From positions 1,280,001-1,344,000 of the forward strand of contig OY969767.1 of NCBI GenBank assembly GCA_963702895.1: a DNA stretch of 64,000 nucleotides, in the 5' to 3' direction. The notes under the pieces were generated by a model, which searched no databases, was not told where the DNA came from, and saw nothing but the letters and a program-made list of their open reading frames with translations. Shown piece after piece: positions 1 to 64,000 of the stretch. Every line of letters starts with the position of its first letter. Positions within the stretch are counted from its first letter, which is position 1. Both the position numbers and the translations under genes were made by a program. The stretch comes from an uncultured Elusimicrobia bacterium (GTDB lineage: Bacteria; Elusimicrobiota; Elusimicrobia; 2-01-FULL-59-12).

Positions 1-384
1 TTGGCTGATGACGCGAAGGGTCTCAGGTTTTTCGACCTCATACAAGGTTCCCTTTTGGCTGGGAATCCTGAGGACGGTACCCTCTTGAAAGACCGACACG
101 TCCAGATCATTCGAGCTGCGGATCGTGAAGGGATCGGTTTTGAAACGTTTGGAGAGGGACCATAGGTCTTCACGGCCTCTGAGGCGATAGGTGATGATGA
201 CTGGTTTTTGGAGCTTATGGATCTGATCGATGGCCGGTGTCGATGGCACCTGCGTAAGGAGGAGCGCTTGAGAATAGGCTGACGGGGGCAGAGCCGCCTC
301 CGAAGTGGATTGGAAAAGATAAACGAAGGGAAACACAAACATGCCACCGATCAGAAGCTGGACAGCGAAAAGCGTCTTCTTCAT
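1..384 (-). CDS. LysM-domain envelope protein (truncated by window edge; possibly a LysM/M23 peptidase)
   Basis: Not in the ORF track. Hand translation from ATG 384 gives MKKTLFAVQLLIGGMFVFPFVYLF...ITYRLRGREDLWSLSKRFKTDPFTIRSSNDLDVSVFQEGTVLRIPSQKG..., i.e. a hydrophobic N-terminus then a LysM-like repeat. Open to base 1. Confidence 0.7.
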   Translation of the reverse strand, partial: MKKTLFAVQLLIGGMFVFPFVYLFQSTSEAALPPSAYSQALLLTQVPSTPAIDQIHKLQKPVIITYRLRGREDLWSLSKRFKTDPFTIRSSNDLDVSVFQEGTVLRIPSQKGTLYEVEKPETLRVISQ

Positions 385-435
385 GCCTTATCCTTAACAG
401 AATCGGCAAGGGAAGTCAAGATAGGGATCGGTCGG

Positions 436-1806
436 CTAGGCGTTGATTTTTTCCATGGAAGAGGTTTCCATGGATTTGAGGAAATCTTTGTTGGATTTGG
501 TCGCCGAAAGCTTCTCCAGCAAGAGTTCCATGGCTTCGATGGGCGTGAGGGAGGACAAGACTTTGCGAAGGATCCACACTTTATTCAATTCCTCGGGGGA
601 AAGAAGCAACTCTTCTTTACGGGTGCCGCTGCGGGAGATGTCAATCGCTGGGAATGTGCGTTTGTCCGCAAGCTTGCGGTCGAGATAGACTTCCATGTTG
701 CCGGTGCCCTTAAATTCTTCAAAGATGACATCGTCCATGCGGCTGCCTGTTTCAACCAGCGCCGTGGCGATGATCGTAAGACTCCCGCCTTCCTCGATGT
801 TTCGAGCCGCACCAAAGAATCGCTTGGGGCGCTGGAGGGCGTTCGAGTCCAATCCGCCAGAGAGCACTCGGCCGCTGGAGGGGGTGATGGTGTTGTAGGC
901 GCGTGCAAGCCGCGTGATGGAATCCAGCAGAATGACAACATCTTTGCCATGTTCGACAAAGCGTTTCGCTTTCTCAATCACCATCTCCGCGACTTGGACA
1001 TGGCGCTCTGCCGGCTCATCAAAGGTTGAAGAGACCACTTCCCCCTTGACGCTGCGCTGCATGTCCGTGACTTCTTCCGGGCGCTCATCGATTAAAAGCA
1101 CTAAAAGCACGATTTCCGGATGATTGGCTGTGATGGCGTTGGCGATTTTCTGCATGATGATGGTCTTACCGGTTCTCGGAGCAGCGTTGATGAGCGCGCG
1201 CTGACCTTTGCCGATGGGAGCCATCAAATCGATCACACGGGACGTTAAGTCGTCCTTTTTATGCTCCAGCGTAATGCGTTTTTCGGGATAAAGGGGCGTT
1301 AAATTGTCGAAAAGGGGTCGTTCGCGCAGCATTTCGAGGTCCGAGCCATTGACGGACTTGACCTGGAGGAGCGCGAAGAATCGTTCCTGTTCCTTGGGGG
1401 GACGCACATAGCCGGCAACCGTATCACCTTTGCGCAAGCCAAACTTCTTGATTTGCGAAGGCGAGATATAAATATCATCGGGACCTGGAAGATAGTTGTA
1501 ATTCGGACTGCGAAGGAAGCCAAAACCATCCGGGAGGATTTCGAGAACCCCTTCATCATAGATCATGCCGCTTTCCTTGGCTTGACCTTCCAGAATCTTG
1601 GCGATGAGTTCCTGTTTGCGAAGGCCAACCGGGGTTTCTAATTTCAGGTCCCGGCCGATCTTCTGGAGTTCGGCAATGGTCAGCTTCGAAAGCACGGTCA
1701 AGTCCATCTTGGGCTCAGTTGGAGTTTGACGGCGCGCTTCCTCCGTCGGAGCTTGTCCGTTCGCAGGAGCTGCTGGTTTAGGCGATGATGGGTTTTCCTG
1801 GTTCAA
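436..1806 (-). CDS. rho: Transcription termination factor Rho
   Basis: [18 protein letters not shown]-binding motif, APPRTGKT-like Walker A (AAPRTGKT), [24 protein letters not shown] start with Pro/Ala-rich N-terminal extension; start uncertain. Confidence 0.98.
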
Positions 1807-1862
1807 ATTCTCTTCGGGATTCGCTTCTTAGGTCTAACCGGTAAGAAGTCTAAAGTGGGGTG

Positions 1863-1890
1863 ATTATACCCCGGGCATTTCTAAAGTCAA
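1863..1890 (-). promoter_or_regulatory. Sigma70-type promoter upstream of rho
   Basis: Minus strand reads TTGACT-16 nt-TATAAT. Confidence 0.75.
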
Positions 1891-1971
1891 GCATTTTTTC
1901 ATTTTCCCAAAAGCTCACGTAACGCCCAAGTCTCATCGGAGCACTTTTCACCGTTTCGGTGCCCCTCCCGT

Positions 1972-2040
1972 CGTCACCCCGGCGAAAGCCGGGGTCCAGT
2001 CCGTCGGAGGTTCTGGATACCGGCGTTCGCCGGTATGACG
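1972..2040. repeat. CGTC-tagged REP-like palindromic repeat
   Basis: CGTCACCCCGGCGAAAGCCGGGGTCCAG...CTGGATACCGGCGTTCGCCGGTATGACG: two internal hairpins with complementary CGTCA/TGACG ends. Confidence 0.85.
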
Positions 2041-2065
2041 GCATTGGCTTACGTGAGGATTTGGG

Positions 2066-2656
2066 TCATTTTGTCTGAAGACTCTTCAGCAGGAGCCGCA
2101 CCTGGGCCTTCAGCATGGACGTCCCCCTGGTGTTGTCGATGCGGACATCCGCTTTCCCGCGTTTACCTGAAAGAGGCATTTGCGCTCGAAGACGGACAAG
2201 AGCCGCGGTGCGTGAGCAGTGGTCACGTTTCATTAAACGCAAGATCTGCTGCTTGCGAGTGCAATAGACGACCACCGATCGATTGACAAGACGGGTGAGG
2301 TGCGCCTCAAACAGGAGCGGGATATCGAGGGCGATCAACCCGTCGTGGCCTCGGATAAAGTGCCTGAGTCCTCGGATCACGCAAGGGTGTACGATCCGCT
2401 CCAGCACCTGACGCTTGGCGGGCTCAGAAAAGACAATCTTTCCCAATTTCTTGCGGTCGATCTGACCGGCTTGGCCAAGAATCCCGCGGCCAAAGCGCGC
2501 CAGGATCGCTCGGTAGGCGGGTTGACCTCTGCGGATACATTGGTGAGCCAGATCGTCCGAAGAAATGCCCGGGATCCCGTGTCGAGCCAGCATCCGCATC
2601 ACGGTTGTCTTGCCGGAAGCGATACCCCCCGTGATCCCCAAGACATAGGCTCTCAT
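2066..2656 (-). CDS. coaE: Dephospho-CoA kinase
   Basis: GITGGIASGKTT P-loop and DIPLLFE. Start reassigned to ATG 2656, which overlaps the mutM stop. Confidence 0.95.
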   Translation of the reverse strand: MRAYVLGITGGIASGKTTVMRMLARHGIPGISSDDLAHQCIRRGQPAYRAILARFGRGILGQAGQIDRKKLGKIVFSEPAKRQVLERIVHPCVIRGLRHFIRGHDGLIALDIPLLFEAHLTRLVNRSVVVYCTRKQQILRLMKRDHCSRTAALVRLRAQMPLSGKRGKADVRIDNTRGTSMLKAQVRLLLKSLQTK

Positions 2657-3462
2657 TTCTGGCACCTCGGACAGTAGACGCTGCTGCGTCCACCCACGCG
2701 AATGCCACGCAACTGTGCATGGCAACGCGGGCACGAAGAGCCGGCTTTCCTATAAACCAAGTGCCGTGTTTGCGCTGAACCGGGATGACCGAAAGCGTCC
2801 ATGTAATTTCGGCTGGTGGAACCGCGATGTTCAATGGCTTCTTCGAGTGTCTCCAGTAAGGAATCAAAGAGCCGTGCGCCTTCCGCTTGCGTGACACGGC
2901 AACTTGCGCGCGTGGGCCGGATTGCGGCCTTAAAGAGCGCTTCCTGTGCGTAGATGTTGCCTACCCCGGCCAGTGCCTGCTGGTCCATGAGCAAGGGCTG
3001 TATTTTTGTTTTCCTTTTCTTGAGAAGATGAGAAAAATGTCGGAAATCCAGTTCCGTCAGCGCATCAGGACCCAGAGGACGGCGGGAACGCCATCGCTCC
3101 CCTGGAGCAAGCAGCCAAGCTTCGGCGAATCGTCGTTGGTCGTAGAGCCCGAGGTGCTTGCCACTCCCAAAGCACAGAAGGAGGCGCGCCTTCTTGTCGA
3201 TCGACGGATCTTGAAGGATGAGTTGCCCCGTCATTCGTAAATGAAAAATGATCTGATAGTCATTACTGAGCCGCACAAAAAGATATTTGCCCTTCCGGTC
3301 AAACCCTAAGCAGCGCGCACCCGGGACCACCCTTTGCCATCGATCCTGCTCTTGAGGTGGAAGGAGCCGCTGATCGTAAACGAGCACAGAGGTGACCGTA
3401 TCACCCTGGAGCGACATTTCGAGGTCTCGGCGGATCGTTTCAACTTCCGGCAGTTCCGGCAT
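2653..3462 (-). CDS. mutM: Formamidopyrimidine-DNA glycosylase
   Basis: N-terminal MPELPEVE, HLRMTG, GVGNIYA, C-terminal CPRC..CPRCQ zinc finger. Confidence 0.98.
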   Translation of the reverse strand: MPELPEVETIRRDLEMSLQGDTVTSVLVYDQRLLPPQEQDRWQRVVPGARCLGFDRKGKYLFVRLSNDYQIIFHLRMTGQLILQDPSIDKKARLLLCFGSGKHLGLYDQRRFAEAWLLAPGERWRSRRPLGPDALTELDFRHFSHLLKKRKTKIQPLLMDQQALAGVGNIYAQEALFKAAIRPTRASCRVTQAEGARLFDSLLETLEEAIEHRGSTSRNYMDAFGHPGSAQTRHLVYRKAGSSCPRCHAQLRGIRVGGRSSVYCPRCQK

Positions 3463-4250
3463 CAGTGCTTCCTCTTCGAATAGCGGTCCATGATTTTCTT
3501 CTCTTCAGGCGTTAAGCTGCCTACACCCTCTTGGAGGACCTTGTCGAGGATCTTATCGACGCGCGAGATGAGCTCATCGGTGACCTCCTGCAGTTCAATG
3601 CGCGACTTCGGTCGACGCGCCGCCCGGAACCAGCTTTTCACACGGATGAAGAGAAAGCCAGCGTACCTCAAATAGAGAAAGCCCGTGACCATGCCGCCGA
3701 GATGCGCGAACCTTGAAATGCCCTGACCTCCGCCGGAAAACCCTGCGAAGAACTCAATCAGCGCGAAAAGCAAAGCCGCATGCCAGACTTTCATGGGGAT
3801 CATGAAATACATGTACATGACCGCATTGGGAAAGAGCATGGCAAAGGCAACAATCAGCCCGAAGACAGCGCCCGACGCGCCGATGGTGGGCGCAAGCGAG
3901 TGAGGTGTCAGCAAGAGAACACAGAAGGCTGCCCCGAGACCTGTGATCAGGAAATACTTAAGAAATTCGAGCGTGCCCCACCGCCGCTCGAGCTCGGCGC
4001 CGAACATCCATAAAATGAACATGTTGAAAAGCCAATGAAAAAGTCCGCCATGCAAAAACAGGTAGGTGACGGGCTGCCAAAGCCAAAACCGATCGAGCAC
4101 CCTGGCGGGAACAAGACCCAGGACAGGCACGATGGCCTGACCCGCGAACTGTTGAAGGGCAAGGAACGCTCCTGAAATGACCACGATCCAGAGAATGGCG
4201 CTGTTCGGCCTCAGGCGATCGATCGGGCGGTGAAGATCGTAAAAAGCCAT
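3462..4250 (-). CDS. Rhomboid family intramembrane serine protease
   Basis: FLHGGLFHWLFNM, catalytic GASG and AHLGG motifs; C-terminal 'VDKILDKV..GSLT..EK' tail. Confidence 0.93.
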   Translation of the reverse strand: MAFYDLHRPIDRLRPNSAILWIVVISGAFLALQQFAGQAIVPVLGLVPARVLDRFWLWQPVTYLFLHGGLFHWLFNMFILWMFGAELERRWGTLEFLKYFLITGLGAAFCVLLLTPHSLAPTIGASGAVFGLIVAFAMLFPNAVMYMYFMIPMKVWHAALLFALIEFFAGFSGGGQGISRFAHLGGMVTGFLYLRYAGFLFIRVKSWFRAARRPKSRIELQEVTDELISRVDKILDKVLQEGVGSLTPEEKKIMDRYSKRKH

Positions 4251-6937
4251 CAGTTTTTCCCCGCCGCCTTCATATCGGCCCAGTTCCTGCCGACCTTGAG
4301 ATCAACGACGAGCGGTATGCTGAGTTTTAAGGCGCTTTCCATAATCGCGCGGATCACGTTCTGTGAGTTCACCATCGCCCCTTGCGGTATCTCAAAAAGA
4401 AGCTCGTCGTGTACCTGCACGAGCATGGCTCCGTCCCAGAGACCGGAGGCGCGCTCATGGCAAAGTTTGATCATCGCAAGCTTGATCGCGTCAGCGCTTG
4501 TCCCTTGGATGGGCGTATTCATGGCCGTGCGCTCCGCAAAAGCGCGGACAACCCCGTTGGGTGAGTTAATCTCCGGGAGATACCGAATGCGGCCAAGAAG
4601 TGTCCGAACAGAACCATCCTTGCGGGCTGATTCTATCGTTTTTTCAATCCATGCTTTCACGCCCGGATAGCGGGCGAAGTAGCTCTGGATGTGACGCTCC
4701 GCATCTTGTACGGGTATCCCTAACTGCTGCGACAGGCCAAAGGCGGAGATGCCGTAGACAATTCCAAAGTTAATGGATTTGGCGACCCGGCGAATTTCGG
4801 GCGTGACTTGGTCGGGTCTTGTTCCAAAGATCTCACAAGCGGTTGCGCTATGAATATCTTCACCCTCCCGAAAGGCCCGGCATAGCGCCTCATCGCCTGA
4901 GATATGGGCGAGCATTCTTAAGTCAATCTGCGAGTAATCGGCGGACAAGAGGAGATGGCCGTCTTTCGGGATAAAGCAGCGCCGGATGCGTCGACCCAGG
5001 TCGGTGCGGACAGGGATGTTCTGGAGGTTCGGATTGGAGGAGGAAAGCCTGCCCGTGGCAGCGACGGCCTGATTAAAGGAGGTATGCACACGGTCTTCCG
5101 GCCCCCCGGCTGCCGAGAGAAGACCCTCGATGTAAGTGGACTGCATCTTTTGGATCTCTCGATAATCGATGAGGCGTTTCGGAAGCGGGTGCTTGTCCGA
5201 AAGTTTGGTCAAAACCTCCTCATCGGTCGAGGTCCCGGTTTTCGTTCTCCTGATCACCGGGAGCTTGAGTCTTTCAAAGAGGATGGTTGAGAGCTGCTTG
5301 GGTGAATTCACGTTAAACGTCTCGCCAGCCAGGACATAGATCTCCTGTTCCATGCGCCTCGCCTGCTCGCCAAGCTCCCGGCCCAGAGCCTCGAGATACG
5401 GCCTGTCGATCCGGATGCCGGCGCGCTCCATATCTGCAAGGATCCTTACCAGGGGCATTTCCATATCGTCAAACAAAGATCTGAGCTGCTTCTCGTCAAG
5501 CATGGGGGCGAACTTTTCGGCGAGGCGCAAGGTCATGTCGGCGTCAGCGCAGGCATAGTCCCTCGCGTTTTCGATTGGCACAGTCTCCATCGTAATCTGC
5601 TTGGCGCCTTTGCCAATCATCTGCTCAAGGGTTGTCATGGGCTCTCCAAGAAGATCTGCAACCAGATCTTTGAGACCATGATTGTTGCGTGAAGGGTTCA
5701 GAACATAGGACGCAACCATCGTGTCGAAGGAGAGCTTGTTCACCTGGAATCCGTGCGATTCGAGCACCTGAACATCAAATTTGAGGTTATGCCCACAGAG
5801 ATGGACATTCGGATTCTGGAACAGGGCGGAGAGATGTCTCCGGACCGTCTCCATGGGTATCTGCTCCGTTGCTCCTAAGACCTGGTGCCCGACGGGGATA
5901 TAGCAGGCAGAGCGGTCCTGATAAGACAGGGAGATGCCCACCAGACGCGCTTGAAAAGGGTCGAGGCCCGAGGTCTCTGTATCAAGGGCAAGAAGGGGCG
6001 CCGTCGCGGCCTGGCTGAGCCAGCTCTTCAGCGCGCTTTCTGATGTGAGGGCGATGTAGTCGCGGTCTTTTGTGTCGATCGGTTGGCCAGATGTTGGAAG
6101 AAGTTCTTTGGCAAGGGCCAGGAATTCCAGTTTTTTAAGAAAAGGGAGCAAGGCCTCTTGTTTGGGAGATACAGAACGGCACTTCTCCCAATCAACCGTT
6201 AGAGGCACAGACTTATCGAGCTTGACCAGTTCTCGGCATTGCCGAGCCAGGTCGGCATGTTTCAGGAGGAGCATGCCGGTCTTGCCTTTGACCGTGGAAG
6301 CGTTCTCCAGAAGAGCGTCCAGAGTGCCATATTCCTGGATCAGTTTGACAGCCGTCTTCTCCCCTATGCCGGGAACACCTGGAATATTGTCACCCGAGTC
6401 TCCCATGAGCGCGAAAACGTCTGGGATTTGCTCTGGCTGAACACCATAACGCGCTTGCACTTCCATAGAACTGTAGAGGAGCGACTTTTGTTCGTTGAGG
6501 ACCTTCACCGCTTCCCCGACAAGCTGAAGAACATCCTTATCGCCCGAAACGATCACGACGTCCCATCCTTGTTTCCGACCTTCCCGCGTCAAATGGGCAA
6601 TGAGATCATCGGCCTCATAGCCGTCCCTCTCGAACCCAGCCAAGTTCAAAGCTTCGATCGCCTCGCGTGCGAGCGGAAATTGGCTCACCAGCGACGGGTC
6701 CGTCTCTTTTCTTGTGGCTTTGTAAGCTTCGAAAACTTCGTGGCGGAACGTTGGAGCGGCTGTATCAAAGCAAACAGCCAAGTAGTCCGGTTTATACTCT
6801 TTCTTGATCTTTAAAATCATTCGCATGAAGCCATAAACCGCATGGACAGGCTGGCCCTCCGAGGTCGTAAGAGGCGGCAGAGCGTGAAAGGCACGGTGGA
6901 GGTAGGCATGCGCGTCAATCAGGAACAAACTAGGCAT
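4250..6937 (-). CDS. polA: DNA polymerase I
   Basis: 5'-3' exonuclease (EADD, GDKD), 3'-5' exonuclease (DTET), polymerase motifs DYSQID, AKSINFGIVYG and QVHDEL. Confidence 0.99.
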   Translation of the reverse strand: MPSLFLIDAHAYLHRAFHALPPLTTSEGQPVHAVYGFMRMILKIKKEYKPDYLAVCFDTAAPTFRHEVFEAYKATRKETDPSLVSQFPLAREAIEALNLAGFERDGYEADDLIAHLTREGRKQGWDVVIVSGDKDVLQLVGEAVKVLNEQKSLLYSSMEVQARYGVQPEQIPDVFALMGDSGDNIPGVPGIGEKTAVKLIQEYGTLDALLENASTVKGKTGMLLLKHADLARQCRELVKLDKSVPLTVDWEKCRSVSPKQEALLPFLKKLEFLALAKELLPTSGQPIDTKDRDYIALTSESALKSWLSQAATAPLLALDTETSGLDPFQARLVGISLSYQDRSACYIPVGHQVLGATEQIPMETVRRHLSALFQNPNVHLCGHNLKFDVQVLESHGFQVNKLSFDTMVASYVLNPSRNNHGLKDLVADLLGEPMTTLEQMIGKGAKQITMETVPIENARDYACADADMTLRLAEKFAPMLDEKQLRSLFDDMEMPLVRILADMERAGIRIDRPYLEALGRELGEQARRMEQEIYVLAGETFNVNSPKQLSTILFERLKLPVIRRTKTGTSTDEEVLTKLSDKHPLPKRLIDYREIQKMQSTYIEGLLSAAGGPEDRVHTSFNQAVAATGRLSSSNPNLQNIPVRTDLGRRIRRCFIPKDGHLLLSADYSQIDLRMLAHISGDEALCRAFREGEDIHSATACEIFGTRPDQVTPEIRRVAKSINFGIVYGISAFGLSQQLGIPVQDAERHIQSYFARYPGVKAWIEKTIESARKDGSVRTLLGRIRYLPEINSPNGVVRAFAERTAMNTPIQGTSADAIKLAMIKLCHERASGLWDGAMLVQVHDELLFEIPQGAMVNSQNVIRAIMESALKLSIPLVVDLKVGRNWADMKAAGKN

Positions 6938-6949
6938 GGGAAGTTAGAA

Positions 6950-7477
6950 CTAAAGCTTTTGGGCGACTGCTGATTTAAGGTCGTTTTCCCACATGGCCAC
7001 CATCTCTGGGGAGAAGCCCTGATAGACTTGCGTCACGCGGCCCCGGGGATCCACAAAAACGAAGTGAGGAAGTCCCTCCACCTGGTAGTCGGCCGGAACC
7101 GTGGAATTCCCTGCAAAAAGAACAGGATAAGTCATCTTATATTGCTGAACAAATGGAAACACGCTGGCAGGATCATCATCCATATTGAGCCCAAGGACGA
7201 TGAGACCTTCATCCTTATGGCGTAGATAGAACTCCTGCAACAGGGGGATAGACATCCGGCATGGTCCACACCAGGTCGCCCAGAAATCGAGCAAAACAGG
7301 GCGACCTCGATAGTCGTCGAGACTCACCCTCTGTCCTGATAAGTCCTTCAGTTCGAAGTTTGGCGCTGCTCCAAGCTCGTGTCTGCGGTCTGAGGAGCAT
7401 GCCAAGAGCATCCCCATGGACAAGGCAAAAGCAGCGACAACGCGCTTCCCTGAGCGCTTAGCCGACGAGGAGCGCAT
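6950..7477 (-). CDS. TlpA/ResA-family thiol-disulfide oxidoreductase lipoprotein
   Basis: LLAC lipobox and FWATWCGPC. The ORF-track N-terminus overlaps trxA, so the start is placed near 7477 (uncertain). Confidence 0.88.
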   Translation of the reverse strand: MRSSSAKRSGKRVVAAFALSMGMLLACSSDRRHELGAAPNFELKDLSGQRVSLDDYRGRPVLLDFWATWCGPCRMSIPLLQEFYLRHKDEGLIVLGLNMDDDPASVFPFVQQYKMTYPVLFAGNSTVPADYQVEGLPHFVFVDPRGRVTQVYQGFSPEMVAMWENDLKSAVAQKL

Positions 7478-7784
7478 CCAGTCGTTTCTTGATTTCGAGT
7501 TTGGGATGAACACCGACGAGCTGATCCACGACCTTCCCCCCCTTAAAAAAAAGCAGGGTCGGAATAGCCGAGATGCGAAAACGGGTCGCCACCTGCGCGT
7601 TGTCATCGGTATTGAGCTTTCCCACTTTGATCTTCCCGTCATACTCCTTGGAGAGCTCCTCCACCAGGGGTGAGAGCATCCGGCAGGGGCCACACCAAGG
7701 AGCCCAAAAATCGACCAAAACAGGCCGGTCTGACTTGACCACTTCGCTCTCAAAACTTGCGTCCGAGAATTGCATCTCAGCCAT
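7458..7784 (-). CDS. trxA: Thioredoxin
   Basis: FWAPWCGPC; AAGGAG RBS before ATG 7784; 108 aa. Confidence 0.96.
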   Translation of the reverse strand: MAEMQFSDASFESEVVKSDRPVLVDFWAPWCGPCRMLSPLVEELSKEYDGKIKVGKLNTDDNAQVATRFRISAIPTLLFFKGGKVVDQLVGVHPKLEIKKRLDALLVG

Positions 7785-7893
7785 ACAACGCTCCTTTTGT
7801 AGCACGATTCGTCATGGGTGCAACCATGCTCACCCACATCATTGCTTGGAATGATACCAATTCAGTAGAGCCAGAAGAAGTGCTTCTGACTTT

Positions 7894-7910
7894 TGTAACA
7901 TGCTTGTAAC
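7894..7910 (+). promoter_or_regulatory. Candidate OmpR/PhoB-family response-regulator box
   Basis: TGTAAC-N5-TGTAAC direct repeat (11-bp period) in the divergent intergenic region. Confidence 0.45.
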
Positions 7911-7935
7911 ATTCATCAGTATCCTTAATAGTGCG

Positions 7936-8280
7936 ATGGGACTGCATCAACGAAATAAGAGGGTTTTGTTCAACATCAGCATCCTCGTTCTCATGCTGGG
8001 GAGCTTGGTGTTGACGTACGCGTTGTCCAACGAATATACGGGTCATTTCTCCCCCAGCGACTACATTACGGTGACGCTGGAACGCGCCCAGGCAGAACTC
8101 GAAGAGCTCCAAGGTGCCCTGCGGAACGCGTCCCTGACGCCCCGAGAATTCCTCAACAAAGTGCACCGTATCTCCTCCCGAAACAAGCGGGTCAAGCAAA
8201 ACCGGAACACCCCTGAGGCTAACGATGAGCACGTCATCGATATCACGGGTCTGGAGCTTCCCGGTACTCAGAATAAATAA
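7936..8280 (+). CDS. Hypothetical single-pass membrane protein with coiled coil
   Basis: Only plausible ORF in the gap; one hydrophobic helix followed by an amphipathic helix. Confidence 0.6.
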   Translation: MGLHQRNKRVLFNISILVLMLGSLVLTYALSNEYTGHFSPSDYITVTLERAQAELEELQGALRNASLTPREFLNKVHRISSRNKRVKQNRNTPEANDEHVIDITGLELPGTQNK

Positions 8281-8289
8281 TCTAAGGAT

Positions 8290-8736
8290 TTACTTTTCTG
8301 CTTGACGTATCGCCTGAAGAACACCTTGCGGGCTGTCGAGCTTGCAGAGTTTGTCCATGAACCCCTTCTTTTGAAACAGCGCGGAAACATTCGCAAGAAA
8401 CGCGAGATGCTCCTTCATATTATCCGAGGGGCCCAAGAACAAGACATAAATTTGAATAGGGGCGCCCCCACTCTGCGGGTCATGGACACCGGTTGGGCAG
8501 ATGCCGATGGCCGCCTTGAGTTGCTTGAGACCCTCGAGCCGCGCATGAGGAAGAGCGAGCCCTGGAGCGATGATGGTTGAACCCATTTCTTCCCGCGACA
8601 AGATGGCGTTGAGGGCCGACGAAGGGTCAGCAAGATCCAAGAGTGCGATGAGACTGCCCAGAGCCTGCCGTTTCGAAGGGCCTGCCGTAAAAAAGGCGAC
8701 GGTTGAATTGGAAAGATAGTCAGAGACTTTTTTCAT
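8290..8736 (-). CDS. PTS EIIA (Ntr/fructose-type) domain protein
   Basis: REEMGSTIIAPGLALPHAR with the phospho-accepting His. Confidence 0.9.
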   Translation of the reverse strand: MKKVSDYLSNSTVAFFTAGPSKRQALGSLIALLDLADPSSALNAILSREEMGSTIIAPGLALPHARLEGLKQLKAAIGICPTGVHDPQSGGAPIQIYVLFLGPSDNMKEHLAFLANVSALFQKKGFMDKLCKLDSPQGVLQAIRQAEK

Positions 8737-8747
8737 CGATTCCTGTC

Positions 8748-10709
8748 TCACGTCTGGCCCGTGGCTTCCATCCGAAGACGAATAGGCAGAATCACGGCTT
8801 CCAAGCCATTAAACAGTAATTTTCTCTGGAGCGCAAAAGAGGTCTGGTTGTGGAGCAGCCTGGTCCAGAAGGTTTCTCCCTCAAACGCCAATTGGCCCAT
8901 GAAATACACCTTCTTGTTCCATTCCATGGCCACCTGCTGACAGAGAAGGTCTAATTCCTCGATGACATCCGTCCCGAGTCCTGCCTTGGACTCGGCGTAA
9001 AATCCCATTTGATTGGCCAGCTTCACATATTTCGCGAGGTCCTGCTCAACACTTTGCATCAAGGCATCGATCTCCGCACGCCCCTTGAAGCGACCACTAT
9101 CAATGACGCCAACAGCCAGAAAGACGAAGTTCTTGAAATGACCCGGAAAGAAACGGTGAATGGCAAGGATCGAGTGTATCCCGATGCCGTTGTACCCGCT
9201 CACCATAAGAACGGCCGTGGGTGCGTCTTTTATTTTAGACGGCGGAGTTGCGATCGAAGGGAGCGGGAGGTCTCCTAGAATTTGATTTAAATCGCGCAGT
9301 GACATCAACGTGTGCTGATAATGTCTACGGATCATCACACAAGCCACAATGAAGCCCCCTGTCACAACGAAGGTGACCCACCCACCTTCTTTAAACTTGA
9401 CGACAGCGGTCAGGGCCAGGATGGCGAAGGTCACCAGCATCCCTGTGGCATTTACGATAAAACCGTAGACCCATCCTTTTCCCTTGGTTTGCACCCAGTG
9501 CAGAACCATGCCCAGTTGTGAAAGGGCGAAGGTGAGAAACACGTTGATGCTGTACATGACGATCAGGATCCGCACGGAGGCGTGAGTGTAGAAGATCATC
9601 CCAAGGGCCAGGAGGCCCATGAGGAGCACACCGTCTTTCATCACGAGGCGTTCGCTCAAGTTGGTAAAGCGCCTGGGTAGCCAGCGATCGACGGCCATGT
9701 TGGCCAAAACCCGAGGACCCCCTAGAAAACCTGTCTGTGATGCCACAATGAGCAGGGCCCCTTCAGAGACGAGCGTGATCAGAAGCCAGGCATGTCCGCC
9801 TCGCCACTGGTTCGTAAAGCTTTCGATCAGACTCGCGTTCAGTGTTTGGCCATGGATAGGCTGAACATTGTTGAGGAGATAATTGATTAAAAGACCTCCG
9901 GCCGTAAAGGAAAGGGAAATGGCCATATAGAACATCGTCTTTTTGGCGGTGGTCACGCGGGGTTCGCGAAGAAGCTGGACGCCGTTACTGACGGCCTCGA
10001 TCCCCGTAAACGTCCCACCACCCAAAGCAAAGGCTCGGAAGAGGATCATCGCAACGGCCCACAAACCGAGCTGAGACACTCCGGACTTCGTCTCATGAAC
10101 AGCGCTGGTCACCATCTGCGGCAAAGCGCTCCCGTGGGTGAAGATGCCATAGAGAATAAAGAACGTGTGCGTGAGCACAAACACCACAAAAATGGGGGTC
10201 AGAATGAGTACCGATTCTTTGATCCCACGCAGGTTTAAAATGATGAGAACCAGGAGACAGAAAACCACAGCCGCAAATTTCCACTCAAGCCACCCATTGG
10301 GCAGAAAGCTGAACATCGCGTCCATGGCCGAGGCGATCGAGATAGCAATGGTCAAAATATAGTCGACGAGCAACGCACACCCTGAAACGAGGCCTGCGCC
10401 AGAACCAAGCAACTTGGTCGTGACGAGGTAACCTCCACCGCCCGAAGGAAAGGCCTCAATAATCTGGGAGTAGCTCGCCGAAAGCAAGAAGACGGTCGCT
10501 ATCACCATGATGGCAAGCCACAAGGTGAGGTGAGTATGGGAGCCGAGACTTAGGAAAGCTTCTTCAGGGCCGTAACAGGACGAGGAAAGTCCATCTGCGC
10601 CCAATCCGATCCAGGCAAAAACAGCAATCAGGGACAGATGATGAAAAATACGGGGGTCAAGAGGATTCTTTCTCTTGCCAAACACAATTGTTTTAAGCTT
10701 TTCTACCAC
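8748..10709 (-). CDS. APC-family permease, KimA-like (probable K+ or amino-acid transporter); current GTG start lies in the IS end
   Basis: ADGLSSSCYGPEE and TGIEAVSNG motifs, about 12 TM segments plus a cytoplasmic C-terminal domain. The native ATG is displaced to 11988-11990 by the IS. Confidence 0.88.
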   Translation of the reverse strand: MVEKLKTIVFGKRKNPLDPRIFHHLSLIAVFAWIGLGADGLSSSCYGPEEAFLSLGSHTHLTLWLAIMVIATVFLLSASYSQIIEAFPSGGGGYLVTTKLLGSGAGLVSGCALLVDYILTIAISIASAMDAMFSFLPNGWLEWKFAAVVFCLLVLIILNLRGIKESVLILTPIFVVFVLTHTFFILYGIFTHGSALPQMVTSAVHETKSGVSQLGLWAVAMILFRAFALGGGTFTGIEAVSNGVQLLREPRVTTAKKTMFYMAISLSFTAGGLLINYLLNNVQPIHGQTLNASLIESFTNQWRGGHAWLLITLVSEGALLIVASQTGFLGGPRVLANMAVDRWLPRRFTNLSERLVMKDGVLLMGLLALGMIFYTHASVRILIVMYSINVFLTFALSQLGMVLHWVQTKGKGWVYGFIVNATGMLVTFAILALTAVVKFKEGGWVTFVVTGGFIVACVMIRRHYQHTLMSLRDLNQILGDLPLPSIATPPSKIKDAPTAVLMVSGYNGIGIHSILAIHRFFPGHFKNFVFLAVGVIDSGRFKGRAEIDALMQSVEQDLAKYVKLANQMGFYAESKAGLGTDVIEELDLLCQQVAMEWNKKVYFMGQLAFEGETFWTRLLHNQTSFALQRKLLFNGLEAVILPIRLRMEATGQT

Positions 10710-11978
10710 TGGTGTCCGGTAAAAGTTAGCCGAAGCTTAGCCATAGCTGAGGCTCCATAGTTCGAACTTTTGAAAGATTCTTTTCGGGCATACGCAATAG
10801 ATCGATGAGACTGAGCCGGTCGAGAAGGGTATTCTGAACCAACCGGTGCAGCAAGAACAGCGAACGCTGGAATCGTGTCTGGAACTTGATGTAGGCCAGG
10901 AGCAGGAAATAGCACAAGGCCACCCAGATTTGGGTAAAGACGGCATTTTTGGAAGTGCCGAGGAACGTTTTGATTTTGAGATGCTGCTTGAGCCACTTGA
11001 AGAACAGCTCGATCTGCCAACGGGCCTTATAGATTTGGGCAATGGTGAAAGCGGCCAGTTTGAAGTTATTGGTCATAAACTGGTAAGTGATGGCGGTGTC
11101 GGCATCGTAGTAGCCGATGAGTCGTAAAGGTTTCTTGTATTTCGTCTTGGTGCGTGGGCCTGTAAGCTCAATGGTGCGATCGTACAACAGGCCGTTTTTT
11201 AAGGGAATTTCTTGCTGTCCGGTGATGCGGCAGGTGAGGTTGTCTTTGGCACGGGTGACGAAGAAAGAGCCGAGATCGTCGATCTGACGGTACCAGCCGT
11301 AATCCATGTAGCCGCGGTCGAAGACATAGATGCTGTCCGGTTCTAAGGGAAAAAGACGTTTGGCGGCATGGTCGAAGCACTTTCCATCGGTGATGACGGC
11401 AAAGGAAGGGATTTGGCCACGCAAGTCCAGTTGGCAATGCAGTTTGATCGCTCCTTTGGCCTGTTTAAAGGTGGCCCAAGGGAAAAGGTTCAGGCACAGT
11501 TCCATGTTCGTGGAATCGAAGCAGGTCACTTTGTGTTTAAAACGGAACTGATGCTTAGGCGCGATGGCTTGGCACCGATCCAGCAGGTGATAGAAGAGCT
11601 TTTCCATGATGCGCCAGTCGCGCCCAGCGTTAGCGTCAGCCAGGGTAGAACGTTTCACTGGCGGCAGCCCCAAGTGATAGAGCTTGGGTTGTTGCGTGCC
11701 TAAAGCCGTCTGGATGTCACGCAGGCTTGTTTTACCGCTGGCCTGAGCACAGAGGAGTGTCGTGAGCTGGTTCCAAGTCGAGAATTTTTTAACGTAGGCG
11801 TCGCCGCCGAAGCCAGAAACGGCTTGGTCGAACTGATGTCGTGGTAAAAGGAGAAGCAGTTGGTTCATTATGGTGTTAGAATGCATGAGCGAAATCCTCC
11901 CTCGGACAGAATGGTTTGCTTGGTCGCAATCATTCTACCGAACCAGGGGGATTTCGCATTTTTAACCGGACACGAGTG
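10707..11978 (-). mobile_element. IS4-family insertion sequence, 1272 bp
   Basis: Terminal IRs CACTGGTGTCCGGTAAAA / TTTAACCGGACACGAGTG; 9-bp target duplication CTTTTCTAC at 10698-10706 and 11979-11987. Confidence 0.95.
10726..11886 (-). CDS. IS4-family DDE transposase (DUF4372-type N-terminus)
   Basis: FDST, FDRGY and YKARWQIELFFKWLKQ (YREK signature); intact 386 aa. Confidence 0.96.
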   Translation of the reverse strand: MHSNTIMNQLLLLLPRHQFDQAVSGFGGDAYVKKFSTWNQLTTLLCAQASGKTSLRDIQTALGTQQPKLYHLGLPPVKRSTLADANAGRDWRIMEKLFYHLLDRCQAIAPKHQFRFKHKVTCFDSTNMELCLNLFPWATFKQAKGAIKLHCQLDLRGQIPSFAVITDGKCFDHAAKRLFPLEPDSIYVFDRGYMDYGWYRQIDDLGSFFVTRAKDNLTCRITGQQEIPLKNGLLYDRTIELTGPRTKTKYKKPLRLIGYYDADTAITYQFMTNNFKLAAFTIAQIYKARWQIELFFKWLKQHLKIKTFLGTSKNAVFTQIWVALCYFLLLAYIKFQTRFQRSLFLLHRLVQNTLLDRLSLIDLLRMPEKNLSKVRTMEPQLWLSFG

Positions 11979-12020
11979 CTTTTCTACCATAAAAGAAATA
12001 GACCAAAGATTAAACCGAAG

Positions 12021-13238
12021 TTAAACCTTTGGTCTGCTCCTTGGCGAGGCCTTATAAGCGCGAGAATACAATAATAAGCCTATCCAAATCCAGGCGATCC
12101 ATGACCATGCCAGAAGAGGGGTCAGGGAGCGCCACGCAAACACAAAGGCAACCAGAGGAGCCATGAGATGCTCCCATGGAGCGCTCGGGACCCAGCGAGC
12201 CCGTTCCAGCACGCGCACCGCTTGAAAACGGTCTCTCTTGAGCTTCTGGATGACGGCGTTTTCCAGCGAATCCCTGGTCATGTTCCTCCAGCCAGGGAGC
12301 ATCAAGGCATTCCATGCCGCCGTGGCAAACCCATAGCCATGACTATCTGAAATACCTGTAATTAAGAGATTATTGAGAGAACATAGATTTAGAATCTCGT
12401 GTCGCATGTGGCTTGGAAAATCAAGAGCCTCCGGGGCGCTATTGACCACCTCGAAACCGTCAATACCCCAATCCATTAAGTTCTGTACCCCTTTCCCCCA
12501 ATGGTGTTGCCAATATTCAGGCAAAGAGGCCATCACAAGTAATCCCTTCTTGTGCATGTCTTTGATAAAGATGGGGATCTTCGAGGGATCTGAGTCATAA
12601 GGCCTGTTGTCGATCCAATCTCGCGTGCCAAGAACAACCAGATGGGTCTTCTCTAGACTTACCTCCTCACCAACCAAAGAGAAATAGCCCAGCTCAGGAC
12701 CATTCTGACGCGTCAGATCCCTGCCCTCCAGGGCGTTTTGGATCCTGTTGTGGTCCGTAATAAAGGCAGCACCGTAGCCTTGTTCCTTGTGCCAGCGCAT
12801 GTTCGCGAGGGTTCCAAAGGAAGGCCGTCCGTCATGTGAGGCGCTGGTGTGAGAATGAAAGTCGATGATCAGGATGTCGGGGTTCGATGCGACGAGTCGC
12901 GCCATCGGCCTTGGCCCCAGGACTCCCCAGGCAAGAAAGACCACCAGGATAGCGCTTGAGACAACCCCTGTTTTCGCGCCGCCAAGCCAAAAGCAGAGGC
13001 CGATCCCAAGCGTTATAAGTGCCAAGAATACGAAACTCGAGCGCAGTCCAAGGAGGGTGAGCGCGTCGGCCAGGCCGCAAAAGGGGGCCAGAAGAATGTA
13101 GCCCACGCCATAATCCATCCGAAACCCTTCGGCCCAGGCGCCTGCAGCGATGTCCCACACTGGCGACGGCAGCGGGAAAGCCTGCGAGACAAGAACCAGG
13201 CCGGACAGAAAAACGGCCAGACGCACTCGTGGTGTCAT
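12021..13238 (-). CDS. Membrane-anchored PHP-domain phosphoesterase
   Basis: DFHSHT, ITDHN, GEE and SDSHG PHP motifs with flanking TM helices. Start at ATG 13238 is coupled to the dedA stop. Confidence 0.82.
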   Translation of the reverse strand: MTPRVRLAVFLSGLVLVSQAFPLPSPVWDIAAGAWAEGFRMDYGVGYILLAPFCGLADALTLLGLRSSFVFLALITLGIGLCFWLGGAKTGVVSSAILVVFLAWGVLGPRPMARLVASNPDILIIDFHSHTSASHDGRPSFGTLANMRWHKEQGYGAAFITDHNRIQNALEGRDLTRQNGPELGYFSLVGEEVSLEKTHLVVLGTRDWIDNRPYDSDPSKIPIFIKDMHKKGLLVMASLPEYWQHHWGKGVQNLMDWGIDGFEVVNSAPEALDFPSHMRHEILNLCSLNNLLITGISDSHGYGFATAAWNALMLPGWRNMTRDSLENAVIQKLKRDRFQAVRVLERARWVPSAPWEHLMAPLVAFVFAWRSLTPLLAWSWIAWIWIGLLLYSRAYKASPRSRPKV

Positions 13239-13858
13239 GACAGTATCTTTTTGGCGCGCCATTCCTTCCACATTTCAAAGATGATCGGCAGGACAGACAA
13301 AACGATGACGATGAGAATAATCTTGTGGACATGCTGGTCCACATTGGGAATGAGCCGTCCCAGGAAATAGCCTGTGAAGAGCATGGAAATAACCCAGGCA
13401 ACTCCGCCGACGACGTTATAAGTGAGGAAGACGGAATAGCGCATTTCAGCAATACCCGCAACCGTGGGTGCAAAGGTCCGGACAATCGGGACAAAGCGGG
13501 CCAACACAATGGTTTTAGCGCCGTATTTCTCGTAAAAGCGCTTGGTCCTGAGCAAATGGTTTTTATGAAAGAGAATCGAATCTTCCCGGGAGAAGATCTT
13601 TGGCCCTAATCTCCTTCCCACAGCGTAATTGAACGAATCGCCCAAGATCGCAGCCGCAATGAGCTCCGCCACCAGGACATAAATATTTAAATGCCCTGCT
13701 GCAGCAAGGAGTCCCGCGGTGACGAGCAGAGAGTCGCCAGGCAGGAAAAACCCGGCCATGATGCCAGTTTCGGCAAAAACAATGAGAATGAGCACCGCAT
13801 GCCCGCCCCAACGGATGAGCTCTTCAAGCCGATAGAGCTGATGGAAAAAGTCGCTCAC
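13235..13858 (-). CDS. DedA family membrane protein
   Basis: FAETG..FFLPGDSLL and ARFVPIVRTFAP motifs. Confidence 0.95.
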   Translation of the reverse strand: MSDFFHQLYRLEELIRWGGHAVLILIVFAETGIMAGFFLPGDSLLVTAGLLAAAGHLNIYVLVAELIAAAILGDSFNYAVGRRLGPKIFSREDSILFHKNHLLRTKRFYEKYGAKTIVLARFVPIVRTFAPTVAGIAEMRYSVFLTYNVVGGVAWVISMLFTGYFLGRLIPNVDQHVHKIILIVIVLSVLPIIFEMWKEWRAKKILS

Positions 13859-14631
13859 TTCGTTTGGTGGATTTCTTCGGACAGGATGATGGCTTCAGCG
13901 ATTTCCTTCATCGATCTTCGTCGGTCCATCGCCTGGCGCTGGATCAAGCGAAAAGCCGCGTCTTCGGGGAGACTCTGCTTCCTCATAAGGATACCCTTCG
14001 CGCGCTCAATGATTTTGCGCGTTTCAAGAGCCTCCTCTGCCACCACCGCCTTCTCCAGGGCCCGCGTATGCTCGATGGCAACCGCGGCCTGGTTGGCCAC
14101 CATTTGCAGAAGATGGATTTCCTCATCCGAGAACGTATGGATCTCGGTGGTATAGCAATTGAGGACGCCAATGGGTTTCTCCTTGATCATCATGGGGATG
14201 ACCAAGAGCGACCGCAGATTAGCTTTTCGTGCGATATCGGGATAGGTGTACTGCGGATCTTGGGCCACATCCGGGACAATCATAGGGCGCTTTTCTAAGA
14301 CAGCTCTGCCAGAGACGCTCGCGCGTACCGGCACAGGTGGCTTTGTTTTGTACTCCTCGCTCACACTTTGCGTTGCCTCAATCTTGAGCGACGTCCCCTT
14401 CTCGTCCAGGAGCATCAGCGAACAGACTTTGGACCCCAGCATCTCGGCGGTCATGCTCACAATCAGCTGCAAGATCTCACGGATATAGATGCCCTGGGCG
14501 ATCGATTGGGACATCTTCGCGAGCGTCTCAATCTGTTGAGACTTTTTGCTTTTTTGTTGGTCGAGCTGCGACCGCAAAAGCTCGATTTCTCGTTCTTTTT
14601 CTTTCAGTTTTTCTTTAAGAGGCGTTGCCAT
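13855..14631 (-). CDS. GAF-ANTAR RNA-binding regulator
   Basis: Coiled coil, then GAF domain, then ANTAR (LETRKIIERAKGILM...AF.LIQRQAMD). Start placed at MATPLK. Confidence 0.92.
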   Translation of the reverse strand: MATPLKEKLKEKEREIELLRSQLDQQKSKKSQQIETLAKMSQSIAQGIYIREILQLIVSMTAEMLGSKVCSLMLLDEKGTSLKIEATQSVSEEYKTKPPVPVRASVSGRAVLEKRPMIVPDVAQDPQYTYPDIARKANLRSLLVIPMMIKEKPIGVLNCYTTEIHTFSDEEIHLLQMVANQAAVAIEHTRALEKAVVAEEALETRKIIERAKGILMRKQSLPEDAAFRLIQRQAMDRRRSMKEIAEAIILSEEIHQTK

Positions 14632-14706
14632 AGTTTGAAGGCCTATATTTAAGCAATTTACGAGAGCTCTTTCCCGGCCAATCGTTAGCCGGGAATCTTC
14701 TGTTGA

Positions 14707-14792
14707 CGTCACCCCGGAGATCCGTTATCCGGGGTCCATCATCGACGGCAAAGAATTGATGGATCCCCCCCTTACGACCGGGGGGGATGACG
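14707..14792. repeat. CGTC-tagged REP-like palindromic repeat (second copy)
   Basis: CGTCACCCCGGA...TCCGGGGTCCAT...ATGGATCCCCCC...GGGGGGATGACG; same architecture as 1972-2040. Confidence 0.8.
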
Positions 14793-14849
14793 GTACAAAA
14801 AAGTGCCGCACTCTCAGTCGATAAAGAACGTTCAACAGAACTTTTCCGG

Positions 14850-15848
14850 TTAGCCCAGTCGACTCCGGGTTTGTGTGATCAGCTCGTCCCAGCGAGCCAG
14901 CGTTGCGATGCGGTTCACGTGGGACCTGAAGGACGTAGCGACAGGAAATCCTGCAACGTAGTAGGGGACGATCTTTCTCAAGCGCAAGAGACCGGTTCGT
15001 TCGCCAAAGAACTCAGCGGCCCAAGCCGCATGCTGCGCCAAGGTCTCCAGTTTCTCGCGGTGGGTCGGCGGCGGCAAGATTTCACCTGTACACAAGTAGT
15101 GCTGAATCCGCTGGAAGATACCAGGATCTCCAATGGCCGCTCTTCCGATCGACACTCCCGCACAGCCGGAAAGGCGAAGGAAGTTTTCAGCATCCTGTGG
15201 CGTGGAAACCCCGCCGTTTCCGATGACGGGAATTTTAACAGCCTCCACGGTTTGTTTGAGACCTTCCCAGTCCGCCCGGCCCGTGTGTTTTTGCGAAACG
15301 GGTCGTGCATGGACGATAACACCGGCCACACCGCAATCTTCCGCGAGCTTGGCAAGCGCGGGGGCAAGGTACTCATTTGCCCGGAGACCGATCCGGATCT
15401 TGACGGTGACCGGGATACGTACGGCCCTGACCACGGCCTGAAGAATGGCACCAAAACGTTTTTCGTCTTTGAGCAAGGCCGCACCGGACTTGGTCTTGAC
15501 GATTTTAGGGACTGGGCAGCCGGCGTTGATATCAATCGCATCTGCCCCGTAGTCCTGAATGATCTTGGAGGCCTCGGCCATCACGACAGGCTCCGACCCC
15601 ATGATCTGGCAGCTCAGAGGCCGCTCGTCAGGGAAGAACTTCAATAAGTGCAGGGTCTTCTGATTACCGTAACGGATCGCTTGAGCCGAGAGCATCTCGC
15701 CACACATAAGCGAAGACCCTCCCCGCGCACAGAGGCGGCGAAACGGTGCGTCCGTCACCCCCACCATCGGGGAGATCAGAATATTGTGCGCCAGACGCAG
15801 CGATCCGAGCGCGATGGGATGGGACAGGCTGGACAGCTCAACGGGCAT
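14850..15848 (-). CDS. dusB: tRNA-dihydrouridine synthase B
   Basis: SPMVGVTDAPFR, IDINAGCP, VTVKIRIG and IGNGGV motifs. Confidence 0.94.
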   Translation of the reverse strand: MPVELSSLSHPIALGSLRLAHNILISPMVGVTDAPFRRLCARGGSSLMCGEMLSAQAIRYGNQKTLHLLKFFPDERPLSCQIMGSEPVVMAEASKIIQDYGADAIDINAGCPVPKIVKTKSGAALLKDEKRFGAILQAVVRAVRIPVTVKIRIGLRANEYLAPALAKLAEDCGVAGVIVHARPVSQKHTGRADWEGLKQTVEAVKIPVIGNGGVSTPQDAENFLRLSGCAGVSIGRAAIGDPGIFQRIQHYLCTGEILPPPTHREKLETLAQHAAWAAEFFGERTGLLRLRKIVPYYVAGFPVATSFRSHVNRIATLARWDELITQTRSRLG

Positions 15849-16848
15849 GGGAGGGACTCCAGTTCTCGATGGCAAGGTTCGCGCTGATGAGAAGTTCTCT
15901 TCCCTTGGCATGCTTGGCCTTATAAAAGCCGGCGGCGGCGATCATGACAGCATTGTCCGTGCAAAACTTATGATCAGGCAGGTAAACACGCACATACTCT
16001 TGCCTCGCCGCTTGCTCGAAAAGCTCCCGCAGCCTGCGGTTGGCGGCAACGCCTCCTCCAACAACGATGGATTTCAAATGATGGTCCTTCGCTGCGGCGA
16101 TGGTTTTTCGGACCAGCACATCCACCACGGCTTCCTGGAAGGAGGCCGCGACATCCTTTCGACGAACACGTGAATAGGATGGCCCGAATCGTAAATAGTT
16201 CGCGACAGATGTTTTAATCCCGCTAAAGGAAAAGTCATGGGTACCAGGGATCCAGGACCTTGGGAATGCGATCGCGTCTGTTCGTCCATGCCGGGACGCC
16301 TTGTCGATCGATGGACCTCCTGGGAAGGGCAGGCCCAGAAGATTAGCGACTTTGTCAAAGGCCTCTCCTGCGGCGTCATCGCGAGTTGAACCTAATCGTT
16401 CGTAGCGGCCGTAGCCTCGGAAAATGACGAGCTCCGTATGACCACCGGACACGATGAGGCCGAGAAAGGGTGGTTGAAGCGCTGGGTGCTCCACGAGCCC
16501 CGCGAAAAGATGCCCTTCCAGATGGTTCACCCCAATCACAGGCACCCCCCACGTCCAGCCCAGAGTCTGAGCGGTCACGGAACCGACGAGGAGACAGCCG
16601 ATCAACCCCGGGCCTGTCGTCACCGCAATGGCGTCAATGTCGGAGCCGCCGCGCTCGCCGAGGACCTTCTCGAGCAGAGGATTGAGACGCTCCACATGGG
16701 CCCGGCTCGCAAGCTCTGGCACAACCCCCTTAAAAGGTTTGTGCACCTCCAACTGGGAGGCGACGGCGCTGCGGAGCACCTGGCGTCCATCCCGCACGAT
16801 CGCGACAGCCGTTTCGTCGCAGGAGGTCTCGATGCCAAGGATATTCAT
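15838..16848 (-). CDS. tsaD: t6A threonylcarbamoyltransferase TsaD
   Basis: LGIETSCDET, NHLEGH, DDAAGEAFDK and CTDNAVMIA motifs. Confidence 0.98.
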   Translation of the reverse strand: MNILGIETSCDETAVAIVRDGRQVLRSAVASQLEVHKPFKGVVPELASRAHVERLNPLLEKVLGERGGSDIDAIAVTTGPGLIGCLLVGSVTAQTLGWTWGVPVIGVNHLEGHLFAGLVEHPALQPPFLGLIVSGGHTELVIFRGYGRYERLGSTRDDAAGEAFDKVANLLGLPFPGGPSIDKASRHGRTDAIAFPRSWIPGTHDFSFSGIKTSVANYLRFGPSYSRVRRKDVAASFQEAVVDVLVRKTIAAAKDHHLKSIVVGGGVAANRRLRELFEQAARQEYVRVYLPDHKFCTDNAVMIAAAGFYKAKHAKGRELLISANLAIENWSPSHAR

Positions 16849-17672
16849 CGTTGATAGAGGGTGGGAAGTGTGACAAACTCAATACCGAGCGCCTGGAACT
16901 CGGGGACCTTACGGGCCAGCGCTTCCACAAGGAATTTTCTGCGGTAATGCCCGATGGCGATCGTCTGCTTTCGTTTCAAAGCAAGCTTTTGAACAATCTC
17001 CAGCTGCTTTTCGATGGCTTCGATGGAGTCTTCGCCATCCAGAAACGTTTCATTACGCAAGCAGGGCACATCCAGGCGTTTGGCGACTCGCATGACCACC
17101 GAACGCGTCGAGGTGTAAGAGTCAAGGAAATAATAGTTTCGCTCTTTAACCCACCCCAGAAGCAGCGTCATTTTGGGCTCGCTCTCTGTAAAGGCTGAGC
17201 CCATATGATTGTTGATGCCGACCAGGTTCGGCACGCTTTGAACAGCCCGATCAAACTGATGCTTGAGCTCCTGATCTGTCATGTGAAGATAAAGGGCCGC
17301 TGGACCAGGATTATTTTGCACCACATCGAGAGGCTCCATCGGCAAATGCAGCATCACGGCAAATTGCAGCGCGGTCGCTTTTTCGGAGAGAGCGTTTGCC
17401 AGTTTATGGCGGGGCAATATCGCGAAAGTGAGGGGTATGCCCAGGGACGCGAAGCGGTCCATGATGTTCATATCGTAAGCGACGTCATCGATGACAACGG
17501 CCACGCGAGGACCTGGTTCGAGGATTGGCGCTTCCGGGGCGAGGGGCTTTGATTCTTCTGGGGGTCGATGAAAGAGGCTCGCGCGCCAGAACTTCTGATA
17601 CCCGAGCCAGGACAAAGCCATCACCAGAAGCGCAAGGGCCGCAACGACATACGCCTTCCTGCGGGGAGTCAC
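16845..17672 (-). CDS. Divergent polysaccharide deacetylase (YibQ/DUF610-like)
   Basis: VVIDD, MLHLPMEP, GINNHMGS and FLDS motifs; N-terminal TM. Confidence 0.92.
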   Translation of the reverse strand: MTPRRKAYVVAALALLVMALSWLGYQKFWRASLFHRPPEESKPLAPEAPILEPGPRVAVVIDDVAYDMNIMDRFASLGIPLTFAILPRHKLANALSEKATALQFAVMLHLPMEPLDVVQNNPGPAALYLHMTDQELKHQFDRAVQSVPNLVGINNHMGSAFTESEPKMTLLLGWVKERNYYFLDSYTSTRSVVMRVAKRLDVPCLRNETFLDGEDSIEAIEKQLEIVQKLALKRKQTIAIGHYRRKFLVEALARKVPEFQALGIEFVTLPTLYQR

Positions 17673-17715
17673 GGACGGATGAGAAAACGAAGGAAAGCGA
17701 GAGGTCTCGCCTGCC

Positions 17716-18996
17716 TCATGAGTCTTTCATCTTGATGAAGATCTCGCGCGACTCGAGGAGCTCACGCGCACGTTCGAGAGCCTCGTCTTTCACGAGCGCA
17801 TCCTTGGCCTTGTCTTTGTCCTTGCCGTTTGCGGAGGCAGCAGGAGCTTTGGGCTTGCCGAAGATTTCTTCGTCCTGGGTCTGGAGTTTGATCTCGATTT
17901 CTCGAGGGACATCAATGACGATGTCAGGCGTAATACCGCCTTTGCCGGTCTTTTCGTCCCGATGGAAGGTGCGACCGGAGGGCGTGTAATACTTGGCCGT
18001 GGTCAGACGCAGACCACTCGTGTCGGCAAGGGGGATCACAGACTGGACGCTCCCCTTGCCAAACGTCTCTGAGCCCAGGATCACAGCCCGATGATAGTCT
18101 TGCAAGCAGCCGGCAAAGATCTCGCTGCCGGAGGCAGAGCCATGGTTCACCAGAATCACCATCGGGATCCCGGAATAGGGGGCCTGATTGTCTGCCTTGA
18201 ATTCCTGTCTGGGCTGTCGTCGACCCTCCGTGTAAACAATCAGCTTATTGCCTCCAATAAAGAGTCGGCTCACATCGACAGCCACATTCAAGAGCCCGCC
18301 GGGGTTATTGCGCAGATCGACGATGAGCGACTTCATACCCTTCTCTTTCAGGGACTTCAGCGCCGTATCAAAATCAACCGCCGATCGTTGTGTAAACTCC
18401 GACAGTCGCACGTAACCGATTTGAGAGGTCAGCATTTTTGATTTGATGCTCTCGATCTTGATCAGTTCACGCGTGAGCGTAAAGTCCTTCAGTTCCTTTT
18501 CCCCGTCATGACCGATGGTCAGGGTGATCTTGGAACCCGGCGTACCACGGAGCTTTTTGACGGCTTGCTCAATCGTAATGTCCTGGGTTGTCTCGCCATT
18601 AATTTTGATAATACGGTCACCCGGCAGAATGCCTTGGCGATAGGCCGGCGTGCCGGGCAGCGGTGTGATCACGGTCAGGATGGAATCACGGATCGCGATG
18701 CGAATACCTAAACCGCCAAATTCCCCTTCCGTTTCAGTCTTCATTTCCTTATGGGCGTCGGGCTCCAGGAATTGTGAGAAGGGATCCAGGTTCCGGACCA
18801 TCCCAGAGGCTGCGCCATAGACCAGCTTCTTGTTTTCGATCGGCTGGACATAGTTGTCCCGGATGAGATTCATCACTTCGACAAGCATTTTCATGTCTTC
18901 GTAAGTTTGATCAGCAGCGGCAAGCCTTTGCGGATTCTGGAGCATCAGAACGACGCCCCCTACAACACTCAAAACAATGCGTAAACGACGATTCAT
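17716..18996 (-). CDS. ctpA: S41 carboxyl-terminal processing protease
   Basis: PDZ domain (FGGLGI), DLRNNPGG, SASGSE and TFGKGSVQ motifs. Confidence 0.95.
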   Translation of the reverse strand: MNRRLRIVLSVVGGVVLMLQNPQRLAAADQTYEDMKMLVEVMNLIRDNYVQPIENKKLVYGAASGMVRNLDPFSQFLEPDAHKEMKTETEGEFGGLGIRIAIRDSILTVITPLPGTPAYRQGILPGDRIIKINGETTQDITIEQAVKKLRGTPGSKITLTIGHDGEKELKDFTLTRELIKIESIKSKMLTSQIGYVRLSEFTQRSAVDFDTALKSLKEKGMKSLIVDLRNNPGGLLNVAVDVSRLFIGGNKLIVYTEGRRQPRQEFKADNQAPYSGIPMVILVNHGSASGSEIFAGCLQDYHRAVILGSETFGKGSVQSVIPLADTSGLRLTTAKYYTPSGRTFHRDEKTGKGGITPDIVIDVPREIEIKLQTQDEEIFGKPKAPAASANGKDKDKAKDALVKDEALERARELLESREIFIKMKDS

Positions 18997-20180
18997 CTGA
19001 ACGTCCTCCTTGAGCTTAATGAAGAAGCGGTAGGTGCTAAATATGCCAGTGGATTGATCGGTTGTTCGTGATGGCGCAACTCGAAGTAAAAGGAACCGTT
19101 GGAGCCTGTCAGGCCGATCGGGTCAAGAACAGTGAGCCGCTGTTCGACCTTCACTTGGGTCTGAGAGAGTCCTGCATAAACCGACGTAAGACCCTTGTTA
19201 TGCTGGACAATCACCATCTGGCCGTATTGACGGAAAGGACTCGCATAGATCACCTTCCCATCTTGGATGACGCGCACGGTACGATTTTGTCCCGTTTCGA
19301 TCTTGATTCCGTTGGACACCACCAGCTGCTTGAGGTCCTCCGAATACTGCCTGCCATAGTTTTGCACCACTTGTCCTTGCGCAGGCCAAGGAAGCGTCCC
19401 CTTCAGAGGGGCGATGAGTTTCTCCTGCATGGGGCTGTTGTCTTGGAGCGCGCGGGCCTGGTTGCGGTGATCGCGCAACTCCTGGACCATGACCTGAAGG
19501 GCCTTCGCGGACTGGTCCATCCGTCCAATTTCATCCTCAAGAGTGGTCTTTCGGCGCAGCGCTTCCTGCCATTTCTGCCAGTGGGCTTCTTGGGCCTCAT
19601 GGAGACGCTCCGCTTCCTGAGCATGTTTCTGTTCATTGGATTGCAGCTGCATCTCTTCGGTGCGGAGCGCGATTTCCTGCTCTTGTGATTGCTGGGCGAG
19701 TTTCTCGGCAGACTGCGACAGTGACGCGAGCCGCTCGAGAAGATACGCTGTGGAATAATCTTCGGCGGTCATTCGGCTTTGGCCGGCGGACAGAAGCTCC
19801 TGCGCGTAAAGGTCCCGCGCAAGCCTCTGGGATTCGGTTTGCGCCGTGCGTGAGACAAGGACGTTTTCCGTGGTCTTGGTTTGGGCAGCGTCCGCTTCGG
19901 TACGGACCATGACGCGTTGATGATGGACCGTTTTCATTCTTCCCCTCGTCAGCTCAAGGGTCGCGCTTGATCCTGCATAGGCGACTTTGGCCTCATCCGC
20001 CTTGTTCTTCCAGCGGACAACTTCGCGCTCTTTTTCTTGCAGGCGCTCGCGCAAAGAACCCAATTGTTTCTCCTGGGCCCGAATCTGCTTTTCGTAGCGT
20101 TGCAAGAGAGTCGTGTAGGCATCCGCATAAACGAGGGATGAGGCAAGGAGGACAAAACCGAGAGATCTCTTAAGGAGCAT
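18993..20180 (-). CDS. envC: EnvC-like murein hydrolase activator (coiled coil plus degenerate M23)
   Basis: Long coiled coil, LPWPAQG, NGIKI, FYFELRH; M23 zinc ligands absent. Confidence 0.85.
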   Translation of the reverse strand: MLLKRSLGFVLLASSLVYADAYTTLLQRYEKQIRAQEKQLGSLRERLQEKEREVVRWKNKADEAKVAYAGSSATLELTRGRMKTVHHQRVMVRTEADAAQTKTTENVLVSRTAQTESQRLARDLYAQELLSAGQSRMTAEDYSTAYLLERLASLSQSAEKLAQQSQEQEIALRTEEMQLQSNEQKHAQEAERLHEAQEAHWQKWQEALRRKTTLEDEIGRMDQSAKALQVMVQELRDHRNQARALQDNSPMQEKLIAPLKGTLPWPAQGQVVQNYGRQYSEDLKQLVVSNGIKIETGQNRTVRVIQDGKVIYASPFRQYGQMVIVQHNKGLTSVYAGLSQTQVKVEQRLTVLDPIGLTGSNGSFYFELRHHEQPINPLAYLAPTASSLSSRRTFR

Positions 20181-20934
20181 CGTTCACCTTCCATCCAAAC
20201 GTCGCAAGCGATGCCATCAGAGCCGCCAGAATCGGCCAGGGCGAGATGAGGGGAGGAGCATAGGGGGCGGCGTCCGCGCCCAAACCCCTCAGAGCGAGCC
20301 CAAAGATCAAAACCGAAAGTCCCCCTCCCAGAAGACCTAAACCAAGCTGCACGAGCAGCTCGCCGCGCCGAGCGCGCGCGGCCCAAAAATGGTAGAGACC
20401 CAAGCCGCACCAAGCGGACATCAAGATCACCAGAACAAGAGACACTCGCGCCAGCCACATCCGCCACTGCCGCACCGATCGAAAGCTTGTTCGCGCTTCG
20501 GGGTCCCATCGAAGCTCCTGGACCTCGGGCGAGGCGCGCAAGGAGATCGCGGGCTCAGGCCGCTCAAGCCACGCGATATCCTTGAAGTGAAGAAGCGCCG
20601 TTGCTGGAAGGGGGTTGTCTCTGAGAAGGAGGAGCGACTTCACGAGAGCCGGATTGCCCTGGGCCCTCTCCAAAGCCTCCTGGCGTGAAATATAGGCGAC
20701 AGATTCCAGGGCTGTGTCCTGCGCGGGGAGTCCACTGACCCAGGTTTTAGCGTCGTCTTCGCTTAGCGCAGGCTGAAAGAAAACGATCACTTTGAGCGAG
20801 GGACGAATGTTGTCCTCCATTTTCTTAAGCGATTCCTGCAGCCCAAGGAAAAAGACGCCCATACCCCCTAATAAAAACGAGAGCATAAGCACATGCGCCG
20901 TTGTGGGCTTAAAAAGCTCTTTACGGATCATCAT
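20170..20934 (-). CDS. ftsX: FtsX-like cell division permease (divergent)
   Basis: TM, extracellular domain (YISRQEALE...NPLPA), further TMs; lies directly upstream of envC. Confidence 0.75.
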   Translation of the reverse strand: MMIRKELFKPTTAHVLMLSFLLGGMGVFFLGLQESLKKMEDNIRPSLKVIVFFQPALSEDDAKTWVSGLPAQDTALESVAYISRQEALERAQGNPALVKSLLLLRDNPLPATALLHFKDIAWLERPEPAISLRASPEVQELRWDPEARTSFRSVRQWRMWLARVSLVLVILMSAWCGLGLYHFWAARARRGELLVQLGLGLLGGGLSVLIFGLALRGLGADAAPYAPPLISPWPILAALMASLATFGWKVNDAP

Positions 20935-20957
20935 ATCTCCGCGGAAAATCAATCTGT

Positions 20958-21956
20958 TTACGTCGCGAGTATATCACTTTTGGAAGCGGATTGATATGTC
21001 TCAGCAGGCGGTAAAGCAGAAAGGATTTGGTCAAGGAGATGGTCTCTGTTCCAATGCTGATCGGTGTTCGTATAGGGCATATTTCGGGCTTGGCAAAGAC
21101 TGGCAACTTTGGATTGTGGGCCCCAGCCGATGAAAGGCACATGGGAGGTGGCGGCAACGACAAGGGCATGGAAACGCGTTCCAATCACGAGGCGATAGGA
21201 GGCGATCCAAGCGAGAAGCTCCGCTGGCTCTCGAACGATCCGAATACGCTCAACAGCCGCACAGTGTGAAGCAATCGAGCGCGCCAGCGTCTCGTCCTCT
21301 TTGGGAAACAGGACAAGGAGGTCCATAGGCGTCTGGGTTCGCTCATGCAGTTGCTGGAGAATGGCCGCTATCTCCACGGCGGACCGAACCGTGGAAGGGG
21401 AGAGCGCACAGGCGATCAAGTTGTTTCGCGAGGACGCGATTGGGTCTGGCTGAAGAAAAAATACGGGATCTTGTGAGATGGCAATTGGGAGTTCGACGCG
21501 ACAGTGCAGGAGTGCCCGACGGGACTCCTCATCACGGACCGAGACGACATCGGCCCAATGGTTGAGCACCCAACGAGTCCAAAAGCGATTAGAGAAGTGC
21601 TGAACGGGATCGACGCCAATGGCTTTGATTTCCGTGCGACACCCCAGGAGTTTGGCCAGGACAACGAGGGACAAATAATAGAGATGATTCCATGGACCGC
21701 TCGACTCCTGAAGGAGTCCCCCTCCCCCCAGCACAAAGCGGTCAGCCTCCAACAAGGCCATGAGCCATTGCCACGGCCGCCAACGATGGACCGCTTCGAC
21801 GCCGAACTGTTGACGTGTCGCGTCCGGTTCGTTCGAAAAGACGATGATTCTTCGACTCGGTTCTTCCTGCCGTAGGCGTCGAATGAGAGACAGGAGAATC
21901 AGTTCATCCCCTGCATTACCGAAGCCGTAATAACCGGCTAATATCGTGGCAGCCAT
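20958..21956 (-). CDS. csaB: Polysaccharide pyruvyl transferase CsaB
   Basis: GYYGFGNAGDE, GGGGLLQE, SVRDEES and GTRFHA motifs. Confidence 0.9.
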   Translation of the reverse strand: MAATILAGYYGFGNAGDELILLSLIRRLRQEEPSRRIIVFSNEPDATRQQFGVEAVHRWRPWQWLMALLEADRFVLGGGGLLQESSGPWNHLYYLSLVVLAKLLGCRTEIKAIGVDPVQHFSNRFWTRWVLNHWADVVSVRDEESRRALLHCRVELPIAISQDPVFFLQPDPIASSRNNLIACALSPSTVRSAVEIAAILQQLHERTQTPMDLLVLFPKEDETLARSIASHCAAVERIRIVREPAELLAWIASYRLVIGTRFHALVVAATSHVPFIGWGPQSKVASLCQARNMPYTNTDQHWNRDHLLDQILSALPPAETYQSASKSDILAT

Positions 21957-23551
21957 CGTCGTAGGAGAAGAAGCGAAGAACCCACAAGTGACCCCAGCAG
22001 AATTCCATTGGCACTGCGGAGATAGGCAAGAGACAGCGGCGAATGGAGATGGCAGAAGGTATTGACCATCGAAATAGGTCCCATCATCCCCAGGCCAATG
22101 AACAGCTTCCCCCAGCGCGCTCGTTGGAAATGAAGGCCTAGCAAAAGCAGCGGGTAACCGATCACGAATTCCTTGAATCGAGGTCGAGCAACCAGAAGTT
22201 GTTCCAGCGTGTTGCGCAGGGTCTGTTCCCCTCCCAAGGTCCAGGAGGCGCCGACATTGCCTGTTCGCATCAAGAAATACCCACCCACCCCTGCCAAGAG
22301 CATCAGCATCAGGGCGTCTGCCCGCCTTAAGGGTTGATGGAGGAAGGTCTGGGCTTCATCTTTTCCCCAGAGCAACGCAAAACATCCGGCCCAACTGATC
22401 AAAAAGGCGGCCTTGACTCCCCGAAACGGCACCACTTGAAGTCTGGTCAGAGGATTGTCCGCCAAAATCGATACGATCGAAGCGCCAGCGAGGCAGAGGA
22501 GCGTGATCGACAAGAAACTGACCCAAGGATTTTTTTGTAGTCCGTAACGTAAGGCGACGATGGGTGTGGCGATGGCAGCCAGAAGCGCCAAGAGCGCAGA
22601 CAGACGCTGTTCAAGAAGACCCGGCACCGACCATGTCCATCGAGCTTTCGGCCAAGCCAATTGAAGTCCTTGGCTCTCAATGAGTTGCCGGACCGAGGCT
22701 AAACGGTCGAGGTAGCTTTCGAAGGAGTCTTCCGGTGAGCTTCGAACAAGCGCAAACCGACAGGTTCTTTCTCGGATCGCCCGCACCCAACGAGCCTTTT
22801 CTTGTCCCCGTGAGAGGTCCTTGTATTCATTGGAGGCGATGCTATGGGCCCTGTAGGTCAGCTGAGGAAGACGGGCCGCCAGCACACGTGAGGCTTTGGA
22901 AGGCTTAAAGTCTGAGAGCAGGTGAAGCGCGCCTTGTTCCCGCAGCAGAGCAACCCATGCCGAGAGCGAACCGGGACCTCCCGGCAGAGTGTCGGAGTTG
23001 ATGAGAACGGCTCGGGCATCACGCTGGGACAGGGGCTCTGCGAGTTCACGAATGAGATTGGCCGACGGAAGCCAGGGATCGTGATCCAAGCGCAGGACGA
23101 CTTCAAGGCCCACGCGACGTGCCTCCTGCAGAAGCTCGGGATCAATTCCGAGCGTCATTTCTTTCAGAGAAGTCCAGGAGCCGTATCCACGAACGAGGCG
23201 AAATGCGCCGCCCAGGGGCTCGACCCTCACCGATGACACGCCGCGTGACTGGAATTGTTTTTGGATCTCCATGGCTGTCGATCGATTGAGGAAGAGCATC
23301 TCGCGGGACAGATAATCATTCACGGTGGCCTCGCCGAGGACGACGGCATGGACGCCGCTCGCGCGAAGGCGACTCAGGACAGGCTTGTCTGCCAGGCCCA
23401 ATCTGGCGGCCAAATCACGGGCGTCTATCCACTCCGCAAGGAGCACCGCACTTCGGTCCGACCGCTCTTGACGAAGACGTTGGACGAGGCGCGATAAGAA
23501 GAGACCCAGCAAGAGGAGCCCAAACATCCACCACACGGACTTTTTGATCAT
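21938..23551 (-). CDS. DUF5693-like membrane protein (csaB-associated)
   Basis: FRGVK, RTGN, RPRFKEFVIGYP and VNTFCHLHSP motifs. Confidence 0.85.
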   Translation of the reverse strand: MIKKSVWWMFGLLLLGLFLSRLVQRLRQERSDRSAVLLAEWIDARDLAARLGLADKPVLSRLRASGVHAVVLGEATVNDYLSREMLFLNRSTAMEIQKQFQSRGVSSVRVEPLGGAFRLVRGYGSWTSLKEMTLGIDPELLQEARRVGLEVVLRLDHDPWLPSANLIRELAEPLSQRDARAVLINSDTLPGGPGSLSAWVALLREQGALHLLSDFKPSKASRVLAARLPQLTYRAHSIASNEYKDLSRGQEKARWVRAIRERTCRFALVRSSPEDSFESYLDRLASVRQLIESQGLQLAWPKARWTWSVPGLLEQRLSALLALLAAIATPIVALRYGLQKNPWVSFLSITLLCLAGASIVSILADNPLTRLQVVPFRGVKAAFLISWAGCFALLWGKDEAQTFLHQPLRRADALMLMLLAGVGGYFLMRTGNVGASWTLGGEQTLRNTLEQLLVARPRFKEFVIGYPLLLLGLHFQRARWGKLFIGLGMMGPISMVNTFCHLHSPLSLAYLRSANGILLGSLVGSSLLLLRRWLPRY

Positions 23552-25038
23552 GATTTTGCCGCGCGGTGGTGGGTCGAGCGTAGCGGCTTTCGTCCTAAGG
23601 CGTGACGGTAGAGCGCGTGATAAGATTCAACGGACTTTTTCCAAGAGAAGTCTTCGAGCATCGCACGGCGCTGAAGGGCAGCCCAGCTGGGGCGATCATG
23701 AAAGAACTCGATCGATGAAAGGATCGCTTGAAGGAGACTCGTCGCGCTCCCCGGTTGCATGAGGAAGCCATTGCCCGCCTCACGGGTTGCGGGTTGCACC
23801 GTGTCGTGCAGTCCCCCGGTATTGGAGACGATGGGAATGGTGCCATAGCGCATACTGATCATTTGACTTAAGCCACAGGGCTCAAAACGCGAAGGCATCA
23901 AAAACAGATCGGCTCCGGCGAAGATGTTATGCGCCAAAGGTTCGTTGAAATCTGTCGCCAAACGAATGTGCCCGGGATAGGTCCGCTGATACAGTTCAAG
24001 GTCCTGCAAGAGCGCCTCATCGCCTTGTCCCAGAATCACCAATTGCACGTTGCGATGTCTCATGATGGCCGGAATGATGTTCGTGACTAAATCCACACCC
24101 TTTTGCCAATCAATGCGCGTTACCATGCCTAAAAGTGGCACCGTCGGATCCACAGCGAGTCGCAGGCTCTCTTGCAAGGCGGCTTTGCAATCACGCTTGC
24201 CTTGCAGAGAATCGAGGTCGTACGCATGAGCCAGGAAGGGATCTTTGGTGGGGTCCCATTCTTCGACGTCGATACCGTTCACGATGCCAAAAAGGTCGCG
24301 GGAACGGCTCCTCAGAAGACCTTCCATGCCCCGGCCGAACTCATAGGTCGTTTGGATTTCCTGCGCGTAGGACGGACTCACGGTGCTGAGCATATCGGCA
24401 TAGACGAGCCCCGCTTTGAGATAGCTGATCTGGTCATAATATTCAAACTTATCCATGGTGAATTCCCGCCAAGTAAAGCCTGTCGAATATATTTTCGTTT
24501 TGGGGAACACGCCCTGGTAAGCGACGTTGTGAAGGGTCAAGACCGTCCGTGTGTGTTGAAAGAAAGAATCATTTTTGAAAATCTCTTTGAGATACATCGG
24601 CACCAGGCCCGTTTGCCAATCGTGGCAATGCACGATGTCCGGGCGGAACTGCATGGCTTTGCAGGCTTCGAGTGCGGCTCGCGAAAAAAAGGCGAAGCGC
24701 TCGGCATTGTCGGTATAGTCCCCCCAGGGACCATAGTAGAGACCGCTACGGCCGAAATAGTGATTGTTGTGGATGAAATAGACGGGGATGCCCTTGTCCG
24801 TCCTGCAAAGCCGGATGTCGCCGGATTCGATCCGTCCATCGCCCATGGGAACATGGACCCATTCGCCAGTCTCTCGGATATTGAACTCCTGCGCGCGGAT
24901 GGACTTGTATTTGGGGAGAATAATCCTGACGTCGTGGCGCTTGTTTTTGAGTTCTTTGGGCAGCGCGCCGACAACATCCGCGAGCCCCCCTGTTTTACAA
25001 AACGGCACGCCTTCGGAAGCAATAAAGAGGATCTTCAT
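23548..25038 (-). CDS. glgA: Glycogen synthase
   Basis: KTGGLADV, HCHDWQ and PSRFEPCGL motifs. Confidence 0.97.
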   Translation of the reverse strand: MKILFIASEGVPFCKTGGLADVVGALPKELKNKRHDVRIILPKYKSIRAQEFNIRETGEWVHVPMGDGRIESGDIRLCRTDKGIPVYFIHNNHYFGRSGLYYGPWGDYTDNAERFAFFSRAALEACKAMQFRPDIVHCHDWQTGLVPMYLKEIFKNDSFFQHTRTVLTLHNVAYQGVFPKTKIYSTGFTWREFTMDKFEYYDQISYLKAGLVYADMLSTVSPSYAQEIQTTYEFGRGMEGLLRSRSRDLFGIVNGIDVEEWDPTKDPFLAHAYDLDSLQGKRDCKAALQESLRLAVDPTVPLLGMVTRIDWQKGVDLVTNIIPAIMRHRNVQLVILGQGDEALLQDLELYQRTYPGHIRLATDFNEPLAHNIFAGADLFLMPSRFEPCGLSQMISMRYGTIPIVSNTGGLHDTVQPATREAGNGFLMQPGSATSLLQAILSSIEFFHDRPSWAALQRRAMLEDFSWKKSVESYHALYRHALGRKPLRSTHHRAAKS

Positions 25039-25204
25039 AACCAGGCGCGGGGCATGAGGGACGAGAGGCCGGAAGAGGAATCGATCCTTCGGGGTGTGAA
25101 GATTTGAGTTCGTTTATGATCCCACATGGCTGGAGCCTCGAATCTTGTCACCCATCCCATCTCTGTTGAGACTCGTCCCTCGTTTGTCGTGAGCGGCGAC
25201 TGAA

Positions 25205-26200
25205 TTAATCGGCTTCGCGGAGGAATCTCGCGGCCTCTTCGGGCGGGGTAGGGTTGATATAAAAACCGGACCCCCATTCAAACCCAGCGACTTTGGTCAG
25301 CTTGGGCATGATCTCCAGGTGCCAGTGATAGTACGCGAGCTTGGGCTCTCGTAAAGGCGAGTTCAAAAGAATGAAGTTGTAAGGCGGATTGTCAAGGACA
25401 TTTCTCATGCGCGCCAGGACATTCTGTAAAAGGTGCGACAGATTGACGACTTCATGCTTTTGCAGGTCCTCAAAGTCGGAGTCATGGACTTTAGGGAGAA
25501 TCCACACCTCAAAAGGGAACCGCGCCGCAAACGGTGCAAAAGCGACGAAGTCGTCGTTTTCGGCGACAATGCGGTTGCCTGTGGACATCTCCTGCTTAAT
25601 CATGTCGCAGAACACGCAGCGCTCCTTGTACTCGTAATAATTTTTGGCGCCATTGACGGACTCACGGACATGCTTGGGGACGACAGGTGTCGCGATCAGC
25701 TGGGAGTGCGGATGGGTCAGAGACGCTCCCGCGGCGGAGCCCTTGTTCTTGAACACCAGGATGTATTCAAAGCGCGGGTCTTTCTTGAGGTCCATGATGC
25801 GATCGCGGTAGGACCAGATCACATCCTGCGCCTTTTTATCATCCAGTTCAGGAAAGTCCCGGGTATGATCCGCGGTCTCGATGACCACTTCATGGGCGCC
25901 AACACCGTTCATTTTATCGTACATGCCTTCCCCCTGACGATTGAGCTGCCCTTCGATCGCCAGCACCGGAAATTTATTCGGGACGACCCTCACCCACCAG
26001 CCTCGGGAGTTCTTTTCACGGCCGGGGTCATGGTAGGCCAGAAGTTCGGACGGGGTCTTGTCCTCATTGCCGGGACAGAAAGGACAGAACTTGCCCACCC
26101 CCGATTCGAGCTCTTGTTCAAAGTCGGAAGGGCGCTTTCCGCGCTCCGTGGAGATGATCACCCAGCGTCCGATGACCGGGTCGCGTCGTAGTTCTGTCAT
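25205..26200 (-). CDS. galT: Galactose-1-phosphate uridylyltransferase family (GalT-like)
   Basis: CPFCPGNE, GASLTHPHSQ and C-terminal AGFEWGSG..IN motifs. Confidence 0.92.
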   Translation of the reverse strand: MTELRRDPVIGRWVIISTERGKRPSDFEQELESGVGKFCPFCPGNEDKTPSELLAYHDPGREKNSRGWWVRVVPNKFPVLAIEGQLNRQGEGMYDKMNGVGAHEVVIETADHTRDFPELDDKKAQDVIWSYRDRIMDLKKDPRFEYILVFKNKGSAAGASLTHPHSQLIATPVVPKHVRESVNGAKNYYEYKERCVFCDMIKQEMSTGNRIVAENDDFVAFAPFAARFPFEVWILPKVHDSDFEDLQKHEVVNLSHLLQNVLARMRNVLDNPPYNFILLNSPLREPKLAYYHWHLEIMPKLTKVAGFEWGSGFYINPTPPEEAARFLREAD

Positions 26201-26790
26201 ATCACTTCACTCCCTTGTTCTACGGGCAGGTCAATTTGCTGCTCCGTGTTGTTTTGAGATTCGACGGGCGGAACGAGTGATTCGATCGACGGCAGGGCGT
26301 CGAGGCTTGTGAGCCCAAAAGCTTTCAGGAAATCCGGGGTCGTGCCATAGAGGAGCGGACGCCCGATGGCTTCTTTGCGGCCCGTGATTCTCACGAGACG
26401 CCTCTCCAACAATGTGTCCAGAACCGCGGAAACCTCAACCCCCCGGATCTCCTCGATCGCGCTGCGGGTGATCGGCTGCTTGTAAGCAATGATGGAGAGC
26501 GTTTCCAAAGCGGAAGAGCTTAAGCGATAGGTGAGTCGGTCCTTAAAGAGCTTGCGGATCCAAGGTCCGAACTCGGGACGCGTGGAAAATTGCCAGCCCC
26601 CCGCGATCGCACGCAGCTCGAGGGAACTGGCCCGCTCTTTGTATTCGTGGGAGATCTCCTGCACCATGGCTTCCATTTCATCAAAAGGAAACTCCTGATC
26701 AAAGAGGTCCACAAAAGCTTGGACCGGCACGGGCTGTTCGGTGATAAACAAAAGCGCCTCTACGATATTTCGCGCGTCGCGTCGTTCCAT
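26197..26790 (-). CDS. scpB: Segregation and condensation protein B
   Basis: LETLSIIAYKQPITR and GRPLLYGTT..FL..FGL motifs. Confidence 0.96.
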   Translation of the reverse strand: MERRDARNIVEALLFITEQPVPVQAFVDLFDQEFPFDEMEAMVQEISHEYKERASSLELRAIAGGWQFSTRPEFGPWIRKLFKDRLTYRLSSSALETLSIIAYKQPITRSAIEEIRGVEVSAVLDTLLERRLVRITGRKEAIGRPLLYGTTPDFLKAFGLTSLDALPSIESLVPPVESQNNTEQQIDLPVEQGSEVI

Positions 26791-27557
26791 TAAGAACCCA
26801 CCTCCTCGCTTGATTTTACATCATCTGACGCGGACGCTTGGTGCGCCAGCCTCACAAGTTGGATGCGGCCATAGGCTTCCGATTGCAGCGCCACAATTTC
26901 CTTCATGCGGATAAGCTCGAGGAGCGCAAGGAAGGTCACGATGAGATCAAGGCGACGCCGGTCGGAGGAGAACAGTTCCTCAAAATCCATGGACTCGCGA
27001 TCCGCGAAGAGTTGCTGGATCTGACGAAGACGCGCTTCCACCGTAATTTCCTCACGCAGGATCTGGCCCACTTCCCTCGGCGCGCGGTCCAGGACACGCT
27101 TGAAGGCCGTCAAAAGATCAAAGGTCGTGGCACGAAGCAGGAAATCATCCTGCTCGAAACGTGGACCGGTCTTGCGGTAATAAATATCCTTCGCGCGCTC
27201 ATTACGAGCGGCCAGAACACCGGCCGCCTCCTTGAAACGCTGGTACTCCAGGAGTTTGTTGACGAGCTCCGCCCTGGGGTCCGGCCCCTCGTCCTCAATC
27301 GTCTCGGGCGCAGGAAGCAGCATCTGCGCCTTAATCTGCATCAGCGTGCTCGCCATCACAAGAAACTCCCCGGCGAGCTCGAGGTTTAGATCTTTCATGA
27401 TGTCCAGGTAAGCCAGGTATTCGTGCGTGATTTGCGCGATCGGAATATCCTTGATCTCCAGATCATTCTTTTTAATGAGGTGAAGGAGCAGATCCAGCGG
27501 CCCCTCGAAGACCTCCAGATTCACATCCATCGGTTGCGGGGCGTTGGGTTCGCTCAT
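26790..27557 (-). CDS. scpA: Segregation and condensation protein A
   Basis: FEGPLDLLLHLI and TFLALLEL motifs. Confidence 0.96.
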   Translation of the reverse strand: MSEPNAPQPMDVNLEVFEGPLDLLLHLIKKNDLEIKDIPIAQITHEYLAYLDIMKDLNLELAGEFLVMASTLMQIKAQMLLPAPETIEDEGPDPRAELVNKLLEYQRFKEAAGVLAARNERAKDIYYRKTGPRFEQDDFLLRATTFDLLTAFKRVLDRAPREVGQILREEITVEARLRQIQQLFADRESMDFEELFSSDRRRLDLIVTFLALLELIRMKEIVALQSEAYGRIQLVRLAHQASASDDVKSSEEVGS

Positions 27558-28558
27558 CGAACACCTACCTTTCCTGGTTGGGCCAACTTTAAGGCGTGAC
27601 GGACCTCCGCGAGCGTGGACATCGCGGCTTGTTCAGCTTTCTTGGACCCTTCCGCAACGAGATCTTTGACCTCCGAAGGCTTCGACGCCAAGCGCACACG
27701 CTCCGCTCGAATGGGATCGAGGGCCGCGTTCAAGGTTTCTGTAAGGCGGTTCTTGCACGCCACACAACCCAGGGAGCCTGACTTGCAGCGAGACTCAATG
27801 TCGGCAACCTCGGGCGTGTAAAGTTTATGCGTATTAAAGACGACGCACCCTTCCGGATGACCTTGATCGCTCAGGCGAATCTTGAGCGGATCGGTGTACA
27901 TGGTCTTAATCTTCGCCGTGGCCTCTTCCTTCGAATCCGAGAGATAGATGGCGTTCTCATAGGACTTGGACATCTTGCGACCATCCGTGCCCAAAATCTT
28001 AGGCGACTTCGTCAGCAAGGCCTGAGGCTCCGGAAGGGAAGCGCTGTAGAGGTAATTAAACCGCCTGCAAATCTCACGCGTGAGCTCGAGGTGCGGGAGC
28101 TGGTCCTCACCGACGGGGACATGGGTGGCCTTATAAATAAGGATGTCGGCGGACTGAAGAAGCGGGTAGCCCAGAAATCCGTACGTCGACAAATCTTTGC
28201 CCGTCATCTCCTGCTGTTGTTCCTTGTAGGTCGGGACACGTTCCAACCACGAAAGCGGTGCGATCATGGAGAGCAGGAGGTGGAGCTCGGCATGCTGGGG
28301 GACCCACGATTGGCGTAAAATGACGGCCTTCTTGGGATCCAACCCACAGGACAGCCAGTCGATCACCATGTCCCAGACGCTGGCTTCAATGCCCGAGGTG
28401 TTCGCGTATTCCGAGGTCAGCGCGTGCCAATCCGCCACCATGTAATAGCAAATCGCATCATTCTGCAAGGCGATCCAGTTGGCGAGCGCGCCAAAATAAT
28501 TGCCCAGATGAAGTTTCCCGGAAGGACGCATGCCGGAGAGGATAGTCTTAATGGCCAT
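27554..28558 (-). CDS. trpS: Tryptophan-tRNA ligase
   Basis: SGMRPSGKLHLGN (HIGH), VGEDQ and KMSKS. Start reassigned to MAIKT at 28558. Confidence 0.97.
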   Translation of the reverse strand: MAIKTILSGMRPSGKLHLGNYFGALANWIALQNDAICYYMVADWHALTSEYANTSGIEASVWDMVIDWLSCGLDPKKAVILRQSWVPQHAELHLLLSMIAPLSWLERVPTYKEQQQEMTGKDLSTYGFLGYPLLQSADILIYKATHVPVGEDQLPHLELTREICRRFNYLYSASLPEPQALLTKSPKILGTDGRKMSKSYENAIYLSDSKEEATAKIKTMYTDPLKIRLSDQGHPEGCVVFNTHKLYTPEVADIESRCKSGSLGCVACKNRLTETLNAALDPIRAERVRLASKPSEVKDLVAEGSKKAEQAAMSTLAEVRHALKLAQPGKVGVR

Positions 28559-29822
28559 TTTGGAGCGGGAACTCATACTGGATGAACCGGATTTCTTCCT
28601 CGCGCGTCCGGAGCTTGCCTTCCCAGCGCGCTTGCCGGAGCGCTTCGAAGATTTTGGTGTAGACCGGTCCTGGCTTGTAGCCCAGGTCACGGACATCCTG
28701 ACCGGTGAGGGTCGGCGCGCTGTCCTCAAAGCGCTGCCAGTCCAGTGTCGCGGATTTGCGCTTGGTGAGACTTTTCACTTTGAGTGCCTTGGTCACAAAC
28801 GACCTCACCTCGGGCGGCAAAGGTTGTCGCGAGCGTTTTTTGACATCCGACATCGACAGAGTCCCTTCGCGAAGGCGCGCCAGGAGCGTCAAGGCGAGTT
28901 CCACTTGCTCCATGGTCTGTTGAGAAAACATCAAGTGACCCAGGCTGCCCACGGCTTTCGCGTAAGGCAAGGTATGGACCAGAACCAGTAGCCGCATCTG
29001 GAGCGCATGCGTTTGATCCTGTTGTTTGATGAGCTGGCCGAAGAAGGTTTCATGGGACCGTTCCCACTTCAGGTGTGGCACTAAAAACGAAAGTGCGCCC
29101 CACTGGGAGAGAAGACGCAGGGGAGGGCGCGGGTCTTTTTCTTGCAGCAGAGGAATAAGTTCTTCGCGGAGCCGCGCTCCGGAGAGTGTCCCGGGCAATT
29201 GCAGCCCGATTGATTCATTGAGCCATTCTCGCGTCCGCCACTCTAAGTCGTACCCAAAACGCCCAGCAAAGCGCGCGGCCCGGAATATCCTCGTGGGATC
29301 ATCCTTAAAGCTTTGCGCATGCAGGACACGGATTTTCTTGGCCCGCAAGTCCTCCATGCCGCCAAAGGGGTCCCAGACATGACCCAAATCCTGTTCATTA
29401 AGGGAAATCGCAATGGCATTGATCGAAAAATCGCGGCGGTAAAGGTCTTCTTGGAGGCTGGCTGGCTCCACAACGGGCAAAGCAGCCGGTTCAGCGTACG
29501 TCTCGGTCCTGGCTGTGGCGATATCCAGGCGGCGGCCGTTCTTGAATTCCAGCGTATTCGTGAGAAATTGGGGGTGACTGATGAGTTTAGCCTTAGAGGA
29601 TCGGGCTGCTGCTCGCGCGATGGGAAGAGACGGCCCTTCGACAACAACATCAATGTCGACGGCGGGGCGTCCCAGCAGAAAATCACGAACGCAACCGCCG
29701 ACGAGGTAAATCTGGGCATCACAGGCCTTGGCACGCTCCACCAGAGGCGCAAGAATCGACAGAAGACCTTTGGGCAGCGCAAGCCTCGCGCGTGGCGCCA
29801 GCGGTGGTTGTGAGCTCAGCAT
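28548..29822 (-). CDS. CCA/A-adding tRNA nucleotidyltransferase
   Basis: LVGGCVRD, DIDVV, DLYRRDFSINA and DDPTRIFRAARF motifs. Confidence 0.93.
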   Translation of the reverse strand: MLSSQPPLAPRARLALPKGLLSILAPLVERAKACDAQIYLVGGCVRDFLLGRPAVDIDVVVEGPSLPIARAAARSSKAKLISHPQFLTNTLEFKNGRRLDIATARTETYAEPAALPVVEPASLQEDLYRRDFSINAIAISLNEQDLGHVWDPFGGMEDLRAKKIRVLHAQSFKDDPTRIFRAARFAGRFGYDLEWRTREWLNESIGLQLPGTLSGARLREELIPLLQEKDPRPPLRLLSQWGALSFLVPHLKWERSHETFFGQLIKQQDQTHALQMRLLVLVHTLPYAKAVGSLGHLMFSQQTMEQVELALTLLARLREGTLSMSDVKKRSRQPLPPEVRSFVTKALKVKSLTKRKSATLDWQRFEDSAPTLTGQDVRDLGYKPGPVYTKIFEALRQARWEGKLRTREEEIRFIQYEFPLQNGH

Positions 29823-29875
29823 GGAGGGGTTAATTTTAGCAAAAGTGCTCGATTTCTCCGAATGGATGGGATGTT

Positions 29876-30412
29876 TTATCTGAACACGTTCTGGCGATAA
29901 TGCTGAAGTTCCGCGATTGATTCATTGATGTCATCGAGCACGTGGTGGGTTTTCTTCTTTTCCGGCGCAGGCTTCATCTTGGGGTACCAGCGCTTCGCCA
30001 ACTCTTTGACCGTGCTCACATCCACATTGCGGTAATGGAAGAAATCATGGAGACGCGGCATATATTTGGCGAGAAACTGGCGGTCCTGCCCGATCGAGTT
30101 TCCGCACATCGGGATTTTCTTTGCTGGACAATGATTTTTGAGGAACGCGAGGGTTTCTTCTTCGGCCTGTTGAAGGGTCACGGTGGACTTGCGACAGCTC
30201 TCGGTGAGACCCGATTTGCCGTGGTGCTCGCGACACCAGGCGTCCATCCCGGCAAGAACAGCCTCGGGGTGGTGGATGGCGAGCGCCGGGCCTTGCGCGA
30301 GGACGGTCAGATGAGCATCCGTGATGAGCGTTCCGATCTCCAGGATCGTGTCCCGCTCCGGGTCAAGGCCCGTCATTTCCAGATCCAACCAGATGAGCTT
30401 CTGATCCGCCAT
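29876..30412 (-). CDS. orn: Oligoribonuclease
   Basis: WLDLEMTGLD, CGNSIGQDR and HYRNVDVST motifs. Confidence 0.97.
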   Translation of the reverse strand: MADQKLIWLDLEMTGLDPERDTILEIGTLITDAHLTVLAQGPALAIHHPEAVLAGMDAWCREHHGKSGLTESCRKSTVTLQQAEEETLAFLKNHCPAKKIPMCGNSIGQDRQFLAKYMPRLHDFFHYRNVDVSTVKELAKRWYPKMKPAPEKKKTHHVLDDINESIAELQHYRQNVFR

Positions 30413-30517
30413 CGAAGAACGTCAGTATACCTGAATGAGGCCTGATTCGTCATTTCCTGTTCCTTTGCCGGATACCGCACCCCTTTCGGGTGCGGAGGAG
30501 GCGTCGTTATACGACCG

Positions 30518-30594
30518 CGCCCTCACCCTCGGCTCTCGCTGCGCTCGGCCTCTCCCTCTCCCGCGTGCACGCGGGAGAGGGTGGGGGTGAGGGC
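30518..30594. repeat. CCCTCACCC/CCCTCTCCC-type palindromic repeat in a hairpin-rich intergenic region
   Basis: GCCCTCACCC...CCCTCTCCCGCGTGCACGCGGGAGAGGG...GGGTGAGGGC, with flanking hairpins near 30476-30496 and 30602-30622. Confidence 0.8.
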
Positions 30595-30730
30595 AGAGAT
30601 GCCGCAGGCCTTGAGCCTGCGGAGTTTCACTCCGGCGAAGCCGCCCTCCACTCAAATAGCGGCCGGTAGCCCGCCATCTCGTAGTGGAAGTCCGGTTTTC
30701 ATCGGGGTGACATCACGTATAATACGCCGG

Positions 30731-32410
30731 ATGTCGAAAGATTTTGTCTACACCATGAAAGGGCTTTCCAAGATCTACCCACCGGGAAAACAGGTCTTGA
30801 AAGACATCTACCTGTCCTTTTACTACGGGGCCAAGATTGGCGTGATCGGCTTAAACGGCGCCGGAAAAAGTACGCTGCTGAAAATCATGGCGGGGATCGA
30901 AAAGGAGTTCGATGGTGAGGCGTTCCCCGGCAAGGGGATCACGGTAGGGTATCTCGCGCAGGAGCCGCAGCTCGAGGAACACCTGAGCGTCAAGGACAAC
31001 GTCGCGCTCGGCATGAAAGCCGTGACGGACCTTCTCGCGGAGTATGAGAAGGTGAGCGCGAGCTTCACGGACGGCATGAGCCCTGATGCCATGGAAAAAG
31101 CCCTCAACCGGCAATCCGAGCTTCAGGAAAAGATTGAAGCGGTGAACGGCTGGGAGCTCGACCATACCCTGGAGATCGCCATGGACGCGCTCCGCTGTCC
31201 TCCGGGCGATTCCCCCGTGAAACACCTCTCCGGCGGTGAAAAACGGCGCTTCGCGCTCTGCCGGCTTCTCCTGCAGTCCCCGGACCTGCTGCTCTTGGAC
31301 GAACCTACCAACCATCTCGATGCGGAATCGGTGGCATGGCTTGAACATTATTTACAGACTTACCAAGGAACGGTCGTCGCGATCACGCATGACCGCTACT
31401 TTCTGGACAATATCGCGCAGTGGATCCTCGAACTCGATTACGGCATGGGTGTGCCATGGAAGGGTAATTATTCCTCGTGGCTCGCGCAGAAACAGGAACG
31501 CCTGCGTCGCGAAGAAAAAACAGAGAGCCAGCGGCAAAAGACGCTCGAGCGCGAACTGGAATGGGTCAGGCAGTCCCCCCGCGGCCGCCAAGCCAAAAGC
31601 AAAGCCCGCATTGGTCAGTACCAGACCCTCTTGGCCCAAGACCCGGTCAAACGCATGGAAGAGCTTGAAATCTATATTCCCCCCGGGCCACGCCTGGGGG
31701 ATCTCGTGATCGAGACCGAGCGCTTAAGCAAAGGCTTTGGGGACAATCTCCTCATCGAAAACCTCGCCATGAAGATCCCGGCCGGCGCCATCGTGGGCAT
31801 CATCGGTCCCAACGGCGCCGGCAAAACCACCCTTTTCCGGATGATCACGGGACAAGAGAAACCCGATCAAGGGACTTTGCGCGTGGGAGAGACCGTGAAA
31901 CTGGGCTACGTCGACCAGTCCCGCGCGTCGCTCGATGACACGAAGTCCGTCTGGCAGGAGATCTCCAGCGGTCATGATCTCATTCTGCTGGGTAAAAAAG
32001 AGATGAATTCGCGCGCCTACTGCTCACGCTTCAATTTCTCTGGCCAGGACCAGCAGAAAAAAGTGGGCTCACTCTCCGGCGGCGAACGAAACCGCGTGCA
32101 CCTGGCGAAGATGCTCAAATCCGGCGCGAACGTCCTCCTGTTGGACGAGCCTTCCAACGACCTCGACGTCAACACACTGCGGGCCCTCGAGGACGCTATC
32201 CTGGAGTTTGCGGGATGCGTGCTCGTCATCAGCCACGACCGGTGGTTTCTCGACCGCATTGCCACGCACATCCTGTCCTTCGAGGGCGACAGTCAGGTCC
32301 ACTTCATGGAAGGCAATTTCCACGATTACGACGAGACCCTCAAAACGCGCCTGGGCGCAGCCGCCGCCACCCCCCACCGCATCCGCTATAAGAAACTATC
32401 GCATTCCTAG
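30731..32410 (+). CDS. ettA: Energy-dependent translational throttle protein EttA (ABC-F)
   Basis: Two ABC domains, GRQAKSKAR linker and HRIRYKKL C-terminus. Start reassigned to ATG 30731 (559 aa). Confidence 0.97.
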   Translation: MSKDFVYTMKGLSKIYPPGKQVLKDIYLSFYYGAKIGVIGLNGAGKSTLLKIMAGIEKEFDGEAFPGKGITVGYLAQEPQLEEHLSVKDNVALGMKAVTDLLAEYEKVSASFTDGMSPDAMEKALNRQSELQEKIEAVNGWELDHTLEIAMDALRCPPGDSPVKHLSGGEKRRFALCRLLLQSPDLLLLDEPTNHLDAESVAWLEHYLQTYQGTVVAITHDRYFLDNIAQWILELDYGMGVPWKGNYSSWLAQKQERLRREEKTESQRQKTLERELEWVRQSPRGRQAKSKARIGQYQTLLAQDPVKRMEELEIYIPPGPRLGDLVIETERLSKGFGDNLLIENLAMKIPAGAIVGIIGPNGAGKTTLFRMITGQEKPDQGTLRVGETVKLGYVDQSRASLDDTKSVWQEISSGHDLILLGKKEMNSRAYCSRFNFSGQDQQKKVGSLSGGERNRVHLAKMLKSGANVLLLDEPSNDLDVNTLRALEDAILEFAGCVLVISHDRWFLDRIATHILSFEGDSQVHFMEGNFHDYDETLKTRLGAAAATPHRIRYKKLSHS

Positions 32411-32473
32411 CGATCTTTCATCGATCCCCGTATTAGGAAATACAATTGATATAATTAATACAGGAGGATCAAA

Positions 32474-32710
32474 ATGGCAAAAGATCTCATTCATTCCGAC
32501 CCGGCGATCATGATGGGGAAGCCCGTGATCAAGGGAACCCGCATCACCGTAGAGCTTGTTCTGGAGAAGTTGGCGGCAGGCGAAACTGTTGAGACCCTTC
32601 TCAAGTCTTATCCCCACCTGAAAAAAGAAGGCATTCGCGCCGCAATCGCTTACGCCTCCAAGGTCATGAAAATGGACGTCGTCCATCCCGTTTCCTACAA
32701 GGCGGCATGA
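32474..32710 (+). CDS. DUF433 antitoxin (VapB45-like)
   Basis: DPAIMMGKPVIKGTRITVE...YPHL; AGGAGG RBS. Confidence 0.93.
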   Translation: MAKDLIHSDPAIMMGKPVIKGTRITVELVLEKLAAGETVETLLKSYPHLKKEGIRAAIAYASKVMKMDVVHPVSYKAA

Positions 32711-33057
32711 AGTTCTTTGCTGATGAAAGTATCGAACATGAAGTCGTCAAGCGCCTTAGGCAAGACCACCATCAAGTCCTCCACGTTTCAGAAATCCAGC
32801 CGGGCTTGAACGATGATGATGTGCTGGCAAGAGCGCGTGACGCCCAGTCCATCCTCCTGACCCATGACAAAGACTTCGGGGCGCTCGTCTATCAGAAGAA
32901 ATATCTGACCACAGGGGTGGTCCTTTGCCGATTGCAAGACGCCAAGGCGGAAAAGAAGGCTGACCTTATTGCGGACATGATCCACATGTATTCCGAAGAA
33001 CTGCACGGCGCGTTTGCGGTACTTACGGAAAGCGAATTCCGCATCCGCAAACTTTAA
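32707..33057 (+). CDS. DUF5615 PIN-like toxin (VapC45-like)
   Basis: MKFFADES, DDDVL and LLTHDKDFG motifs; ATGA overlap with the antitoxin. Confidence 0.92.
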   Translation: MKFFADESIEHEVVKRLRQDHHQVLHVSEIQPGLNDDDVLARARDAQSILLTHDKDFGALVYQKKYLTTGVVLCRLQDAKAEKKADLIADMIHMYSEELHGAFAVLTESEFRIRKL

Positions 33058-33081
33058 TAGATGTCTTAAGACCAGGGGCTC

Positions 33082-33189
33082 TTTATGGAAGGGACTTTCC
33101 ATGACTACGATGTGGCCTTAAGATCCCGCCTCGGCGCAGCTGCCGCCACTCCCCACCGCATCCGTTATAAAAAGTTGACAGCCTCTTAA
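33082..33189 (+). pseudogene. Diverged duplicate of the ettA 3' end (35 codons plus stop)
   Basis: Translates FMEGTFHDYDVALRSRLGAAAATPHRIRYKKLTAS*, versus FMEGNFHDYDETLKTRLGAAAATPHRIRYKKLSHS* at 32303-32410. Confidence 0.92.
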
Positions 33190-33209
33190 ACCCCTGCTAA
33201 AAAGCAGTC

Positions 33210-34202
33210 ATGTCACGTTCGTCTAGCGATGCTCCTGTCTTCATCGTGATGGCTCTGATCAGTGGTCCCAATCTCTTATTCTGGGCACTCAAGCGGCTGT
33301 ACAAAAAGCGGCAAATTGAAAATACCCCGACCTCCAAAATCCGGTCGGCGGCGATGGGGATGGTGGAATTCTCCGGGATCGCACGCCAAAAGAAACCCCT
33401 GATCGCGCCGCTGTCGAACCTCCGTTGTTGCTGGTGGCGGTGCCAAGTCCAAGAACTACGAAGAAGCGGCAAAAACTCGCACTGGGCAACAGTGAAAACT
33501 GTAGGATCGATCGATTTCTTTTATCTCGATGACATGACGGGGCATGTGCTCGTCAACCCTATCGGCGCCGAGATCAGCGTCATGAACACAACGCATGACA
33601 TCAATTCTTCCACCCGTCCGAAGTTGTCACCGCTCCTCTCCAGCTGGGGGGTCGACAGCTCAGGCTGGTTTGGGTTCGAAAAGCGCATGAGGATCCTTGA
33701 GGAAACGCTGCCCGAGAGCGCCCCGGTCTACGTGATCGGGGAGCTCTCGCTCATGCGCGATCAGTTGAAAGACCGCCAGATGCGCTTCCGGGAACGCCTC
33801 CGGCTTCTCAAATCGAATCCTGGGGCCATGAAGAACGCCGACTCCAACCAAGACGGCAGCGTCTCGTCTGATGAGTGGGACGCTTTCCGAATCAAGCAGG
33901 AAGAAGCTTTCCTGGAAAGCGAGATGGCCAAGGACGCGGGAACGACCCAAGAAGAACAAATGGTGGTTCAAGCTCCGGCGCACGGAACGTATATCATTTC
34001 GGCGGGGACCGAAGCGGATGTGCTCGGGAAGATGAGTTGGATGGTGCCGCTCGCGCTTGTCGGCGGCCTTGCCCTAAGCGCCGGCGGGGTCTACATGGCA
34101 AACTTACAACATTGGTCACCGCTATTTATCGTAGGATTATTACTCGCGGGGATGGTGTTCGGCAGATGGATCAAACTTAAAGGAGCAATTCAATGGCATT
34201 AA
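33210..34202 (+). CDS. GIDE-like domain membrane protein with EF-hand motif (LemA partner)
   Basis: IENTPTSKIRSAAMGMVE N-terminal motif, DSNQDGSVSSDEW EF-hand, terminal TMs. Confidence 0.8.
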   Translation: MSRSSSDAPVFIVMALISGPNLLFWALKRLYKKRQIENTPTSKIRSAAMGMVEFSGIARQKKPLIAPLSNLRCCWWRCQVQELRRSGKNSHWATVKTVGSIDFFYLDDMTGHVLVNPIGAEISVMNTTHDINSSTRPKLSPLLSSWGVDSSGWFGFEKRMRILEETLPESAPVYVIGELSLMRDQLKDRQMRFRERLRLLKSNPGAMKNADSNQDGSVSSDEWDAFRIKQEEAFLESEMAKDAGTTQEEQMVVQAPAHGTYIISAGTEADVLGKMSWMVPLALVGGLALSAGGVYMANLQHWSPLFIVGLLLAGMVFGRWIKLKGAIQWH

Positions 34203-34753
34203 TCCTTCTCGTTGTCCTGGCGCTGGTTGTGATGATCTTGGGCGGTTATGTGGCCGCGATTTACAACGGTCTCATTACCGTTAAAAACAATATCGACAAA
34301 GCCTGGGCCAATATCGACGTCCTTCTCAAGCAGCGGCATGACGAACTCCCCAAGCTCATCGACGTCTGCAAAGGCTACATGGAACACGAGAAAGGCGTCT
34401 TTGACCGGGTCTTGCAGGCCCGGCAAGCGCTCATGAGCGCGCAAGGCCCGGCGAAGAAGGGGCAAGCGGAAGGCGAGATGGGCGCTGCCCTGCGCCAACT
34501 CTTCGCCTTAGCGGAGAATTACCCGAACCTCAAAGCGCAAAGTTCTTTCCAGCAGCTTCAGGAACGAGTGTCGGCGCTCGAATCCCAGATTGCCGACCGC
34601 CGAGAGTTCTACAACGATTCCGTCAATACCTATAACATCCGCATTCAGTCGATTCCCGACGTCTTGATCGCCAAACCCATGGGACTTGCTCCGCGGGAGA
34701 TGTATCAGGTCGCGGCGACCGACAAAGAAGACGTTAAGATCAGTTTTAAATAG
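34193..34753 (+). CDS. lemA: LemA family protein
   Basis: YNGL, IDVLLKQRHD, ENYPNLKA and RREFYND motifs. Confidence 0.95.
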   Translation: MALILLVVLALVVMILGGYVAAIYNGLITVKNNIDKAWANIDVLLKQRHDELPKLIDVCKGYMEHEKGVFDRVLQARQALMSAQGPAKKGQAEGEMGAALRQLFALAENYPNLKAQSSFQQLQERVSALESQIADRREFYNDSVNTYNIRIQSIPDVLIAKPMGLAPREMYQVAATDKEDVKISFK

Positions 34754-34781
34754 GCGAATAACGACGGAATAAACGGGACAG

Positions 34782-34886
34782 CAGAATAGCCAGAACGTCA
34801 GAATAGACGCCAGAACGGCGGCCTATGGAATTGCCTAGCGTGTATACCGTTGTTCTGGAATCTATTCTGCCGTTCTGGCTATTCTG
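34782..34886. repeat. ~40-bp imperfect inverted repeat built of short CAGAA-containing units, between convergent genes
   Basis: Arm 34782-34821 CAGAATAGCCAGAACGTCAGAATAGACGCCAGAACGGCGG matches the reverse complement of 34847-34886 with 5 mismatches. Confidence 0.85.
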
Positions 34887-34913
34887 ATGTTTTGGCATGT
34901 TTTCTGACGTTCT

Positions 34914-35324
34914 TTAAACCCCAAAAGCTTTGAGAATGACCCTCTTCTTCCGCTGCCCGTCGAATTCTGCGTAGAAAACTTGTTCCCAAGGCCCCAAATC
35001 GAGCCGGCAGGCGGTAATCGGCAGGACGACTTGATGGTGGACGAGCATTCGTTTGAGGTGGGCGTCCCCGTTATCTTCACCGGTGTGGTGATGTTCATAA
35101 TCCGCCACTGGCGCCAGGTGCTCGAGCCACTTCATGATGTCTTTCTTCAGACCTGACTCCTCGTCGTTCACAAAGATGCCGGCCGTGATGTGCATCGCTG
35201 AGGCCAAAATCATGCCGTCCTTGATTCCGCTCTTTTTCACGGCCTGCTCGATGGCTTGCGTGATGTTCACGAGCTCCCTGCGGCTGGCGGTGTTCATCCA
35301 GAGATAATCGGTATAGGTTTTCAT
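34914..35324 (-). CDS. yjbQ: YjbQ family (secondary thiamine-phosphate synthase)
   Basis: [16 protein letters not shown] and LGPWEQ..YAEFDG motifs. Confidence 0.93.
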
Positions 35325-35755
35325 GGTGCTGGTTGGCGCGCTTTTTCGACTTCTTCGGTCAAAACGCGCTCCTCCTCTTCGCGGATTTTGCGCTGGAGCT
35401 CGTCCAGGCCGAACATCAGAGTGGGTTCACACGTGAGACGGTCTTTCGGGTTGAAAGTGGCCTGAGCTTCGGCAAAACCTTTTTTCATCATGACCTCAAG
35501 CTCCACATTATGGGATTCATCCTCCAAGGGGTAGACGTAGGCGGCGAGATTGAGCCGGGGATCGAGGTACAGGAGAAAATGCTCATAGTAGAACGTGTGG
35601 GAGCATTCCGGGCAGAAAAGGATGTTGATTTCCCCTCCCAAAAGCATCTCTTTGAGCTCCGGGTCCTGTCGGGCATTGATCGAGGTCCAGACGGTGCCCT
35701 TGAATTCCTTGCCGCACTGCGCGCAGTCGACATCGACTTCGTTATGAACGCTCAT
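35321..35755 (-). CDS. CpXC domain zinc-ribbon protein
   Basis: CAQCG...SIN...CPEC...FLYLD pattern. Confidence 0.85.
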
Positions 35756-35779
35756 CGAGAGGCATTATAGTACGTCAGC

Positions 35780-36229
35780 TCAGAAGGGAGCTTTGCCGGG
35801 GGCATTGGCCTGACGGGCAAGGCGAGAAAGGATGATCGAAAGACCGATGGCGCCAACGATCGAGCCGGCGATCATCGCTCCCGCTATCCAAAATGACGAA
35901 AAGACATGTTCAGTCAAGGAGCGGTAGAGAAACGTTAAAGCACCATGCAAGAGGGCGCCTAAAACAGCGCCGAGGGAGAATGAACGGCCAAAGTCATAAG
36001 GGCGATGAAAATAAGATGTGCGTTGAATAATCATGGCCGTGACGATGCTCAGGGCCGCCCCCGTCAGAAGAGCGGGCAGCCATGTCTCGACGTAAGCAAA
36101 AAGCACCACTTGGTCGAGGTGACCGCGGGCAAAGTCTGGAAGACCTTTGATCCAAAGCAGGAGAAACGTGACGAGGGGGATCGCCACCATACACCCCAAT
36201 GCAAAGATAACACGGTCTTTGATTTTCAT
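35780..36229 (-). CDS. Hypothetical 4-TM membrane protein
   Basis: Four hydrophobic segments; fills the gap between neighbours. Confidence 0.75.
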   Translation of the reverse strand: MKIKDRVIFALGCMVAIPLVTFLLLWIKGLPDFARGHLDQVVLFAYVETWLPALLTGAALSIVTAMIIQRTSYFHRPYDFGRSFSLGAVLGALLHGALTFLYRSLTEHVFSSFWIAGAMIAGSIVGAIGLSIILSRLARQANAPGKAPF

Positions 36230-36330
36230 GCGATTAGAATACAAAAGTTGCTTATGACGAAAGCAAGCTTCTCCTCGGGTCGACCAGCGTGCCTGGCACC
36301 ATAGGTCATGTTGTAATGGAAGACGGATGA

Positions 36331-37584
36331 TTATTTAGAAACGGTAACACCTTTTGGGAAATAGCGGTCAAACAAGAACGCCACGATCAGACAGGCGCTG
36401 CTGCCCATGATCAGCGCCGGAGTCGGCCCCACACTGCCCGCGAGACCGCCCGCCAAGAGACCACCCAATGGGCCTATGCCTTCCATGGCCACGGTATAGT
36501 AGCTGATCACCCGTCCGCGCTTATCGTCTTCAGCCAGGTGTTGCAGTGTGGTATTGGCCAACAGCATATGTGTCATAACGGTGAAGCCGACCACCCCGAG
36601 CATGATCAGAGACAGCCACAGGGTATGGGATAAGGAAAACACAATAAACGCAAGTGCGAACAAGCCCACCGATGCTGGTAGGCCACGGCTCAGGCTGGCC
36701 ACTTCCCGACGACCGGCCATGAACAACGTGGCGGCAAGGGCGCCAAAGCCAATAGCAGCCATGAGTTGCCCCAGCGTAGACGGCCCGCCACCCAGAACAC
36801 TTTTCGCAAAAACAGGCATCAAGACCACGAATGAAAAGCCCATGAGGTTAAACAAGGACAACAGCATCAGCACAGAACGAATCGGCCGGACTCCGGAAAC
36901 ATAGTCAAAACCGACTTTCAATTCATTCCAAAGATCACTCTTCGGAGCCTGGATTTGTTCGGCACGGATACGAATGACCATCAGGCTGACCAAGACCGCC
37001 AAGAAGCTGATGCCGTTGATCAAGAAACAAGGACCTTCCCCTACGCGAGCGATCAGCCAGCCCGCGATCAGCGGCGCAACTAAGCGCACTGAATTAAAAA
37101 CCATGGCGTTGAGCGCTATCGCATTACCTAGAACTGCCTTGCTCTCGACAATATCGAGGAGGAAAGCCTGGCGCGCGGGAGTGTCGACAGCGTATACACA
37201 TCCAATGAAACCACTCAGGACGAGGACATGCCAGGGCACGATACTCCCGCTGAATGTAAGAGCGGCAAGCGCGAATGCCTGCGCCATGGCCAATGACTGA
37301 GTTGCCAGCAGGACTCGTCGCCGGGGCCAGCGATCGATAAGGACCCCCGCCACCGGACTCAGAAACAAACTGGGTATTTGGGTAACGAACACGATCAACC
37401 CCAGCATCAGTGCCGAATCCGTCAGGCGATACACCAACCAGCTCATGGCGATCTGCTGGATCCAGCTGCCCATGAGTGAGGTCCCCTGGCCAAAGAAATA
37501 AAGCCGGAAGTTTTTGTAGGCGATTGCCCGGAACATCGGACTGATGCGTGATTGAAGTTGCAAAGCCAATGACGTTACCTCCAT
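36331..37584 (-). CDS. MFS transporter (H+ antiporter/exporter-like)
   Basis: NFRLYFFGQ..S..GSWIQ, GVLIDRWPRR and PARQAF motifs; 12 TMs; 26 nt downstream of the radical SAM gene. Confidence 0.93.
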   Translation of the reverse strand: MEVTSLALQLQSRISPMFRAIAYKNFRLYFFGQGTSLMGSWIQQIAMSWLVYRLTDSALMLGLIVFVTQIPSLFLSPVAGVLIDRWPRRRVLLATQSLAMAQAFALAALTFSGSIVPWHVLVLSGFIGCVYAVDTPARQAFLLDIVESKAVLGNAIALNAMVFNSVRLVAPLIAGWLIARVGEGPCFLINGISFLAVLVSLMVIRIRAEQIQAPKSDLWNELKVGFDYVSGVRPIRSVLMLLSLFNLMGFSFVVLMPVFAKSVLGGGPSTLGQLMAAIGFGALAATLFMAGRREVASLSRGLPASVGLFALAFIVFSLSHTLWLSLIMLGVVGFTVMTHMLLANTTLQHLAEDDKRGRVISYYTVAMEGIGPLGGLLAGGLAGSVGPTPALIMGSSACLIVAFLFDRYFPKGVTVSK

Positions 37585-37610
37585 CGATTCTTAGACGGGC
37601 AAGAAGTACG

Positions 37611-39518
37611 TTACGCAGCTGCGGTCTTCGAATCTATCTGAAGCGCTGCGTAGCGGCGCTTGGCATGTTCGGGGGAGATCGCGACCGCTAGCGAGAGATA
37701 CTGGTTCCCCTCCTGAAACATCAGCTTCAACGTGCAAAGCTCCTTCAGTGTGTCTTTAAGGATGGCTTCGCTTCCGCCGTTCTGAGTGTAGCGCTTAAGC
37801 AACTGATCAAAGCTGCGGATTTCTGTGCAAAACAGATAAAGGTCACGGTCTTGCTCATCAAGAACGACTTCGCTCAGGCCTCCCCCACGTCTATCGAAGA
37901 TATTTAAGAAGGTCTCGCCATCCTGATAGCTCAGCGTGTTTTCGGGATACGAGTAGTAGGAACCCTTCCACTGTTCACATGCATCATGAACCGGTGACCA
38001 GTCTGCGCTGGGCAGCGTTGAATCAAAGTCGAGCTCGTAGGTGTTAATTCGCCTCCACACATCGTCTGGCATGCCAACGCGATACATTTCACGGTTACGG
38101 ACGTTCGTAATGCCTACCTCTTGGCGCACTTTATCCACCGCCGTGTCAATGAAGAGCGCGAATTTGGATATGTTGAGAGGTTCATAGGAGATCGCGAAGT
38201 CGAGAATGTTCCTGCGAGTCTCTTCGATCTCCTCTTGAGTGGTGCCTGGAAATTCCGTGAGCAGATTGGATTGACTCGTGATTCTGAGTTCAGCGCATGT
38301 CCTGAGAGCCTGCAGGTTCTGAATGGTAGACGTGCCTTTGCCGATGCGGCGAAGATACGCGGTCGACAGCCCCTCGATACCCATTTGGGTATTCTTGAGT
38401 CCGGCTTCCTTCAGTAAGAAAAGCTCATAGGGCGTAATACTAGCGCGAATCTCATGAAAGAATTGATAATCCCGGCGATGAGCCATGAGCTCCTGCGAGA
38501 ACGCCTTAACGCCCTTGGTTCGTAGGACATCATCAACGAAAATGAAATTTACGTTCCGATACCGGCAGCTGAGCTGATCCATTTCCGCAACGATGCGCGG
38601 GATGGACCGCTCGCGGTAACGTTCATATTGCGTGTTGACTGTGCAGAATTGGCATATCGACTTGGTATTCTTGGTTTGTGCCGTACGATTCCACCAGCAC
38701 CCGCGGGAACCCTGAATTGGGATCGACCAGACCACGTTGTGCTGCTCGGCAAGAGCCACATATTCTTCGTAGTTGGGCGGAGGCAGGTCATCGAAGGGAG
38801 CCGGCTCGGGCCTCTGGACCACGTCCTCTCCGGAAGGAAGGCGTCTTAGCACTCCCGGAATGGGGCAATCAGCCACGCGCTGCGCGGCAACGGCATCCAG
38901 CAATGAAACAAGCGGACGCTCTCCTTCCCCTTGAACGATAAATTCGATCCACGGATACTCGCGCATGATGGACGGGCCCACCCGCCCTGCAAGAGTCATA
39001 CCGCCGAGGATCACTTGCGTTGTCGGCGACATCTCCTTGAGCCTCTGGGCGACTTTCAGATTGAGAAAGAGCTGTGCATAGGACGTCGTGAACCCGACCA
39101 GCTGAGTGCCAGCAAGCTGCTGAGCTGTGCGCTCGACGAGCAACGAGAGAAGTCCGCTCAAGCGGTCAAAGGTGTTCCCCTGCTTCTGAAGAGCAGCGGG
39201 AATTCCTTTGTGCCAGGCTTCGAAGTGGCCCCGTATGGATGCGGTCTTTGAAGGATAGAGGAGTTGCAGAGCCAGCAACTCACCTACTTGGTGACAGTGA
39301 GATGCGATGTGCTTATAGAGGTCCGCTCCGAGTCGTTCCGCGAAGTCGACATAGAGGTGGTGAGTGGAGACGTTCCACTCGGGACGCTCCTTGCGAACGA
39401 ACGCAGAGAGAACGCCCAGTGCGGCAGACGGGCGATCACGATGCGACCATGGGAGCGAAACAAGAGCCAGACTGAGGGGTCGAATTGACATGACTATCGA
39501 TACCCCAGGTTTGTTCAT
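37611..39518 (-). CDS. B12-dependent radical SAM RiPP maturase (TIGR03975-like C-methyltransferase)
   Basis: N-terminal cobalamin-binding domain (LVSLPW..RPSAALG, LVGFT, VILGG, GEGE), SRGCWW-x12-CQFC cluster motif, FVDD, QMGIE, and a C-terminal beta3-alpha3 RRE-like region (DRR...YLSLA). Alternative start at 39491. Confidence 0.9.
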   Translation of the reverse strand: MNKPGVSIVMSIRPLSLALVSLPWSHRDRPSAALGVLSAFVRKERPEWNVSTHHLYVDFAERLGADLYKHIASHCHQVGELLALQLLYPSKTASIRGHFEAWHKGIPAALQKQGNTFDRLSGLLSLLVERTAQQLAGTQLVGFTTSYAQLFLNLKVAQRLKEMSPTTQVILGGMTLAGRVGPSIMREYPWIEFIVQGEGERPLVSLLDAVAAQRVADCPIPGVLRRLPSGEDVVQRPEPAPFDDLPPPNYEEYVALAEQHNVVWSIPIQGSRGCWWNRTAQTKNTKSICQFCTVNTQYERYRERSIPRIVAEMDQLSCRYRNVNFIFVDDVLRTKGVKAFSQELMAHRRDYQFFHEIRASITPYELFLLKEAGLKNTQMGIEGLSTAYLRRIGKGTSTIQNLQALRTCAELRITSQSNLLTEFPGTTQEEIEETRRNILDFAISYEPLNISKFALFIDTAVDKVRQEVGITNVRNREMYRVGMPDDVWRRINTYELDFDSTLPSADWSPVHDACEQWKGSYYSYPENTLSYQDGETFLNIFDRRGGGLSEVVLDEQDRDLYLFCTEIRSFDQLLKRYTQNGGSEAILKDTLKELCTLKLMFQEGNQYLSLAVAISPEHAKRRYAALQIDSKTAAA

Positions 39519-39537
39519 TTTTCAAGGAGTTAAATAA

Positions 39538-39588
39538 CGAAACGTGAGAGCTCTGGGGACCTACCGATCCACAGGCTCTCACGTTTCG
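39538..39588 (-). promoter_or_regulatory. Strong intergenic stem-loop between the peptide gene and the radical SAM gene
   Basis: Perfect 14-bp stem CGAAACGTGAGAGC/GCTCTCACGTTTCG with further internal pairing; a second 7-bp hairpin lies at 39592-39614. Confidence 0.8.
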
Positions 39589-39632
39589 CAACTGTCGAAA
39601 AAACTTATCGACAGACCATCGCCAGCATCAGA

Positions 39633-39764
39633 CTAATCGCCCCAACAAATATTGACTGGTTCAACCTTTCTTTCGAATGATTGGCTCGCTGCTTTGAGTT
39701 CCTCCGCTGAGAGACTTGGGGTGTCCCTGGTGACGGTGATTTTCTTGGTTTCTTGTGATTCCAT
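39633..39764 (-). CDS. Putative RiPP precursor peptide, 43 aa
   Basis: MESQETKKITVTRDTPSLSAEELKAASQSFERKVEPVNICWGD*. AAAGGAGG RBS 8 nt before the ATG, TAGAAT -10-like box at 39804-39809, co-directional with the rSAM gene. Below the ORF-track size cutoff. Confidence 0.85.
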   Translation of the reverse strand: MESQETKKITVTRDTPSLSAEELKAASQSFERKVEPVNICWGD

Positions 39765-40323
39765 ATCGGCATCCTCCTTTCACGAGTTATTTTCGACGGA
39801 CGAATTCTATCGACAATATCCGATACGACCTGGTGATATCGATATCTTCTGATTGAGAATGATCCATCATGATTGGCTTACAAACTTTCCTCGAGTCTAA
39901 CAATCGAATATTACGATTGCGTTACGGGTGAGATATATTGTGTTGGAAGAGCAAGGACATCATCACATTCTCCACGTCTTTTAGGCTGGATTCTTATCTT
40001 TACCCGCGCCCGAAGAACCTGATCGTCATTTCACGGCTCTTTGAATCCCATGGATGATCGTTCTCAGTTGTTGGGAGGAAATCTCATTTCTGAGGGTTAA
40101 GGACGTACAGAGGCCATGAATTGCGTACGCGCGCAGGCGACTTAAGAAACGAATGACCTCGCGATATCCATCCGACTCTTAAAAGCTTGGCTCGCAACAT
40201 CTTCAAGTCCACGACTCCATCGATTCGACCGCAGGACACCAGGTATGTTCCTCTCATCCCTCATACGAAAGGGGTATTGCGCGTCCTATGAGCTCTAAGG
40301 AATCGGACATCGCTCATGGCTCG

Positions 40324-41433
40324 TCACCCCCCGCGGCGGCAGGAGGCACCGTCCGAAATGATCGTAATGGTCCCGAGGCGGTCTGTTCGGAGAGTTTGAT
40401 CCGCGAGAGAAGGATAGCGTTCCGGGCGCGAGTGGCTGTAAGCGTTGGGACCTACCGAGAGTCCGATCCAATCCACCTTCCGCATCATGCTTTCCCAGGC
40501 AGGATCGAGTTGGTCGCCGTGGTGCGGCCAGTTGGCAAAACAGAACTTCAAGCCGGCCGACTGCAAGCGTTCTTGCGCGCGTTCGATGACCCGGGCTTGG
40601 ACCGTGGGGGCCAGATCACCGCAGAGAAGCATCGCTGTTTTGCCGAAGCTCACCCAAAGCACAAGGTCATTTTCGTGCATCGATCCCTTGATTGATGGAG
40701 GATTGAGAACTTCCACCTCGATTCCCCCCGGACCAGACAGGCGCATGCCCTGGCGAACGACACGAACTTCTGTGCCGCGTTTTTGCAGGCGCTCGAGGGT
40801 CCGGGCGATGTCGGTCTGACCAGCTGCATCCCCACTCCAATAAAGCGTTTGGATAGGCGGTTTTCTCCAGTGGGCATATCCGCCGCTATGATCGGGATGC
40901 GCATGCGTCAAAAACGCCGCATCGATTCGCCTTACACCTAACTCGCGCATTTTCGACCGAATCTTCGGTAAAGCGTCTTTCGGGCCTGAATCAATGAGCG
41001 CAATCCATGAGTGACGCTCATCCTTTGACTGTAAGAGGAGGCAAGACCCGTAGCCCACATCGAGCATGTGAAGCGTGAGTTCCTGGGCTTGAGCCTGGGA
41101 CAGCAGCAGCGCTAAGGTTGACAGAACAATGAGCAGGGATGCCTTTCCCCTCTCCCGCCGAAGGTGGGAGAGGGCGGTGCCCGGCTTGTGGGCAAAGGGT
41201 GAGGGCACGGCCTTGCCCTCATCCCAACCTTCCCACTTACAACCGTGGGACCTGCGCCCCGACGGGTCGCCTGACGCGACCGTAGGGGCTGTCCCTCCAC
41301 CCGCAGGGTGGACGGGACGCTCTATAGGGAAATTGAGGAAGCGCGGGTCTCCCGACACGTTGGTCGGGAGAAGGGGTCCTGACAGCGCCCGCTGCGCGCT
41401 AAAGTGGTGAAGGCTAAGCATTGTTTGCGACAA
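40324..41433 (-). CDS. Secreted ComEC/Rec2-like metallo-beta-lactamase-fold hydrolase (start uncertain)
   Basis: Signal peptide LLIVLSTLALLLSQAQA, then DVGYG, THAHPDH, LLCGD, PHHG, SVGPNAYSH and RTD..G motifs. Confidence 0.85.
   Translation of the reverse strand: MSQTMLSLHHFSAQRALSGPLLPTNVSGDPRFLNFPIERPVHPAGGGTAPTVASGDPSGRRSHGCKWEGWDEGKAVPSPFAHKPGTALSHLRRERGKASLLIVLSTLALLLSQAQAQELTLHMLDVGYGSCLLLQSKDERHSWIALIDSGPKDALPKIRSKMRELGVRRIDAAFLTHAHPDHSGGYAHWRKPPIQTLYWSGDAAGQTDIARTLERLQKRGTEVRVVRQGMRLSGPGGIEVEVLNPPSIKGSMHENDLVLWVSFGKTAMLLCGDLAPTVQARVIERAQERLQSAGLKFCFANWPHHGDQLDPAWESMMRKVDWIGLSVGPNAYSHSRPERYPSLADQTLRTDRLGTITIISDGASCRRGG
41148..41375. repeat. Nested multi-hairpin palindromic element
   Basis: Seven stem-loops, e.g. 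CCCTCTCCC..GGGAGAGGG, TGAGGGCA..TGCCCTCA, TCCCAC..GTGGGA and CTCCCGAC..GTCGGGAG; related to the 30518-30594 element. Confidence 0.85.
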
Positions 41434-41480
41434 TAGGTCTCTATGATGATAGCCAATTCTCGCTCGGCGCGGTGTTGTCC

Positions 41481-42035
41481 ATGAAGAATCAACCCAAACC
41501 GACTCTTTGGCTGCCGCCGCTTGTTCTGACCCTCGTGATGTGGATGACAGTCGGCTACGTCCGCCCCATCACCGAGTGGCTGCGTGCGCGCGGGATCTTG
41601 GCGAACTCGATCTGGACAATCTTTGCCCTGATCGCCGCAGTCGTGATTTGGACATCATGGAAGAAGGGTCAGCCGAGCGGAACCGGCGGCGGAAACGACA
41701 CACTCCGATGCATCTTTCTTCTGGCAACGAGCGTGGCCACCTACATCGCCCTGATGCTGGTGATGGTTGTGGCACCGGAAGAGCGCTTCCACTTCATCCT
41801 GGTGGGTCTCGTGACGTACTTGTACTTTCGACTCTTTGAAGCGCTCTGGCCCACAACGTGGTTTGTTCCCTTCTTCGGTTTCCTAGCTGGCGCGCTGGTC
41901 GGCGGGATCGAAGAAGGCCTCCAAAAGTTCTATCCCTCACGCTTCTTTGACTGGCGGGATGTCGGGATCAATGTTCTGGCCGCGTTCATGGCAACGTTGT
42001 TGATCCACTCCTTGAAAGCACGGCGCCGCCGCTGA
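41481..42035 (+). CDS. VanZ-like membrane protein
   Basis: PEERFHF and GGIEEGLQ...PSRFFDWRDVGIN motifs. Confidence 0.85.
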   Translation: MKNQPKPTLWLPPLVLTLVMWMTVGYVRPITEWLRARGILANSIWTIFALIAAVVIWTSWKKGQPSGTGGGNDTLRCIFLLATSVATYIALMLVMVVAPEERFHFILVGLVTYLYFRLFEALWPTTWFVPFFGFLAGALVGGIEEGLQKFYPSRFFDWRDVGINVLAAFMATLLIHSLKARRRR

Positions 42036-42046
42036 GGTCTCTTTCC

Positions 42047-42457
42047 TTACCACATCCTCATCAGTCCGATGAGCGCGACGATCGCCATCACGACCACCAT
42101 CAAAACCAACACCATATTTTCTGTAGAAATGGCTTTTCTTTTCTTTGGTGCTTGTTTGGGTTCTTCAGGTAGCGAGGCGTGTAGTGCTAAACGTTCGAGT
42201 TCGTCTTCAGAGACCTCGCTTTGCTTATACTCTTTGTCATGCATCGCAATGAGGTGCTTGGCTTCCTCAACTTGATCTTCAGGCACCACGACGCGAATTC
42301 CTCCTAAAGCGGGGGTGAGCCATGGATTGAGCCCGGCGAGATGCGAATCCCAGACCCTGGCATGCAGGCCCGCGCTGAAGAGTTTCAGCCGGACAGACTC
42401 CGCTTCCGAAACCGTTTGGGCTCTGTACACAACCTCCCAGCTCAAAGTCCGCTTCAT
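42047..42457 (-). CDS. DUF2007-like signal-transducing protein with C-terminal TM
   Basis: EAESVRLKLFSAGL..., GGIRVVVPEDQVEEA. Confidence 0.78.
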   Translation of the reverse strand: MKRTLSWEVVYRAQTVSEAESVRLKLFSAGLHARVWDSHLAGLNPWLTPALGGIRVVVPEDQVEEAKHLIAMHDKEYKQSEVSEDELERLALHASLPEEPKQAPKKRKAISTENMVLVLMVVVMAIVALIGLMRMW

Positions 42458-42515
42458 CTCAGAATTTCCTCATAGTCTCTACTGTACTTTAAGGACCCAT
42501 TTGAGGCAACAGCAC

Positions 42516-42544
42516 TTGTCTCTCGTACACTCGTATGGTATAGT
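42516..42544 (+). promoter_or_regulatory. Sigma70-type lexA promoter (leaderless configuration)
   Basis: TTGTCT-17 nt-TATAGT with extended TGn; ATG follows 7 nt after the -10. Confidence 0.75.
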
Positions 42545-42551
42545 CCGCCCT

Positions 42552-43178
42552 ATGAAGCCCCAGGAGAAGATCCTGAAGTTTATCCGGGAATTTATGGATG
42601 AACACCAGATGCCGCCCACGCTGCGGGAGATTCAGGAGCATATGGGCTTTGCCGCGATCGGCACGATCCAGTATCACATCAAGAATCTGGCCGACGCGGG
42701 GTTCTTGGAAGTAAAGCCCAAACTTTCGCGCGGGATTTCGCTCACGCAGCGGGCGATTGGAATTCCTATCATCGGGCGCGTTCCCGCGGGACCCGCGCAG
42801 CTCGCCTTTGAGCAGGTGGAAGGATATCTTTCCTCCATTCACGGGGAGAAGCAGTCGACCGGGGTCACGTCCCCCCCCACCCCACCGCCAACGGCCGATC
42901 CCCGGGCGCTCTTTGCTCTTCGCGTCAAAGGTGATTCCATGACCGGGGCAGGGATTTTAGACGGGGATCTCGTCATCGTAAAGCCCCAGAATTCCGCTAA
43001 ACATGGAGATATCGTTGTCGCCAGGACCAATCAAGAAGAAGCCACTGTGAAACGCCTCGTAAGAAAGCCAGGCATCATTCATCTCGCCCCTGAAAACGCG
43101 AAGTACAAGCCTATCCCGGTTGATGAGCAGACGGAGATCATCGGGAAAGTGATTCGGGTTGTGCGCCACTACAACTAA
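42552..43178 (+). CDS. lexA: SOS repressor LexA
   Basis: PPTLREI HTH, GRVPAG cleavage site, GDSM catalytic Ser and ATVKR catalytic Lys. Start reassigned to ATG 42552. Confidence 0.96.
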   Translation: MKPQEKILKFIREFMDEHQMPPTLREIQEHMGFAAIGTIQYHIKNLADAGFLEVKPKLSRGISLTQRAIGIPIIGRVPAGPAQLAFEQVEGYLSSIHGEKQSTGVTSPPTPPPTADPRALFALRVKGDSMTGAGILDGDLVIVKPQNSAKHGDIVVARTNQEEATVKRLVRKPGIIHLAPENAKYKPIPVDEQTEIIGKVIRVVRHYN

Positions 43179-43196
43179 CAACGAATTCCCCAACGA

Positions 43197-43247
43197 CGGA
43201 GCTACCAAAAGGCGGAGCTACCGTAAGTCTGATCTACGAGTGGCGGG
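43197..43247. repeat. Left 16-nt-period repeat array flanking the four-helix-bundle gene
   Basis: CGGAGCTACC (43197), CGGAGCTACC (43213), CTGATCTACG (43229), then GGCGGG. Confidence 0.75.
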
Positions 43248-43348
43248 GAAATGCGGATTCAATGTAATTCCCACCCGAAACATCCTCTTCCACAATAACT
43301 GCGAATAAATATCGATAAATTTCATCTAAGGTATAGGAGGTAATTCCT

Positions 43349-43702
43349 ATGTCTATGAAAGCAGGCCAATTATGGATCGTCAAGACCGCAGAAGAACTGA
43401 GTTGCAACATACGGAAATCTGTAATGTGCTGGGATAAACTAGACCGCTACACGATCGGCGTCCAACTGATACGTTCGGCGGACTCCATAGGGGCGAACAT
43501 TGTGGAAGGCTATGGTCGAGCTCATCGCTTAGATGGCTTGCGCTTCTATTCGATCGCTAGAGGATCTCTCGAGGAAACAATGTATTGGATTCGAAGGAGC
43601 AAAGAGTCTCATTTGATATCCGAGAGTCTTGGAAAGCAGTGGTTATCGCGGTACAAATTGCTATCTGTTTCAATCAATAGGTTCATCCAGACTAGCAGCT
43701 AA
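43349..43702 (+). CDS. Four helix bundle protein (TIGR02436 / 23S rRNA IVP-like)
   Basis: QLIRSADSIGANIVEGYGR and FYSIARGSLEE motifs; GGAGG RBS; AT-richer than neighbours. Confidence 0.93.
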   Translation: MSMKAGQLWIVKTAEELSCNIRKSVMCWDKLDRYTIGVQLIRSADSIGANIVEGYGRAHRLDGLRFYSIARGSLEETMYWIRRSKESHLISESLGKQWLSRYKLLSVSINRFIQTSS

Positions 43703-43703
43703 A

Positions 43704-43756
43704 CCCGCCGTACGCAGATCCGCCGTCTGGTAGATCCGATGTCTGCTTGATCTGCC
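43704..43756. repeat. Right 16-nt-period repeat array, inverted relative to the left array
   Basis: CCCGCC, then GCAGATCCG (43714), GTAGATCCG (43730), CTTGATCTG (43746). Confidence 0.75.
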
Positions 43757-45109
43757 TCAGGAATACTTCTTGAGGAGCATCGCGCCCCCTAATCCTCCGG
43801 CGGCGCAGGCGGTGGAAAGAGCGTAGCGGATTTCAGGCTTTTGTTTCATTTGGTAGAGAGCGTTCAAGACAATGCGCGTGCCGGTCGCGGCCAGGGGATG
43901 GCCGAGCGGGATGGAACCGCCGTTGGGATTGAGTTTTCCGTCTTTCCACTTGCTCTCCCAATGATGGCCATACTTTTCCCGCCCGACTTTAAAGATCGCT
44001 AAACAAGTCGCGGAGAACGCTTCATGGAGTTCAATCAGATCGATTTGGTCAAAGGTGATCCCCGCACGCTCGAGGGCGTTCGCCGTCGCGAAGACCGGAG
44101 CGATCCCCATATGAGCAGGGTCATTCCCCCAGTAACCCCAGTCGACGATTTCCGCCAGAATCTCAAGTCCCAGTTCTTTCGCGCGCTTCTCGGAAGCCAC
44201 AATCACCGCCGCGGCACCATCGGACCTCGCGCAGGAGTTGAAGAGTGTGACCGTCGCCTGGCTTTGGCCCTCGATGTATTTCTTACCCAGGATAAACTGA
44301 CCGTACATCTCATAGAACCGTTTGATCGAAAAGGATGGCCCATCAAAGAGAAGGGGAGCTTTGGAGAGCATCGCCGGTTTATTCACGAGGGCCTCGCGGA
44401 GATAAGGATACTCGTCCTTTTCGAGGTGGACTTCATCGTTTTCTTCGACAGGCGTGACGTGGGATTGATAGAAACCAGACTCTTCCGCCGCCAGGCACCG
44501 CTTGTACGTCTCGTAGGCGTAGGCGTCCTGGGCCCCGCGCTCAATCGAGTACATCTGCGCGCAGACTTCGGCGGTGGCCGCCATATTGAGGTTCCGAACA
44601 GGGTCGTTGAGACCTTCCTCGATGCAATCCACAAGCGAAATCTCCTTGTTCGTTAAAAGACTCGCCCAGTTGGCGCGAACGGCCTCCAGAGAGCGAAGCT
44701 CTTTGACGCTCCGATCGCCGCGAATGGCGTAAGGGAAGGAAGACATGGATTCCGTCCCCCCCGCGATGTAGATATCTCCCTCCCCCATGACGATATGACG
44801 CGCCGCCGAAGAGATCGCCTCTAGGCCAGAGATACAGTTTGCTTGAACCGTTACAGCATGGGCTTTTTCAGGCAGATGTGAAAGGAGTACAGCAATCCTG
44901 GCGATGTTGGGAGCATGGCTTCCCTGGCCGACCCAACCCGCCATGACACCGTCCACCGCGTGAGGATAAAGGGTTGTTTTGGCCAAGAGCGCATTGATCG
45001 TGAGCATCAAAAGATGCTCTGGGGAAATGCCCGAGAGGCTCTTGTTAAAGTGCCCGATCGGGGTCCTGATCCCGCCGCAGAGAACGACTTTGGTGTCTCT
45101 CACTTTCAT
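43757..45109 (-). CDS. Thiolase (acetyl-CoA acyltransferase, HEAF type)
   Basis: QANCISG, HEAF, GHPLAATG and CAAGGLG motifs. Confidence 0.93.
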   Translation of the reverse strand: MKVRDTKVVLCGGIRTPIGHFNKSLSGISPEHLLMLTINALLAKTTLYPHAVDGVMAGWVGQGSHAPNIARIAVLLSHLPEKAHAVTVQANCISGLEAISSAARHIVMGEGDIYIAGGTESMSSFPYAIRGDRSVKELRSLEAVRANWASLLTNKEISLVDCIEEGLNDPVRNLNMAATAEVCAQMYSIERGAQDAYAYETYKRCLAAEESGFYQSHVTPVEENDEVHLEKDEYPYLREALVNKPAMLSKAPLLFDGPSFSIKRFYEMYGQFILGKKYIEGQSQATVTLFNSCARSDGAAAVIVASEKRAKELGLEILAEIVDWGYWGNDPAHMGIAPVFATANALERAGITFDQIDLIELHEAFSATCLAIFKVGREKYGHHWESKWKDGKLNPNGGSIPLGHPLAATGTRIVLNALYQMKQKPEIRYALSTACAAGGLGGAMLLKKYS

Positions 45110-45151
45110 TCCAGACTCCTCTTTGCAGGCCAACACGGCCCCGTCATGAGT

Positions 45152-46840
45152 TCAGTGCGTCTCTTGAGGAAGCCGATGATGGACAAGCTCCAGTGCGTAA
45201 GATTGTACTTGTTGGTCGAGGACGTCCTGCGACCAGCCCAGGTGCCTGCCCATGAGCTGGGCAATGCGTGAGATCACAGGTTCCGGCAAATCCCGGTAAT
45301 GGGCCCATTTCGTCCTGCGCCAGAGCAGGTCGTTGAGTGTGAGCGTCATCTCTTCGTAAACCGAATAGGGCACCTGGGCCATGATCCAGGGTTCCCCAGG
45401 GACGACCTCTTCGCTGTAATGCTCCTCGCGCTGGGTCCATTGGAGCACTTCCACATAACGTGTTCCGTACATCGAAACAAGATAATGAAGCAGAGCCTCC
45501 GAATGGGGACCCAGTTTAAAGCGTTTGGCCGCGTCTTCCGCGAAGCGTTTAAAGTCCCATAAGTCCCCCCCCGGCAGCGAGTCCCACGTGACGGCCGGAA
45601 GTCCGGCCCCTTTGCGAAGACGGTACCACGCGGCCACGGCCGCTTCATGACCCGCGGCCCGACCTGCTGTGAGCTTGACTCCCGGAATGGACCAGAAATT
45701 CGGCAGGTCTTGGGTCAGCTTGTGCTCGCGTGAAGCGTAAATCGTCGATCCTGTGTGACGAAGAAGGGGCCTAATCCCCCAATAGATGTCCCGCACATGC
45801 ACACGTTTGTAATTTTCAATAGCCTCCGCGAGGTTGTGGCCTTGCTTCAGGTAGGGAAAATAATAGAAGAGCTGATGCAGAAGTTCGGCGATGTCATGGG
45901 CATCGGCCTGGGCCTGACCGGCATCGCCCGCGATCGCCGTGTCGGTGGTGCCGACGAGCGTCCTTTCGCCATCGATCGGGATCACAAAAAACGCTTTGCC
46001 CTTCGCAGAGGAAGCCATGATCAGCGGAGCATGCACCAGATGGTCCACCACCAGGTGCACGCCTTTACTCATCTGAACCAGGTTGTCTTTGAGACCCGCT
46101 TCACGCCGCACTTGATCAATCCAGGCGCCCGTGGCATTGATCACGAGCGGCACGGTGCACTTGAAATCTTTCCCGCCCAGGAGGTCTTTCCCAAGTACGA
46201 CATTCGGGAGGTTTCCGCTGGCCTTCACCGAGGAAATCTCGCAATGCGTCAAGACGCGGGCGCCGTGCTGCGCCGCTTGCTGGGCATAGCCGAGGGTAAA
46301 GCGCGCGTCCTGAAGCTTGGCGTCAACAAAGTACTCGAGCCCCCCGAGAAGGCCCTCCATCCGGATGCCAGGAATGCGGGCTTTGACCTCATCAGCAGAA
46401 AGCCGCCGGTGCCTTCGGACCAGGGGTCGTTTGGTCACGAGGGCGTCCGCCCAACCCAAAGCATCATAGATCCAGGTGCCGAGGCGCACGACCCAGAACC
46501 GATAAGGGTCTGTTTGATAGACCGGAAGGATAAAGTTGAAGGGGTGCACCCACTGTGGAGCGAGCTCTTGCAGGCGGTAGCGCTCGCGTCCTTCATGGAA
46601 GACGTAGCCGATGCGTCCCTGGGCCAGATACCTCAAGCCTGCGTGCGCAAGACCGGTGGAATTGCCGCTCGCGCCATAGGCAAGGTCCTCTTTTTCGACG
46701 AGCAAGACGTTCAGACCCAGGCGCGCGGCATGAGCAGCCGTGCTGCAACCGGTCATGCCCCCGCCTATCACAAGAACTTCAGGTGCGGTTGATGACAGGG
46801 AGGCAAGCGCCTCCTCACGATCCTTCCAGCTAAAGGACAT
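45152..46840 (-). CDS. FAD-dependent glycerol-3-phosphate dehydrogenase/oxidase family
   Basis: IGGGMTG, HAGLRYL, NATGAW, KGVHLV, VGTTD and DLLWRRT motifs. Confidence 0.88.
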   Translation of the reverse strand: MSFSWKDREEALASLSSTAPEVLVIGGGMTGCSTAAHAARLGLNVLLVEKEDLAYGASGNSTGLAHAGLRYLAQGRIGYVFHEGRERYRLQELAPQWVHPFNFILPVYQTDPYRFWVVRLGTWIYDALGWADALVTKRPLVRRHRRLSADEVKARIPGIRMEGLLGGLEYFVDAKLQDARFTLGYAQQAAQHGARVLTHCEISSVKASGNLPNVVLGKDLLGGKDFKCTVPLVINATGAWIDQVRREAGLKDNLVQMSKGVHLVVDHLVHAPLIMASSAKGKAFFVIPIDGERTLVGTTDTAIAGDAGQAQADAHDIAELLHQLFYYFPYLKQGHNLAEAIENYKRVHVRDIYWGIRPLLRHTGSTIYASREHKLTQDLPNFWSIPGVKLTAGRAAGHEAAVAAWYRLRKGAGLPAVTWDSLPGGDLWDFKRFAEDAAKRFKLGPHSEALLHYLVSMYGTRYVEVLQWTQREEHYSEEVVPGEPWIMAQVPYSVYEEMTLTLNDLLWRRTKWAHYRDLPEPVISRIAQLMGRHLGWSQDVLDQQVQSYALELVHHRLPQETH

Positions 46841-47769
46841 TAGGCACGAGGATGATACTTTCGGTGAGCTTCCTGCAGATGGGACTGGCTCACGTGCGTA
46901 TAGATTTGCGTTGTCGCGATCGAGGCATGTCCCAACATCTCCTGCACAGCCCGAAGATCCGCACCGTTCTGGACGAGATGCGAAGCAAACGAGTGCCGCA
47001 GGGTGTGCGGTGTGACGGGTTTATGAATTCCTGCGTGGAGGGCCGCCTGCCGGATCAAGCGCCAGAATTGCACCGTGCTCATCGGCCGCTTGCGGTCGGA
47101 AACAAAGAGACTTTTGACAGAGGCTGGCGTCGACGGACGCTTTTCAAGGTAGCCACGAACCGCAAGGCGCGCGCGTTCGCCAATGGGGACGACGCGTTCC
47201 TTCCCCCCTTTGCCGTAAACCCTCACGCATCCCACCTGGAGATCGATCGCGTCCAGTCGCATTTGGGTGAGTTCGCTCACGCGAAGTCCCGCCGCATACA
47301 TGAGCTCGAGCATCGCACGGAGTCGGATAGACCTGTCCTTGGAGAGGCCCACGCCGGTGAAAAGCCGTGAGATTTCCGGAACCGTCAGATACCGCGGGAG
47401 ACGCTCGGCTATTCTGGGACCACGAAGCAGAAGTGAGGGGTCCTGGGTGATGAGTTCTTCGCGAAAGAGAAAGCGATAGAAAGTCCTCAGGCTGGCCATG
47501 TAGCGGGCGATCGATGAAGCTTGAATGCCGTTCGATTTTCTCGACCAGAGGTATTCCGTCAAGTCCTCTCGGAGCACGGTGAGCGGATCTTTGGAATGCT
47601 CGGCGAGATACCGAAGATAGGTCAAAAGATCAATCCGGTAATTGATCAGAGTCTTCGGGGAAACATCTCGTTCCACGCGAAGGTGCTGAAGAAAAGACTC
47701 GAGCAGCTCGGAGCTTTTCTTTGGCACCTCAGCGCTCACGCGCGCTGACTCAGGAGCGTTTCGCGGCAA
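46840..47769 (-). CDS. xerD: Tyrosine recombinase XerD
   Basis: [30 protein letters not shown] and [12 protein letters not shown] motifs. Confidence 0.92.
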
Positions 47770-48802
47770 CGGCGTCCTTCAATTCAGTTTTCGCTGGCAA
47801 GCTCGTCTCGGGGCTGAAATATTTTTTACGTATCTCAGATTCCAGCCGATCGGCCGCTTCGGGGTGCTCTTTGAAGTAGGCGCGGGCATTGTCACGTCCT
47901 TGCCCGATGCGCTCGTCCTTCCAGAGGTACCACGAACCCGTCTTTTCCAGGATCGCGGCCTCGACACCAGCGTCGACGAGGCACCCTTCGCGCGAGACGC
48001 CTTCCCCATAGTACATCTCAAACTCTGCCTGCCGGAAAGGAGGCGCCATCTTATTCTTCACGACTTTGACCCGTATGCGGCTGCCCACCACAACATCGCC
48101 GGACTTCACGGCTTCGATACGACGAATATCGAGCCTCAGTGAAGAATAAAACTTGAGCGCCAAGCCGCCGGGCGTGGTTTCAGGATTGCCAAACATGACG
48201 CCAATCTTGTGCCGAAGCTGGTTGATGAAGACGAGCGTCGTTTTGGATTTCGACAGTGTCCCGGTGAGCTTTCGCAGGGCCTGAGACATGAGTCGGGCCT
48301 GCATGCCCATCTGCTGATCGCCCATTTCCCCTTCGATTTCAGAGCGGGGCACAAGGGCCGCGACCGAATCGATGACGATGATATCGACGGCACCGGAGCG
48401 GATGAGCGTCTCGGTGATCTCCAGCGCCTGCTCGCCAGAATCGGGCTGAGAGATGAGAAGGTTATCGATATCAACCCCGAGGCGTTTGGCATAGGCCGGG
48501 TCCATGGCATGTTCCGCGTCAATAAAGGCCGCGACGCCACCCTGTTTTTGGGCGTTGGCGACCATATGGAGCGTGAGCGTCGTTTTGCCTGACGATTCCG
48601 GGCCATAAATCTCGACGACTCGACCACGGGGGACGCCGCCAATCCCAATCGCGATATCCAAAGGAAGCGCGCCTGTGGGGATGGCCTCAATTTGCACTTT
48701 GGTTGATTTATCACCCAGTTTCATGATCGCTTCCTTCCCAAAGTCCTTCTCGATCTGAATGAGTGCGAGCTCTAAAGCCTTCATACGTTCATCTTTTGCC
48801 AT
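47750..48802 (-). CDS. recA: Recombinase RecA
   Basis: [17 protein letters not shown] and [11 protein letters not shown] motifs. Confidence 0.99.
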
Positions 48803-48864
48803 GGGTGGCTCCTTTTAGAATGATGTGACCCCCTACTCCTTAGATGCAAAATCGCGAATTTTAT

Positions 48865-49788
48865 TCATTCCGACTGTCTGGCGACATCGCCAGCGGAAGG
48901 CATCGCGCCACTCGAAAGCTTGGCGACCGACCCATCCTCCCCGAAGAAGCGAATGACCTTCATCTCTCCGATCTTTTCTTCGGCATTGCCGATCACAAGC
49001 CCCGTGGTCGGGTCTTTAATGACCTTGCCCGCGCGCAAGACGATCAACTTTTGGCCAAGGGGTACGCCGGACTCGCTGCCCGCGTTGAGATAGATACTCT
49101 CACCGTCCACATCGGCCACACGGCAGCTCCAGGGCTTCTTTTCGACCTGAGCCACAATGTTGTTCATGAATTTCACAATCGCCGCGCGAAGGGCCTCCTG
49201 CTCCAGAGACTCATCGTAGCCCGCGCGTGTGCCGAGGCCCAGCACACCGCCTGATTTTTTGACCCCAAGGCCGGAGCCGGAATCCGCGTAAAGCACTTGA
49301 CCTGTCTCGGCGTCCACAACACGGATATCGACGGTGGCCTTGACGATCTGGCGTTTGGACTGAGCGATCAGATATTCCGAGCCTTCGGTGGATGTCCCAA
49401 ACTCTGAAATCGCTCCGGTCACGATGGCGTTGAGTCCTAGGATCTTTCCGACCCGGGCCGCGGTGGCCGGGTCAATGGCGCCCGTCATGGCCAGTTTTTG
49501 CTCGCCCATGATGGTGTTGAGCTTGTCGCGCTCGACCACGATAAATTTGCCAGATTTGGCGAGTTCCGTAATGAGGATGTCGGAGGTGGCGCTGCCTAAG
49601 CGGTTTTCGCCGTATTTCGTTTTGTTTTGGAAATCGAGCACCCCCACCCGCCTTTTAAGCCCCACCATTCCCTTCGGCTTTTCAATCGTCATGGTTTCTT
49701 TTTGTTTCACTTTGGTGCTGGGCGCGCACCCAGGATAAACGGCCACCAGACTCACCAGCATCAGACTGAAGTATCGCGAGTTTCTCAT
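48865..49788 (-). CDS. CsgG/HfaB-family lipoprotein with FlgT-C-like C-terminal domain
   Basis: YPGC lipobox, FIVVERDKL..IMGEQ, GAISEFG, DIRVVDAETG and IYLNAGS motifs. Confidence 0.85.
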   Translation of the reverse strand: MRNSRYFSLMLVSLVAVYPGCAPSTKVKQKETMTIEKPKGMVGLKRRVGVLDFQNKTKYGENRLGSATSDILITELAKSGKFIVVERDKLNTIMGEQKLAMTGAIDPATAARVGKILGLNAIVTGAISEFGTSTEGSEYLIAQSKRQIVKATVDIRVVDAETGQVLYADSGSGLGVKKSGGVLGLGTRAGYDESLEQEALRAAIVKFMNNIVAQVEKKPWSCRVADVDGESIYLNAGSESGVPLGQKLIVLRAGKVIKDPTTGLVIGNAEEKIGEMKVIRFFGEDGSVAKLSSGAMPSAGDVARQSE

Positions 49789-49804
49789 AATCATCTCCTT
49801 CACG

Positions 49805-50416
49805 TTAGGGTAACGTCTCGAGCAGCCTTCGCACGGCAATGCTCGATTCGAACTGGAGCGGAACATGGAGCGTTTTCTCCAGTGCTTGGACTCCGAGCTG
49901 CGTAAAAAAATGGTCCTGGGCTTCCTTGTTACTCGTGGCAATATTGAGCGTCATCCAAGTCCGCTCAGACTCCCAAAGCTTTTCTCCGCTGGTCGCGTTC
50001 ACGAGCTTTCCGTGGACCGTCACTTTTCTTTGCCAGTAATAACCCAGGTTGATGTAGCTAAAATTGACGAGCGTGCCATAGAAGAGGCCATCGGCCGCAA
50101 GCCACTCGCCCAGCTTCTCAGGACTTGCCGCACCCAGTTGCCCGCCATCCGTAAATCCTTGAGCGAGAAGCTTTTCATCGATCTCCCCCGTCGGAACGAG
50201 CGAATGGCCGCGAGCAGACAAGGCCTCAAAGATCAACTTTCGGATAAACGGCGGACCATCCAGGTCCGTGGTTTCATTGGCCATGGGAAGCACCGCGACT
50301 CTTTGCGGCGCCTTGTAATCCTTGGCAAGGTAGACTTTCGGGCCCGCGCAACCCAAGACTCCGAACCCCAGAGCCAACAGGACTGCCCGGAAGGTGACAT
50401 CGCGTCCTGGCCACAC
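49805..50416 (-). CDS. DUF799/GNA1162-like lipoprotein
   Basis: VLGC lipobox, VAVLPMANET, ADGLFYG and SGEKLW motifs. Confidence 0.75.
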   Translation of the reverse strand: MWPGRDVTFRAVLLALGFGVLGCAGPKVYLAKDYKAPQRVAVLPMANETTDLDGPPFIRKLIFEALSARGHSLVPTGEIDEKLLAQGFTDGGQLGAASPEKLGEWLAADGLFYGTLVNFSYINLGYYWQRKVTVHGKLVNATSGEKLWESERTWMTLNIATSNKEAQDHFFTQLGVQALEKTLHVPLQFESSIAVRRLLETLP

Positions 50417-50434
50417 GAGAAGTCCTTTCGAACG

Positions 50435-51568
50435 CTATCGTCCTGCCTGTGAGGCGTTGAGCTGGATGGCTCGCCCTGTGACTTGGTAAACAGACCAATC
50501 GGGACCGCCGCTTTTGACCGCGTGATCCGCCAGTTCCTGGGGGCTGATCTGGTCCGCCATCACATCCAGGACCGCCACGCCCGACTCCTGACTATACGAT
50601 CGAAGATATAAATCCTTAACCCCTGGAACAGCGAGCAGGGACTTTTCAAATTGCGACAGGACACTGAAGGACTTGAGACCGGTCACCGTGATATCCATGT
50701 GTGCGCGTTTGGATAGCTCCTGTGGCAGGTTGGCAATTTCTTTGGCCGCCAGTTTTGCCGCGGCTTCAAAAGCCTTCTGTGCGGCGATCTCGGGCGTCCC
50801 CTCGAGGCCACTGGCAACCTGAGAAACCGTCTGCATCACTTCTCCGGTCCCGACTTCGATCACTCGGAAAGTGAGCGTCGCACGGAAGGAGGCCATTCCG
50901 CCCAATTTCTTCTCTTCGCCGAGCGACTGAGCTCTGGCAAAACCAGCCATGAGAAGTTCGGCCACGCTCCGCTTAAGATCTTTCGCAAGGACCACAGGAT
51001 CGGCGTCTTGATCGACAGTGGAGGGCAGGCTGACGACCTTGAATCCGTTGTCGAGGAGGACTTGGGTGAGCGCGCGATTGGCAGAGCCATCAGCACTGGA
51101 GCGCTCCCTGATGTACTCCTGCAGGAGGATCGCGACTCGGGGGTGGCTCAAGGAAGCATGGCGCAAGAGTCCACGAGAGTCCAACGCATCACGCAACTCT
51201 TGGGTGGAGACCAAGGCGCGGATCTTGAGCTTATACCACTCATCGGAACGCCCTTCACTAAGGACCTCATAACGCTTGACATAACCGTTCGAACGCGTGA
51301 GGATGTTCTGTTCAATAGCCACCGCTTTCTCCACCCGGGTGCTCGCGCTCACATAAACACCCACCACAAGGTCAACAGCCGCGCGTTGGGCCGCGGCAAG
51401 AGCGGCGGCCCTTGTGCCAGGCAAATCATCCGCCCGGTAGGGTGCCATTCCTTCGGCTTCGACGACTTCCCCGTCGACGGTTTTGCCTGTTTTTAAATGC
51501 TGCTGACTGCCAGCACAAGCCGAGAGCATGAGCGCCGAGGCGACCAAGACGGAAGAGAGGTGTTTCAT
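50435..51568 (-). CDS. Lipoprotein with FlgT-N/LPP20-like domain
   Basis: LSAC lipobox; VEAEG..A...ALAAAQRAAV...GVYV pattern. Confidence 0.7.
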   Translation of the reverse strand: MKHLSSVLVASALMLSACAGSQQHLKTGKTVDGEVVEAEGMAPYRADDLPGTRAAALAAAQRAAVDLVVGVYVSASTRVEKAVAIEQNILTRSNGYVKRYEVLSEGRSDEWYKLKIRALVSTQELRDALDSRGLLRHASLSHPRVAILLQEYIRERSSADGSANRALTQVLLDNGFKVVSLPSTVDQDADPVVLAKDLKRSVAELLMAGFARAQSLGEEKKLGGMASFRATLTFRVIEVGTGEVMQTVSQVASGLEGTPEIAAQKAFEAAAKLAAKEIANLPQELSKRAHMDITVTGLKSFSVLSQFEKSLLAVPGVKDLYLRSYSQESGVAVLDVMADQISPQELADHAVKSGGPDWSVYQVTGRAIQLNASQAGR

Positions 51569-52017
51569 GACTTTAACTTGAGGCCGGCGCCTTCCAGCTT
51601 CTTCTTCTCCAGCCGCAAGGTCACGACACAACCATCATCGTTGGTCCACTCGGATTTCACAATTTCCGCCCCTTTGATCACTTCCTTGAGGTAGGTTTCG
51701 ATTTTGGAGTCCGTCTCCATGGCTTTTTCGACGGTGATGCCACCTTCCAGCTGCACCCCCTTCACATAAGAGAGCATCTCATACTGCGCCTGAACGATGG
51801 CCGCATCGCGTGAGGTGGCCCGTCGTTGGGTGGTGTTGGCTAGCGTCGCGTCCGCCGCGCCGATGCCGAGGGCTTCGAAATATTTAGAGCTTTCCGCCTG
51901 CTGGGTGATGGTTTTTTGGATCTCGCCCTCTTTGACATACGCCTTGCCGCCGCAACCGGAGAGCACCAGCGGCAGGACAAAGGAAAGGGAACCTGAAACA
52001 ATTTTGAAACGTCTCAT
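51565..52017 (-). CDS. LPP20-like lipoprotein
   Basis: LSGC lipobox; ALGIG...RDAA..AQ...VKGV...IKGA pattern; GGAGG RBS. Confidence 0.72.
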   Translation of the reverse strand: MRRFKIVSGSLSFVLPLVLSGCGGKAYVKEGEIQKTITQQAESSKYFEALGIGAADATLANTTQRRATSRDAAIVQAQYEMLSYVKGVQLEGGITVEKAMETDSKIETYLKEVIKGAEIVKSEWTNDDGCVVTLRLEKKKLEGAGLKLKS

Positions 52018-52118
52018 GCTTGCACCTCCGCGAAGGGATTCTGTCGCATCAGTCTAACAAAAAAAAGGACATGGGATCGATAGGCTTGGGCCCCCTCGAT
52101 TTCGTACGATGGCAACGC

Positions 52119-53345
52119 ATGAAAATCTTTCGCGTCATCGGCGTGCTCGCGGCCGGGGGTTTATACGTTGGGGCCTGCCGCTCGGATGTGGTACCGCCCG
52201 ACTTGGAGTCTGCGGAGGTCCTTTACTCCTCCGGCACGATCGGCACAGGAGGTTCGCTTTCCGACGTTCTCGGACGAGCAGGCATCTCGCCTGCAGAGGC
52301 TTCCCTGACGCAACTCGCGCTTAAACCCCACGTCAACCCCAAGCGGATGAAGCCCCGCGATCGTTATGAGATTCACCAAACGACCACTTCGAAGCTCCTC
52401 CAGCTCACCTACTGGCCCAATAACTTCGAGTTTTTCATGGTGCGTCCTTCGACCGCGGGCACGTTTATCGTTGTCGCTGAGAAGGTTCGCACAACAGAAG
52501 TCACCATGGGTGCAAGCGGCAGGATCCAAGTTTCTCTTTGGGATGCGATGACCGCGCAGGGGGTCCCCCCGGAGATGATCTACCGGTTTGCCGATCTCTT
52601 CGGCTGGAGAATTGACTTTCTGACGGAGCCCCGAGCAGGAGACACCTATAAACTCATCTGGAAGCGTTCCAACTCACCCCAAGCCCATCAGGACCGCGAC
52701 ATCGTTTGTGCGCTTTATCACGGGAAAGAGACGGGCGTGGTCTATGCCTTCCGTTTTGGCAGTGAATATTTTGATGAGAAAGGGGACTCGCTCCGTGGGG
52801 AGTTTTTGCGTGCGCCGCTGGCGTATCGGCGTATCTCCTCGCGCTACACCCATGCCCGCTTTCATCCTATCCTGCGCTACTGGCGACCCCACCATGGTAT
52901 TGACTATGCGGCGGCGCGCGGGACTCCGGTGGTGAGCATTGGCGATGGAACGGTGATTTCCAAAGGGTACCACGGTGGGCTTGGCAACCAGATCCGGATC
53001 CGTCACGCGGGCAGTTACGTCTCCATTTACGGCCATCTCATGGGATTTGCGCGCGGCCTGCATGTCGGAAGCTCCGTCCGACAAGGCCAAGTGGTGGGCT
53101 ATGTTGGCTCCACAGGCCTCTCGACAGGCCCGCATCTTCATTTGGGTCTGGAACGTTCCGGTCAGATGATCAACTTCATCACCCTTAAATCGTCCCTGAA
53201 ACGACGAAGCGTCGCCGCCTTCGATCGGGAGCGCTATCGAGAGATGAAGAAGTTTGGCTTTTCTCTCTTCGCCCAGCTTCCCGCGGGCGGCTCCGCTGTC
53301 AAAGAACTGAACCCCTCCTCGTCCCTTAGCGCACGTTCACATTAA
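52119..53345 (+). CDS. M23 family metalloendopeptidase (MepM-like)
   Basis: RISSRY...HPIL, HHGIDYAA and STGPHLH motifs. Start reassigned to ATG 52119. Confidence 0.93.
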   Translation: MKIFRVIGVLAAGGLYVGACRSDVVPPDLESAEVLYSSGTIGTGGSLSDVLGRAGISPAEASLTQLALKPHVNPKRMKPRDRYEIHQTTTSKLLQLTYWPNNFEFFMVRPSTAGTFIVVAEKVRTTEVTMGASGRIQVSLWDAMTAQGVPPEMIYRFADLFGWRIDFLTEPRAGDTYKLIWKRSNSPQAHQDRDIVCALYHGKETGVVYAFRFGSEYFDEKGDSLRGEFLRAPLAYRRISSRYTHARFHPILRYWRPHHGIDYAAARGTPVVSIGDGTVISKGYHGGLGNQIRIRHAGSYVSIYGHLMGFARGLHVGSSVRQGQVVGYVGSTGLSTGPHLHLGLERSGQMINFITLKSSLKRRSVAAFDRERYREMKKFGFSLFAQLPAGGSAVKELNPSSSLSARSH

Positions 53346-54897
53346 TTTCCCCTAAACTATTCCTGGGATCGGGTTCCAGCGACTTGATCACGGGGGAGGC
53401 CCCCTCCTGGAGTGCAATCTCTGGCGGCGCTTGCGCCATCACGATCTGATGGAGGCGTTTCAGACCCATGGGCTTGTTGGTCGTCGAGTTCGGTTTCGTG
53501 GCACGAGGTCCTGCTCTGACCTCGATGATGAGCCCCGGCCCTTTCTGCTCTTGCCCGATCGGAATCAATCGCTCGTGAGCATAAGGGACGGGCTCATGCT
53601 CACTCGCCGCTCGGGACAGGGTCTTCTTCGCCGGGAGGGTCGGGGAGGCAGACTTGGCACTCGAGAGTTCAGGTCCCTTCGGCTTGGCACGAGACAAGAC
53701 CGGAGGCCTCGCGGTCGTCGACGCGGCGATCGGCTCGGACGCACGCGTTTGGGGTTTTTTCTGAGAGCGCCTGGCGAGTGATTGAATGCGTGACAAGACT
53801 TCGCGGTTCACCGTTCGTCCATTCAAAACGACTTGCTTCAACGATCGGATCTCGCAGAGGGTCGACAGCTCAGCGCTGGAGAGGTTCGTCCAGCCTAGGG
53901 AAATCGTTTCAAGATTGCGCATGCGCACCAGGCTCGCGAGACCTTCATGGGTGATGCGAGTTCCGCTGAGTTCCAGTGTTTTGAGCTTCGGGAGGGTCGC
54001 GACCACCGCCATCGCTTGATCGTCGATCTTGGTACCGCTGAGCGCTAAGTCCGTCAGACGCCGTGTTGAGCCAAGGGCGTGCAAGCCCCGGTTCGAGATC
54101 GCCGTGCCGCTTAAATCAAGGCTGCGCAACTTCTTCATACGGGAAATCGATCTCAGCCCCTTGTCCGTAAGATGCTTCGGCACGTAAAGGACCTCAAGGC
54201 GCGGAAGGGCTTCCAGATCGGCAAATCCTTGGTCGGTGATCGCCGTGCCGCTGATATCGAGCTGACGCAAGGAAGCCATCGATCCGAGCACAGGGACCCC
54301 GCGGTCGGTGATGGCTGTATCGCTCAGATCAAGCACCGTCAGGGCAGGGAGGGCTTTTAAGAGCTCGAGCCCCGCATCGGTGATACGTGCGCGCGGCAGC
54401 TCGAGCGCCTTCAGATGCTGGAGCGACTGAGTCTGAAGGAGTCCCTTGTCCGTGGTCTGGCTGTTCAAAGCCAGGATCTCCAGCGCCGGAAGCGAGCGAA
54501 GCACGTCAAGGCCCCGGTCGGTGGTTTTGGTGTTGTTGAGGCGAAGAATTTTAAGGAACGGGGCATCGCGCAGGGTGCTCAGAGTCTGGTCCGCGACGTC
54601 CCAGCGATCGGAGAGATCAAGACCTGGAAATCGGTTCTCTTTGATCTCGAGGATCAGCTGGGCGTAGTCTTTGGCGGACATGGAGCGGTCGGGCCGCACA
54701 AACCACGTGTCCGAAGCGGGCACCTCGACAACATTATCAAGCTTCGAAGACGTAAACCCCAGGTAGCGAGAGGGGCGATCAAAAGAAGTCACTTCGTAAA
54801 ACTTCAGATCCTGGAATGAGCGAACGATCGCCGCAGACGCGGGACAACTCAGCGTCACAACAGACAGCGCCGTTATGAAGGACGATCGCGCTCTCAT
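53326..54897 (-). CDS. Secreted leucine-rich repeat protein with low-complexity C-terminal region
   Basis: Signal peptide and about 11 repeats of LxxLxLSxTxITDxGL. Start reassigned to ATG 54897, coupled to the upstream stop. Confidence 0.88.
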
Positions 54898-57059
54898 GGG
54901 GGGTGACTGGCAAGCGTCTTGGAGAGCTGCCTGTCGAATTCTTGAGGATCTGGGGTCGGCGTTCTGCATGTGAAGTTCTCGCAAACATAGGCCGTCGCTT
55001 TGCCCTGGAGAGCGGTCATGTTGTCCAGGAAGGGGAGCCTCTTCGACAGCACCCTTTGTTTGGGTCCGCCCAAGGCACCCAAGACGACTTTGACTGGCCA
55101 ATAGCGTGAATATAGGACGGAAAAGAGTGCTCGCGTATCCTGCGCCCCAGGCTCTCCTGCGAGGACGATCTGCCTGGGGTCCGTTGTCGCAAAGTCAACG
55201 GCCGCAAGCATGCCTGTCAGCGCGCTCGGCGACTCCGCAAGACGATGGCCATAAGACTCTATGGTCTTCACAGACATCTCTCGGTACGAAGCCTCGTCTA
55301 AAAACTGGGCCAGGCGCAAAAGATTAAGCGCCCCTACGGAGCTGGCCGAAGGTTCCACCTGATCCTCGTCTGCCTTGAAGCGCCATAACAGATGGGGGTC
55401 CTGGTCCTGTGAGGTCATAAAGAACCCGCCATGGTCGTGATCATAGAACTGCCGGATCATGACTTGGTTGAGCTTGTCGGCCCAAACGATCCACGTCGGG
55501 TCAAAATCAGCCTCATAGAGATCGAGAAACGCTTGGATCATAAAGGCATAGTCCTCTGCGATTCCGAAGGACTTCTTTTCTCCCTCCCGCCAACACCGGT
55601 AGAGCCGTTTTTTCTGATCATCGAAGAGATGTGTCATGACAAAACGGGCAGCCTTCTGCGCAGCACGAAGATCATGTTCGTGACCCAGGATCTGATAGGC
55701 CTTGGCGCAGGCCGTGATCATCAGGCCGTTCCAGGCTGCGATCACCTTGTCATCCCGCTGTGGCCTTGGCCGCTTCTGGCGAGCTTGGAAAAGGGCCGCC
55801 CTGGCAGAATCGAGGGCTTTCTCGACCTCGAGCAGTTCTAATTTAAAATGTTGAGCGACCTCAGTCAGGGAATGGGCGATGGACAGGATGTTTTGGTTGA
55901 CGAATTCGCCATGAGGATCATGCGGCGCAGTGCCTTGATCGCGCACTCCATAGCGAAAACAGAAGACTTCAGCAGCAGGCGCTCCCAGAACCTCCACGAT
56001 CTCTTTCTTCTCCCAAACGTAAAAGGCTCCCTCCGACATCTCGGAGGCCTGGCCAGACGGCGAAGAATCGGCATCTTCCGCAGAAAAGAAGGCCCCCTCC
56101 GGAGAGGTCATATCCCGGGCAATGTAATCCAAGCTTTGGCGCGCGATACGGCGAAACTCGTTGTCCGCGGTGATTTGGAAGGCTTCCAGGTAGTTCACGA
56201 TCAGCTGCGCGTTATCGTAGAGCATCTTCTCAAAATGTGGAATGTTCCAGCGGGGATCCGTGGCGTAGCGAGCAAATCCGCCGCCCAGTTGATCATAGAT
56301 GCCGCCACGGGCCATCGCGCGGAGAGTGGAAAGACTCATTTCGAGAGCCTCCTCTTGGTTCGTCCGAGCCCAGTAACGCATAAGAAACTGGTGATAGACC
56401 GGCATGGGAAACTTGGGGGCTTGCCCGAAACCGCCCCGGGAACCATCAAAAGAGGATCGCAGCGCCTCAAAGCCGCCGCTGAGCCAAATCGGGTCCAGGC
56501 GCGCAGGGGATGGGGAAGCTTCCACAACCTTTTGAAGCGAGTTCGTGATATCTCCCGCCACCGCAAGCATCTTCTCGCGATCGGTCGGCACCTTCCAGGA
56601 TGTCCCGATATGACGGACGATGTCCTTCCAAGCAGGGTGCCCCCGGCGCGCCTCGGGAGGAAAATAGGTTCCTCCGAAAAATGGCTTGAGATCGGGCGTC
56701 AGAAAGACGTTCAGCGGCCAGCCACCCTGGCCCGTCATCGCCGAGATCGCGGTCATGTAGATTTTGTCGATATCGGGGCGCTCCTCGCGGTCGACTTTGA
56801 TCGCGACCAGATACTCATTCATGAGCCTGGCAGAGCCTTCGTCCTCAAAAGACTCCCGCTCCATGACATGGCACCAATGGCATGTGGAATAACCGATGGA
56901 GACAAGGAGAGGCTTATCTTCACGCTTGGCTGTTTCAAAAGCGTCTGTCCCCCACGGGTACCAGTCCACCGGATTGTGCGCGTGCTGAAGGAGATAAGGA
57001 CTTTTCTCGTGGATAAGACGATTCGGTCGCGAGGAAGACATACGAGTTTCAGCGGTCAT
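54894..57059 (-). CDS. YyaL/DUF255 thioredoxin-domain protein
   Basis: [31 protein letters not shown] and [11 protein letters not shown] motifs. Confidence 0.95.
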
Positions 57060-57135
57060 CGCAGAGGATCGGAAGCACAGACACCAACGCAGGAATGCCT
57101 TCTCGTTTCGTTGATCGGCTCACTCATTGTTGCAT

Positions 57136-57624
57136 TCAAGCGGCAAGCCGAAACACCCTCAAGAGAAGGTTCGTGATCAGTCCGGCGACGACATCGTCCA
57201 TCACAATGCCCCAGCCGCCCGGAAGCAAGGCCAAGCGCTTGATGCGAAGGGGTTTCCATGAATCCAGCAAACGGAACAGGACAAGGGCCGTCAACAGGAC
57301 AGCGATCGACGTCGGCAGAAGCGCGACACTGATGAGATAGCCCAGCCATTCATCGATGATGATGCGCTGGTCATCCTTCTGGCCCAGCGATTCTTCCGCG
57401 ATGTCGCTGATGACCACGCTGATGAAGAAAATCCCAAGGAGGGTCAAGAGGCAGGCGAGCGTCCCTTGAGGGAGGAACCGGACGCAGGCCAGCCCCGCCA
57501 GAGAACCGATGAGGCCTGCTCCGGTTTGGTGGCGCGAAAAACGACGGGCAAGCCGTTCGAGGGGATAGCTCAAGAAGAAGCAGCTCGCCAAGGCCTGGCA
57601 ACACCAGACCACTCCGCGTTTCAT
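57136..57624 (-). CDS. pgpA: Phosphatidylglycerophosphatase A
   Basis: DDQRIIIDEWLG, LFRLLDSWKP and GGWGIVMDDVVAG motifs. Confidence 0.93.
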   Translation of the reverse strand: MKRGVVWCCQALASCFFLSYPLERLARRFSRHQTGAGLIGSLAGLACVRFLPQGTLACLLTLLGIFFISVVISDIAEESLGQKDDQRIIIDEWLGYLISVALLPTSIAVLLTALVLFRLLDSWKPLRIKRLALLPGGWGIVMDDVVAGLITNLLLRVFRLAA

Positions 57625-58247
57625 GGGACTTTCGGTTCCCTAAGCTTTGAGAATTCTTTCAGGACGAGGTCCGAGTATTTTCGGATGTAGAGCACGCCTG
57701 AGACGATCGTCATGAGGGTGACAAAAAACACAAGCCAAAAGGGCAGACGCTCAAGCAGTTCTCTGAACCAGAGGGGCCAAGAGTCGGCGAGGAGGGGATG
57801 CGCTTCCATCGCCGAATTGATGATGAGAATCACAAGAATCAGAATAATCGCCGTCACTTGAGAGGCCATTTTGTACTTGCCCGCGCCCTCAGCAGACATC
57901 ACAACACCGCGCTTGGCCGCAAGCGTTCGCAAACCCGTAATCAGAAACTCACGGCTGATAATCAGGACGACCATCCAGGATCGAATGTGGAGCTCTGGAA
58001 GCTCCACAAAGCCCACGAGGGCCGCCGCAATCATCATTTTATCGACCAAGGGATCAAGGAACGTGCCGATCACCGTGACGGTCCCCGTACGTCGGGCGAC
58101 TCTGCCGTCATACCAATCGGTAAGGCTGGCCATGACGAAAATGGCAAGGGCCGCGACACGGGTCCAATAGTGATCGAAGACCATAAACACCATAAACCCT
58201 GGCAAGAAGGCCAGCCGGATGAGGGTCAGTCGATTGGCGATGGTCAT
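57621..58247 (-). CDS. pgsA: CDP-DAG-glycerol-3-phosphate phosphatidyltransferase
   Basis: ANRLTLIR, TDWYDGRVAR..G.FLDPLVDK and SREF motifs. Confidence 0.96.
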   Translation of the reverse strand: MTIANRLTLIRLAFLPGFMVFMVFDHYWTRVAALAIFVMASLTDWYDGRVARRTGTVTVIGTFLDPLVDKMMIAAALVGFVELPELHIRSWMVVLIISREFLITGLRTLAAKRGVVMSAEGAGKYKMASQVTAIILILVILIINSAMEAHPLLADSWPLWFRELLERLPFWLVFFVTLMTIVSGVLYIRKYSDLVLKEFSKLREPKVP

Positions 58248-59035
58248 GGAGGAGGGATACGAAAGGTATTGGTCTGGCCGCGCGCGCCCTGCGTGATGTC
58301 GTAAGGCTGATCATTCCACAAGAGCGATAAGGCGCTCACATCCCCTATTTTGAGATAGAAGGGGCCGCCTGACCATTCCTTGATGGAACCGGTCCGCAAG
58401 ATGCCTTCATAGAGCAATTCCTCATCGGTGCTGACACGCAACCAGCCATTGGCTTCGGCTTTGATGCGAACTTTGTGAATCTGGACGCTTGCGCGTGAGG
58501 GCACAGACAGGCGCGCTTCACTGAGCACACGGCGTTTGGTCCAGGGCATCGCGCTTGGCTCAAACAACCGTGGACTGAGGAGGTGATAAAGGACCCAAGC
58601 CAGAACCAACGCCACAATCCCAAATGTGATCAGCTGAGGGACAGAACTCGGAGACCAAGTCCGACGAGCAGCGGCGCGTGGGCGCGCGGGGACATCCTTT
58701 TCCCGTCGATCGGACCCGCGTCGTTCCACAGCCCCTGGCACATCCGTACCAGCTTTGGCACTCGGGGTCGACTGGCTTGCTTGTTGTTGTTGTCGATAGA
58801 GCGTGAGCGCCTCATCCGAGGAGACGCCGAGAAAGCGAGAATAAAGCCGCAGAAAGCCTAAACGATGACTTTCAGAAGGGAGCACGTCCCATCGCTCTTC
58901 CTCCAAGGCCTCAATAAAGCGCGTCGCGATGTGCGTACGCTTGGCGCACTCCGCCACCGCAAGACGATGGCGGAGCCTCGCCTGTTTTAAGAGCTCTCCG
59001 ATGGTATGTTGATGTTCAGTCGACATCGTGTCCAT
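58244..59035 (-). CDS. rodZ: RodZ-like HTH-TM-DUF4115 protein
   Basis: IGELLKQAR...IEALEEE...GFLRLYSRFLG, TM and C-terminal beta domain; typical ftsK-rodZ-pgsA order. Confidence 0.85.
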   Translation of the reverse strand: MDTMSTEHQHTIGELLKQARLRHRLAVAECAKRTHIATRFIEALEEERWDVLPSESHRLGFLRLYSRFLGVSSDEALTLYRQQQQASQSTPSAKAGTDVPGAVERRGSDRREKDVPARPRAAARRTWSPSSVPQLITFGIVALVLAWVLYHLLSPRLFEPSAMPWTKRRVLSEARLSVPSRASVQIHKVRIKAEANGWLRVSTDEELLYEGILRTGSIKEWSGGPFYLKIGDVSALSLLWNDQPYDITQGARGQTNTFRIPPP

Positions 59036-59050
59036 GGGTGCTATCCATTT

Positions 59051-61279
59051 TTAAGGGGGCGAGACCTGCGTCTTGAACTGGCCCAAGTGGGCGTCGATCC
59101 GATCATAAAAGATCGTCCAGCGATTGGTCCCTTCTGGTTTTTCTATAAATCCTTTGATCTCGAGTTGGCTCAAGAGGTCCGTGGCCCGTGCTGAGGAACC
59201 AAAATGAGCTTTGAGCAAATCTTGTGAGACGCGCTTGCGTTCCAGGACCAACATCAAGGCCTGCTGAAGGTCATCAAGCTCCTCCGACGTCTCGCCATAG
59301 ATCCCCTGCGCGCGCGCGTTGGCGGAGAGCGTGCGTTCATAACTGGGAGCGCCCTGCGAACGGACATAATCGGCGACCCCTTGGACTTCCTTGGTCGTCA
59401 CAAGGCCGCACTGTAAACGCGAAGGCTTCGGAGCGCCGGGTGGCAAGAAGAGCATGTCGCCTTGCCCGAGCAGGCTTTCGGCCCCCATGGTATCGAGGAT
59501 GACACGGGAATCGGTTTGTGAAGCGACCCGGAACGCGATACGGGCAGGCAGATTGGCTTTGATCACCCCTGTGATCACATCGACGCTCGGTCGCTGGGTC
59601 GCCAAGACCAGATGAATCCCTACCGCCCGCGCCATCTGGGTCAGACGCTGGATCGAAAGTTCGACTTCCTTCGCCGCCACCGCCATCAAGTCGGCAAGCT
59701 CGTCGATAATCACGATGATGTAGGGCTCGGCGGGCACGCCTTCGGCTTTCATTTTTTCATTGTAGTGATGGATGTCCCGCGCCATGGCGTTGGCGAACTT
59801 TTTAAACCTTTGGTCCATGACCTTGATCACACCCTCCAGGGCCTTCGCGGCTTCCTTCGGATCGGTGATCACGCGACAGTTTTCCGGGTTTTGATTGGGG
59901 TCAAAAAGATAGGGGATTCCGTTGTAGAGCGGAAGCTCAAGTCGCTTGGGATCGATCATGAGCATTTTGACCTCGTCGGGGGTCGCGCGGTACATCAAGG
60001 ACATCACCAGGGCATGGATACAGACGGATTTTCCAGCGCCCGTGCTGCCCGCGATGAGCAGGTGCGGCATGGTGGACAGGTCCGCCACGACGGGATGGCC
60101 CTCCGCGTCTTTCCCCAGAGCCAGCACGAGCTTCGAGGGATGAGTTTGAAAGTCCTGTGATTCGAGCACCTCCCGCAATCGAACCACCGCCCGCTTGAGG
60201 TTGGGAAGCTCGATGCCGACGGCGGACTTGCCGGGGATGGGGGCAACGACCCGTACGCTCATGGCTTTCATCGCCAAGGCAATATCGTTGGCAAGACTCG
60301 CAACGGATTGGACTTTGATGCCAGGCGCTGGTGTGAAATCAAAGCGCGTAATGATGGGTCCAGGGTGGATCTCGACGACTTTGCCTTGAACGCCAAAGTC
60401 CGCCAGCGTCTTTTCCAGGTGCTGGGCGCTCGCGAGGAGGTCCTCCTCGTTTGTCATCACGGGATTGCGTTCGCCATAGACCAGGAGCTCGAGGGCCGGT
60501 TTCACAAACGGCTTGCGCTCCGCTTCAACGTCCTCAGGACCCTTGGTGTCAGCAGGCTGGGCGGGGGACCGCAGCCGCTGGCCTGTCGCAGGAATAGCTT
60601 GGGTGGCGATCTCAGGTTTGTTGACCACGGGCGGCACTTTTGAAGGATCTTCCTTGCCGTGGATCTTCGGCATCACTTTCGGCAGAGGTTTTTTCGCCGC
60701 CGTCGGGCTTTGGGCCTTTGATTTTTGAAGGTGAACGGCTTGCCGCCATTCGTTCCAGTCCATCGAAAGACGGTGCCAGAACCACGCCAACACCTCCCCA
60801 GGCCTGCGACCCGATCGCCAAAGAATGACTCCCAGCAACAAGACACTGGAGATAAAGAATCCCCCCCAGGCGCCGAAGAATTGCTTGAGCAAACCGCTCA
60901 TCATTTTGCCGGCATAGCCGCCGGGGTTCATGTCCAGAAAGAGTGATCCAAACGAGCTCAGAACGGCTGAGGCAGAAATAACAAGTAGTGCGTCGACGAG
61001 CAAATAGCGCCAGGGCTGGCGGGTCTCCCGATGTAAGATGAGCCGGATGCCACGATACCCCACAAGAAGCCACACGAGATAGCTGCCCTGACCAAAGGCA
61101 CGAAGCGTCGACCGGGCAAGCATCATACCGACCACACCAAAGCGCCGAGGCCATAGGGTGCAGGCAAGGCCCAGCAGACTGATCGCCGCCAGACAAAAAC
61201 CGGAAAACTCAGGCGAGACGCTGTCTCTCGTCCGCTCTTTCCGATAGCCGACGCGTGCGCGCAAGGGTGTCCAGTTCAT
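59051..61279 (-). CDS. ftsK: DNA translocase FtsK
   Basis: N-terminal TMs, PHLLIAGSTGAGKS, IIDELADL and LATQRPSVDVITG motifs. Confidence 0.97.
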   Translation of the reverse strand: MNWTPLRARVGYRKERTRDSVSPEFSGFCLAAISLLGLACTLWPRRFGVVGMMLARSTLRAFGQGSYLVWLLVGYRGIRLILHRETRQPWRYLLVDALLVISASAVLSSFGSLFLDMNPGGYAGKMMSGLLKQFFGAWGGFFISSVLLLGVILWRSGRRPGEVLAWFWHRLSMDWNEWRQAVHLQKSKAQSPTAAKKPLPKVMPKIHGKEDPSKVPPVVNKPEIATQAIPATGQRLRSPAQPADTKGPEDVEAERKPFVKPALELLVYGERNPVMTNEEDLLASAQHLEKTLADFGVQGKVVEIHPGPIITRFDFTPAPGIKVQSVASLANDIALAMKAMSVRVVAPIPGKSAVGIELPNLKRAVVRLREVLESQDFQTHPSKLVLALGKDAEGHPVVADLSTMPHLLIAGSTGAGKSVCIHALVMSLMYRATPDEVKMLMIDPKRLELPLYNGIPYLFDPNQNPENCRVITDPKEAAKALEGVIKVMDQRFKKFANAMARDIHHYNEKMKAEGVPAEPYIIVIIDELADLMAVAAKEVELSIQRLTQMARAVGIHLVLATQRPSVDVITGVIKANLPARIAFRVASQTDSRVILDTMGAESLLGQGDMLFLPPGAPKPSRLQCGLVTTKEVQGVADYVRSQGAPSYERTLSANARAQGIYGETSEELDDLQQALMLVLERKRVSQDLLKAHFGSSARATDLLSQLEIKGFIEKPEGTNRWTIFYDRIDAHLGQFKTQVSPP

Positions 61280-61743
61280 GAGGCAGGCTCAATGTGAAAA
61301 AGGGCTTGCCCGGCGGAAACCGAGCGACCATTTTCAGCGAGGATCTTCAGGACTTTGAAGCGTGACTCCGCTTTAATCTCATTCATCACCTTCATGGCCT
61401 CGACGATGCAGAGGGTTTGTCCCGCATCAACGACGTCCCCTTCCTTGACGAAGGGAGGGCTGGTGGGCGCGGAGGCCCTGTAGAACACCCCCGCCAGCGG
61501 TGACTCAATCGCCGGAGCCTTCACGGCGGGTTCGGCAGCGGGAGCCGAACCGGTTTTGGAAGCCGGCGAGCCCGCCCGAGGATGCGCTTGCGTTGGCAGA
61601 GGATAGACCCCAGCCAGGGCAGAAACGGACCCTCGCCGGACCAGCTTGATCCGGCTGTCTTCCTCTTTGATCTCCAGCGCGTCCAGATCCTTCTCGAGCA
61701 TGAGATCGTAGAGTTCTTTGAGTTGCTCGAGGTCCGTTGGCAT
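61276..61743 (-). CDS. accB: Biotin carboxyl carrier protein
   Basis: SPLAGVFYRA and EAMKVMNEI motifs. Confidence 0.96.
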   Translation of the reverse strand: MPTDLEQLKELYDLMLEKDLDALEIKEEDSRIKLVRRGSVSALAGVYPLPTQAHPRAGSPASKTGSAPAAEPAVKAPAIESPLAGVFYRASAPTSPPFVKEGDVVDAGQTLCIVEAMKVMNEIKAESRFKVLKILAENGRSVSAGQALFHIEPAS

Positions 61744-61748
61744 CGTCG

Positions 61749-63959
61749 TTAAAAGTTGCCGCGTCTCCTCGGACCGCGGTCGCGTCCCCCAAAGGACCGT
61801 CCACCGCCGCCGCGAAATTCGCCTCGTCCGCGGCCGCCTCCCACGGACTCTCGTCCGCCTTCATTTTCAGAGCCGGGATGAGTAACCGCTTTACGCGAAA
61901 GGTTGATGCGCCCTTGAGCATCAACTTCGAGGACCTTGACTTCAAGCTCATCTCCCTCTTTGCAGACATCTTCCGCTTTCTCCACAAAGGTGGGCGCCAG
62001 CTGGTTCATGCGAATGAGCCCTTCCTTGCCAGGAAAAATCTCGACAAAGACCCCGATGCCCATAATACGAGTCACCTTGCCTTTATAGATCTTGCCCACT
62101 TCGGCTTCTGCGGTAAGGCCTTCGACTTCTTCCTTTGCGCGCTGCACGGCCACGGAATCGATCGAGGAGATATAGACACAACCGTCATCTTCGACTTCGA
62201 CTTCCGCCCCGGTCAATTCAATAATGCGGCGGATGTTCTTCCCGCCAGGGCCAATCAAGGCGCCAATCTTGTCGACAGGGATTTGGACCATGATCATGCG
62301 CGGCGCATGGACAGACAGTTCCGGGCGTGGCGCGGAGAGCGTGCTGAGCATGTGTTCCAAGATCTTCAGCCTCGCTTCTTTCGCCTGCGCCAGCGCCTCC
62401 GTCAAGATCTGAACGGAAATACCAGCGATTTTAATGTCCATCTGGATGCCGGTCACACCGTCTGGCGTGCCGGAGATTTTAAAATCCATATCTCCCAGAT
62501 GATCTTCCAAGCCCTGGATGTCGGTCAGAACAGCATATTTCTCGCCCTCTTTGACCAGACCCATGGCGATGCCCGCAACCGGTTTCTTAATAGGCACGCC
62601 CGCGTCATAGAGCGCCAGCAGCCCACCGCAGACGGAAGCCATGGAGCTCGATCCGTTGGACTCCAAGATATCGGAAACCATGCGAATGGTATAAGGGAAC
62701 GATTCTTCATCGGGAAGCATCTCCACCAAGGAACGCTTGGCCAATGCGCCATGTCCGATTTCGCGACGTCCTGGACCACGGTCAGGTTTGGGCTCACCCG
62801 TCGAGAAACCCGGGAAGTTATAGTGGAACAGGAAGCGGTCCTTATACTCCCCCTGGAGCGCATCAATGATCTGCATATCGGAGGGTGTGCCCAAGGTGAC
62901 GGTCACAAGAGCCTGGGTTTGGCCGCGCGTAAAGAGTGCGCTTCCGTGCACGCGAGGCAGCACCCCCACGCGTGAAGCCAGCGGCCGGATTTGTGTAAAG
63001 GTCCTCCCATCGGAGCGCTTGCGTTCATCGAGAATGAGCTTGCGGGCTTCTTCGTAGAGCACATTTTCGAGTAGATGCTCAATGGCAGGCGCTGAATCGG
63101 GATATTTTTCAACGAGGCCGGCGAGGGCCTTGTCCTTGACCTGAGACACCTTCTCATCGCGCGCGGACTTCTCATTGATACGCACGGCTTCCTTCAGACC
63201 CGAGCGTGCGAGGGTGTCGACGGCGACTTTGAGGTCCTCCGGCAACGCGGTGGGAGTCCACTTCATCTGGCCGGTTTTAAGACCCGCGGCCAGCTTATTG
63301 AGCTCCTCACAGATCCGGGCATTTTCGCGCTGTGCCAGTGAGAGCGCCTCCACCAACTGATTCTCACCTATTTCACTCGCACCCCCCTCGACCATGAGGA
63401 GAGCGTTGGCGGAAGCAGCAACGATGAGGTTGAGATCACTCTTTTCGTCGTCCGGGTGGCTCGGGTTCACGACGAGTTGCCCGTCGATCTGACCAATCCT
63501 GACGGCTCCGATGGGACCGTTAAACGGAAGATCCGAAACGCGCAGCGCCGCGGAGGCGCCGATCATGCACAGGATGTCCGGACTGTTGACGCCGTCGCTG
63601 GACAAGACGATCGCGGAAATCTGGACTTCATGGAGGAAGCCTTCTGGGAACAGGGGGCGTATGGAGCGATCAATAAGACGAGAAACAAGGATTTCGCTGT
63701 CGCGTGATTTCCCTTCGCGCTTAAAAAACCCTCCTGGGATGCGCCCGGCGGCATAGGTACGCTCACGGTAATCGACCGTAAGAGGGAAGAAATCCGTCCC
63801 TTCCTTGGGTTTGGGTGAGGCGACCGCCGTGACGAGCACGACGGTCTCACCGGCCGTCACCAGGGCCGCGCCATTGGCTTGCTTCGCGAGGCCGCCCGTT
63901 TCAATCTTGATTGTTTCTTTTCCGAGTGTGAATTCTACTTTACGAATATTGTCTGACAT
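61749..63959 (-). CDS. pnp: Polynucleotide phosphorylase
   Basis: FFPLTVDY, RREIGHG, DHLGDMDFK, KH and S1 domains, RG-rich tail; AAGGAG RBS. Confidence 0.99.
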   Translation of the reverse strand: MSDNIRKVEFTLGKETIKIETGGLAKQANGAALVTAGETVVLVTAVASPKPKEGTDFFPLTVDYRERTYAAGRIPGGFFKREGKSRDSEILVSRLIDRSIRPLFPEGFLHEVQISAIVLSSDGVNSPDILCMIGASAALRVSDLPFNGPIGAVRIGQIDGQLVVNPSHPDDEKSDLNLIVAASANALLMVEGGASEIGENQLVEALSLAQRENARICEELNKLAAGLKTGQMKWTPTALPEDLKVAVDTLARSGLKEAVRINEKSARDEKVSQVKDKALAGLVEKYPDSAPAIEHLLENVLYEEARKLILDERKRSDGRTFTQIRPLASRVGVLPRVHGSALFTRGQTQALVTVTLGTPSDMQIIDALQGEYKDRFLFHYNFPGFSTGEPKPDRGPGRREIGHGALAKRSLVEMLPDEESFPYTIRMVSDILESNGSSSMASVCGGLLALYDAGVPIKKPVAGIAMGLVKEGEKYAVLTDIQGLEDHLGDMDFKISGTPDGVTGIQMDIKIAGISVQILTEALAQAKEARLKILEHMLSTLSAPRPELSVHAPRMIMVQIPVDKIGALIGPGGKNIRRIIELTGAEVEVEDDGCVYISSIDSVAVQRAKEEVEGLTAEAEVGKIYKGKVTRIMGIGVFVEIFPGKEGLIRMNQLAPTFVEKAEDVCKEGDELEVKVLEVDAQGRINLSRKAVTHPGSENEGGRESVGGGRGRGEFRGGGGRSFGGRDRGPRRRGNF

Positions 63960-64000
63960 GTTGGTTCTCCTTTTTTGTCTGCCTTAACGAGAAACACCCA

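Follow-up and report, generated by a model that had tools for sequence, protein, structure and literature searches.

A candidate minimal RiPP-like operon around a TIGR03975 B12-dependent radical SAM enzyme in an uncultured Elusimicrobia bacterium

In the genome of an uncultured Elusimicrobia bacterium (2.72 Mb, single contig, 98% complete), a 43-aa ORF precedes a gene for a B12-dependent radical SAM enzyme, and the locus raises the question of whether this ORF encodes the peptide on which the enzyme acts. The four features that an earlier note had picked out in the 64,000-nt window (the whole stretch of DNA that was analysed), i.e. the peptide ORF with its ribosome site, a stable hairpin, the gene for the 635-aa radical SAM protein and that for an MFS protein, were all found where it had placed them, on the minus strand and among unrelated neighbours (cf. 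Table 1). We regard a small peptide-modification pathway as likely but unproven and a minimal RiPP-like operon as plausible, and we put at roughly one in two the probability that the locus is a small minus-strand operon encoding a RiPP-like pathway with the 43-aa peptide as its precursor.

Table 1. Features of the locus, in coordinates of the window
Feature	Position	Strand	Basis or remark
154-aa membrane-protein ORF	35780..36244	minus	86 nt downstream of MFS gene, co-directional
MFS_3 / EntS-like transporter, presumed exporter	36331..37584	minus	PF05977; begins 26 nt past radical SAM stop codon
B12-dependent radical SAM enzyme, TIGR03975, 635-aa ORF	37611..39518	minus	profile score, fold
RRE-like winged-helix domain, residues ~527-604	37707..37940	minus	domain model, structure comparison
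Iron-sulfur cluster cysteines C274, C289, C292	38643..38699	minus	spacing Cx14Cx2C
Large imperfect hairpin, then U-rich stretch	39537..39589	minus	RNA folds; between peptide and enzyme genes
Small hairpin, 7-bp stem	39592..39614	minus	RNA folds; ~18 nt past peptide stop codon
Candidate precursor peptide, 43-aa ORF, orphan	39633..39764	minus	ORF reading; public gene call P0001
Shine-Dalgarno-like AAAGGAGG	39773..39780	minus	8 nt 5' of the small ORF's ATG
AT-rich, ORF-poor region, presumed promoter/regulatory	39781..40323	minus	low GC; 5' of operon

The enzyme, the transporter and their surroundings

The assignment of the enzyme to TIGR03975, proposed in the earlier note, was borne out by a profile search, in which it scored 319.8 bits, the curated cut-off being 281.85, with E 3.3e-95 and an alignment spanning positions 2-606 of the 606 in the profile, and was the only match above that cut-off in the genome. 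The public gene call (P0002) is 626 aa long, compared with 635 aa for the ORF; initiation at the second ATG codon (M10, 39491) would fit, lengths alone having been compared. The AF2 model of the protein (pLDDT 88.2) gave OxsB, TsrM, TokK and CysS as its top Foldseek matches (E 1e-17 to 1e-13, 526-727 alignment columns), and it points to a cobalamin-binding domain at the N-terminus, fused to a radical SAM barrel, the architecture of class B radical SAM enzymes. The Pfam B12-binding family PF02310, which is recorded for many homologues, had no match in the operon enzyme at E <= 0.01. The three cluster cysteines are invariant across a 20-sequence alignment (A1), whose other invariant positions are also intact in the enzyme, and its C-terminal region weakly resembles DUF5825, below the threshold (16 bits against a cut-off of 25, E 0.011).

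The C-terminal domain was modelled as three strands followed by three helices (pLDDT 89.6). Its best structural match among 48,161 chains was TbiB1 in its leader-bound form (Z 9.1, rmsd 2.1 Å, 75 of 84 residues aligned), and the further matches listed include lasso B1 (6jx3) and the RRE regions of TigE, MibB and LynD, together with generic winged-helix repressors that also score Z 7-8. Foldseek returned no match to this domain at E <= 0.001. An RRE search had been recommended in the earlier note; Pfam PqqD does not match the enzyme, and it is the structural comparison that suggests an RRE fold. A compendium of radical SAM proteins mentions the PoyB group where it discusses members associated with an RRE (PMC10288494).

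The transporter, likewise described earlier as an MFS protein co-directional with the enzyme, matched PF05977 (MFS_3) from residue 21 to residue 406, across the 12-helix core, with 195.8 bits (cut-off 27), whereas its scores for TIGR00900 (175 bits) and EntS (102.7 bits) lie below the equivalog cut-offs. The two genes are probably co-transcribed. A 69%-identical radical SAM protein (P0003) and a 67%-identical MFS protein (P0125) are each recorded on a 28,476-bp ENA contig of the same source, and the pair thus apparently recurs on one metagenomic contig. Counting against the proposed pathway, an MFS_3 gene was found near the enzyme in just 3 of 179 other loci, and three relatives (G013, G020 and G010) carry MFS homologues at 43-48% identity with no full-length radical SAM match found. 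Whether the 154-aa ORF belongs to the operon is uncertain: it matches no Pfam family, and no terminator-like site was found between it and the MFS gene.

Within about 6 kb, the neighbours encode ABC-F, DUF5615, GIDE, LemA, UPF0047, CpXC, MBL-fold, VanZ-like, DUF2007 and LexA proteins. Pfam scans of the 13 neighbouring ORFs revealed no flanking biosynthetic gene and, in agreement with the earlier note, no protease, YcaO, P450 or MNIO. Since a search of 393 genomes from the same class yielded no ortholog of the enzyme and the nearest relatives are acidobacterial (about 48% identity), the enzyme was probably acquired, and the operon as a whole was probably gained horizontally, though not recently.

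The short ORF as a candidate precursor

Contrary to the earlier description of the peptide ORF as hidden, a called gene for exactly this 43-aa protein is already public. The peptide matched no Pfam or NCBIfam family at E <= 0.01, found only itself among 1.84 billion representatives and, in a tblastn search of 180 loci, reached a best E-value of 0.4 with a match outside any upstream peptide. Its codon score, 0.06 per codon, is the best among the six frames and corresponds to the 10th percentile among real genes and the 81st among spurious ORFs, 19% of spurious ORFs of similar size scoring as well or better; the coding signal is thus ambiguous. Because this signal is ambiguous, the peptide's role as a substrate rests on its position, the ribosome site and the hairpin.

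The ribosome site AAAGGAGG occurs in 134 copies on the two strands of the 2.72-Mb genome, 30 of which stand before a start codon with an ORF of at least 30 aa. For AAGGAGG the corresponding count is 134 of 549, compared with 83-90 of 447-567 for four control heptamers, so that the enrichment of the motif before ORFs is modest in this genome and the motif only modestly predictive. Given the rarity of AAAGGAGG, a correctly placed copy in a spacer of about 800 nt would be unlikely by chance (below 1% by a post-hoc estimate). Upstream, the AT-richer composition noticed earlier is evident as a GC content of 0.43-0.45 (39600-40200) versus 0.57 for the genome; the AT-rich, ORF-poor region 39781-40323 occurs once in the genome, has no Rfam match and displays no sigma-70-like site on the minus strand. 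The 114-nt spacer between peptide and enzyme genes folds with a minimum free energy of -47.9 kcal/mol, compared with -28.2 +/- 3.3 for 200 shuffles, none of which was as stable (z -6.06). The large hairpin, also present once in the genome, is a candidate leaky terminator or processing site, and a terminator scan gave no terminator-like site there. Hairpins at the same position were predicted in two of the three acidobacterial loci folded (L090, z -2.78; L093, z -2.32; the third, L011, z -1.28).

The closest relatives among loci whose DNA was examined share 46-49% identity with the enzyme, and short co-directional ORFs adjoin it in many relatives. Their peptides (in L011, L012, L090, L093 and others) form a separate, uncurated family with the basic motif K-x-K-x-x-x-K-x-G, which is in neither Pfam nor NCBIfam and of which we found no description. 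The strict motif gave 23 matches, which are spread over 9 loci and lie without exception on the strand of the enzyme, while a loose form was found in 25 of 137 loci on that strand and in 4 on the other; the motif is often repeated, either inside one ORF or over several. The 43-aa peptide lacks the motif, and the three loose matches in its own genome all lie away from the operon. Half of what the earlier note would count as refutation is thus observed: the close homologues have no similar upstream peptide, the short co-directional ORFs beside them belonging to a different family.

These data also bear on the alternative that survives best, namely that the enzyme and transporter are real and cooperate, while the 43-aa reading frame arose by chance in the operon's 5' leader and the true substrate is encoded elsewhere, unknown or lost, leaving an orphan tailoring enzyme. 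The missing homologues, a codon score inside the spurious range, the 104 of 134 AAAGGAGG sites that precede no ORF of at least 30 aa and the quite different peptide family beside related enzymes all speak for this reading. However, (i) a six-frame reading of 39519-40330 yielded no better peptide candidate, (ii) the genome contains no peptide of the basic-motif type that could take its place, (iii) an ORF with a ribosome site and a terminator-like hairpin is the very arrangement seen beside related enzymes, and (iv) the gene caller of the source took the ORF as a gene. We therefore hold a chance ORF to be unlikely, though it deserves serious attention, and give about even odds to the 43-aa ORF being the precursor of the TIGR03975 enzyme. 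That the core to be modified lies in the C-terminal heptapeptide is a guess.

A possible pathway and other substrates

If the peptide is indeed the precursor, a promoter in the AT-rich region would drive the 43-aa ORF, and the two hairpins 3' of it could act as a leaky terminator or stabiliser, so that the peptide message would exceed that of the enzyme. The enzyme would bind the peptide via its RRE-like domain, as the fold suggests, and, by analogy with PoyB/PoyC and MpcB, would C-methylate unactivated side-chain carbons using a [4Fe-4S] cluster, SAM and methylcobalamin. Adjacency and the apparent co-occurrence of the two genes suggest that the MFS_3 transporter would export the product. As no dedicated protease is encoded, any leader removal would fall to a housekeeping peptidase. 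A further point against the pathway is that CobS was not found in the genome, and cobalamin would thus need to be imported.

A different kind of substrate, i.e. a small molecule, a non-ribosomal peptide or a surface glycoconjugate that is methylated by the enzyme and exported by the pump, appears improbable. It draws on DscE, a TIGR03975-like cobalamin radical SAM methyltransferase which is compared with the polytheonamide enzymes and methylates free discodermin, a non-ribosomal peptide (PMC12858407); TIGR03975-like enzymes are hence not always RiPP enzymes. An NRPS gene also adjoins the enzyme in L091, among the nearest loci in the enzyme tree, and MFS_3 / EntS-like pumps, to judge from their family names, typically carry small molecules. 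Yet no NRPS condensation domain, and with it no alternative source of a peptide, was found in the 98%-complete genome, the operon lacks flanking biosynthetic genes, and the enzyme retains an RRE-like domain that is structurally closest to leader-peptide-binding ones. Least probable of all is a translation-coupled attenuator, in which the advance of ribosomes along the small ORF would control read-through into the two genes that follow, for enzyme and transporter, and the peptide itself would be no substrate: the closeness of the stop codon to the first hairpin and the position of the second, with its U-rich stretch, just 5' of the enzyme gene would suit it, but the predicted folds offer no alternative anti-terminator pairing, the terminator scan and Rfam were negative, no single regulatory codon is repeated in a run within the ORF, and 43 codons are long for a leader peptide relative to classical attenuators.

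Returning to the 43-aa peptide as substrate, a bolder form of this reading, which we put forward tentatively and consider somewhat doubtful, is that the orphan represents the precursor of a new RiPP family, with a single RRE-bearing B12 radical SAM enzyme, MFS export, no dedicated protease and a pathway present in no searched relative, in a clade that has repeatedly switched precursor families and whose sister enzymes serve multi-core basic-motif peptides. Were the peptide the substrate, the pathway would be among the smallest self-contained ones built on a B12 radical SAM enzyme, and with just one peptide, one enzyme and one pump it could easily be reconstituted and would help to show how methylation sites are selected by TIGR03975 enzymes. 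The enzymes of this clade are paired with widely differing peptides, among them the repeated basic-motif precursors of Acidobacteriota, a family that may offer the more promising lead. In its present state the locus amounts to an ordinary "RiPP-like (TIGR03975)" call, such as genome-mining tools already make, plus a candidate orphan ORF. The term "undescribed", used in the earlier note for this type of system, was accordingly too strong, as antiSMASH already contains a TIGR03975 rule (PMC9426513).

Comparison with known systems

The operon enzyme belongs to the same curated family as the PoyB/PoyC-type enzymes of polytheonamide (proteusin) biosynthesis, with which it shares the predicted B12-binding and radical SAM architecture, a C-terminal peptide-recognition-like domain and the expected chemistry, radical C-methylation of unactivated side-chain carbons. 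As the earlier note had maintained, the locus does not fit the proteusin layout: the peptide carries neither an NHLP nor a Nif11 leader (NCBIfam and Pfam, E <= 0.01), no epimerase, dehydratase or N-methyltransferase gene was found among the 13 neighbouring ORFs (Pfam), and there is one tailoring enzyme with a 43-aa precursor candidate instead of a long precursor. The bottromycin pathway requires a YcaO, a P450 and further enzymes, and neither of the first two adjoins the operon here. Its radical SAM methyltransferases nevertheless resemble the operon enzyme's family in type, being B12-dependent and C-methylating a ribosomal peptide (PMC11285071). The cysteine spacing of the operon enzyme, Cx14Cx2C, differs from the Cx7Cx2C reported for PoyC and for MpcB (PMC11285071; PMC10849626).

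MpcB belongs to the clavusporin (mpc) system of Streptomyces clavuligerus, likewise a small operon, with a 39-mer precursor, one B12 radical SAM methyltransferase and a transporter, the product being a short beta-methylated peptide; it depends on a DUF5825 protein as a separate partner, and its operon also encodes an S9 peptidase (PMC10849626). The phylum differs, and Pfam scans revealed neither a DUF5825 partner nor an S9 peptidase among the operon's neighbours; a genome-wide DUF5825 search matched its control in 0 of 14 genomes. Unlike the operon described here, with its short candidate peptide, the acidobacterial and related basic-motif loci all lack an MFS_3 gene next to that of the enzyme. 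They nevertheless share its order of short co-directional ORF(s), a spacer often with a hairpin, and the enzyme gene, and some of them, e.g. L011 and L090, are equally minimal.

Layout of the operon and its surroundings

The minus strand of the window carries four features arranged head to tail, namely a small ORF, hairpins, a radical SAM ORF and an MFS ORF (cf. the table). All the features that the earlier note had read from the sequence (the peptide ORF with its ribosome site, the hairpin, the radical SAM and MFS genes, the AT-richer upstream region and the unrelated neighbours) were present as described, except that the peptide gene proved not to be hidden, as a public collection already includes an identical 43-aa protein among its gene calls. 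The 114-nt spacer between the small ORF and the enzyme gene folded with a minimum free energy of -47.9 kcal/mol versus -28.2 ± 3.3 kcal/mol for 200 shuffled sequences (z -6.06), none of which was as stable. The stretch of about 550 nt located 5' of the small ORF is AT-rich (GC of 0.43-0.45 versus 0.57 for the genome) and occurs as a single copy in the genome. A promoter scan of the minus strand indicated no sigma-70-like site, while a search of positions 35500-42500 against Rfam at E ≤ 1 gave no match and hence no cobalamin riboswitch.

Positions of the operon features in the window and of peptide genes at loci of related enzymes (L-numbers)
Feature	Position	Strand	Basis or remark
Small ORF, 43 aa	39633-39764	-	ORF reading
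AAAGGAGG ribosome site	39773-39780	-	ATG of small ORF 8 nt further on
Small hairpin	39592-39614	-	Fold of 114-nt spacer after small ORF
Large imperfect hairpin, then U-rich stretch	39537-39589	-	Fold of 114-nt spacer
Radical SAM ORF, 635 aa	37611-39518	-	ORF reading
MFS ORF	36331-37584	-	Start 26 nt past enzyme stop codon
Basic-motif short ORFs	L011:4505-4783, 10707-11057; L093:387-596, 1888-1932, 2239-2355		
Basic-motif short ORFs	L090:633-722 and downstream of 2816; L012:342-491		
Basic-motif short ORFs	L111:4479-4550, 4748-4819; L109:468-608		
96-121-aa proteins	L025:4543-4890; L028:4545-4892; L103:947-1264		
96-121-aa proteins	L027:4480-4845; L033:3506-3796; L040:4481-4810		

The 13 neighbouring ORFs carry Pfam domains unrelated to the operon (ABC-F, DUF5615/PIN-like, GIDE, LemA, UPF0047, CpXC, MBL-fold, VanZ-like, DUF2007, LexA, 23S-rRNA intervening-sequence protein and thiolase), one ORF being without a Pfam family, and, as had been noted earlier, none of them is a protease, YcaO, P450 or MNIO gene. 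Of the flanking genes, the MBL-fold one was matched in one and UPF0047 in four of ten relatives, whose assemblies are fragmented. Residues ~18-97 of the MBL-fold protein encoded upstream of the operon (40324-41433, minus strand) are partly copied twice elsewhere in the genome, with 74% and 63% identity and an internal stop in one copy, and these may represent either a module that is repeated or the fragment of a gene. The small DUF5615/PIN-like protein, encoded a few kb from the operon (32707-33057, plus strand), may be the toxin component of a toxin-antitoxin system.

Family profiles identified the MFS ORF product as MFS_3/EntS-like. Of the 179 other loci, three (L020, L110 and L076) have such a gene near the enzyme; in same-genus genomes the matches are limited to a paralogue type of 32-33% identity, the best among relatives reaches 48%, and many homologues of 50-55% identity are named Candidatus Omnitrophota. 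For an MFS homologue (P0125, 67% identity) and a radical SAM homologue (P0003, 69% identity), the record names one ENA contig each, with a length of 28,476 bp in both cases, from which we infer a shared contig with a conserved enzyme-transporter pair. The truncation of both gene calls points to frameshifts or sequencing errors. Taken as a whole, the locus is a real and intact operon of a B12-dependent radical SAM enzyme and an MFS transporter, and it is probably functional.

Family, fold and origin of the enzyme

The assignment of the enzyme to the TIGR03975-type B12-radical SAM proteins held: it scored 319.8 bits against a cut-off of 281.85 with the whole profile covered, while the next families (BchE, ApyD, BzaD, HpnR and others) stayed far under their own cut-offs. 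An AlphaFold2 model built with 20 homologues as input (pLDDT 88.2, pTM 0.87) matched best the solved structures of the cobalamin radical SAM enzymes OxsB, TsrM, TokK and CysS (E 9e-18 to 4e-13), and a profile search of PDB sequences agreed with this. Residues 1-11 are disordered in the model; the public gene call has 626 instead of 635 aa, a length compatible with initiation at the second ATG. Cysteines C274, C289 and C292 are invariant across the 20 aligned homologues, with a spacing of Cx14Cx2C in contrast to the Cx7Cx2C reported for PoyC and MpcB (PMC11285071; PMC10849626).

The C-terminal 113 residues were modelled separately from a 34-row alignment (pLDDT 89.6), which yielded three strands, three helices and a beta-hairpin. 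Among 48,161 representative chains, the top match was the lasso-peptide RRE TbiB1 with a bound leader peptide (Z 9.1, rmsd 2.1 Å, 75 residues), and further matches were made via the RRE regions of a second lasso B1 protein (6jx3), TigE, MibB and LynD; generic winged-helix repressors reach Z 7-8 in the same list, and Foldseek gave no match at E ≤ 0.001. In the search with RRE profiles that the earlier note had proposed, the PqqD profile found no match in the enzyme. We read the modelled domain as an RRE-like peptide-recognition module, which fits the mention of a PoyB group where a published compendium treats RRE-associated radical SAM proteins (PMC10288494). Prediction of a complex between the full-length enzyme and the window peptide gave no verdict either way (score 0.02, mark 0.32).

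Among 41 relatives, a full-length enzyme match was found in the organism's own genome only, the alignments in the others being confined to the radical SAM core at ≤ ~33% identity. At E ≤ 1e-60 the own genome stood alone among 393 genomes of the class, and at E ≤ 1e-40 eight other genomes appeared among 401 of the phylum, all with 26-29% identity. Homologues of 46-49% identity come from Acidobacteriota MAGs and soil metagenome contigs, and many of 38-44% from Myxococcota. In a FastTree phylogeny of 109 full-length sequences, the enzyme grouped with L091, L110 and the acidobacterial trio L011, L012 and L090 with moderate local support (84-92), whereas same-phylum sequences fell in a distant clade. 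The enzyme and MFS genes are genome-typical in codon score (0.20 per codon) and GC3 (0.63-0.65). Together, these observations make the enzyme gene look acquired, but not recently.

Candidate precursors in the window and at related loci

The frame of the window peptide was the best of six, with a codon score of 0.06 per codon. This ranks it at the 10th percentile among real windows of 43 codons, and 19% of similarly sized spurious ORFs score at least as high. A usable start follows AAGGAGG at 134 of 549 genome sites, while four heptamers taken as controls gave 83-90 of 447-567, so that in this genome a well-formed ribosome site carries only modest weight. As AAAGGAGG has merely 134 copies in the whole genome, its correct placement in this spacer by chance is nonetheless unlikely (<1% by a post hoc estimate). 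Residues of the types that PoyC and MpcB are reported to methylate (Val, Ile, Thr and Pro; PMC11285071, PMC10849626) occur in the alternating stretch near the N-terminus as well as in the hydrophobic C-terminal end.

The peptide had neither a family match nor a paralogue in the genome; a word-indexed search returned no relative and the Protein Atlas no usable match. When 1.84 billion representatives were searched exhaustively with HMMER, the sole match was the peptide itself. For the loci of related enzymes, a single-protein query found none, and a 20-sequence enzyme alignment used as the query succeeded. Of the expectation that short upstream ORFs resembling the peptide would recur at such loci, one half stood: co-directional short ORFs adjoin the enzyme in many loci of the wider clade, but tblastn of 180 related loci detected nothing significantly similar to the window peptide, and a scan for their common basic motif, K-x-K-x-x-x-K-x-G, found it neither in the peptide nor in small ORFs elsewhere in the genome.

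In its strict form the motif gave 23 matches in nine loci (L011, L012, L090, L093, L099, L107, L109, L111 and L144), all on the enzyme's strand, partly upstream and partly downstream. Among the 137 loci whose upstream sequence spans 300 nt or more, a loose form occurred on the enzyme's strand in 25 and on the opposite strand in four; some of the 25 are false positives, for instance DnaJ-like or arginine-rich frames. The short ORFs come mostly from Acidobacteriota and soil metagenomes. In the acidobacterial loci, the motif and its preceding segment are repeated inside one ORF or over several small ORFs, each copy being followed by a short, often hydrophobic tail, an arrangement that, judged from sequence, resembles a multi-core precursor. 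Twelve of these peptides had no meaningful Pfam or NCBIfam match, and the motif strings had none in the literature searched. In loci from Desulfobacterales, Nitrospiraceae and others, longer proteins of 96-121 aa are encoded upstream of related enzymes. They combine a signal-peptide-like N-terminus with a related basic motif that is present two or three times, and they may be secreted multi-site substrates.

Accessory genes at related loci range from none (L011, L090) to JmjC/cupin, haem-oxygenase-like, YcaO, YcaO-TfuA or NRPS genes. At L091, an NRPS module (6020-9685, minus strand; C-A-PCP with a TubC-type docking domain) adjoins one of the enzymes closest in the tree to that of the window, and directly upstream of this enzyme lies an acidic ORF of 50 aa that has a GGAGG site. 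In L090 and L093, a stable hairpin (z -2.78 and -2.32, respectively) separates the last peptide gene from that of the enzyme; L011, L027 and L033 have weaker hairpins at this position, and L025, L103 and L091 have none. A short ORF, often a hairpin, and then the enzyme is a recurring layout in the clade, and this analogy is the main support for the window ORF as a precursor. That the small ORF and the hairpins form an attenuator is an unlikely alternative, with their geometry as its one positive support. We regard the window peptide as a well-placed orphan ORF and an unverifiable candidate precursor; the basic-motif multi-core precursors hold no less promise than the window locus.

Cobalamin supply and known systems

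CobS (PF02654) was not found in the 98%-complete, single-contig genome (the control matched in 9 of 14 genomes), so the cobalamin cofactor would have to be imported. Besides its single TIGR03975 enzyme, the genome has four other B12-radical SAM-like genes at ~979-1020 kb, which indicates that cobalamin is available in the organism; its gene content suggests dependence on imported corrinoids. A role like that of DscE, a comparison case that acts on a non-ribosomal peptide (PMC12858407), is weakened for the window enzyme by the finding of no NRPS condensation domain in its own genome.

antiSMASH has a TIGR03975 rule, the calls of which were dropped as likely false positives in one study (PMC9426513), and an expressed example of such a call has been reported (PMC12350317). 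The closest characterised small system is clavusporin, whose cluster is described as comprising a B12-radical SAM enzyme, a DUF5825 protein (in our search of the own genome for this family, the control matched nowhere), a 39-mer precursor, an S9 peptidase and a transporter (PMC10849626).
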